A stretch of DNA of 49,483 nt, filler included, from Dimargaris cristalligena (taxonomy: Eukaryota): NCBI GenBank assembly GCA_003614675.1. It is 2 parts of 2 records of this genome, joined end to end, with 100 filler letters (N's around TTAATTAATTAA, not from the genome) between each part and the next. Parts side by side here need not be neighbours in the genome. Positions count along the whole stretch, not along the records: positions 24,795 to 49,483 come from ML002579.1; 1 more part is not named here. The stretch is one strand, 5' to 3'. The position numbers and the translations under genes are program-made. The notes under the pieces were generated by a model. It made no database searches. It worked only from the letters and a program-made list of their open reading frames with translations, and was not told where the DNA came from. This document shows positions 1-49,483 of the stretch, piece by piece (within the stretch, counting starts at the first letter, position 1; every line of letters starts with the position of its first letter).

Positions 1-268
1 AATCGAGGTCGGTATCGTCCCCTTCGGCATAGGAAGTTTCGCTATCACAGTCCTCGCTGTCCGATAAGGTTTGTTCATAAGCATGACGGACCATTGACTG
101 GGTGCATTTGGCCTCGAAGAGCCGTAGAGTGGCCCCCATGTGCTTCTTAGACGTGGACTGGACGTCCCGGTAGCGGGCCTCGATGGCGGTAAAGGTCTTT
201 TCCATACGGTCGAGAATAGCCATTTCTACGTCTGCGACGGGGATGTGGGACGCTAGTGGTAACGACAT
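1..268 (-). CDS. 5' part of an unknown protein, truncated by the window edge
   Basis: ATG at 268 opens a stop-free frame to position 1: MSLPLASHIPVADVEMAILDRMEKTFTAIEARYRDVQSTSKKHMGATLRLFEAKCTQSMVRHAYEQTLSDSEDCDSETSYAEGDDTDLD. Codons are C/G-ending as in the neighbouring genes and the upstream leader is pyrimidine-rich. No family recognised. Confidence 0.65.
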   Translation of the reverse strand, partial: MSLPLASHIPVADVEMAILDRMEKTFTAIEARYRDVQSTSKKHMGATLRLFEAKCTQSMVRHAYEQTLSDSEDCDSETSYAEGDDTDLD

Positions 269-3200
269 GGGACAGGATAAAGTATGTAGTGGATGGGGAG
301 AACGAGTCGGGGAGGGGCAGGACGGTGGGGAGTATACCGTGGGGCCTGGAGGGGGGTGAACGCTTGGCGGCAAGCTAAACAATGGATAGAAAAGAAGACA
401 GGCCGTGCAGCAGGTAAGTGCTATAAGATTTAGTATAGTGAAAGCATATGGCTGCAGAGAAGGGGATAAGAAAGAGGCGGACTAAACAAGCTTTATACAA
501 GTTGGCTGATGGGGAGGAGAGGTAGGATAATGATAGTATGGTATTAATAAAGGGAAACAAACCAGTAAGGGGAAAGCGTAGAAACACCAAAAAATAATTA
601 AAGAGGTGGGCCAAAGTGGCAATAACTCCAAGTGAAAACAAGGCCCGGAGTGACGGAAAACCAAGGAGAACACAAAAAAGGGAGGTGTAAAGAACAGTCA
701 ATATAGCGCTGGGATTTTTCCTATGTATAAGGGTAAGAAGAACGGGTGGTTTAACAGTAAAACCACAAGCTTGAGTAGTAGTAGTAGATTGAGGGAATCA
801 TAGAATACTAGGAAACGGTGGTATGTGTTACCTTGTGGTGGTGGCGAGCCGAAGTATCAAAGTAATGTTGGGTGGTGTGTGGCTATGACTACTATGTATC
901 CGACAAGGTGGAGGGGGTTTTCGTTAGGGGTGGTTTTTGGGGGGAAATGGCTAATAAACCAAGGCGAGGGAGGAGTGGGCTTGACTATGCTTTATTAAAG
1001 GGAGGGAATGGGTACCGGAGTGGAGGGAATAAATAAAGGGAGGAGGAGGATATGGCTTGAAACCTCAGGTTAAAGAGAGACGAGGGAAGAAGGCATTAAA
1101 TAGGTGGGTATTATATGTGAGTTAAGCGGGAGAAGAGGAATAGGACGTTTATTTTAGTCGTAAAAAAATGAATAACAAGGGAGAGGGAGAGACAACACTA
1201 GTATTAAAGTAGTAGGTTATATATAATTTTACTTGTGCAGTTGGAAGGAGAGAGAACCTACCCAACCTAATAACGACGAGTGTATAGATAGAGAAGGAAT
1301 AGGATAAAATAGGAAAGCGTGGCCTGTAGAGAAAGGAACCTGAGCCTCCTCAAAGAAGGGGAATAGGCGCTTATAAATGGTCCGATGTTTTCAGTCCTTA
1401 ACGATTTGGCCAATAGGTAAAGGCGAGGAGAGTGAAAGAATACCTGTGTGCATGACCAGAATGGCTAAGGAGGGAGGAGTGTGTATATGTATAGATGATG
1501 GATAATAGATGTGTGGTGCACACACCACCAGGAGCGAACATGGGGCTCAGGAGCCACATAACCCTTGCCCTCCCTCCCCTTTCCCCCACCATTACAATTC
1601 CTAATGACAAATGTCTCTTACGTATTAGTGGGCAGCGGCCAGGGCTTTCACACATGTGTAAAATGCCCCCCGCGGGCCACACCACTCCATTGATCCATGA
1701 TGAGTGAGAAAACTCCACAGTGCTATGAAAATTGAGGAAGGAGAGAAGGTCCTCCAAACCATGAAGGCTGAAGGGTAGTATAGGTGAAAGAGCTTATACA
1801 CCATTTTTTGACATGGTCAGCTTATTCATTCATAAATACCATCTGGATAATGTGAGGCTCCCTTCTACACTGGGCAGTGGTGTTTAGAGAGAGGAAGGGT
1901 AAGAAAATCCAAAAATATACTACCATCACTATCACTATTTTAATGTAGAAGCAGCTCGGAAATTAGAGCCACTGATGGTTTGGCAATCCGGTTGGTGGTG
2001 GGAAATATTATGATGCTACCTGATAGGATAGGAACCCGAGTTTGGCTGGTAGTGATTAAAAGCAAAGGCCCTCCTCCCGTTTTGATTTCCTAAGGATAAT
2101 AATGGCATGGGGGAGTAGCATAGAATCCAACCCTAGAGATGGAAGATTGGAAAGCGACCAGTGCCCAATCTTATACTATACGGCATGGGTGGCTGTTTGA
2201 ATACAATTGGTGGAGAGGAAGGGAAGAGAGAAAGGAAAGCCACCCATGAAAAAAGGGGGAGAGCAGGGGCAAATGGCCCTGCCCCGAAGAGAGAATGCAG
2301 GAGGAGAGGGAGCCCCACCCTGAATAGCCGAGCTGGAAATGTGGTAAAGGAATAAGCAGCAATTGGTGGGGGGCTCTTGGGCAGCTGTACTTTTAGAATA
2401 AATAGGAGGTGGATATATGCGTGTTTATTTATAGATGTATAAATATATATATAAATGCCAGGATATAGTTCACTAAGCCTGGGTCTTGTGATATTACCTG
2501 CCGCCTCAGACAATATAAATGAATGGTGGTGCGGAGAGAAAGCTAATTAGGTGGACTGAAGGATAATCAGTGTTGTCCATATTTACTTTACCGTGGCCAA
2601 ATAAACTGATATTCTGCTGCATGTAGAAGAGAGAGAGAGAGAATAACAGCTTGAAGGGGCATTTGGCCTTTAAATATCAATCGAAAGAAAGGGAAGGAGG
2701 GGCTAGGTGCATACAGCCAGGTCATTTTACTCTATGCAAGGATACTTTGGGTGTATGCGCATGCCGTCACCCCCCGCTCGTTGACCTCTGTTGAATACAA
2801 TGACTTTGATGGTTGACCTGGTCAGAGAAACGAGGGTTGACTTGACTTTCCAGCTCCGGAACGGAAATTTAAAGCGCGGCTACAACGGATAAAATGGCTT
2901 TACATATGTATGGCATTGTACGTCTCTTTTCCCCAGTCTCGGTAACACTGGTTGGTGTTTGGTGGAGTTGGCACATCAGCAATAAAAGAGGATGATAGGC
3001 TTTTTAGCCCGTGAAGATCGCCCCCCTCAAGTAGAAAGGTGATGTTATACTCTCCAACTTCGCTGAGTCCATTCAGCCCGCATGGATTAGCACCGTCTGA
3101 ATTTGGTGGTGTGCCTACCACAATCATCTCCCCTCCCCCGTATTTCATTGGTCTAATTGATGTATATATAGTAGACTTGGCCCTCCCATTTGCTTCCTGT

Positions 3201-3530
3201 TTGCCAATCACCAGAAACGCACCTATCCGGCCCATCGAACTCATCCGCAATCCACCAAATCCCCCAATGTACTATTAATCATAATAAACACTCCTTAAAA
3301 CACAGTAACAGGGCATAATACCGCCAACGGTCGGCCCACTTATATATCTATATAAAAATAAAAATTGTTAGATAAACAGCATAGCAATATACATCATCAC
3401 TATTACTAAAATGAAATGCAGTGGCATAACACATAGCTCGGTCTCGATATTGTGGTACGACAATTACCCTGGGTTAGGAGGAGTATCGCTATAGTCAGGT
3501 GGAAGGCTCCCTTGCTTTAACTATCACCGC

Positions 3531-3555
3531 CATCATCATCATCATCATCATCATC
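3531..3555. repeat. (CAT)n microsatellite
   Basis: Direct tandem catcatcat run. Confidence 0.85.
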
Positions 3556-4879
3556 CTCAAACACGGGATACTCCGCCCCTTGCATAACCAATCATGCCTC
3601 GGCCCAATAACTACCATAGTATGACCTGATCACCGCTCGGGTCTAATAGTATAGATCCCCTGTATCCATGGTCCGCTTAATGGCCTGATATCGGGATGTG
3701 TGCTTTGCTGGGTATAGTAATATTGGGACAAGGCGTCTCTCCATACGGACCAGTTTTATGGTCAATTACCGTAAAAATCACATGCAGGTCTCGCCTTCAA
3801 AATATAGTAATTAGGTGTACTGTCATTTTTTTCCTGCCCAACTTCACAGTCCTAAACAGGCTCTAAGTATTCTATCAGCTCTGTGGGGCCGTATAGATGT
3901 TAATGCATGCCCGTATTTCTCCTAAAAGACCTAACCTGGAAAGTACATCGAAGAGTCTCGTATATAGCGAAAACCAATACATTTATGAATTCAGGCTGGA
4001 CCATAGTGTCCGTCATTAAACACACATATAGACATAATGCCATTGAATAAAGTGCTAAATCAACTAAGTATATGAGGGGGACATTTCGAAGTTTGCTAAT
4101 TGATGAACAAGGTGCGACATAACGAGATTCTGATAGTAGGTTTTCCTTATATATCTTTTTTTTTGTTCTGACAATAATAATAATAATTACTATAGTAATG
4201 TAGACATGTACTGGCTTACATAATTGTATGCGAAATGTCCGGAAGCCATAGTACAGATAACAATGACAAATTAATCTATTTGGGTTAATTACGCGGAAAT
4301 CACAAGAGGAGGGAAACAAAAATGCCAAGGTTGAATACCAAAACCAATCTAGAGTAAAGGAAAGCCATAAATAAAGAGAGTAGGACGGCACATAAGAAAA
4401 GAGAAGAGAGGAAGAGAGAGAGAGAGAGAGAGAGGGTGTGTGGTAGTAAAGGATTTAGCATAAATAAAAACAACAGCTAGCGCATTGAAGAGAAAACAAA
4501 ATGAAAATTACTTCTTATAAAGAGATGACGATATATATATATGTGTGTGTTATATCCATCAGTGACCATAGATTATCAGCTGGTATCAGTTAGGCTGCAT
4601 CGATTAAAGCGCACCTCCTCATTATCCCACCTTGGTCAATCCGGAAGTAGGACCCCCACCATGCATAGACATGTAGTGGTCGACGCATTATAGGCCATAC
4701 TTGATTATACTCGGATTGGCCTTCACACCGATATATATATAAATATGCAGGTGTTTGTATATAATAGAGGACAAGGGGAGAGATTGCAGAACGAGTGAGA
4801 GAACACGAGTGAACGACTGCCGTCAGTACAAGAAGGTAAAGAGCATCACCCTTTATTCAAACTCGGTTACCGCCGTCGA

Positions 4880-4912
<33 letters not shown>

Positions 4913-4940
4913 GTAGGGAAAATGACAACGACGCCGCCTA

Positions 4941-5983
4941 CTACATGATGCTGCACCGACCCTTGCTCCGCCGTTTATAGGCCTCAACGTATTGGAGTTG
5001 CTTCCGATTAATGGCGCCATTCCGCTTGGACCGGATGAACTGCACCGAATCGAGGGGCGACATGCCGTATTCAATCAACGCAATGGCCACTAAAATCGGG
5101 GCCCGCCCGAGGCCCGCCACGCAGTGCACGGCAATAGTGGCATTGTGGGGGTTACTACCGTCGACCTCAAACCGCTTTTGCACTAGCCTAAGCCACTGGT
5201 CCACGATATGGGGCGGCGGCGGGGCACCGTCCGGGAAGGACCAGTCGTGTACTTCGATGTTCCTGGCCTCCAGGAGGTGCTTGGAGTAGGTTGCATCGCA
5301 GGCCCGGACAATGTCCGTCACCTTGTAGCGCTCCATCTCCTGTATGCACGGGAGTGGGAAGGGACGTGTAATAATATATATATATATATATGGGGTACAG
5401 CGGGGTTGGTTAGTGCTACCGAACAGAACAGAGCAGATGGAGTGAAGGGGGCTAGCTATGGAGCGGTATGGTATAGTATTTCCCCCTTCCCTTCGCTAGG
5501 TGGATGATAGCCACGGGATCCTAGAACCTGGGTCACTCAGCCAGACCCAAATGAAACCGGTGGGTGGGGAAAAGCCGCACTGAATCAGGCAGGGCCGTAT
5601 GATATGGCAGATAGGGTCAGGGGGGTTGAACCAAGGGGAGAACAACTCCCCCGCCTTTCCAGTCGGCTGGTGAAGCAAATAGGAAAAGGCGAGGAGAGAA
5701 TAAGGGAATAGAGCGGAGGATAGTCGCGTTCCATCCTTCCAATAGAAGGGGGAGGAATGCCCTCTCCACCACACTAACCCCATAACAGTAAAGGAGTTTA
5801 AGGGCCGAGCAAATAAGCCACCCCCAAAAAAAGCGCATACATCCACTAACATACCTTCAAATAGATGGGCAGGGTGTTGTTCGATGGGGCATCGAGAATC
5901 AGGAACTTCAGGCCCTGGTACTCCACATAAGTAGGCGGGGTGATGAGCCGCTGGTTTTTTACGGATGGCATGGGTCGAGACAT
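4941..5983 (-). CDS. PTP4A/PRL: PRL / PTP4A-family prenylated protein tyrosine phosphatase, ~175 aa; exons 5983-5855 and 5339-4941
   Basis: Exon 1 (MSRPMPSVKNQRLITPPTYVEYQGLKFLILDAPSNNTLPIYLK) splices GTATGT...CAG in phase 0 onto EMERYKV. Motifs: WSFPDG loop, the PRL-type P-loop VHCVAGLGRA, GAINRKQL, a polybasic tail and the CAAX box CSIM. Confidence 0.95.
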
Positions 5984-5997
5984 TGCGGTACGATCAT
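5959..5997 (-). promoter_or_regulatory. uORF overlapping the PRL start codon out of frame (MIVPQCLDPCHP*)
   Basis: ATG at 5997 lies 14 nt upstream of the main ATG (5983), just after a pyrimidine-CAG acceptor at 6001-6003. Its TAA is at 5961-5959. Confidence 0.6.
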
Positions 5998-6295
5998 TCC
6001 CTGGGAGAGGTACGATTCAAACACGGGCTGGGCTGGGAGGGCTCGAGTGGAGTGAAACTATGAGGGGGAGTGTGGAAGAAGCCTGCCTTGACACGACGAT
6101 AGGGACCAGGGGATTGGAAGGAGAGGCAGGTGGTTTTTGGAGCGGGTAGGTAGGAGGGGGCTATTGAGTTGGAGAGAGTAGCGGAGAGTGTAGGTGGGTG
6201 TGGTAGCAGCGACGACGGCAGGAAGGCTAACAACAAGGAGGGGGAAGGCGTTGAAGTTATCCCATTGATAATCGGCACGGGAAGGGTATAGTACC

Positions 6296-6343
6296 TTATG
6301 GATGGAAGGTGGTGGTGTGTCCTACTACCGGGAAAACTTGCAT
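6296..6343 (-). promoter_or_regulatory. uORF in a predicted PRL 5' UTR exon (MQVFPVVGHTTTFHP*)
   Basis: ATG 6343 to TAA 6296. The predicted exon (6480-6295) is bounded by a GCTAAC...CAG acceptor (6481-6483) and an AAG|GTACTA donor at 6294. Confidence 0.5.
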
Positions 6344-7059
6344 ATGTGGATAATAAAGGCGAGGGATTAAAGGAAGGTGGGGAGGGGAGAAAGGCGGGTC
6401 GGTCGTCTCTCTCGCTCTCGCGGGTTACTCAGTAGAGATAATAATAGTGAAGGGCTGGTGGTGGGAAGTCAAAAAGAGAGCTGAGCAACAGAATACAAGA
6501 CCAGGAAACAAGGAAGTAGTTAGCAGTAGTAGTGAGAGGAGAGTGAGTATAAGCAGCCTCAAAGGAGTGGAGCTGAAGTATATATATGTAATCTAACTTG
6601 GGTATAAATCAAAGCCAGGAGAAGGTAAGCGATGTTGGGGAGCAATAAGGAGAGGGGAAAAGATATTAAAGTTAAAGCAATCGACCAGAAGATTAACAAG
6701 GGAATGGGAAAAGAGTATGGAAAAGTAATACAGGCGCAAAATTGGGGGAGGAAAGGAGAAACTAAGCGAAAAAGCAGGCCCTGTGTGTATAGGTTGTTGG
6801 GATACCACCACTAAAATTCTATTGAGCAAGGGTGGGTGGCATGGGATGGGATGGGGCTAACTGATGATGATATGTGGTACTTTTGTGAGGGGGGAGAGAG
6901 GCCGAGGGTGTGTGATGGGCGAGAAAATACACCGGCAGTGTCGAGCCGATGGTTACCAAAGATACTATGGTGGGGGGAGGCCTTTATATCGATGTGTGTG
7001 AGGCGAGTGAGGGATGGCCCAAAATGCACAACGTTGTACAGTATATATAGTAAGCCTTC

Positions 7060-7112
7060 CCAAGCTAAGCTAAGCCAAATCAAGTCAAGTCAAGCCAAGC
7101 CAAGCCAAGTCA
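7060..7112. repeat. Degenerate pentamer tandem repeat (CAAGC/CAAGT) upstream of PRL
   Basis: caagctaagctaagccaaatcaagtcaagtcaagccaagccaagccaagtcagg read directly. Confidence 0.75.
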
Positions 7113-8300
7113 GGTCAAAGGAAGGGAAACAATAGTGGGGTTCCAACAACAAGGATTTAGTTAGTATGTCAATAATTAGATTAGTGCTATTAACTAGCGG
7201 CTGGTTGGTGTATATGTCACTGGGTGGTAGCCCCTTCTTATATTATATATCTCTCACGTTCTCCCGATACCGATATGCGTGTCGGCGGACCACGGGAATG
7301 GCACGGCCTGCATTCCATTCCATTGCATCCATAGAGAGAGAAATCGTTCGTTCGGATTTAATATCATTATCATAAATATCAAATTAAAAAATCCGCCAGA
7401 ATCATGAGGCAGCTGACCAAATCAACTGACTCACCACTTCCCTTTTCTCCTATTCATTGTCACTGGCCAAGAAGGAGTAGAGCGTCCAAGCTGGTTTTGA
7501 ATACTGCTCTTCTACCATTTTTACCTAATCCGTCCCTGTTTTAGACTCCCGGCCCTAGGGCGGAGGCTCTATTTTTACCATTCTCCCCCCGCACATTCAC
7601 AGCTACCAACGCGGCTTTTCACACTGGCCAAAATAGCAACCCCCCTGCTGTTCTAATAATAATACAGTAGAGAGGGAAAGAGAAAATACGGGGCTTACAG
7701 TATATCTGGGCGAATAGCTATTTCAAAGGTCCCGATCCCCGCCGAAAGCCCACTCTCTATACCCTCCTCCTTGTACACCACCTCTCAGCAAAGTGGAAGA
7801 GAGTAGGACCCGGTCCCTTGGTTGGAATCAGGTCCTTCCACTCTTATCAGGTATAATCCGAGAAGTAGTAGTAGCCCCCTTTCAATTAGTCCACTAACTC
7901 CCCCGCGTTCTTTTCCCGAATCCATTATTACCACACTCTATACCCCCCTTCTTCTCCTCTTCCTCCTCCAGCCCCGAAAAAAAAATGTTTCATTTTTGTA
8001 CTCCCCTCCCTCCCACTCACCCTCCCCCAAATCACTGGCAACACCTCAGTCACTCGGCAGCCAATGGACCTCCCCACAGTACCACAAGAAGAGGCAAGAG
8101 AAGGGGGGAGAGGGAGGGGAAAGGACCCAAACTGCTTAGATTACAGCACCCGTCCAAGTGAATAGAAAAGGCCGCCGTTGCAACGGATTATAAATTCAAA
8201 GTATCCTCCGAGTCGATGCTTCCGGTGCTATAATTATTAATATTATTATCACTAGTGTATCAACTCTCAACTCATTCGTACAGTATATCGGATTATATAG

Positions 8301-10072
8301 TTAAGACATGGGCAGCCCACTGGCTTGGCAAAGTTGTCGCATTAGAGCCGGCGTAACGGGTTCTCCGGTTATCTATGATGGATGGGGTAGTCCGAAAATT
8401 GTATACAGCACACATAATTATAGATACATTAATAAACGGACAGGGCGTAAGGGCTAACAATCCCCGTGATTCCCCAGCCCCGAGTCATCGAACAGACCGG
8501 CCATATCCAAACGGTACACTATAACTATAACTATGCCTATATATATATATATATAATCGTTATTAATCTACCTCAGCTATGAATCCGGCCATTTGGCGTG
8601 GGGGGTATTCCACTTTAGCCCGGGGCCCCCACCGGTATTCGACCGTTCCTGAATAGGCCTCTCCCCCTCCGGAGGATGCCGCCGCTGAATTTCCACCACC
8701 ATGGGTACCACCGCTGCCTTGGCCATCACCATGGCCCAGGTTAATCCGTTCGAGATACCCCGTTTTAACCAGGGGCGCGAGAACAGTGGCAAAGGGGTAC
8801 TTTTCCTCTAAGGCCATATTAGGTGGTTGGACATCCAGTTTTTGAAGGTAGTATTCCAATCGATCTATACACGTGTAGTGGTAAAGTGGTGCTAGTGTGA
8901 GTGTTAGTGTGGGGGAGAGGGTTCTTTTTGGTTCGCTTGGTCCTTAAGTAAATCCATCTATATTATACTAGAGATGATGGATACTGTATACAGGAACCGA
9001 TAACCTTACCTGACGTTAAACTCATATTATTCAGAAAAATGAGGCTGAGCACTGTCGCCGTAATTCCCATCTGGCGGTTTTCGTTACTCCAGTCGAGAAC
9101 CCCCGGACCAGCCCCTTGGTTATAGTCGAGTACATTGCATAGCACCCAACCAAGTTTGACTTGGCTTTTTTCCTTCGATGCGGCCGCTAAATATCAATAT
9201 AATTGGGTTACAGCTGAGCAAGGCGGGTTAGTTATAATGTAGGTGTGATTTAGCGATAAATTTTAGGTTTAGTCCGGTTAGGAGCTATAGACAACAAAAC
9301 GAAAAAAAAAAGCCATAGTCACTCTTGGTTCAATTACCTCGTCGGGACACCTGACTAGTCGCGTTGGTGCCTTTCTCTCGAGCAGGAAGCTCAACGAGTT
9401 CCATGCCGAATATATCGCGGAGGCGTTTCTGGGCAGCCGCGAAAACTACCGGAAAGGACCGGGTGTTTTCGACCAGAACTGGATACACCAAAACAACGCG
9501 AACATTAGGAAAGACGGGAATGAGGAAATATTTGACAAGGTAAATCCAAAAGCCGGTAGGAAAATCGGGCAATTGTAAACAGACTGGCCGGGGGGGGATA
9601 GTGGTATGGTATTGTAAACACCGCGAATATCAACCGCAAGTAAAGACCAAAATGACGGTAGAGTAAGGGGGGGAGGTCCTCAGCTTAGTGTAGACGGTTT
9701 AAGTGACTTACTTTTTTTGTTAATGTCGTCGCGTTTGATGATTTGCCTGCGGTATTCGGAAAAGAGGGCATACCGGACTACATCGCATGCTTTGCGCTCA
9801 AGAACCTAAATCAGGAAGGTGTAAATATCTAGCTATTGTGGTTTAGATGCCTATCTATCTATGTATCCATCTGTGTCAGTATCTGTTGTTGGAATTACTG
9901 GGGCGGAGTGGAAAATGGGTTGACAGGGCCCTTGGATAAAGGCGGCGTAAACTTGGGCTTGGTGTTTAGTTCACTGGTTTATAAACTACACTGTAGCTCT
10001 TACTTCGCTGAGAGGGGCCTCGACCTCATTTGTTTCAAGGACTGGGCTTGAACTGGGGCCGTGTTGGGACAT
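8301..10072 (-). CDS. NSE3: NSE3/MAGE-family Smc5/6 complex subunit, ~281 aa; exons 10072-10004, 9805-9712, 9478-9338, 9186-9010, 8864-8572, 8372-8301
   Basis: Phase-consistent GT-AG model. MAGE/Nse3 motifs: DVVRYALFSEYRRQIIKRDDI, FAAAQKRLRDIFGMELVEL, GITATVLSLIFLN, LVKTGYLER, YRWGPRAKVE. The last exon (ITGEPVTPALMRQLCQASGLPMS*) is less certain because its donor is the weak GTAGAT. Confidence 0.9.
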
Positions 10073-12034
10073 GGTTGGTATAATTACAATTTAAAGGGCG
10101 AAGCAGTCGAGAGGTCAATGTGCTTGGGGGGCAGTTACGGGATTGGCCGTTACCAAGGTGGCGAGTAGGCAAACGGGGGTGTTGGTCGAGAAGAATTCAA
10201 GTAAAGAATGCGTGGGTAATAACAGTGGATAAGCTGAATTCCCTACTTGGCGCTGGGCACCTTTCTTCCAAGTTAACCTCTTCCATCTTTCCAACACCGT
10301 TCGTTGTCTAGTACCCCCATACTCTGAAATCGGGATAGGATAGGTCACGTTATTTAAACTAGATGGGAGGGGGTGTATTGTAGAGGTATGCGGCCTTGGC
10401 TGTTGTTTATAGACATTGTGGTAGACCAGCGGCTGTGTATGCGTTTAACTGAGTTTAATACTAAAGCAAGCCCTGCACTCTTAATCCGGACGTGGCATGA
10501 TGCGGCAAATTAGGTCAAGAGGCATATATCCTTCGGTAGGCCAAGCTATCAACAGTATAGGTAACTGATGATGTAAAGTCCTTTTATGGCATGCTTCGTA
10601 GAGTCAACCGGGATGACTAAGGCATAAAAGTAAGGGACCACCCCATTTAATAAGCCCATTGCGACTCAAGTGGGATTAGCCAGGACCACGGAAAAGGAGC
10701 TTGGCTGGGGGGAGAGGTTCTTCCCTCCAATATACGGGGATAGAGTATCAAATAGATCAGGCCAGTACGAATCAGGTGACTTGCGTGGTGGCGGGATCAT
10801 CCTCCCTGCATAGTCGGGGATTGGTTCGACATGGGATGCTGTTATTTTGTTTACATTTTCCCCGGTTGCATGGACATAGCTGTGGTTTTAATTGAAGGGG
10901 TAAAATGGTGGGGAGATCAGCCATTCCATAATCAACAAACCGGATGAGGCGTTTGGTTTTGTCATTCCGAAGGCGTTGTGTTATTGTTTTTATATTTGTC
11001 CTTACCCCCTCCTTCTCCTCCTGCTTATAGCATAGTATAGTATAATATAGTTCGGTTTGCGCAAGGGTAAGACGAGACCGACCAGAGCAAAGCAGTAAAT
11101 ATCCCGGGCTCTATAGTGTGTAGTCGCATACCGAAAGATGAAGCTGGAAGGGGTTTCCCGGAATGTAATCGTAAATGGCTTTGCGTCGATAAAAAAGCCC
11201 GTTCGATCACCCTGCATCATCATCATCATCGAAACTCCGCTTGGTTGTGGGGTAACACCAGCGACGCGTCTGTGGTGGGGGAAGTTGGCCGCGGCGATTA
11301 AAATTAATTTATACGGATTGCCAAGCCAATCGAGGTCGGCATAGTATTCGCTGCCGAAGTGGGGGCCTTTGGCTAATAATCACCGGCAGTGGACTTTATT
11401 TATTAGTTCCTGGCTATGGGAAGGCGCACGCGCTCGCGTCTCCCGCCTTGTTGTCTTATCTTCTCTTTACCCCCGTCGATGTACGCGTGTACGCGCATAA
11501 GCGGCAGTGGTGGTCCCTGTTCCCCGGATGGTGTGGTGGGTATATCAAGGGACCCCTTCCACAGTCGTGGCCCTGGTCGTGTTTGGCCTCCTGGATACTG
11601 CCCTGCCTTAACTGTTCGCTGTGATCTTCATCTCTTCTTTTCTTCTCTCTTGTTCTCTTCTCTAATATAGTCTTACTATTACCCTCACTGTCTAATCCGC
11701 CGCCCCGCCCATCTCTCTTGTCTCCACTCCATCTCCTTTTCCTTCGTCTTTTGTCTATTCTCCGGATTACTTGTATTCCACTTCTCTTTCAACTCAACTC
11801 AACCCAGCCCAGCCCGCCAAGTTGCCTCATTCCCTCGTCTAAGCTCCGCACCGTTCTTCCCGCCTCTATCGGCCCACCCAGTCGCCCCGAACCCCTTACT
11901 GTCAGTGCTGTTGACGGCTACTGTCCGAAAGCCCTCCTAGTTTTCAACCTCTCCCCGTTTCCCTACCGTCTGGTCGAGCGACCCGTATTTCGCGTGTCCT
12001 CACCTCTTCGTCAATAGCACACATACCCTCTACC

Positions 12035-12823
12035 ATGAGCCGTGTAAGTCATTATTCTAAATCCACACGCATATACATATTTATATCTATATATACCATG
12101 ACTATATGCGCATTATATTTAATATTTGCTACACTTTCCTCGCTATCCCAGCTATAACCCCCCGTCCCCTCACTAACTGTACCCACTCCCCTGTAAAATA
12201 CCCCATTCTCCATATCTACCCAGGTCATTCGCCGAGGCCCCCCGGACGCCCGCAAGAAGTTGGTCATTGTCGGCGACGGTAGTTGCGGCAAAACCTGCCT
12301 ACTGATCATCTTCTCCACCAACATTTTCCCCGAAAAATACATCCCCACCGTCTTCGAAAACTATATCGCCGACGTGGAATACGACGGCAAGCGGATTGAG
12401 CTTGCCCTATGGGACACCGCCGGCCAGGAGGACTACGATCGGTTACGCCCCCTCTCCTACCCCGAAACTGATGTCATCCTCATTGCTTTTTCGGTTGACT
12501 CCCCCCTGTCCCTCAAGAACGTCAAAGACCGCTGGTACCCCGAGGTGTCCCACTTCTGCGGGGATATTCCGACCATCTTGGTCGGCCTAAAAACCGACCT
12601 GCGTTACGACGCCGAAGTCAACAACGACTTGGCCATGTTTGGTCAGAAACCCGTGACGTACGAGCAGGGCGAGGCCATGGCTCGGCAAATCAACGCTAAA
12701 AAATACATGGAATGTTCGTCCAAGACTCGGCAGGGGGTCGATGATATATTTGAGGCGGCCACGAAACTGGCCATGTCCAATGGGCTGCAGCGGCTACGAA
12801 AGAAGATGTGTATTGTTCTCTGA
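12035..12823 (+). CDS. rho4: Rho-family small GTPase, Rho4-like, ~202 aa; exons 12035-12043 and 12224-12823
   Basis: Micro-exon ATG AGC CGT|GTAAGT, CTAAC branch point, CAG| acceptor. Motifs [42 protein letters not shown] and CAAX CIVL. YPETD and WYPEVSHFC resemble fungal Rho4; the subfamily call is by eye. Confidence 0.9.
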
Positions 12824-14093
12824 GTGTACCAGGGCCAGGTGTCTGCCACTTTGGGTCTCTCCTCACATTCCTATTATTATCCCTTTCTGTTTCTCCCACT
12901 TCTCCGTTTGTATTACCCCTCCTCCTCCTTCTATTACAACTCTCTCCACACAAACACTCGGGGGCGTTCCCTCCCATTCACTCTCCCTACCACTGTATGT
13001 TAGTGGCCACCTCTTCTCTCTACCCCTTTTCACCTTCTCATTCTCTCTCTCTCTCTCTCTCCTTTATTAGTAGTCTCCCACGCTTAATTATACCTTTAGG
13101 CCACTTGGCGCGCTTGTGCCGTTTCCAATTCTACCTCCGTTGGATTGCCTGGCGTATTAGCCTGGTCCTATATTCCGACTCCCCTCTAACTATCCGCGTT
13201 TCTCTGTCTACCGTCATATTCAATCATGTCCCCCCTAACCCCTTCTCCGTAGTTTACTTTGCTGGATCATCGTGTCCTGGTTTGATTTGGACTTGGTTGA
13301 TCAGCCATTCGCGTGAGGCGCGCTGGCTTTATTCCCCCGGCCCTCCTCACCGCATTATTCTCCCATTACTCAGTTGTTTCCCCCTCTGATGCTAATACTT
13401 CCCCGACTTGTCTACGATTTATCTCGACCAGATTTGGCTAATTGATGCTGTTTGCCCTTTGCCTTTCCACATACATACAAATATACATATCTCTCGGTTA
13501 CAACCGTTTATATAGCATACTCCTTTATCCCCCTATACATTTTTATTACACATATACTCCCTTGCCCTCTTCTACCACTCCATGCTCGTTCCTGGTAAAT
13601 TATTGTATACTCTGTATATCGTTAACCGTGTACCATTCCCCGATAACACAACCCCCATTAAATCATATCAACCGTAACCAATTCCTTACCTCCAGCTGGT
13701 GTTTCCTCAACGGACAAATAGCTAGTGTTCGAGCAAAGTATAGGTGTATTTTGGAATTGCTTAGTTAAACAAAGTTTAGTGTGATGCATTGTCAAACTAA
13801 AATAAATGGGCTTATGATGGTTGTGGAAAAATCAACCATTTATCTCGTGTACACTGAAGGATGACAGTATACACTAAGTCACGCTCCAATTGAGTTCCCC
13901 CCAAAGTGCCCATTCCGAATCAATGGGCCATATTGACCAGTTCCCTCATGCCTGCTTTTTTTTGCCCAGGCAATTCGCTCCATTACCTTTTTCCTAAATC
14001 CATTGATACCATTTATTACCTTTATTACTGGCCAATAAAACCCATTTCTTTGCTTTCCCCTCCTATTATCACTATATTACCCCACACACTGCC

Positions 14094-17066
14094 ATGTCCA
14101 ATGCCGAAGCCTACCTCGTCGGTCGCTTGCGGACTTTGAACTGTCCCCATGCTCACCTCATCAGCTGGTCCAGTTTCCTCGGTGAACCCGACGACCGCCA
14201 ACGCTGCGGCCCATTATCGTCTTCAGCCGTACTCATACTCCACTGGGTGGTCGAGCAGTAAGTAAGCGGTTTCCCAGCCTTGAAATGAGGGTAGGGGGGA
14301 GGGAGGTTCTCCCCTTTCCTCTCCCCGGGTTAAATGGGGCTGTTGGCGCTGTTGTTGTGTACCTGTGGATTTATATACATATATATACCTATTCTAATCA
14401 ATATACTTCGTAGAATTGGGTTGAGCTCCATATATTTATCATGCTATTAGGATATGGGATGAAATCGGAGACCCCCATGGCGGCTTAGCGAACTCGAATC
14501 GTGGAATCCATTCCAAAGCCAGTCCCACCGATCGATTAAAAGGTAAATTTTCCGGCTATGCTTTTTTCCCCCCAACCTGCTTTCCCCTGTCTGGGCAAAT
14601 ATAAAGAATCTTTATATCTGACAACGGGCAAATGTCACCCAAGCTGAACCATTATGTTAAAAGTAGGATCATACTTGACTTCTGTATTGAACTTTTATTA
14701 CAATGCTGCTGGGCTCGCTGATGGCCGGAATTATCATGAAGTATAGATGTTTTAGATGCTTTGCGCTACTTGGGTATTTGCAACCCTAGTGAAATCCAAA
14801 CCCTTCAGGTAAGGGTAATTTTATGCTCCTTTGGTCTATTCCAGTGGTTAAAATCGTGCATTACCCCCACCCCAGTATAGTTCAATGATGTAGCACACTC
14901 GAGGCCGGCATTTCAACATTTTGAGGCCTGTATAAAAAATAGATCGACTTTATTTGAATTTTTCATATATATATAACCACTAATACTGCTATCATTCAAT
15001 ACCACACTACAGGAATCTCACCCATTCGAAAATCGACTTGAAGTAGTTCACCATATTTTGGATTTCTTGGGCCCCGGCGTTTCCAATCCATCGAACGAGT
15101 CTTCGGGGGAGATCCTGCCCAATCCCGAATTCAATCCCGGCTCCTCTAGATTAGGTATGGGCCTGGAAGACCAAACCCACGTCCACGTCCAATTGTTGGA
15201 CACCCTAGCCGCGGGCCACCTAAATGGTCTATTCAGTACACAGCCAGGCCTCTTTAGTGGCGAATGGAGCCATATTGCCGAGCGACCAATTAAGTAAGTA
15301 GGCCAGACTCTATATTACTACACGATTTCTCGCAAGAGGCTGGCCTTATCAATAATCGTAATGTAGGTTAACTATCCATGGGTATATTAACTGGGTTAAA
15401 TGTCTATGTTTTACATTTTATTGATTACTAATCCGCAACTTTGTAAAATGATACCCATGATTTTATTTAATGGCCTATACTCACAGGTCAGCGGATACGA
15501 AGTCCACGGAGCTGACCCGAACAGCGGTATTGCAAACATATCAAGAGATGAAACATAGCCTTGGGCAGCTCGAAGCATTACTGAGAGAAGCAGAGGTATG
15601 TCGCCAAATTTTCCCGACATAATCAAGTCGCTAAGCCATCACATATCCATCCCATTCCATGCCAACGCACCTCGCATTGGATTCGTATCCCAGCTCCATA
15701 GGTGTTGAACGAGGTCATTTACGTTGACAGATTATTATTCTTATTCTTACCGCCGTTGTTGATTCTATGAAACACCATATTGGAATATATATATATATAT
15801 GTATATATATATATTCGCCATCTCAGGCTCAGCGTCCCCCGGTTATAGAAGAGGACCCGATTCAGCTTTACCGGGAATTGGCCGGCCTTCGCGGCCAGCT
15901 GAATATACTAGGCAAAGAATTCAGGCAAGTATTCGCCGCCGATTTTGAAACATGGGTTGCCAATTCCGCCGTTCAACTGGAAAACCAACGCAAAGTCATG
16001 CTTCCTGGTGAGTTCATTCACTCCCATTCTCTCTCTCTCTCTCTCGATTTTTATGTCACCCACCCATTCTTTTCTACATTATTTTGGTTTTTTGGGGGGG
16101 GGCGAAAATGCATCTTAACACTAACCCATTTAGTAAGCGCGGGAGGGGGGCACCTAACTTGAAACGCCGGACTCTACTCATCCTCTCACCTAATTATTAT
16201 TTTCTTATCCGGCCAAACTAACTTTGATTTATACTCTACATGGCCTTGGGTACATGCAATTTTTGCTGCACATTGGTTCGGCAGAACTGGGCCCCAATAT
16301 CCGTCTGTTAAACCAGCGGGTGGCGCAATTCCAAGCGGTAGGTGGATTATGTATTATAGTAATGGGGGGGGGTGTTACGGTATTATTAGAGGTATAAGGG
16401 GGGGGGAGAGGGTCGGTTCGGGCTAAAAATGGCCATATGATCTTCCACCACCTTTTACCTGCCGTTCGCATCGGAATACCGTCTCGCCGACTGCGTTCTC
16501 GTCGGAAATGAGGCACTTTCTTATATATTAGTTTATTTCAGTTGTCATAGGGCAGTAGCAGTATATGGCAACACTTGTGTATACTAATCAACGGTGTACA
16601 TAGTCTCCGACAGCGAATGCGGTAGCCTCAGCTTAGCAGGGTGGTGCTTACCTGAAATTTGGCCTGGTTTTTAATCGTGTGTGAGCCACCGAAAGGGCCT
16701 ACCTTCTGACTGAGCCATATCCTTTTACGCGTATATTGACGGCTACTGACCCTTTTGGAATTTATTCTTACGTTTATTTTCTTTTCTATTCTGGGCCAAC
16801 CCGCGCTAATGCCCCCCTCCCTCTGTTCGTCCATCGCCTCCAACCTCCTCTTCGTTTAGCTATTGCATCAATTGGGGACCATTCCGCTTAATATTCAGGC
16901 CATTAATAATCACGCGGTAGCAGCCCAACCAGATAGTGGTGGCGTATTACCCAACTCCACGGACGCAACTCCCTCCCACGGGAGGCTTAAGCAGGCCGGT
17001 GAGCAATTGCGCGGTACCATTGCCCAATTGCAGACCCAGCTCGCCACTTTAAACGAGGGTTCCTAA
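14094..17066 (+). CDS. HAUS7: Augmin subunit 7-like protein (HAUS7/AUG7), ~382 aa; exons 14094-14257, 14451-14542, 14747-14808, 15013-15293, 15487-15595, 15827-16007, 16285-16337, 16860-17066
   Basis: All eight exons join in phase with GT-AG introns. Co-linear blocks resemble remembered HAUS7/AUG7 sequences: RLRTLNCP, ILHWVVEQ, LRYLGICNPSEIQTLQ, ENRLEVVHHILDFL, LEDQTHVHVQLLDTLA, LFSTQPGLFS, FRQVFAADFETW, ELGPNIRLL. The gene is well supported; the identity is moderately supported. Confidence 0.7.
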
Positions 17067-20000
17067 TCATTGCCGCCGAGAAAGGTCTACGGAGACACCA
17101 TAATCATAAGAGAGAGTCAGGCTATTATGCTAAATCCGGTGATCAGTGCGAGCTCTGATGGGCATTGCAGTATCAACTGTTTTTATATATATAAAGGGAT
17201 TGTTTATTTACTCCCTCTCTCACGCTTACATATGAACCTCCCCCCTTTTTTTAGTTTTTCCGGGAAGGAGTGGGGCTGCCCCCCCCCCCGGGTTCCCAAG
17301 TCGGTCGTTAGCTAACTGATTTCCTGTTGATCACAAGACTGATAAATCTATCCGGTTATTCATGGGGCCCACTGCATTAATGACATAACATATATATAAT
17401 GAAATCGACTCATTTGATGGTATTGGGGTATTCATCGTAATACTGAGCGGACAAGGTAGGAGGATAGGCGCTGGTTTGAGATCCCCCTCTCCAATTTATC
17501 AGTTACACCTGCCTTCCACGGAGGCTTGTTGCCCCCGGACGCCACTTCGACTAGGGACCAGGCATGTATAGGCACTTTGAAGAACCAGTGGGCGGTTTAG
17601 TGTTACAGTGATTAGTGGTTGTGCGAATAGGGAAACACTGCGCACCCATTTTAGCACTGAATATAACCCGTTAGATCCGGCAGTTTTATCAATCAGTTAG
17701 TGTGACATCTGGTCCCTATTTTTTGAAGGAATATCTGATTCGGACCGGTCTACACGGTAGTTCGGGTGGTGTTCTCGGCTACAGTATTGGGGGAAATGGG
17801 GTGAGTTGGACAGATTCTAAGTTGCCCCGTAGTCTGACGAGACCCTCCCCCACCTCTTTCCCCTTTGGCGTTTCCTGTATCTAATGAATAGGTCGTGTCT
17901 GAAAACAGTTAACTACCAGTTGAAGTGTCCGTCTCTTCTAGACATGCACCCACCCGCCCTCTTCACCCGACTTCTTTTCATTCTTTGGTTTATTCCTGTA
18001 ACCCTGGGATCAGTTGACCTAGCCGACCGACATGGCCATAACAAAAAAGGAGGGACACGCCACCTGTAGAAGGAGAACTGGTGAATAAAATCCCATTTTT
18101 TATTTTAAAAATATTAATAGTAATCATTGTATTCATAGCTGTAGACGAATGTAGAGTCAGTCACACCTCCGCATCCTGTCGGATCCATACTGCCCGTAGA
18201 TCTTCCGCGGGTAGTTTAGTATAATAGAAGTCTCCCATTATCTGGGGCTACCCTCCTCCTTTCAAATATCCAACCCTCCCAATTCACAAGACTTCTGCTT
18301 CGCATGGAGTTGCATACCTTTCCCTCAGCCAACCACGACTGCAGTCCCTCCCCCTCCCCTTCGTCATCTCCGTCTTTCGAGCCCCGCGGTGCGTCGTTGC
18401 CATTCCATGGGAACCATGCCATCGTCACTCTCTGGGTCAATGGGTGCCGTAGGCAGAGACTTACCACCCTACTATATGACTCTTGATCTCATTTGTTGAA
18501 TTCACTTGTCCGGGTAAGATAAACTCAATTCAGCTCGCAAATCCTTGGCATATGCCTGTACTTGATCCCTATAGGTACGGGATGAAGTGCTCTGTTTTCC
18601 TGTTGCAATTACCCAAGATTATACCTATTTCTCCGGTCCATGATTACCGTGTCTATTTAAATAAAGACTGGATTATCCACAATAAATAAAATATATATGA
18701 TGATCGATTGGTGACCCTGTTTCTTTATTCTGTCAATTGGATTTATCCGCCGACAGCAGTTCATACTCACGGTCGATCCGGACTTTACCATTATATACAG
18801 TTGGCCCAAAGTAGGCATCCCAGCCGAGGTGACGGCCAAGTGATTAACCTGCGGAGAAGAATGTAATAGGAAATGATCATGCAAATGAAAATGAAAATGA
18901 GGATGGGTGCGGATCAATTGGTATAATTGTAACTGGAAAACTACCCCGAGATGGCCTTTTTTTACTCCCCCCCTCCCCTCCCCTCCCCTTGCCAAGCCTG
19001 ACTATTATTTAATAACCATACATTGGGACACAAGTTTTGGTAGATTTCCAAGGATTAGAGCTTTTCATAGTCGCCCACCGACCGCTTGAATAATAAATAC
19101 GCGAGGGTATAGTTGAAAGAAATAAGAGACTCCTAGACCCCTCGGAAACTTAGCTTTGCCATTCCTATTCAATGTACGTTTTCTTTTAAAAAAATAAATA
19201 TATAAATGTAGATCAGAGAGTAGGCGTCCTCCCCATGGCCCCGACAGCCTGTCTTGATATAGACGATTTGCCATGATATTCGGTCGGTACTTCTATATGG
19301 GAACCGCAAAGCCAAAGTAGTCTCCACCATGGAGATGGCTGCGATTGGCATTTTCCACGGGACGTTCAGTTTGGCACTGTTATCGGTCGGATGATGGGTC
19401 AGTCTGCATTATCAATTGAACATCAAGCGATCCGGCAACAGGGAATAACCCTCTCTCTCTCTCTCCCTTGATGCTAATCTAATCCACAGTGTCTTTCGTG
19501 TATCTTCCAGTAGCTCGACCTGCCAACCTATCAGTATGGCTTTGGGGCATTTGTATTGCAGATGTAGTATTTTCTGCTACGGCTGATGGCAATCATTTCG
19601 CGTTCCTAAAGCCATAGGAAGTTTATTCGTTTGAGTACATGGAAGCCCGAATTACCGCCCTGTATATCCCCCATTTTCTCCCTTCCGAGGACTTCTTCGT
19701 GATTGAAACTGAGATTTTGATCCCAACCTAATAAAATTCCCACAGTCATATCGATAAATTAGCCGTTCTAGAATATCCGATTTGTACGACCTAGCCCTTC
19801 CCCAACCACACCCACCAGCTAACACCTGGAAGTCGGGCTCCCAATCATCTGGCGAAAATCGGCCATTCTTTGATATAATCAATCGATTGCTGATTCTCCT
19901 CTATATAGCGGCCTATGGTTAATGTCATGCGTGAGTAATAGAGGGCAGCCGGATGAATTACAATGATCATTTGAGGCATCCCCTCCCTCTTTCCGACGGT

Positions 20001-21218
20001 TCGCTTCCACCGGCCGGTGTCACCCTAATTGATAAAGATGTCTAAGTAGCGAATGATAGCTGGTTTACTCTCCATCTCCCTCCAATTGCCCCCGAAATTT
20101 GCCCAGCAGGAATTATAACGGCAACATCCAAAAGGGTGGGATATCGCACAGCACTGTGGAGCATGGACGCTAGTCGAGTATGAAGGGATGCTACATGGAA
20201 TGGGGTATCCCTAGTTTACTTATTATAAATCAATATCATTCTCCATCGCTTATTGATTGTCGGGTCAAATCGGGGGTACCGCCCTCTCCTCATCCTCGGT
20301 CCATACCTTGATTGGCAGCAAATACAGTAAAAACGGGGGAGTACTCACTAGGCTAGGAAGTCTCAGCTGAGAGGGAGGTGGGGTGGTATCGTCGTTGGAC
20401 AAAAGCTCGCCATCGTGTATTTACCAAGTTCATTAATTTCGACTTACGTGGCCGACGGGAGGGCGGCCAATGGACACTCTGCAGCTGATCCATTTTTGGG
20501 TTATGGCCAGATAACAGCGGAATCCCCCCTCCTTCGTTTTCGTAGAGGGTAAAACTAATCCATCAATGTTGATGTGATTCACAAGCCAGCGCTGATTAAC
20601 CCAAGATTACTTTATCCTTTGCTCCCCCAGCGCAACTTTTGAACATCCCTAGCAATATCCGGACTATGTCAATGGGTACCGCTGTAAAGGGGGGGGGTGC
20701 GGTTGTAGATGTTGTTGGCCATTTCCAAAGATGGGTTAGCCGGAACACTCCAGTTACTACTACCAATGACCACATTGACGACGAGCGCCATTTCTCTATA
20801 TGTTCGGCTGCCTATTGTCAACAGGCTCTTACGAAGTTAACTGGCTATCAATTAGGGAAATGCCCTCACACACACTCACTCACACCTCGTCTATTAGCCG
20901 AGGGGAAATGGCAAATCTGGAATGGGATAATAGAGGTGTGGAAAAATGATCATACCTGATTAGTATCATCAGTATCATCAGTTGGGGCATGGTGTGATTC
21001 TGTCTCCCCGATTCTTCCAACCGTACCCTGGGAACCAGCGCGCGCCATGGGCACAGCAAAATCCACCACCATCTCCGTATATTCCCATCCACCACCTTAT
21101 ACATCGGCCTTCCATTTCTTACAACCCTCAACTTTCATTTAAGCCATTCAAACTCATAAGCATGGTGATGTAATAATGGCGGTATAGGATTAGGCAGCTG
21201 ACTGACCATGATGGATCA

Positions 21219-21250
21219 GGATAAGGATGAGGATGAGGATAAGGATAAGG
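21219..21250. repeat. Hexamer tandem repeat (GGATAA/GGATGA)
   Basis: ggataaggatgaggatgaggataaggataagg read directly. Confidence 0.8.
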
Positions 21251-24200
21251 TCCGGAAACCCGGTGGGGTGCCGTACAGTCCGTCCAGTGAATGCTAGCGT
21301 TGGGGCTACGCACGGATCCGGTCCATTCCGCCTGGTCCTTGTATAGCAGGCAACTGCTTATCTAACCACGAAGCATTTCATTTTATTGAACTTTACTAGG
21401 CGGTACGTAAATAATTCCTTAATTCGCCGACTCCAACCTGGCTTCGGGTGATAGGAGTTGCTGATATCGATGATCGAGGGCGATTTCGGCAATATTTGTC
21501 TGGAATACGGCTGCTCAGTGGTTGGTAGCCCAAGGCCGGAATGGGTAGAAAATATAGAAGAAGGGGAGGGGGGTTGTCATCGGGAATAAGCGGGTATCGT
21601 TATCCTAGCATGGGAAGACGAAGTAGTTGGCCAGCATAACATTGGGAATATCATCTCGAAGTGTAGGGAAGAGAGAAGAGGGAGGAGGGGTTCGATACTT
21701 TCCGAAACAATGGGCCTTTAATTGATGAAGTAACTCAGCCGAGAATCGGTGGATTGCGGAGGGGTATCGGGATGGTCTGCAGTACGTTCGAGCCGTGCCC
21801 CCCCCCCTCTCTCACACTCTCTCAAAATCAAAGAGAGCAAATAAAGACTTAGACCCAGTCCCCGCCCGAAAACCGACCTGTAGGTCAAACCCTTCCCACC
21901 ACCCATTCCCATTCCCATTCATGGCCACGGACCCGCACTTTGACCGAAAAGGAATTATCGTTCACGAACCCTCCATTTATCGAAATGGAGAAACAGATAA
22001 CGAACTAGACCCAATTAGCGCATGTACCATTTTCATTTTATTTTCTAGCCTGTAACGTTGGTATGGTTAATGTATTGGAAAGAGAGTGAAGGAGGGGGGG
22101 CGCACGTACAGAGGTAATACAACGGAGAAAGAGAGAGAGAGGGGGGGGGTTGAACAATGGGAACCCGAGTTTGGTGAGAGGAAAAGTGGGGAGGTGCAGC
22201 TGATGGTAGAGTAATTTACCTCGTCGCCATTCTTATTCCCTTCGGCTACGCACTTTCCCCATTGGAAAGTTTTGGGATACCTCGGACAGATTCCACTGAT
22301 GATGATGGTCACGATGGTATCTTTCCCTCACTGGCACTGGGGTGGCTTGCGGTGATGCACTGACCCCACCTTATCCACCACAATAACTTCATGTTTTCCT
22401 TCATTTCCGACTTTAAAATGAGGTACATACTGGTCATGAACAAGAGGGTCCACGGCTATTATCACCTTCAGTCACTGTCATTGGTGGTGTCTCCTAATGG
22501 CGTCGGTCGATCGGGCCGTCAGAGAGGGTGGAGGAGGGGTATATGAGTGGCTTTAACCTAGGCCCTATTCGTCTATATACAAGATATCATAGGTAGGTAT
22601 AGTATGAATAGATGGATTTGAACGACATCTCTGATGACATACACTGGTACCAAGATGAGCCTGATCATGCCATGCCCAGGTGACACGATGGTCTTCTGGG
22701 AGGAGAGGGTCCCTCATTTATGCAATGCTGATACACCCAAGCGAACCAATACAGTATCCTTCGGGAGGTAAGCGATTGAAGCGGGATCCCAAATAGGGGG
22801 ATTAAGGAGGAGGATAAGCATCCCAAAGATAGTATCGTGATTGAAGGGGTAGGATAAATCACCGTAATACAACCAGTTCCGTGGGCTGGTCACGGTCCTG
22901 GTTGGTTTTTATTATAAAGTATTTATTTACTTGAATCCTCAAAATATTGGGAGTGGGAATGAAAAGCACCTTCAAGGTTTATTGGGAGGAGAATAAGTTT
23001 ACATTTATGTATCACCTTTCCCTCCGCTCCTCCTTCTGTTCCTTTAAACCCCCGCCCGCAAATCCACTGGACGCGCCCTGTTCCCATCCCTTGGGGGGAG
23101 TCAGCCGGTGAGGACCGTCCTAGCCCTTTCTGCCAACCCATACCCATGCAGCCACATACACATATACATACCAACCAAGAGACTCCTTTGCCTGCCCGCG
23201 GGGAGTCTCGTGAACCGGACATGCCGACGGTAATTCGACTACCCAACTGGGTCTGGGCTGTCTAAATTTCCGATTCCACATACTGCTATGGGGTCCCCCG
23301 AAAATTAAAATAAGGAAGGTGTATCGCTGTTTAAACCAATGGACCAGATCAATCCACACATGCACACAATATACACACATACACCGACCACCATGCCGCT
23401 TAAGGTAGGTCGGTGGCCTGTGTTTCAATGGTATTCCTTCGAGTGGTGCAAGCCCATTGCAAAATTACATTAACCGTTTGCTAAACATGACTCCCCCCAC
23501 TGGAAGAAAAGATAGACTAGAATGCCGCCCACTTTTAAAGTGATGCGATGGATAAGGATAGGCAAAGTTCAATGACTAACCTTCGAGTCAACTTGTACAA
23601 GCCGGGTTTGCTTTCATGGTATGTGTATTCTTTATGGGTTAGAAGTATCGTAAATAAACACGTCCTCATCGACCTTGGGGTTTAGCAGCCCTATCTTATT
23701 GCATTATAAGGGATATGCCGGAATTTTATACTGGACAGTCGGTGGTACATGATGCCGAGATTCGCTGGTGGTGGTGGATTTAGGGGGCTTTTCCAACGGG
23801 GCGATGCTTGGCCATCCCGATCACATGAGGGGAATGGCGTACAATCTCGGTTTATAATATGCCCCATCTATATTTTTTGTAATCCCCTTGGTCAAACCGG
23901 CCCTCCGTTTTCCGGCCTAATTCACCCCAGCCGGGCGATAATTCATCTGACCAATGGTACGGCGGACCCGGGAAAAATCTTCAACCGAAAATATATCTAT
24001 ACCCCTAGATTTACGTGAGTGTACCGATAGTCTGACGGGGTATGGGGGGAATTAAGTCAATTTAGGGACACGTGGGCACCGAGCATCAAGGTAAAATGGA
24101 TTAGGAATGGCCTAACGAATTAGCCATTAATTGCTCTAAACCCGCTGACACGTCTCAGGCGATGCTAGGCTACCAGAAACGGATTGATTCTTTACAACAA

Positions 24201-24694
24201 TATACCTATATATTGTTATAAGCACATTTCAAATGGATCAAATCATAAGGGAATGCGGGAAGGGGGGAGAGAAACGCTAGGGAGTTTAATCAATAATGTG
24301 ACTATCCACCGGAAATGACTGATACCCTAAAAATTACCTGCAAAAGTTCACGGGGCTACACTTGCCTTGGCAGTGGTAGTGAGTTGCCGTTAATCACGGG
24401 ATATAAGTTGCGGTTGTTGGATCGCTTTTCCTTACCTTTCTGGATTACCCCCGCAAACTGGCGCCGTAATAGTCCGAAGTGTATTCCAAGAATGCCATGT
24501 GGGCAGAAGGGGAGATCTTAATCACCCCTCCCCATTAAATCACGGCCCAAGATCCCATTTTAGGGACCCTCCTCCGTCGAAAACTACCCGTCTCTTACCT
24601 AGATGATAATATATATATATATATATATAATTGGGAGGATATGGGTGAAATTCGGCCCAGCTATATAAGGGTTTACATTATACGTGTATGGGAA

Positions 24695-24794
24695 NNNNNN
24701 NNNNNNNNNNNNNNNNNNNNNNNNNNNNNNNNNNNNNNTTAATTAATTAANNNNNNNNNNNNNNNNNNNNNNNNNNNNNNNNNNNNNNNNNNNN
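24695..24794. other. Artificial contig-joining linker or assembly gap
   Basis: 44 N + TTAATTAATTAA (stop codons in all six frames) + 44 N, exactly 100 nt. Confidence 0.97.
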
Positions 24795-25000
24795 AATAGA
24801 AGGGAAAAAGAGAAAGCTATTTTTAACTGTACTTTGAACAGGGGCACAGTCGGGTCAGGGGCAGTGTGAATGCAGGGGTATCATCCGGTCAGGGGCAGGG
24901 GTGTATCACAGTCAAGGGTATAAAATATAATAATAGGAAAAATAATATAATAATGAAACTGGAGGAAAAATAACTATACTCATCAGGGGTGTACTTCCGA

Positions 25001-26560
25001 TAAGTGCAAAAAATGCATTAAAAATAAAAGTAAGTAAAAAATGTGGTAAGTTTACTATAGTGGGTTATATAGTTGAGGGAGGGGTAATATGGCACTATAA
25101 GGCAATAAGATGGGATGATCAGTGTTCTATATTTAGGAAGGATTAGGTGGGCTGACACTTTAGTTATTGATTTATATTTTTTAGTCATTCCTATTCTTCC
25201 CCTGCCCCTTGTATTTGAATATAACCCCACCTGTTTCCCAAATAGCTTACTCTTTAGCTTATAACTTTCCTTTCATTTTATTCATTCTGATAATTTATTT
25301 AATAAACCTATTCTTGTCCCTTTAAGTTCTATCTGTCCTATGGTACCTGGCCTTATCACCAGCCCATTGTAATAAAGAGGTGGAGTCCAGAAGGGGAAGG
25401 GTTATATAGTATAGGATGATCCTATAGTACCAGGGGTAGCCATGGGAAGGTTTAATATGGCACAATAAGGCCTAATAGAGATAGATACTAAGGTATCTGG
25501 ATTAAGGAGGATTAGATAGCCTGATAGGGTTAGAAGTAACAGTATATAAATATAGTATTATAGCTATAATCATATTACATGACTAAAATAAGATGTTTAT
25601 TGAAAAAAAATAGGAGAAAGAGAAATAAGGTTTTATATATTTGGGGGATACATTGTTAAGCTAATGGAGTTAGGCACTCCTGATAGGGAATATTTGTTCC
25701 TGGCAGTAAGTCATATAATAAATCTTAACTGAAATCTTTTTCTGTGGAAATTCCAGTGGATACTTTATACAAGACTATAAAACTATAAACATTATAGCAA
25801 ACTTTTGCCTTATAAAATATGGGTATTCTGCAATATATATATTGCCATCTATTATTCTGTGTTAACTGGGTTAGCCACTCTTAGTTTATCAAGAGTCCCA
25901 GAAATAGGCTTCTGGAACTAACTAAGGGGAATGTAGGGTTGGTATACTAGCATAAGCAACAGGTGCTCAGATAATAACTAATAAAAGTAAGGCCAAATAA
26001 GCAAAGACCTCATAGATTAATACACACCTATAGTTAATATATAAAGGATGTAAGTATATATAGTATTTATTAAATAAATTGGGGGGGGGGATAATAGGCT
26101 AAGGAACTAATAGGTCCCAATAGGGCCCTACTATATATATACTATAATAACTCCTGAGGGAATATCTAAGGAGGAATGCTATTAAGACTAATAAATAGGT
26201 AAATAGCTTATCTAGGAGCTATTTATATCTGGAAGAATCTAATGGTAACTTAAATATCCTTAAGGTTAGCCCTTAAGTAAGTAATATGAAGGTAGGGTCC
26301 GGGCTAAAGATGATATATAGTAATAAATAATGATCCCATTGCTCTGGGTGTAGTTATGGTAAAGGTAATATGCCATACTAGGACCTGATATATTCACAAT
26401 AAACCAGGCTAGATTGAGGTTGGTTAGTGGGGGTAATAATGAGCTAATAATATTGAGAAGGTGAAATAATGCATGAGTGACATAGCTTCAGATGGGAAAA
26501 TGAAAACTATAAATTAATAGTGTTTTGGATAAATAGTATCTGGGCACAAGTAATTGAAAC
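25001..26560. repeat. CpG-depleted, TpA-rich degenerate tract, probably a mutated repeat or duplicated segment
   Basis: No CG dinucleotide found by eye in 25001-26299 and only one more before 26560, whereas CG is common elsewhere in the window. No long ORF. Lies at a contig end. Confidence 0.55.
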
Positions 26561-26699
26561 ATCACATCCGGCAGTCAATAAGATTTGGCTTTAGATCTGA
26601 GTACAGGGAGGCTACTGGTGACAAATAGGAAAATCTTCTTGGTGGAATTTCCCTGCAATTACTGTGAAACTGCCAGCCATCCAAAGAACACTAATTGCA

Positions 26700-29600
26700 T
26701 TAACTAGTTTCTGGGGATGATTCATATCCACCATCTTCATTGAAATCAAAGGTATCAATGGCAGCTGATTGAGCCACAGCTAACTTCGCTAAATGATAAA
26801 TAGTGTTTTGGCGGTTGATATCAGCCAATACCAGGTTTAGATTTAGGTGGCGACAGCGAGACACCAGCTGGATAGCGGTGAGAGAGTTACCTCCAAGCTG
26901 GAAGAATGTACCACCCAGAGAAACTGCCGACGACTCAACATCAAGCACTTCGGCCACCAAGGCAACCATCTTAGCCTCAGCCTGAGTGTACTCCTGTATG
27001 GCCCCTACCGATTCACTCAAGGTAAAGTCATACTTGGGCAGGGCCTTTCTATCGATTTTGCCCACACGAGTCAGGGGCCAGGTCGAAAGTTCCACAAGGA
27101 CAGAGGGGACCATATAAGGTGGGAGTCGGGTTCGCAGTGAATCCAAAATGGTGGCTGTTTGGCCCGTGGGGGGAACGACGTAGCCCACTAAATGGGCATT
27201 CCCTTGAAGTATTGCGCACGCCTGCTCTACCAAGGGGTGTCCTTCCAGGGCACTTTCAATTTCCCCTAGTTCGATTCGGAATCCTCGCAGTTTGACCTGG
27301 TTGTCAATTCGGCCCAGGTATTCAACCTGGCCGTTGGGTAGCCAGCGCGCCAAATCACCAGACTGGTAGATACGCTCATCCGTCAAGGGGTAAGTGATGA
27401 ATTTCTCTTGGGTAAGTTCGGGCTGGTTAAGATAGCCTCGGGCCACTCCTGTGCCTCCCAGGTAAAGTTGACCAGTGGCCCCAATGGGTACGGGCCGTAA
27501 CTTGGAGTCAAGAATGAAGCAGGTGGCATTGGGGCCAGGGCTACCCACGGAAATTGTATGACCGGGAAAAAGTCGAGTAAAATGGGTGGCAATAGTACAC
27601 TCTGTAGGACCGTATAAGTTGAAAAGATCCACCGCAGCTCCCCAGACTTGAACAGTACTGGAGGTAAGAACATCCCCTCCGACCACCACCCGTTTAAGCC
27701 GAGGAAAATCGAGAGGGGTAAAGCTACTAAGGAGCGAAGGTACCATGTAGGCCTGGGTGACCTTTTGTAGAGTCGCTTCAAAATCGCCGGTGTGGATCAA
27801 TGACGTACCACCGAAAGACAAGGTAGACCATATCTCGAGAATGGACATGTCAAATGTAGGAGTAGCAATGACAGGTACTATCACATCTTGATTGGTGACA
27901 AAGGCGGCACCGAACCCCCGTATGAAACTGGATACTGAGCCTTGCTCAATCATGACCCCCTTGGGAGTCCCCGTGGAGCCAGAGGTGTATACCACGTAAG
28001 CCAGGCTCGAGGGACTAACAGTTGCATACCCGGCTGGTGTAGGTTGGGCATCATTCAATAGGGAAATTCCATCCACGGGAACTATCGGGATTGGGCTGTC
28101 CTCCCAATCGGCAAGATGTTCCGGTCGTCCTAATAGAGCAATACTCTGGGTATCCTTAAGAATAAAGTGTTTGCGATCAGTGGGGTATTCAGGTACAAGG
28201 CAGACAAAAGCTGCCCCAGATTTCCAGATGGCTAGTTGACAAATGATTAGTTCAACGGACTGATTAGCCAGAATGGCAATGATATGATCAGGGCCACAAT
28301 CAGTCAATTGTTTGATGGTGTCAGCCAGGCGGTCGGCAGCAGCATTTAATTGGGCATAGGTAAACTGATGGTTCCCCTGCACTAGGGCGATAAGGTCGGG
28401 AGCCGACTGGGCTAGCCGCTGGAAGGAAGCGTGCACAGGCTCATTTGGAAGCGGTTGGTCATTGGTGGCGAATGTCTGTAACAGTTCCTGGCGTTCAGCT
28501 GCTGAGAATAATTCAACATCACCAAAACTGGTAAGTGGGTCCATATTAATCATCGACCTAACAGCCTGGGAGAAATGGTCAGCGAACCGCGCTGCAAACG
28601 TGTCCCCAAAATCTAGGCGACGGTAGGTTAGATTGTACTTCAATTCGTCACCATCGGTGTACACGGCAATGGCTAAAGCATAGTCTGTGGGATCCCAACC
28701 CCCGGAAACCTCAATTTGAATGGGTAAAGTGGGGTCGGTGGGGGGTTCAGGATAATTCTCCAGGACAAAGAGTATATTGAAAAGGGGCTGCTCAGAACTC
28801 AGACCACTCCAGCGGTGTATATCCGTCAAGCGACAGTGCTCATAATCGTACATGACCACACTATTGGCATGAACATTCTGGAGGACCTGCTGTACGGAAA
28901 GGTTAGTTCCGAGTGGGATGCAGCAAGGTACTGTGTTAATACACAATCCCACCATGTTCTCAATACCGTCCAAGGGCACGTTCCGGCCAGAGACAATTGT
29001 ACCAAAGACGGGGTTATCCGATCCGGTATAGCGCTGTAGGACGGCAGCCAGGCTGGCCCGAAGCACGGAAGACATGGTGACTTCCAGATTTTGGGCGAAT
29101 TTCTCTACTGATGTCAGGTTGCTGATGGTCCCCAAAACTCGGCCATAATACTCCGGGTCATTGGGGTGAATATCCCCAGCAAGTTGGTGGTGGGGTTCGG
29201 TCAGCAGACTCGGGGCCTCCACATCGGCAAACTGGTCAGCCCAAAAGGATTGGGCGGTTTCCTGGTCCTTGGCCAATACATGGGTCACAAACTCCTTGAA
29301 AGGCAGGTGGGGGGCCGCGGCTGGAGTCCGTTCACTATAGTACTGCAATACAGAGTTGATTAAGGGGCCATTAGACCACCCATCCAGAATGGCGTGGTGG
29401 ACCGATATGATAAAACTGTGCCGTTGGTTGTCGATTTGGAATAAGCCCAGCCGTACCATAGGCTCCTGTGGGGGGAAGCCAGTCAGTCGTTCGCTCTGGA
29501 TATGATGGGCCTCAAGGGTCGCAATATCGCCGCCTTGCCAGTCTCCAATGATCCACTGGGGATTGAAGGATTTGGTCACGACCTGGAGGTTCCGGTTTGC

Positions 29601-32600
29601 CTGGCTACCGGCCCCCATAATGAATCGGGTCCGCAGAATGGTATACACATCCGCTGCTTGAATCCACGCCTGTTGGAACCGAGGGATATCTAGACTACCG
29701 CTAATCGTGAATGTCAGCTGGACCATGTAGGCGGAATGGTCCTGTAAAGTGGCGAACAGCAAGCCCTCTTGGAGTGGCAAACAGGGATATATATCTTCAA
29801 TATCTGCAGTGGTGAGTTTCAAGGGGAGTAGTTCATTGTCAACTACCTTGGCGAAATCACCCTCAGTCAGGCACACAAGGGGGAAATCACTAGTGGTGAC
29901 AATGGAAGGCGCCTCGTTAGAATGGCATGCATGGATGAGGTTCTCGAGGATTGCCCGCCAACTATCGACTAATTTCTGAATGGTGCTCATGTGGTGTAAT
30001 TCATTGGAGAATGTTACACTGAGTATCAGCCCAGTTTTGGCATCATAGTCACACGCTACACTGAGGACCTGGTTAAAATGCTCATTTTTACTCCAATCGT
30101 CTGTCCAATTGGCATTCATATTCCGAGCTTTCCAGAATGCATCAGGAGATTCGAGGTTCTCAAACCGCCCCGAGTAATTAAAAACAATGCGGTTCCAGTC
30201 TGTAAAGGATGTTGGTGAAATACCCTGGGCCTCTTGGTTGGAATAGGGTGTTGTATGCGATGGGAAACCCTTGAGGTACCGAAGGAGACTATAGGGAAGG
30301 CCGTGGTTAGGGACCGACCTGAGTCGCTGTTTGGTCAAAGCAAGCACTTCTAAATCGGATCCGACATACGAATAATCATGTTGGCGAGTAAGATCAAATT
30401 CCACAGGATAAATGGAAGTAAACCAACCCACGGTCCGTGATATATCAATCGATGGGTCCCAGGGCCGACGACCATGTCCCTCCATTTCCAACTTCACCTT
30501 GGAAATGTTAAATGTGGATTGAAGAGCGAGTAGCAAAGATGCCACAAGAAACTCCTGAGGTGATACTCCTGCAGCAGGGGCTATCTTAGCGTACAGATCC
30601 TCAGATAATGGGCAGCCTAATGCAGTTCGAATAAACTGGGCCGAGTGATAGGTGACCGGTGGGTGTTCCCCGAATTCGTTGGGTGGTGGGAGTCGGTAGT
30701 CTAGGGGAATACCCTGGGCGGGATCGAAGGGGGAAACATCGGGCCACACTGAGTCAGATAGGGTCTGGCTATAGGCGTGGATCTTAGTAGCCCACTCTCG
30801 GAATGGTGTAGTTTTGCCAGGCAGGGGTTGATTAGTGAGTAAGGCCTCCAGGTCCTCAAGGATAATGCGCCAGGAAATGAAATCCACCGTAAAGTGATGG
30901 ATGGTGAGGTAGAGATGCTGTTGGCCATTGAGTATCAACAGACCGCAGCCCAGAATAGGGCCACATTCAATGGAAATCTTCTGTTGCATTTGGCTAACCC
31001 AAGTGGGATATTGGTCCTGGACAATTGTTGCTGTTTCCATGACCACGAAGCGGTCCAGCCAGCCTGGAGAGTCAACTGGAGCGGGCAGAACCTGCTGATG
31101 CCAATGGTCTTTGATACGTGTGAGTTGGACCCGCATCATATCGTGGTGGGTGAAGAGAGCCATTAAGGCGGCCCTAACAGTTTCCTGGGACAGTTCTTGG
31201 CAACACTGGATTAACGTAGACTGGTTAAATTGGTTAATGAATTGGTACTCCTCCAAAGCGTAGCGTTGGACGGCGGTGAAGGGCACTGGCCCAACTGGGT
31301 CCAGGTATTCGACAGGAAGTGCATCATCCAAAACCATGAGATGGGCGTGCTGCTCCATGACCGAAAGCCGTGGGTACTTGAGAATATCAGCCACCGAAAG
31401 GTGCAGGCCAAGGCGTTTACACCGGTTGGAGAACTGGATGGCTGAAATGGAATCACCACCGAGCTGAAGGAAAGAGTCAGTAGGTATGACCCGCTGAGGT
31501 TTTATATTAAGGGCACTGGCCAGGGCTTCCCGCATGAGCAAAAACACCCAGGAGTGGTTCTCGATATCGGATGCCGTATCAGGGTCGACGGCGGGTAGTG
31601 GTAAGGCTTGTAGTGCCTTTCGGTCTGCCTTACCTACCGCAGTCAATGGGATATGATCCAAGGTGACAATAAAATTGGGGACCATATAAGGAGGCAGCTT
31701 CTGAGCCAATTGGTGGTGCAGAATCGAGATATCGACACCCGCAGGTGCCACGTACAGTACGAGTTGCTTCTGCGTGACACAGGCCACTGCATTGGATACA
31801 CCTCCGACCGATGACACGGTGTTTTCGATTTCACCTAATTCAATACGATATCCACGCAACTTGATTTGGAAGTCCTTGCGCGAGATGAACTGAACCCGGC
31901 CATCAGGTAACCAGCAGACTAAATCGCCCGACCGGTACAGTTTACCAGGCCCAAAGGGGTTAGGAATAAAGGCTTTGGCCGTAAGTTCAGGCTGTTTCCA
32001 GTATCCCTCGGTAACCCCGATGCCACCGATACACAGCTCCCCAGGAACACCAATAGGCACCGGGCGGAGTTTGTTGTCGAGAATATAGCCCTGTACATTG
32101 GGGAGTGGGCGACCAATTGTTACTGGGTATCCCAGTTGAATTCGATCGGCATGGCTCACAATGGTAATTTCGGTTGGGCCGCATACGTTAAATAAATGGA
32201 CCCGGGGGCACCAGTTATAAGCCACACTCGATGGCAAAGCCTCCCCGGCAGCCACAACCTTAGTGAGGTTAGGGAAATCAACGGGATCAAGGGTGGCCAG
32301 CACTGATGGGATAAGAACGCATGTGTTGACTTTGCCAAGTCGGTCAATCATGTCACCATCCTGGAGCACCAAGGTACCCCCGGAATGGAAGGCGCCGAAT
32401 ATTTCAATCAGGCAGCCGTCAAAGGAGATGTTCATAAGCTGCAGGAACCGACAGTCCGAGTCCAATTCCATAAGTTTGCAATTGGCCATGGTATAGTTCA
32501 CCAGAGATTCGTGGCGAACAGGAACGCCCTTGGGTCGACCGGTGGTACCCGAGGTGAACACAATATAGGCCAAATCGGAGGAGGTTCTAGTATGGTCGGG

Positions 32601-35600
32601 CTGGAAGGAGGGGTTTCCAGGTGCTTGGTGGTCAACAGTATCAACAAGACAAAAGCGAGTGTTATCTATCGAAATCCTCTCCAGGATCATCACCAAATGC
32701 CCGGTCGTAGTTAACAACCAAGCATCATCGAGTTGGGAAATCGTATACTCAAGGCGATCGAGTGAATTGGATAAGTCCATCGGAACGCATACGCCGCCTG
32801 CCAGGAGCACCCCTAGGTAGCTAAATATGAATTCGGCAGAGCGAGTGAATAGCAGGGCGGCCAAATTTCCGGGTTGGAACCCCTGGCTCTGAAGGGCCGA
32901 GGCAATGGAACGAGCGCGACAATACACCTCGGCATAGGTAAATTTGTGTATGGAGGTTTCAAGGGCGATGGCATCGGGGTGGGTGGCGATGTGTTGGGTA
33001 AACAGTTGGTGGGCCAGCCAGTGGCACTGGGGAAACTCACAACGGGGACCTTCCGACCATTGCCGGACCAGCCGGGCTTCCTCTGAGGGTAGGCTCATTA
33101 AATCCCCTACCAAACCGCCTGGCTGACTGACCATGGTTGACAAACAGTGGTCTAGGAACTGGCACAGGAATTTGGCATAGGTTTTATCGCAGTAGGTGGA
33201 TTTATAAACCAGGAGGTAATTAAGTCCGTCGCTGGTATCCGCAAAACTGAGGGTGTAGGCATATTCGGTATAATTCTGCCCATCCCGAGGTTGAATGGTA
33301 ATCTCAGCCTTAGAAGTGGGTACTGTTGCTGCCGGGAAATTATCATATACCACAAGTGAGTTGAAAGGCCGGGCCTCAGGGTTGGCCTGAGTCCATTTAC
33401 GAATATCCAAAAGACTGCAGTGCTCATACGCAGCCATATCAATGAAGAGTTGATTAACACCCTGGATGAACCCTGAAACCGTCTGCGTATAATCAAGTTG
33501 TACCCTAATGGGAAGGGTATTAATGGACATACCCACCATACCTTCAATCCCCGGAATAGGAACATTGCGGCCTGAGGTTAGGCCACCAAAAGTAACTTCC
33601 TGGGTCTCGTTAAGGTAATGGGCGAGGGTAAGGGCCCAGGTACTGCGTAATAGGGCGTTGAGGGTGACTTTCTGCTCGCGGCAGAAGGTTCGAAGGGCCA
33701 ACTGGCTCACTGATATTGCAGACTGATAGCTACCAAACTCAGACGGAGGAGCCTGTGGTTGGTGAATAGGGAACTGGATGGCCGGGGTGGGAATAGCCCC
33801 CGCGAGGTTGGCGGACCAGAAGCTCTCTAAATTCGATTGGTTCAGAGTCTGTAAATGGGCGATATAGGCCGAGAAGGGGGTACCAGGTGGGGATGAGCCA
33901 TGGTGGTACAGCTCGAGAATTTCGCCAAAGATGATGTTCTGTGACCAAGCATCCAGTACAGCGTGGTGGAAGGTGAAGAAGCAGAGGTGATGGTCGGAGT
34001 CCATAGTGTACAAGGTGAATCGAAGCAACGGCCCTCGGAAATCGAACCCCCGCTGGCGGTCTTTGGCAAAATAAGCTGTTTCAAGCTTGGACATATCCTC
34101 AACAGTACCCAAAGTCCGAGTACTCCATTCAATGTCACAATCGCGGGTAACCACTTGCAGGAATGCATGGCCAGGCATAGTGTCAGTCTGGAAAAACTTG
34201 GTACGTAAAGTAGCATGTTTCTGCGCGACTTCGACCCAGGCCTGGTAAAACCGGTTGACATCTAGAAGACCATCTACAACGAAAGATTGCTGAACCATAT
34301 ATGCCGATGGGTCCTTCAGGGTATTAATTAGGAACCCAAGCTGGAGGCTGGACACTGGTAGGACATCCACGATGTCATTTTTATCGACCCCAATCTGCTT
34401 AGCAATTTCTTGGGTCAGGGTATCTCGTAACTGTGGCTCTGCTTCGAGCCCAATAAGAGAGAAATTTAAGTATGTTTTTTCAAGGCCATTGCAGTCGGCG
34501 AGGGACTGACTCTCCAGAATTCCGGCCAACTCTAGCACATTTCGGGCCTGCAAAATCTGGCTGATCGACAGTAACCAGCCCCGACTGCGGCACATTGATG
34601 AAAAGCGAATAGCCATGATCGAATCCCCCCCTAAGCGCAGGAACGACGCTGAAGGTGTAATACAAGATGGGGAGATCTCGAATATGCCGGCTAGGAGTTC
34701 CTGAACAGCAATAAAAGTGGCAGTTAGGATGGTAGGGCCCATTTCTAGGGGATCATCCAGAGGTAGTGGTCGGGCCTGAAGTGCCTTGCGATCAGCTTTA
34801 CCCACCGTGGTCAGAGGTATGAGGTCCAACCCAACAATAAAATTGGGCACCATGTAGGTCGGTAGTTTGGTCGTAAGATGGGCCCAAAGTTCTGCCGTGT
34901 CAATATTATTAGGGCTTACATACAGAACCAACCGTGTCTCTATCACACAAGCCACAGCCCCCGTAACACCCTCCACATAACGGCTGGTGTTTTCAATTTC
35001 ACCCAACTCAATTCGGTAGCCACGCAGTTTGACCTGAAAGTCTTTGCGGCAAAGGTAATGTACGGTGCCATTGGGGAGCCAGCATGCAAGGTCGCCTGTC
35101 CGGTAAAGATTACCAGCCCCAAAAGGGTTGGGCAGAAAGGCCTGGGCGGTTAGGTGTGGTTGCTTCCAGTACCCGTCACTAATTCCGATGCCACCCAGGC
35201 AGAGTTCCCCCGGTACACCAATTGGGACCGGTCGCAATTGGTCATCCAGAATATAACCCTCGTAGTTGGCCAACGCTCGGCCGATTGTGACAGGCTCAGC
35301 TGGCTGTACTGAGTAGCTATGGCTGCTTATTGACGCCTCAGTCGGCCCGTAATTGTTGTATAGCCGGACATGGGTGCACCAGCGTTGAGCCACATTGCTG
35401 GGAAGCGGCTCACCGGATACTGCCACCTGGGAGAGGTTAGGGAAATCCTGGGGATCGAGGGCAGCCAGAATTGACGGAATCAAACAACAGGTAGTGACCC
35501 GCTTTAAGGTGTCAATGATATTACCGTCTTGTAGCACTAGAGTGCCCCCGGCGTGAAATACACCAAAAATCTCATTGACGCATACGTCAAAGGAGATGTT

Positions 35601-38600
35601 CATGGCCTGAAGCATACGGGCAGAGGTGTCCAGCTGCATCACCTGGTCATAGGCCAATATATAGTTTAACAGGGATTCGTGGCGAATAGGTACTCCCTTG
35701 GGCCGGCCTGTAGTTCCTGAAGTGAACAGAATGTACATGAGATCCGATGATTGGCGGGAGGTGTCCGGTTGGAAATCCGATGTGGGCATTGAATCGAACG
35801 GTACGTCATTGGCGACTAGGACCCGAGATTGAATGACACCCAATTCGTCGAATGCAGTTTGTTGATAAACTGCCGTAGTAACTAGCCATGCATTTTCTAA
35901 CACTCCAATTGTATACCTCAGGCGATCAAGAGCATTGGTGGCATCCATGGGGATACAAACACCCCCGGCCAATTGAACGCCCAAGTAACTAAAAATAAAT
36001 TCAGCCGATCGGGTGAACAATAGGGCAGCAAAATCCCCAGGCTGAAAACCCTGTTTCTGGAGGGCAAGGGCCATACAGGCGCTATGGTGGTACACTTCGG
36101 CATAGGTGAACTTTTGATCGGAGGTCTCTAGAGCAATAGAATCGGGTCGGGTGGGAAGGTGCTGGGTGAAAAGTTGGTAAGCCAACCAGTTACCCTGGGG
36201 GAACTGGTAGCGGGGGCCCACGGACCACTCCTGTACCAAACAAGCTTCATCGGATGGAATACTCATAAGATCCTGTAGGGTACTTGTCGGCTGGTCAACC
36301 ATTAATGCGATACAGTGATCCATGAACTGGACCATAGATCTGGCGTATGCCTGATTGCAGTGGGAAGATTTATACTGCAAATTGCAGATAAGCTGGCCAT
36401 GGTGGTCAGAAAAAGTGGTAGTATAAGCGTACTCTACAAAATTTTGACTAGCGCGAAGTTCAAATCCAATATCCGGATTCTTGATGGAGGTTTGCGATCC
36501 AGGATAACTGAAATAGACCATGAGCGAATCGAACAATTGAACCTCGGGATCGACGTGGGCCCATCGGTTGATGTCAATTAGGCCACATTGCTCGTAATCA
36601 GTCATCTTGAAGGATAGCTCATTGATCTGTCGTATATATTGTGAAACCGACAGATTCATATCCAAATGAACTCTGACTGGGAGCGTATTAATCGCCATAC
36701 CTACCATTCCCTCGATACCCGCAACAGGCACATTACGACCAGAGGTAAGTCCCCCGAATGTAACCTCCTGTGATTCGCTGAGGTACCAGGATAGGGTCAA
36801 TGCCCAAACGCTACGCAATAGGGAGTTGAGGGTAATCTGCTGGTTACGGCAGAATAGCTGCAGGGTAGGCAAATCGGTGGACAGTGGAGTACCGTAGGTA
36901 TCATATTCTGTAGATGGGGCATCGGTAGAAAACACGGGGAACTTTACGGCCAGCGTCGGTTTGGCCGCCTCTAAGTTATCTTTCCAAAACTGTTGTAGTT
37001 TGGTTTGGTCTGAGGACTGGAGGTGGGCAATATAGTCGGTAAATTGGGTGCATGGGGCCAAATCTGCACCATGGTATATATCAACAAGTTCAGCCAAGGC
37101 GATATTTTGTGACCAGGCGTCGAGGAGAGCATGATGAAAAGTGAAGAAGCACAGGTGTTGGTCGCTGTCGGCAGATGTGCGATACAGGGCCATCCGTAGC
37201 AACGGCCCATCGAAAGTAAACCCACGTTGGCGATCCGCAGCAAAATAAGACTTCTCCAGCTGTTTCAAGTCGCTGTCAACTCCTTCAGTAACCACTGTCC
37301 ACTCGATATCGCATTGGCGACCAACCACCTGGACGAAGGTGTGATCCGAAATAGAGGGCAACTGCATAAATTTGGTACGGAGAATGCTGTGACGCTGCGC
37401 TAGCTGGTGCCAGACCTGCCGAAGTCGGTCAGTGTCGAGAGGGCCTGATAGCACCAACGACTCCTGGACCATGTAGGCACTGGGGTCTTTAAGGGTGTTG
37501 ATGAGAAAGCCTAGTTGTAAACTGGAGACTGGTAAAATGTCGACAATATACTCCCGACCGACGTGTAATTCCGACGCAGCCTCCTGGATAACCGAGTCAA
37601 TATTATTCGCTAGCCAATCCGCCGTTCCCAAAAGAGAAAAAGGCTGATAGTTGATGGGTGCGGCATTTTCCGGTGACTGGATTGGTCCAGGGCGTTCAGC
37701 CCCCAAGTCGGCTAGTGCGGTGATGGAAGCCGATTTAAATATCTGGTCGACTGATAGTTGGATACCACGCTCTCGGCACAGCGAAGTTAAGCGGATGGCC
37801 GAGATGGAGTCCCCACCTAGTTTAACAAACGATAGGCCAGGATTAATCTGCTCTAAAGGCAGACTTAAAACATCAGACATGGCCATAGCTAAGGCGTGTA
37901 GAGTTTTACTTGCCGGGGCCGAGGGACTATCGGAGGACTCCGGCTGGTGCTGGTCAACCAGAAAATTAGTGAAGTGGTTCCGAAGGAATTGGACATCACA
38001 CTTGTGATTTGTGGTCAGGGGAACTGTGGGGAGACCCAATATATAGGTGGGTACCATGTAGGACGGTAGGTGGTTTGCCATCACGGACCGAAGATGATCC
38101 TCATCGGCGTGGGTTTCGGGGAACACGTATCCAACTAAAAATGAACCATGGACGAATACGGTGCAGTCCTGGACACCGGGTTGACTCAAAAGGACGCTGC
38201 GAACCTCATCCAACTCGATCCGGAACCCACGGAGTTTAACTTGACTATCAATACGACCCAGACACTCGACCTGGCCATCAGGTAACCACCGGCCCAGATC
38301 ACCCGTATGATACAGCATTCCATCGCCGGTGAAGGGGTTTACTACGAACTTGAAAGTATTGAGATCGGGTCGATTTATGTAGCCCTGACTGACACCAATA
38401 CCGCCGATTACTATTTCACCAATGGCCCCGATAGGAACCAGTTGCATGCTGGGGTCCAAAATGTAACACTCGTACCCAGCCATGGGTCTGCCAACAGGAA
38501 TTGGCCCGGACCGGGGAACTGGGCAGGATAGGCAAACAACAGTAGTTTCAGTTGGACCGAATGCATTGATTATATCGACGTATTCCAACCAGTTGTCGGC

Positions 38601-41600
38601 TACCTTTCGGGGTAGGGCTTCACCACCGACAACTAAGTGATCCAGGTTGGTAAAATCGCGCGGGTCAAGGGCGGCAATGATGGACGGGAGTAAAATTGTT
38701 TGGTGCACTGTTTTCAGGGTTCCTGGAAGGTTATCGCCACAAAACACTACCGTCGAGCCGTAACATAGGGGCATCAGAGAGCTGAGGAAAAATCCGTCAA
38801 AACCAGAAGATAGGCCATTCATGGTCCGTGTCCCTGGCCGTTTGAAGATCTCAAAGCTCGAATTGGTCAATAAATTAATGAGAGACTGATGCTGGACCAT
38901 GACACCTTTGGGTAGTCCAGTGGACCCTGATGTGAACACAATGTAGGCTAAGTCTTTGGGCTCAATTGGATACTTCAAACAAAAGTTAGGCACTAGTTCA
39001 AAGTCAAGGATCAGGTCACTGATAGGGATTGCCTCAGGCCAGGCCGTGTCGTTACCCGATGCGTTAACAATACACGTACACTCGGCTGTATCGGCTATGT
39101 ACTTCTGACGAGCGACCGGGAGTTTTGTATCGATAGGGATATAAATAGCACCGACGCACCAAATGGCTAGAAAGCACATGATGGTATCAGGGTGATCGGA
39201 TACCACGACACCGATTTTATTTCCCCGCTTCACCTGAGCTTTCTGGAGGCGTTTCGCCAGGCCCCATACTCGCCGGGCCAATTCGCGGTAGGTTTGCTTT
39301 TGAGTGAATATTTCGGTAGCAATCTGGTCGGGGGACTGCCAAACCCTATCAAAAAATAGCTCCAGTATATTCAATCTGGGGTTCTCCCGAATGATCGGGT
39401 TAGGACCACCCAAAGCAAACTCGTGTAAGAGAATTTGGGTCTCAGAGGGGCCAACCATGGGTGCAGCAGACCAATTATGTTTTGAAACAACAACCGCGTC
39501 CACGTAAAATACGAAATTGCGCAGAATGTGGTCCACGGTATCGTTATTAAAGATGGCGGGATTGAACCTTAGTTGGCACCGGGGGATATTACCATGGGAG
39601 TTGATAACTGCCTGCAGATCATAGGGAAAGAACGTTTGGTTTGACTGGGATCGGACGATTTGAACGCCGGTGGTTTCGTCAATCCCAAGTGGAGATTCAA
39701 ATACGAGGCTCACTCGGGGTAGCCCAGATATACGATGGTAACTAGGAAGCCCCAGATGGGTGACCAGGGCATCAAGCGACGGGACGGTGTGAAACGACGA
39801 GTCTTTCAGTTGATGGGCCAATTGCTGGGTCAACCTCGAAAGGTCTTTCGGTAGATCGCCAGCGACTCGAACAAGTTTCGATAGCAATGAATAAGGAGCT
39901 GACCAACCAGGCGACCCTGTGGCCGAACCTGTTTGAGAATGACCGACATCAATCAGCAAGTCCTCTTGACCTGTCAGTCGCCGCAGGAACGCGACAAAAA
40001 GGGCCAACCAGAGGTCGCATGCGCGATCTTGATCATCTGCTGCCAAGTCAAATAGGGCAGTGCCAAACTGGCTGCCAAGTTCCATTTCTATGTAATCAGA
40101 GTTAAATGTTGGTGAGAGAGGACGCTTTCGGTCGACAGGCAGGCTCAAATCGGTTGGCGGATCCTGAAGAAGTGTGGTCCAATATTTGAAATCGGGCTCT
40201 GTAAAATAGGATTCCGAGGCGGAAACCTCGTCAATTACATCGCAGGTAAGGCCTATGGGCGTATTCACAATCCGACGGGCAAGTTCTTTTACAATGTTTT
40301 CGGCGAAATTAGAATGGCCAGCCATTTCGTGGACACGAACGCATACAGACGACGCCATCGAACCCGGTATGGCAGTAGATGCTTGGTACAGGTCGACCTG
40401 TACGAGAATACCCTGGGCTGGGTCAAGGCGCACTTCTTCCGAAAAATTAGAGTCTGCATATGAAGGCTGAATCGCTAAAACCCGGCGTGTGACGACGCCA
40501 ACCTGTACATAGGTGAGAATACGGCAACCCAGGACACCCCTTTCTGAGTAAAACTGGCACCGCAATGTACCATACTTGGCCAAGATTGAGTCCACCGCCA
40601 GCTGGACATTTTGCAATTTAAAGGGGACAATTGAAGTGATTGAATAATGGTGGTAGAATTTCTCCAGGCTGCCACCCAGATGGCTGAGGGACCAGATACG
40701 CTGTTGGTGGTCGGAAATAGACAGGCGGCGCTGGTATACTGACTGTGTTCCAGCAGTACAGCCAAAGTCCTCTTTGACATTTTTCTTAGCCCCGACGACT
40801 TCATGCCCATCTTTTCGAGCTGAAATTTCCCTGGCTAAAGAGGGGAGGTCGCTATGCTTAAACAAACTACCCAGGCTTAGCTCCATACCAAATCTCTGGT
40901 ATATCCGATACCGAAGTATCTCTTGCTGAGCCAATGAGGCCCATGCAATGGAGTGAATAAGTGGAGTGGTAGTTAAATCTGAGCAATCCTGTTGGTCACT
41001 GGAATACAGCTCATTCACTACCACAGTTAACCACCATTCGATGTCAGATACAAGGGGGTTTGCGCGTATTGGCAATGCCGTAATGTAGGTGAGGATAAAA
41101 CTGTGGGCGTCTTCTACCGCGGCATCAGCGATATGGGGGAAAGCCTGAGTGGGAATAATAGCATGGGGAACGAGGGTCGAGGGGATGTCATGTGAGGCTA
41201 CAGCAGCCTGTAAGTCGGCGAGTTCGGAACCTGATACATTATTCACCAAAACCACCAACTGGTCCCTGGGTAGCAGTAAAGCTCGAGGTGACTTAGCCCC
41301 TGCTCTGGATAAAGCATGCTCCAATACTCCAAGGTGCACATGCTGGCCTTTAATGACCACCTGCTGTTTTTTGGGACCTAAAATTTGCACCGAGTTATCC
41401 GTTTCCTGATAGGCGAGGAGGTGTTTACCATTGGGGAGTGGTCTAAAACCAATCTGTGGATTTACGAGGTCCAGGCGGCCTACAGCCCCCCGGGGACAGC
41501 GATGACCATAGCAGTCCAATACAACTGGTGACCAACTACATAGGCCGGTTTCATTTACGGGCAAGGTGAGCGACTCCAACTGACTGGGTACCACACACTG

Positions 41601-41645
41601 ATAGCCATTGAAGATATATTCGATAAAGGCCAGACAGGTAACCGG
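26700..41645 (-). CDS. Multimodular nonribosomal peptide synthetase: (partial dA-dT-dC)-A1-T1-C-A2-T2-C-A3-T3-E-C-A4-T4
   Basis: Intronless ORF of at least 4964 aa; the frame is open up to about 41714 and the true start is unresolved. Four A3 motifs (TSGSTGLPKG ~38920, TSGTTGRPKG ~35710 and ~32540, TSGSTGTPKG ~27975). Four carrier motifs (GGDSI ~37810, ~34625, ~31455; GGNSL ~26890). C motifs HHALLD ~37130, HHAVLD ~33960, HHAILDG ~29390. E domain with HHFTVDFISW ~30890, EGHGR, RTVGWFT and FNYSGRF. Confidence 0.97.
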   Translation of the reverse strand, partial: PVTCLAFIEYIFNGYQCVVPSQLESLTLPVNETGLCSWSPVVLDCYGHRCPRGAVGRLDLVNPQIGFRPLPNGKHLLAYQETDNSVQILGPKKQQVVIKGQHVHLGVLEHALSRAGAKSPRALLLPRDQLVVLVNNVSGSELADLQAAVASHDIPSTLVPHAIIPTQAFPHIADAAVEDAHSFILTYITALPIRANPLVSDIEWWLTVVVNELYSSDQQDCSDLTTTPLIHSIAWASLAQQEILRYRIYQRFGMELSLGSLFKHSDLPSLAREISARKDGHEVVGAKKNVKEDFGCTAGTQSVYQRRLSISDHQQRIWSLSHLGGSLEKFYHHYSITSIVPFKLQNVQLAVDSILAKYGTLRCQFYSERGVLGCRILTYVQVGVVTRRVLAIQPSYADSNFSEEVRLDPAQGILVQVDLYQASTAIPGSMASSVCVRVHEMAGHSNFAENIVKELARRIVNTPIGLTCDVIDEVSASESYFTEPDFKYWTTLLQDPPTDLSLPVDRKRPLSPTFNSDYIEMELGSQFGTALFDLAADDQDRACDLWLALFVAFLRRLTGQEDLLIDVGHSQTGSATGSPGWSAPYSLLSKLVRVAGDLPKDLSRLTQQLAHQLKDSSFHTVPSLDALVTHLGLPSYHRISGLPRVSLVFESPLGIDETTGVQIVRSQSNQTFFPYDLQAVINSHGNIPRCQLRFNPAIFNNDTVDHILRNFVFYVDAVVVSKHNWSAAPMVGPSETQILLHEFALGGPNPIIRENPRLNILELFFDRVWQSPDQIATEIFTQKQTYRELARRVWGLAKRLQKAQVKRGNKIGVVVSDHPDTIMCFLAIWCVGAIYIPIDTKLPVARQKYIADTAECTCIVNASGNDTAWPEAIPISDLILDFELVPNFCLKYPIEPKDLAYIVFTSGSTGLPKGVMVQHQSLINLLTNSSFEIFKRPGTRTMNGLSSGFDGFFLSSLMPLCYGSTVVFCGDNLPGTLKTVHQTILLPSIIAALDPRDFTNLDHLVVGGEALPRKVADNWLEYVDIINAFGPTETTVVCLSCPVPRSGPIPVGRPMAGYECYILDPSMQLVPIGAIGEIVIGGIGVSQGYINRPDLNTFKFVVNPFTGDGMLYHTGDLGRWLPDGQVECLGRIDSQVKLRGFRIELDEVRSVLLSQPGVQDCTVFVHGSFLVGYVFPETHADEDHLRSVMANHLPSYMVPTYILGLPTVPLTTNHKCDVQFLRNHFTNFLVDQHQPESSDSPSAPASKTLHALAMAMSDVLSLPLEQINPGLSFVKLGGDSISAIRLTSLCRERGIQLSVDQIFKSASITALADLGAERPGPIQSPENAAPINYQPFSLLGTADWLANNIDSVIQEAASELHVGREYIVDILPVSSLQLGFLINTLKDPSAYMVQESLVLSGPLDTDRLRQVWHQLAQRHSILRTKFMQLPSISDHTFVQVVGRQCDIEWTVVTEGVDSDLKQLEKSYFAADRQRGFTFDGPLLRMALYRTSADSDQHLCFFTFHHALLDAWSQNIALAELVDIYHGADLAPCTQFTDYIAHLQSSDQTKLQQFWKDNLEAAKPTLAVKFPVFSTDAPSTEYDTYGTPLSTDLPTLQLFCRNQQITLNSLLRSVWALTLSWYLSESQEVTFGGLTSGRNVPVAGIEGMVGMAINTLPVRVHLDMNLSVSQYIRQINELSFKMTDYEQCGLIDINRWAHVDPEVQLFDSLMVYFSYPGSQTSIKNPDIGFELRASQNFVEYAYTTTFSDHHGQLICNLQYKSSHCNQAYARSMVQFMDHCIALMVDQPTSTLQDLMSIPSDEACLVQEWSVGPRYQFPQGNWLAYQLFTQHLPTRPDSIALETSDQKFTYAEVYHHSACMALALQKQGFQPGDFAALLFTRSAEFIFSYLGVQLAGGVCIPMDATNALDRLRYTIGVLENAWLVTTAVYQQTAFDELGVIQSRVLVANDVPFDSMPTSDFQPDTSRQSSDLMYILFTSGTTGRPKGVPIRHESLLNYILAYDQVMQLDTSARMLQAMNISFDVCVNEIFGVFHAGGTLVLQDGNIIDTLKRVTTCCLIPSILAALDPQDFPNLSQVAVSGEPLPSNVAQRWCTHVRLYNNYGPTEASISSHSYSVQPAEPVTIGRALANYEGYILDDQLRPVPIGVPGELCLGGIGISDGYWKQPHLTAQAFLPNPFGAGNLYRTGDLACWLPNGTVHYLCRKDFQVKLRGYRIELGEIENTSRYVEGVTGAVACVIETRLVLYVSPNNIDTAELWAHLTTKLPTYMVPNFIVGLDLIPLTTVGKADRKALQARPLPLDDPLEMGPTILTATFIAVQELLAGIFEISPSCITPSASFLRLGGDSIMAIRFSSMCRSRGWLLSISQILQARNVLELAGILESQSLADCNGLEKTYLNFSLIGLEAEPQLRDTLTQEIAKQIGVDKNDIVDVLPVSSLQLGFLINTLKDPSAYMVQQSFVVDGLLDVNRFYQAWVEVAQKHATLRTKFFQTDTMPGHAFLQVVTRDCDIEWSTRTLGTVEDMSKLETAYFAKDRQRGFDFRGPLLRFTLYTMDSDHHLCFFTFHHAVLDAWSQNIIFGEILELYHHGSSPPGTPFSAYIAHLQTLNQSNLESFWSANLAGAIPTPAIQFPIHQPQAPPSEFGSYQSAISVSQLALRTFCREQKVTLNALLRSTWALTLAHYLNETQEVTFGGLTSGRNVPIPGIEGMVGMSINTLPIRVQLDYTQTVSGFIQGVNQLFIDMAAYEHCSLLDIRKWTQANPEARPFNSLVVYDNFPAATVPTSKAEITIQPRDGQNYTEYAYTLSFADTSDGLNYLLVYKSTYCDKTYAKFLCQFLDHCLSTMVSQPGGLVGDLMSLPSEEARLVRQWSEGPRCEFPQCHWLAHQLFTQHIATHPDAIALETSIHKFTYAEVYCRARSIASALQSQGFQPGNLAALLFTRSAEFIFSYLGVLLAGGVCVPMDLSNSLDRLEYTISQLDDAWLLTTTGHLVMILERISIDNTRFCLVDTVDHQAPGNPSFQPDHTRTSSDLAYIVFTSGTTGRPKGVPVRHESLVNYTMANCKLMELDSDCRFLQLMNISFDGCLIEIFGAFHSGGTLVLQDGDMIDRLGKVNTCVLIPSVLATLDPVDFPNLTKVVAAGEALPSSVAYNWCPRVHLFNVCGPTEITIVSHADRIQLGYPVTIGRPLPNVQGYILDNKLRPVPIGVPGELCIGGIGVTEGYWKQPELTAKAFIPNPFGPGKLYRSGDLVCWLPDGRVQFISRKDFQIKLRGYRIELGEIENTVSSVGGVSNAVACVTQKQLVLYVAPAGVDISILHHQLAQKLPPYMVPNFIVTLDHIPLTAVGKADRKALQALPLPAVDPDTASDIENHSWVFLLMREALASALNIKPQRVIPTDSFLQLGGDSISAIQFSNRCKRLGLHLSVADILKYPRLSVMEQHAHLMVLDDALPVEYLDPVGPVPFTAVQRYALEEYQFINQFNQSTLIQCCQELSQETVRAALMALFTHHDMMRVQLTRIKDHWHQQVLPAPVDSPGWLDRFVVMETATIVQDQYPTWVSQMQQKISIECGPILGCGLLILNGQQHLYLTIHHFTVDFISWRIILEDLEALLTNQPLPGKTTPFREWATKIHAYSQTLSDSVWPDVSPFDPAQGIPLDYRLPPPNEFGEHPPVTYHSAQFIRTALGCPLSEDLYAKIAPAAGVSPQEFLVASLLLALQSTFNISKVKLEMEGHGRRPWDPSIDISRTVGWFTSIYPVEFDLTRQHDYSYVGSDLEVLALTKQRLRSVPNHGLPYSLLRYLKGFPSHTTPYSNQEAQGISPTSFTDWNRIVFNYSGRFENLESPDAFWKARNMNANWTDDWSKNEHFNQVLSVACDYDAKTGLILSVTFSNELHHMSTIQKLVDSWRAILENLIHACHSNEAPSIVTTSDFPLVCLTEGDFAKVVDNELLPLKLTTADIEDIYPCLPLQEGLLFATLQDHSAYMVQLTFTISGSLDIPRFQQAWIQAADVYTILRTRFIMGAGSQANRNLQVVTKSFNPQWIIGDWQGGDIATLEAHHIQSERLTGFPPQEPMVRLGLFQIDNQRHSFIISVHHAILDGWSNGPLINSVLQYYSERTPAAAPHLPFKEFVTHVLAKDQETAQSFWADQFADVEAPSLLTEPHHQLAGDIHPNDPEYYGRVLGTISNLTSVEKFAQNLEVTMSSVLRASLAAVLQRYTGSDNPVFGTIVSGRNVPLDGIENMVGLCINTVPCCIPLGTNLSVQQVLQNVHANSVVMYDYEHCRLTDIHRWSGLSSEQPLFNILFVLENYPEPPTDPTLPIQIEVSGGWDPTDYALAIAVYTDGDELKYNLTYRRLDFGDTFAARFADHFSQAVRSMINMDPLTSFGDVELFSAAERQELLQTFATNDQPLPNEPVHASFQRLAQSAPDLIALVQGNHQFTYAQLNAAADRLADTIKQLTDCGPDHIIAILANQSVELIICQLAIWKSGAAFVCLVPEYPTDRKHFILKDTQSIALLGRPEHLADWEDSPIPIVPVDGISLLNDAQPTPAGYATVSPSSLAYVVYTSGSTGTPKGVMIEQGSVSSFIRGFGAAFVTNQDVIVPVIATPTFDMSILEIWSTLSFGGTSLIHTGDFEATLQKVTQAYMVPSLLSSFTPLDFPRLKRVVVGGDVLTSSTVQVWGAAVDLFNLYGPTECTIATHFTRLFPGHTISVGSPGPNATCFILDSKLRPVPIGATGQLYLGGTGVARGYLNQPELTQEKFITYPLTDERIYQSGDLARWLPNGQVEYLGRIDNQVKLRGFRIELGEIESALEGHPLVEQACAILQGNAHLVGYVVPPTGQTATILDSLRTRLPPYMVPSVLVELSTWPLTRVGKIDRKALPKYDFTLSESVGAIQEYTQAEAKMVALVAEVLDVESSAVSLGGTFFQLGGNSLTAIQLVSRCRHLNLNLVLADINRQNTIYHLAKLAVAQSAAIDTFDFNEDGGYESSPETS

Positions 41646-41799
41646 CTGCTTTGTTAGCTGGGCTACATTGAGCTCGGTGGGTCGGGCAAGGTCACAGAGA
41701 GCAATTTGATAGAGTTAAGGCATCACATACGTAATCCGAATATGGTATCCCTCGATTCGTAGTTGATGCCAAAGTCCAAAATCAAAAATAAATGCTTAC

Positions 41800-42708
41800 C
41801 AGATGATGCTTGTTGAGAAGGATTAAATCCGTGTATTGGGCTTGCATCTTAGCGGTATAACTCGTGTCCTCGTAGCCGGTGAAGTTGACACAGTCCACGA
41901 CCGTAACGATGGAATCAAGGCGGAATCCCTCGTCGGCCATTTCCCGGATCTGCCAGGCAATAGGGGCTGTGGCGTCCGGTCGTAGAGTTGGTATATGGGC
42001 AAACCAAAAATCAGCATAACATCAGCACATGGGCATAACTAAGCTAGATGTTGGGTATATAAGGATTAGTAACGAGGCCTCTCTAGTTTCAACAAGTCGT
42101 AGGAGTGGCTTACCGGGGAAAGCGGAACCGCTAGTTTCAATGATAATACGGTGCGGCTGGTACTTGTCTAAAGTAGATGAGGATCATTTGGCATAGATAA
42201 TTGAGGAGGGAGTTAGAGTTAAAGGCCGGAATTACTTTTAGATATGGTGGTTGGTGTACCCGGCCGGGCCAAGATGCTTTCCATTTGTAATGGCATAGGA
42301 AACTTGGGTACGGAGTAAAACAACGGAGGCGGGGGAATCGAAACATACCCAACCCCAAAATCCCACCCGACAAATAGTGCGGTACTCTATACCGACGAAG
42401 TCAACCAACTACCAGCCAGTGCACTTACCGCGTAGTTCCAACAGCGCGCTTTTCATTTGACCAACCAGCACACAGCAAAGACACCCGTTGACCATTTCCT
42501 GCACCGCGATATTACTTTCGCGCATCAGCGCGCTATCCGTTTCGGCGTCCCCGAATTCATTTTTAAGCACCACCACCCGATAGTCCCGGGGCAGTTGTTT
42601 AAGTAGCGACAGGATAAGCGTGGTTTTACCGGCACCCAGAAAACCGGTAAATACCGATACTTGAGTAGTGGTGGCGGCTACGGGGTTGGTGGTCTCAGTA
42701 GAAGGCAT
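41800..42708 (-). CDS. COG0523/CobW (ZNG1-related) G3E metal-chaperone GTPase, G domain only, 167 aa; exons 42708-42429, 42167-42114, 41966-41800; C-terminal part absent
   Basis: GFLGAGKTT (G1), NEFG, GCLCC metal-binding motif, IIIETSG (G3), LDSIVTVVD, MQAQYTDLILLNKHH (G4 region). Three canonical GTAAG donors with consistent phases. No CobW C-terminal exon follows; the NRPS frame begins within about 90 nt. Confidence 0.9.
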
Positions 42709-43549
42709 GGTGGCGAGATTGCGAAACCGACTAGAAGAAGCGGGGCAAGGAATGCGTGGGTTGAGATAGGGAGGGGAGAATATCGTAAACTACGGAATGG
42801 CGAGTGTCGGGTACTTGGAACCGGCCTATCGAAAATAAAGGCGAATGTAACTATGGGATTGAATATACGTCAGAATGAGACAACAGACATGCAAGAATGA
42901 AACGAAACTAATAGGTAGTAGTAGTAAAAACCCACAATAGGAGCGAGTAAGCGAGAGCGAGGAAGGGGCAATGACGAAAGACGCTGCTGCCCTGGACACC
43001 AAGCCCAATAGGTATGTGGTCCATACAGTTGGGGCTGTTGGTTTGGGAGGGTAAAGTAACACCATCCCAGCTGGTGCATCCCTATATCCGGCTGGCCATC
43101 CCGCAATTATCCGCCAGTATGTATTCCCTTAGCAACCACTACCATTTACACTACAGTATCCAAAGGGTATTAAGATTAAATTAGGCACATCAAATTCGGC
43201 AGCTAAATAACGCACATTTAGTATATATTTCGAGTTGCCCTGGTGCATTCCACTGTGGGCGCATATCCAAATATTACCGATTTCGTCACCCTTGTAAGAT
43301 GGTCTCATTATTAAAGCCACGTATACTCGAAATGATATTCCCTGGACCTCATGTTTGACAGAAACATACCAATTTTTTATAAATATAAATATAGCACCAG
43401 GTTACAGAAATGGCTTTGGGTTGTATAAATCAGCGAAGAAGAGGGGGACACCAGAAAAAACCATCATCATCCCCCGGTCGTTCCAGACGACACCAAAGGG
43501 GCTCTCTCCTCCACCCAACACACATTAAAGGGGAAAACCCCTTAATTTC

Positions 43550-44390
43550 TTAGGCGATAATCTTCCACGTCACCTGGGAACGACCGGCCTTGACGAATTT
43601 CGGACCTAGGGCATTGGCTGCCGATTGACTCAGCACGACTTCACCCACCTCGCAGTCCTCGCAAGTATCCGTAATCTTGGCCTGTACCGATGTGCCGAAC
43701 ACCGACTGAACGCTCATCATTTTGAAACACTTGGGGTTGGTCCCCGGGTAGATATCGTCGGCCATTTGGCCCTTGTTCTGTTGTACCGAATGCATGTAGT
43801 GCGGATGATATCCATAAACAATAATAACAGTCAATTAGCAATTGGAAATTAGCATCATTGGGCAAAAGGGTGATTGGTATTAAAGAAGGGGAGAATCAAG
43901 CTGTTGTGAGGTCAAGATTATTCTGGAAGCCCAATACCGGTAAATTTGAGGTTGCTTATTATAGACATACTCCACAACGACGGTAGACGGCTGTCCAGTT
44001 TCAGTGAGAATACACGGTGAACAATAGAATCAAATCAAATAGGTCTAAACTTACAATAGATACAGTTAAGGTTGCTAGCTCTTCCAAAGTTCCGCACGAC
44101 CCGACGTCCTTGGGACCGGCGTCTTCGAAACTAGCCTTGCCGGCAATATCCTGGCCTACTACCACCTCGGCCACCACCGGCACCACGGGGGCCGGTGCGA
44201 CGGGAGCGGGAACGACCGGTGGGGCCGGCGCAGGTGCAGGGACGGGGGCGACGACTACGGGGGCTGGGGTTGGGTTAACAGGGGCAGCGGCAGCCACATC
44301 CTGGCGTTTTACCAACCCGTTGTTTGGCAGGGAGCTGGCGTTGGCCAACGCGGCCAAAGTGGTAAGAGCGGCGACAAGGGTAAACTTCAT
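43550..44390 (-). CDS. Secreted RlpA-like double-psi beta-barrel (barwin/loosenin/expansin-like) protein, ~187 aa; exons 44390-44055 and 43777-43550
   Basis: Signal peptide MKFTLVAALTTLAALANA, dibasic KR site, Pro/Ala/Val-rich linker. Then GKASF...GSCG...VSI|NKGQM...NPKC...SVQAKITDTCEDC...LSQSA...VTW, the typical fungal DPBB pattern. Phase-0 GTAAGT...CAG intron. Confidence 0.85.
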
Positions 44391-45831
44391 TGTGAAGATG
44401 AACGGACTCGAAGAAATAAGGGAAGTTAAAAGAAATATAGGGGAACTTTCGATATATTTTATGTATAAAAAAAGGGGTAATAGTGATACAAATACCGGAT
44501 GTCTCCAAGAATTATAGAGGCATTCACAAATAGTTGACTAATCAAATTGCCGACAAATACCAAATCAATCGTTAGAAATGGCGGTGCCTTGGTGGAAGAG
44601 AAAGAGAGAAGGGGAGAGTGGTGGTGGTGGTGGTGTGGTATCGGTGGAAAATGACTAGTAAACGACTTGGTGGTATGGTAATCGAAGAGGCTGCTGTCTG
44701 CTCAAATAGGCCGTCCTTGACCTCCCCTTTATACCTCCCGTCCCGACCCCCCCCCTAGTTCGCACTTTTCTTTCGTATGCCTAGAGAGACGAGGACTACA
44801 GGAGGAGAGAGGAGAGTAAAGTAAGGGGGGCAGCCCGAATAATGATAGACCATCCCTATAGCAACGCAAATCACTAATCTAAAATATGTAGGGGACCCGC
44901 AAACCCTAATAGCTGGGACGGGGCCGTCGACTCCAGCCCGCTACGACGACGATGCCATCAGGAGGGGTATCCGATGCTTGGGGATGGTGGGTAAATGATG
45001 TTCCGGCGGTGGGCACGGGCAACGAAGAGGGCGGTTGAGGGAGATTTCGTATCCATCGGTTTAATTTAAGGAAGTTCATGTACTAATAATAGTTTTTGGC
45101 CCCGGGGCATTTCCTTCTCCCCCTCTCCCCTCTTTGGCAGCCTTCCTTCCCAACCCCCTCTCTCCACGCTTCCCTCAACTCTAGGAGAATGGTGACCCTT
45201 GTGGTGGGCTAAATTAAAGAGGTTCCCCATCATTAGTCGCTTGGGCGCACTGGTCAGCGAAGTGTTCTGTATTGGCAGCCAATCTCTACGGGTAGTATGG
45301 GTCTAACAATGAACTAACTAACTACATGGGCACCCGGACCGGTTTATTTTAATACCACCTTTCCTGTCGCACCACTATTGTCGCCATCGATACTATTCCC
45401 TCAGTACGTTATGGACTCAGACGGTGCGGGGACTGAGAGGGGCTCCTGCCATGGTGACTCGTTTAATTGCTCATCTATTTCTCATATTTGTGAGCTCTCC
45501 GTTTAGTAAGCCCCCATTCGTATATCTACGAGGCCGAATTATAGGTGATTTACATTAACGGTAGAGAGAACCCCCCCTCCCTCCCTCTCTTTTTCCAATC
45601 TTAGGCAGTTTACCCCCAGCCAGGTCGATGGCCAGTTGCTTGCTAAATTTGTGCATCGCATTTTATTAGAAATCAATTGAGCGAGGTCGACGGCTTAACA
45701 AGATCACCAAAGGGGTTTTTTTAAATAATAATAATAATAATAATTAAAAGAAAAATAAATATATAAATCTAATACTAGTATAGAACCTCTCTTTATACAC
45801 CCAAATAAAGCACCACCCATTGACCAAATTA

Positions 45832-46803
45832 TTAAGCAGTCGCCATCAACTGCAATTGGTCCATCAAACTATCTAATTCGCTGATTTTTTGGCTCACGGT
45901 CGCCAGTCGTTTGGTCATTCGGTCCATTCGGTTCCAAGTCTCTACGGCCTTGCCAAAATTCTGCAGCTGTTCACCGGTATTCATCCGGTCCACATCCCTC
46001 TCCAGGTTAAATTCCTTGTATTCGGCGTGTAGGGCGGCCGCGTCTTTGATGTTCAGGTCATGGGGCAGATCGCTAATCTCCGCCCGGTTGACGGCCATGT
46101 ATTCTTTGACGTAGGCCTCCATCTCCTGTTTGGCGTCCATCCCTTTGCGCCATTGCTGGCAAAGTGATAAGGTACAGTATTTCAGGTAAATGTCCGTCGC
46201 CCCCGGGTAGATTGTGGTCAATTGGGTACCGTATGTCTGGAGCAACTGGGCCTGCTGGTGGAGTTGCACGCCGGTGGTTTCCGTCATGAGGGTCCGGGCC
46301 AGCGTGGCCAGTTCCCGGCGTTTGGTCTTATCGTTGGCCGTGTCGCTGCTATAGGGTAGTTGCCGCGGGTCGGTCCTCGGTGTAGTTAGGCATTGGTAGA
46401 GATCCATTTCGATGCGATTGATGATTGACTGGAGCCCAATCATGGCCGAATCGAAGCGAAGCCCCAGGGTGATAAAAGTCTGAACGTCATTGTTGATCAT
46501 TTTAAAAAGGGCTGCAATGTCGCTACTAGTGATTACACCCTCTTGTAATTCCGCCAAGTAGGTGGTTTTGGTCGCCCATTGATGGTCAACCTGGGATAGT
46601 TGTTGGGCTTGGTCGATAAAATCCGTCATTTTCGAAAGAGGGTCGGGACTGGCGCGTTTCGGATATTGGGAGCTGGTGGGGTCGGCGAGGGGTCGTTTGA
46701 GAGAATTGGGGTCATCATTCATGGGAAAAGGCCGGACATTAACGAAAGTCGCTAATGCAACCCCCAGGGCTAACCAAGTGGTGTTAAGTTTAATTGCCAC
46801 CAT
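45832..46803 (-). CDS. Secreted, probably helical orphan protein, ~323 aa, intronless
   Basis: ACCATGG start at 46803 within the 409-aa ORF. Hydrophobic N-terminus MVAIKLNTTWLALGVALATFVNV and an amphipathic, coiled-coil-like composition. No family recognised. Confidence 0.8.
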   Translation of the reverse strand: MVAIKLNTTWLALGVALATFVNVRPFPMNDDPNSLKRPLADPTSSQYPKRASPDPLSKMTDFIDQAQQLSQVDHQWATKTTYLAELQEGVITSSDIAALFKMINNDVQTFITLGLRFDSAMIGLQSIINRIEMDLYQCLTTPRTDPRQLPYSSDTANDKTKRRELATLARTLMTETTGVQLHQQAQLLQTYGTQLTTIYPGATDIYLKYCTLSLCQQWRKGMDAKQEMEAYVKEYMAVNRAEISDLPHDLNIKDAAALHAEYKEFNLERDVDRMNTGEQLQNFGKAVETWNRMDRMTKRLATVSQKISELDSLMDQLQLMATA

Positions 46804-48639
46804 GGTGTTGGGGAAATAGTATAGGTGAGAAGAGACGGGGGGAGTGGCGATAGATGGTCTACAATTTAGTACACTATAAATTAGCAAAATATAAAAGGCC
46901 GGCGAGTGCTTTACACCGCCAGATACAATTGAGAAAATGAGAATAGGGGAAGTATTATGGGAAATAGAGTGTGGCATGTCCATATATATATATATAATAG
47001 GGGAGATGAGGGGGCCCAAATTGGCGTTATCCCTCTTATAATCGGGCCACCATAGCTCCAACGGCGACTAGCTTGGCCTGTTCCGCCGACATCGGAAACC
47101 GAAGCTATCCAATGAATAGCCACCGCATTGCATTTGTGCGAGGGTGGGGTTAATTCCGTGATTCATTGATAGCCTTAAGAGGAAATTCTTTTGGGAGGCG
47201 AATTCATGGACTGGTGTGGTGCCTTGGCCTAATTCTCCACCAAATGGTCAAGACCACACAAAGAGGGGGCTATGGCTAATTGTGGCTGCACGTGAATAAC
47301 CTTAACCCCCCCTTCCTCCCCTATCTATGTAAGCGGGCCAGTTAAGAGGAAGTAAGGCAAGGGAGGGCACCATTTAATAATGTATGGAACGAAATCCCAT
47401 CAATTTTCTGTTTAGGGCAAATTATATGGAGTTTGTACTGGGGATTCCAGCCGAGGGGGACAGTGTGCAGGCTATGTGTGGCAGGACTAGCGACGGTTTT
47501 GTTGGTGCGACGGGGAACTCAGTCCCTTGAGTTGGGGGAATGTGCGGCCTTTAGTTGGAAACATCGGTTTATATGACTAGGAAACCCGACGGTAGTGCAG
47601 GTAAGTATTTCCAATGTATTCCGAAATTTGACTGGTTTATATTGCGTTGGCCATTATATATAATTTCCCTTCAAGAGTGTGAGTATGTGGTATGTGGGTT
47701 GTTGGCCTATAATTCCTACCCGACTCTGTATAGCGGCCGACGGCTTGAACATCCGTCCGCGACTGTGCTCCGTAATTCCGCATAGTAATAGCCCCTTCCC
47801 CCAACTGATAAGTGGTATCCCACTTTTTCTCTTTGGGCTCACCAAGCATCTCTTCTATTCAGTATCAATGTGAGATGGTTGGTTATAGGAGACGGTTCCA
47901 ATAGAGAAGAGATCTTGTAAGGTGGTATTAAATTCACGTGACTACCGGGCCAAAATTTAAGTGATGCTCTGGGCACACTCCCGCCACCCTGCCTACCCTT
48001 CTGATTCTGGTGGACCAAATTTCGGCTCCCAGGATAAAGTCTAAGAGGTGAATGATTGGAGCGACGGACTTAGGGTAGCTGTTTAAGGTGAATTCATTAA
48101 GGAGACGTGGGAGGAGAGGGTGCTTTGCGAAATAGTTGCGGTGGACTCTGGTCTGGCTTGGGTTAGTAGTGGGGAGTATATATTTCCAAAGGGTGGTAGG
48201 GTCGCCGATTAGCAGATGATACATCCCGTCGGTCGATTCAGAATCTTCGGGCTGATCGACCATGATAATGACAGGCGGCGGGAGAGGAGGAAACGCCCCT
48301 TAAAGTGGAGCCGCCTGCATCTGAATGGGGCCATTATATCTATATCTACGCGCATGTATGTGTCCTGGAAGGGATTGTCCAGAGATAAATGAAGCTTCAA
48401 AATATCTAAAATCAAGGCAATCCCCTGCCATTGGGCTATTTTATAGTTGGTTCCACGGAGCCTTTTTGGCTCTTCAGCATCAAAAGGGTTCTTTATGGAA
48501 GCGACGATAGATATAGCTCTGTCGACTTCCCGCATTCCTTTCCAACCAGCCCAAGTCCAAGTCCAAGCAAAGCATATAACGTGCTGGGCTTCTCGCACCT
48601 GAACTGTGTAGATTCCCTCAAAGTCTCTTGCCTTTCTCA

Positions 48640-48700
48640 CTCTCAGTCTCTCTCACACACTCTCTGCCTCTGCCTCTTTCTCTTTCTCTCTCTCTCTCTC
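48640..48700. repeat. (CT)n-rich simple repeat in the leader of the last gene
   Basis: Long ctctct tract; similar tracts precede the other genes in this window. Confidence 0.7.
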
Positions 48701-48933
48701 TTTCCCTTTCTTTCCCGCTTTCGTCTGAACCTTACTTTCACTGCTATTTACTTATTCTCCATTCCAGCCCCGAGTCCACCACTCTAGTAAGAAAGGCCTT
48801 TTCAGTTCCGATCGTTTTAACTAACATTCCCTTCTCCCCTCCACTCTTGGGAAAGTGAAACCGCCCATTTTCAGTGCGTTGCATCCTCTCCCCTCACTCC
48901 CTGTGTCTTGCGTGCGCATATGATCGGCCTGCC

Positions 48934-49483
48934 ATGGCGGATCGCGATTCCTCTCCCAAAGCCGAGTCCGACATCGACAAGCGCTCCTTCTGGACCTTCG
49001 GCTTAGCCGATGAGGCCCACCACCAGTCCTACCCCCCCTCCACCATCACCACAGCGTCCCCCAACAGGGTACGTGGCTCACCCGGCTCGCCGGCTCCGCG
49101 CTCCAGGCGTAACCCGTACCACGCCATGCCAGAAAGCAGTACCGCTCGTCGGATTACTAGGCTGCCCAGCCCTGAACCATCCGTCTCGGCTCGTCGGTAT
49201 GGTCAAACCCAAACCCAAGCCCAAACTCAGTCACACCCACCGCCACTCCCTACGGCCGCGGCCTCTATAGCCGGTCGTCGATCCACTTCCTCACCACCCC
49301 CGCCCACCGCAGCGACGGCTAGTCAAATCCCCGCCGACCGGAGATTCGTAACACCACCACCACCAGTAGCTGCTGCCTCCTCCACCATCAGCAGCAGCCA
49401 AGCGGTTCACCGCTGCCACCCATCCGCACCGTCTTCGCCGGCTCCCGGCCAGATGACCATGTCCCCCCATCCGATCTCCCCCC
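48934..49483 (+). CDS. 5' part of an unknown protein with a Ser/Pro-rich disordered N-terminus, truncated by the window edge
   Basis: GCCATGG start and a stop-free frame to the window end: MADRDSSPKAESDIDKRSFWTFGLADEAHHQSYPPS...GQMTMSPHPISP. Confidence 0.75.
   Translation, partial: MADRDSSPKAESDIDKRSFWTFGLADEAHHQSYPPSTITTASPNRVRGSPGSPAPRSRRNPYHAMPESSTARRITRLPSPEPSVSARRYGQTQTQAQTQSHPPPLPTAAASIAGRRSTSSPPPPTAATASQIPADRRFVTPPPPVAAASSTISSSQAVHRCHPSAPSSPAPGQMTMSPHPISP

Follow-up and report, generated by a model that had tools for sequence, protein, structure and literature searches.

An apparent CobW-NRPS gene fusion in Dimargaris cristalligena very probably results from falsely joined fragments of two separate genes

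Introduction

GTPases of the COG0523/CobW family are characterized by a P-loop (GxxGxGKT) and a metal-binding CxCC motif. In the Dimargaritales they occur as stand-alone proteins of 359-378 aa (orthologues P0121-P0125). The large multimodular NRPSs P0389 (7,347 aa, H4R33_000570) and P0001 (4,836 aa, H4R33_004279) of Dimargaris cristalligena are collinear, at 37-48% identity, with the NRPS frame described here. Among the listed papers that mention both COG0523 and nonribosomal peptides, no fusion of the two appeared as a topic in titles and abstract openings.

Two distant segments joined at short complementary stretches have been described as chimeras of multiple displacement amplification (MDA). 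According to the report by Lasken & Stockwell (2007, PMC1855051), the junctions of such chimeras typically carry 2-21 nt of microhomology, and 69 of 475 chimeras were in direct orientation (the 15% class), while 85% were inverted.

The window analysed here, a stretch of 49,483 nucleotides of D. cristalligena DNA with filler included, carries a CobW gene and an NRPS gene next to each other on the minus strand. The original prediction proposed that both are spliced in frame into a GTPase-NRPS fusion of ~5150 aa, or that the NRPS has captured the CobW promoter. As a fallback, it rated an amplification or assembly chimera, with both partners truncated, as equally plausible. Our analysis indicates that fragments of two different genes have very probably been joined falsely here, and it traces the apparent fusion to a rearranged DNA molecule detected in a single sequencing library. 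The features of the locus are compiled in Table 1.

Table 1. Features of the CobW-NRPS region, in coordinates of the window.
Feature	Position	Strand	Evidence
NRPS gene, 3' part, 5,004 codons	26700..41713	-	Pfam, core motifs, hhalign, collinearity with homologue interiors
False junction 2 (X1 only)	40509..40519	.	11-nt block ATAGGTGAGAA, present identically at 46821-46831; the X1 contig passes directly from 46820 into this site
False junction 1	41710..41713	.	4-nt overlap (TAGA on +) common to both true sequences
CobW intron 3, first 86 nt of the real intron (donor GTAAGC)	41714..41799	-	X2-X4 CobW-side contigs match to 41710
CobW exon 3, ends ...LILLNKHHL	41800..41966	-	PF02492 profile 106-153/180, 3.1e-07
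CobW exon 2 (DKYQPHRIIIETSGSAFP)	42114..42167	-	flanking introns both phase-1; read from sequence
CobW exon 1 (Walker A GAGKTT, CLCC motif)	42429..42708	-	PF02492 profile 2-76/180, 3.6e-22; ATG at 42708
Junction 2 partner site, CobW-locus side	46821..46831	.	sequence identity to 40509-40519

Results

Exons 1 and 3 of the CobW gene reached 79.3 and 30.6 bits against PF02492, above the curated Pfam cut-off of 20.7, which places the gene in this family. Translation of exon 1 displayed GFLGAGKTT and GCLCC, both common to the aligned orthologues. Exon 1 is 80-86% identical to P0121-P0125, and the stretch over exons 2 and 3 with their intron is 53-54% identical in tblastn; P-loop, CLCC and the NKH[HQ]L motif of the clade are all retained. 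Residues 2-93 of the orthologues aligned to exon 1 and residues 92-167 to positions 42168-41794. In contrast to the orthologues, the window copy covers residues 1-167 only and is devoid of the remaining ~195 residues. It breaks at profile position 153/180 of PF02492, corresponding to orthologue residue about 165-167, so that the window copy contains neither a complete G domain nor the C-terminal region. Orthologue residues 168 to the end gave no tblastn match anywhere in the window (best other E 0.12), and Pfam likewise detected none of the C-terminal exons in it, just as the original prediction had stated. The missing C-terminal part reflects the false join and not the gene of the organism.

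The NRPS partner is truncated as well. Its frame is open from 41714 to a stop codon at 26700 and is preceded by a TAA stop (41717-41715), 1 nt beyond the junction. Pfam revealed four AMP-binding, four PP-binding and five Condensation stretches with the core motifs of a repeated A/T/C organization, in the order degenerate A-like C-terminal part with T-like domain, partial C, A-T, C, A-T, C, A-T, E-like C, C, A-T and stop. An N-terminus or initiation module of its own was not found within the window. The first methionine is residue 277 of the ORF, or residue 254 counted from 41645; the claim that no ATG occurs until residue ~237 was thus roughly right, with a somewhat different position. In all seven homologues checked (P0001, P0002, P0389/P0241, P0242, P0243, P0246 and P0247), the point at which the frame opens lies ~1,560-2,050 residues deep, inside a degenerate adenylation-like domain. 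ORF residue 3 aligned to residue 2053 of P0001 and ORF residue 15 to residue 1577 of P0389. The window ORF begins with a degenerate A-like/T-like block and a partial C domain that both proteins contain internally; they differ from it in the first ~1,560-2,050 residues, which the ORF lacks, and the ORF exceeds P0001 by two A-T-C modules. The adenylation-like nature of the opening is supported by hhalign, which aligned ORF residues 57-299 with the segment from A6 to T in the A-T units of the same ORF (95.6%, E 1.3e-8). For residues 1-330, Pfam reported 0 families, and blastp against the ORF's own modules gave no match (best E 0.93).

All sequence signals of the proposed splice are present. The CobW coding region ends in ...LILLNKHHL followed by the phase-0 donor GTAAGC at 41799-41794 on the minus strand. 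A branch-like GCTAAC (41658-41653) and a CAG (41648-41646) precede an exon that would start at 41645 in the NRPS frame (PVTCLAF...), and two other in-frame CAG acceptors would give exon starts at 41657 and 41597. Within the 155 nt with which the NRPS frame opens, seven of nine AG dinucleotides are in frame, because each of them closes a codon for Gln, Glu or Lys. As most AGs are codon ends, an in-frame acceptor behind a phase-0 donor is expected in any coding DNA at this place, and the match of donor and acceptor is no more than chance. Moreover, only 86 nt of the 154-nt "intron" belong to the CobW intron; the other 68 nt are conserved coding sequence of the NRPS, with an alignment to P0001 that starts at ORF residue 3. 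The partners are not whole proteins joined at domain boundaries; both are cut inside domains. The same architecture was not found in relatives. PF02492 occurred in none of 120 NRPS matches among those listed, and a CobW orthologue matched 0 of 271 stored proteins >1,500 aa at E<=1e-3; longer relatives of CobW were searched up to 2,000 aa.

Contigs from four public DNA runs (X1-X4) were aligned to positions 39500-44500. In three of these runs (X2, X3 and X4, from samples S2 and S3 and studies P1 and P2), the NRPS-side and the CobW-side contigs diverged at 41710-41713, inside the proposed intron; the alignment used Logan contigs and not raw reads, and since such contigs drop rare variants, the join could be present in X2-X4 as a rare variant. 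Each of the three runs exhibited one contig reaching from 39500 or 40768 to 41713 and a second one from 41710 onward, and the two loose ends, one before 41710 and the other behind 41713, had the same sequence in all three. Past the break, the contigs entered DNA unlike the window on both sides, extending for 4,122 and 7,973 letters in X2, for 9,687 and 2,541 letters in X3 and for 139 and 76 letters in X4. A search with 30 letters of each true continuation found neither of them anywhere in the window. In the 30 letters beyond 41713 the NRPS frame stays open, and three of ten residues of a hand translation match P0001 in register. The original prediction had named reads that break or are chimeric at the junction as evidence against itself, and the contigs of X2, X3 and X4 part at exactly this place.

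The alternative that X2-X4 carry an inserted mobile element flanked by a 4-nt target duplication was considered and rejected. As judged by eye, the 30-letter ends are not inverted repeats and carry no TG..CA, and the NRPS-side end carries on the reading frame. Additional loose ends private to the X4 library were observed at 40768 and 42858; a search for them in the window found neither.

Among independent libraries, continuity of the DNA over junction 1 was not observed. The join was bridged in one of four runs, X1, and this run alone contained the sampled words of the window completely (1.00, compared with 0.98, 0.97, 0.92 and 0.76 in other runs); no RNA run was among those listed. X1 is possibly the source of the window itself, so that its bridging contig does not count as independent support. 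The contig matched the window without a mismatch at a word depth of 17.3, so that in X1 the join is carried by many molecules rather than by one aberrant read. However, even this contig exits the NRPS at 40509 and resumes at window position 46820, and thus contains only 1.2 kb of the NRPS. Its loose end before 40509 is an exact copy of window 46791-46820, for which 0 occurrences are expected by chance. Junction 1 carries 4 nt of microhomology and junction 2 carries 8-11 nt, and both junctions are direct, with plus strand joined to plus strand. The contig measures 6,321 nt and the interval 40509-46820 measures 6,312 nt, which fits a closed 6.3-kb loop; we infer the closure from this agreement and from a comparison that, of the contig's initial 2,074 letters, covered the last 30. 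X1 had no cover over 39500-40508.

X1 and X2 come from the same study, carry the same organism label and differ by a single letter over the aligned 5 kb. At this position, 40511, the window has A, as it does at 46823, and X2 and X3 have T. The residue aligned at the corresponding codon was N, H, Q or R in four of four aligned homologues and Y in none, with two more giving no match. The A/T difference could be a plain polymorphism.

These data bear directly on the possibility that the window is correct, which would mean that the CobW promoter and three exons are joined via the 154-nt intron to 4,981 NRPS codons from 41645. The splice signals and the bridging X1 contig are in line with it. In contrast, CobW together with the whole NRPS was contained in no run, three of four runs diverged at the join, part of the supposed intron is conserved coding sequence, both partners end inside domains, and fused homologues were lacking in both searches (0/120 among the matches listed and 0/271). 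We consider this possibility extremely improbable, and by the criterion that the original prediction itself had set, the ~5150-aa fusion enzyme and the promoter capture are refuted.

The junctions resemble those of MDA chimeras as described in PMC1855051 in that junction 1 is private to one library, several private junctions occur in the sample set, and the 4 nt and 8-11 nt of microhomology fall within the typical length. They differ from them in that no second segment is inverted, both junctions being direct, and in that the two junctions would close a loop; the library field in the record of X1 is empty.

Alternatively, the rearranged molecule might be real in vivo, as a recent, microhomology-mediated 6.3-kb circular or tandem DNA in the cells of sample S1, to which the CobW locus would contribute 5.1 kb and the NRPS 1.2 kb. 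Small circles that arise at microhomologies are known in eukaryotes, and the depth of the X1 contig, its identity to the window, the direct junctions with their microhomology and the length fitting a closed loop would all suit such a molecule. Nevertheless, X2, which is so closely matched to X1, and X4 are without the join, and the other private loose ends of X4 are as expected for artefact-prone libraries. The contigs themselves do not separate an in-vivo from an in-vitro origin. Taken together, an in-vivo rearrangement appears very unlikely. If it were true, at most CobW(1-167) would be spliced in frame to ~380 NRPS codons of the degenerate A/T block, which still would not produce a giant fusion enzyme.

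A further reading, compatible with a false join, is that CobW and the NRPS are genuinely adjacent in the genome, with CobW lying upstream on the same strand, and that the join represents a deletion. The lost DNA would then comprise the 3' half of CobW, a spacer and the 5' part of the NRPS, >9.7 kb in total. Orientation and order of the fragments are as a deletion would leave them, and the two junctions link the same regions. In PMC1855051, 348 of 475 MDA chimeras joined segments <10 kb apart, but 58 of the 69 direct ones were >10 kb apart or intermolecular. The NRPS-side contig of X3 and the CobW-side contig of X2 extend 9,687 and 7,973 letters past the break and do not reach the other side. 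In both species that have the two genes (2/2), the locus tags are not adjacent: they are far apart in Dispira parvispora (CobW 000786, NRPS 001232), and in Tieghemiomyces parasiticus CobW 003386 stands against NRPS 004381, 005675 and 009610, a weak test in both cases as these NRPSs are distant, paralogue-level matches of ~29-31% identity. From D. cristalligena, the species with the best NRPS homologue, a CobW orthologue was absent among the best 120 of 1,382 matches of 164-2,000 aa and among 18 matches of 51-163 aa. On balance, true neighbourhood of the loci seems unlikely.

Discussion

The apparent CobW-NRPS join is very probably an artefact and represents neither a real gene nor a new enzyme. 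The break in three of four runs, the second foreign junction in the only bridging contig and the truncation of both genes are direct observations. Together with the collinearity of the NRPS with the interior of its homologues, they agree with the fallback of the original prediction, an amplification or assembly chimera with both partners truncated; the original interpretation is therefore partly supported.

In our preferred model, the two fragments are unrelated. The first would derive from a COG0523/CobW GTPase gene of the ordinary stand-alone type, of which the 5' 45% remains up to a break in the third intron; the second would be the 3' part of a larger NRPS gene, 5,004 codons long and truncated within a degenerate adenylation-like domain. 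In X1, the join exists as real molecules, within a small rearranged DNA that takes ~5.1 kb from the CobW locus and only 1.2 kb from the NRPS and would be closed by the second junction of 46820-46831 to 40509-40519. If X1 was amplified, as we assume, this molecule is most likely an in-vitro chimera from amplification or library construction. The assembler would then have left the true NRPS locus via the 1.2 kb that it has in common with this molecule and entered the CobW locus, a path that would yield an adjacency of CobW and the whole NRPS shown by no run.

A genuine fusion of a metal-chaperone GTPase to a 5,000-residue NRPS would have been without precedent in its architecture and would have hinted at a fungal metallophore under metal regulation. 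Instead, the contig should be split at 41710-41713, and gene models or cluster calls in which the CobW gene and the NRPS are linked should be discarded. Similar joins may exist in other long contigs of the assembly. The NRPS of the window is to be treated as a 3' fragment, and the full gene of D. cristalligena is expected to be about 1,500-2,000 codons longer.

CobW and NRPS sequences part at the join

The run search gave five DNA sequencing runs under one organism label and no RNA run; contigs of four of them (X1-X4) were compared over 39500-44500. X2, X3 and X4 come from samples S2 and S3 and from studies P1 and P2; X2 and X4 share a sample. All sampled window words were present in only one of the five runs, X1. 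The NRPS-side contigs of X2, X3 and X4 matched the window up to 41713 and ran on into non-window DNA, and their CobW-side contigs matched from 41710 with other DNA on the far side. Both 30-letter loose ends were the same across the three runs. The true CobW-side and NRPS-side sequences share four nucleotides, TAGA, at 41710-41713, and neither true continuation was found elsewhere in the window.

Over the compared 5 kb, X3 differed from the window by six substitutions and a 57-nt deletion and therefore represents a slightly divergent strain or haplotype; the break at 41710-41713 occurred there despite these differences. The deletion spans 44185-44241, and single-letter differences include 40511, 42556, 43745, 43838 and 44046. 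By our reading, the change at 42556 falls on the third base of CobW codon 51 and leaves the amino acid as it is.

The original prediction, a CobW (COG0523) GTPase spliced in frame to a giant NRPS, is contradicted by this parting of the contigs and by rearrangement of the X1 contig itself. Divergence on both sides in X2, X3 and X4 is the kind of break at the junction that it had said would refute the fusion. The proposed loss of the C-terminal CobW exons was confirmed by tblastn, and the underlying CobW and NRPS features were borne out by sequence and Pfam.

Features of the CobW/NRPS join and its two partners
Feature	Position or content	Strand	Basis
CobW-type gene start	42708	-	sequence reading
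CobW exons 1, 2, 3	42708-42429, 42167-42114, 41966-41800	-	authors' reading of sequence
Branch-like GCTAAC	41658-41653	-	sequence
CAG acceptor, upstream of 41645	41648-41646	-	sequence
CobW-side extension past 41710	X2 7,973; X3 2,541; X4 76 letters		contigs
NRPS-side extension past 41713	X2 4,122; X3 9,687; X4 139 letters		contigs
NRPS layout, first half	degenerate A/T block, partial C, A-T, C, A-T, C	-	
NRPS layout, second half	A-T, E-like condensation domain, C, A-T, stop	-	

Both genes are cut

PF02492 (cobW, Pfam) matched CobW exon 1 at profile positions 2-76 of 180 (3.6e-22) and exon 3 at positions 106-153 (3.1e-07). Exon 3 ends in ...LILLNKHHL, followed by GTAAGC at 41799, and an unspliced transcript would reach a stop six codons past this exon. 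Five orthologues from Dispira, Dimargaris and Tieghemiomyces (P0121-P0125; 359-378 aa, 80-86% identical to exon 1) matched the window at residues 1-167 only; tblastn gave no window match for their remaining residues (best other E 0.12). These orthologues read NKH[HQ]LV[TSN]E..., so NKHHL represents this clade's variant of the motif, and from this alignment the missing next exon should begin V[TSN]ER. The canonical G4 motif is NKxD; in this CobW clade it is replaced by NKHH or NKHQ (window 41800-41815, minus strand), a form kept in all five Dimargaritales orthologues.

Position 41645 is in frame with the 5,004-codon NRPS open frame (41714 to the stop at 26700). Seven of the nine AGs within the first 155 nt of this frame are likewise in frame, and in-frame acceptors are unremarkable since each of these seven closes a Gln, Glu or Lys codon. 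The contig break falls within the proposed 154-nt intron, which therefore consists of 86 nt of real CobW intron and 68 nt of NRPS coding sequence.

Homology placed the beginning of the NRPS frame deep inside larger proteins: residue 3 pairs with residue 2053 of P0001 (4,836 aa; 37% over 636 aa) and residue 15 with residue 1577 of P0389 (7,347 aa), both Dimargaris cristalligena homologues, and the rest is collinear with P0389 (48% over 3,661 aa). The block matching the frame's start lies about 1,560-2,050 residues deep in seven of seven homologues checked. No Pfam family was found in residues 1-330, and residues 57-299 aligned to the stretch from the A6 region to the T-domain end of a normal A-T unit (hhalign 95.6%, E 1.3e-8), so that the frame starts partway through a degenerate adenylation-like domain. 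No stop interrupts the frame in the 30 loose letters past 41713, and their translation by hand is identical to P0001 in register at three of ten residues.

The NRPS fragment (26700-41713, minus strand) terminates directly past its fourth T domain; Pfam found no thioesterase, reductase or terminal condensation domain in its last 604 residues, and P0001 has the same type of ending. The domain preceding the last C carries HHFTVDFISW, which we take to be the E-type (epimerisation-like) form of the condensation motif. Modules 2 and 3 (C-A-T each; residues 1350-3446, about 31300-37700, minus strand) share 57% identity over 1,042 aa, with long identical stretches, a likeness that suggests a putative internal module duplication; P0001 lacks both modules. 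Just downstream of the stop, 24001-27000 is AT-rich (GC 0.33-0.39; the NRPS has about 0.50).

Among the matches listed, none of 120 NRPS relatives carried PF02492, and CobW relatives of 2,000 aa or less stand alone except for two odd Smittium gene models. A CobW orthologue matched none of 271 stored proteins above 1,500 aa. By its best protein matches, the source of the DNA belongs close to the Dimargaritales. Elsewhere in the window, ordinary eukaryotic genes are represented by ORFs matching a Ras-family GTPase (12260-12820, plus strand; 1.7e-49) and a protein-tyrosine-phosphatase (4944-5336, minus strand; 2.4e-07).

The X1 contig is rearranged

The bridging X1 contig (6,321 nt, word depth 17.3) matched 40509-44500 and beyond. 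Its letters preceding 40509 are an exact copy of window 46791-46820, and an 11-nt block, ATAGGTGAGAA, is common to 46821-46831 and 40509-40519. The window span 40509-46820 measures 6,312 nt, 9 nt less than the contig. These lengths suit a closed loop with about 5.1 kb of CobW locus and 1.2 kb of NRPS, an inference made with 30 letters visible out of the first 2,074 of the contig. Such a molecule could be real circular or tandem DNA in cells of sample S1, though this is unlikely. As the contig exits the NRPS at 40509, CobW is joined in X1 to only about 400 NRPS codons, and no run showed it joined to the whole NRPS. The second junction site, 46821-46831, lies in a 409-codon ORF (45835-47061, minus strand) in which no Pfam family was found.

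At 40511 the window reads A, as at the equivalent position 46823, and X2 and X3 read T, which suggests that reads from rearranged molecules entered the window consensus. The difference may also be plain polymorphism, the codon position being variable among homologues. Loose ends private to X4 occur at 40768 and 42858, two places that X2, from the same sample, crosses without a break; such junctions are therefore not rare in these libraries.

Origin of the join

The 4-nt overlap is crossed by a contig assembled from 31-letter words, so the join is present in real X1 molecules and cannot be put down to the assembler alone. CobW and NRPS could also be true neighbours joined by a deletion; it would need to be longer than 9,687 nt, and synteny hints on their neighbourhood are weak and negative. 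The join most likely arose as a chimera, by template switching or a similar event, while the DNA was being amplified or the library prepared. Among the chimeras of multiple displacement amplification (MDA) described in PMC1855051, over 70% of junctions begin at complementary stretches of 2-21 nt. Three points fit a textbook MDA chimera poorly: both junctions here are direct, a class with only 69 of 475 in that source; X1 holds the joined molecule in abundance; and no library type is recorded for X1, so that amplification of that library is assumed.

The fallback reading of the original prediction, a chimera with both partners truncated, agrees with the contig break and with the homology of both genes. 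The CobW-NRPS fusion is refuted and is not a real feature: what the window holds is part of a COG0523 GTPase gene of the ordinary kind (42708-41800 and some of the intron that follows) and roughly the 3′ two-thirds of a large NRPS gene.
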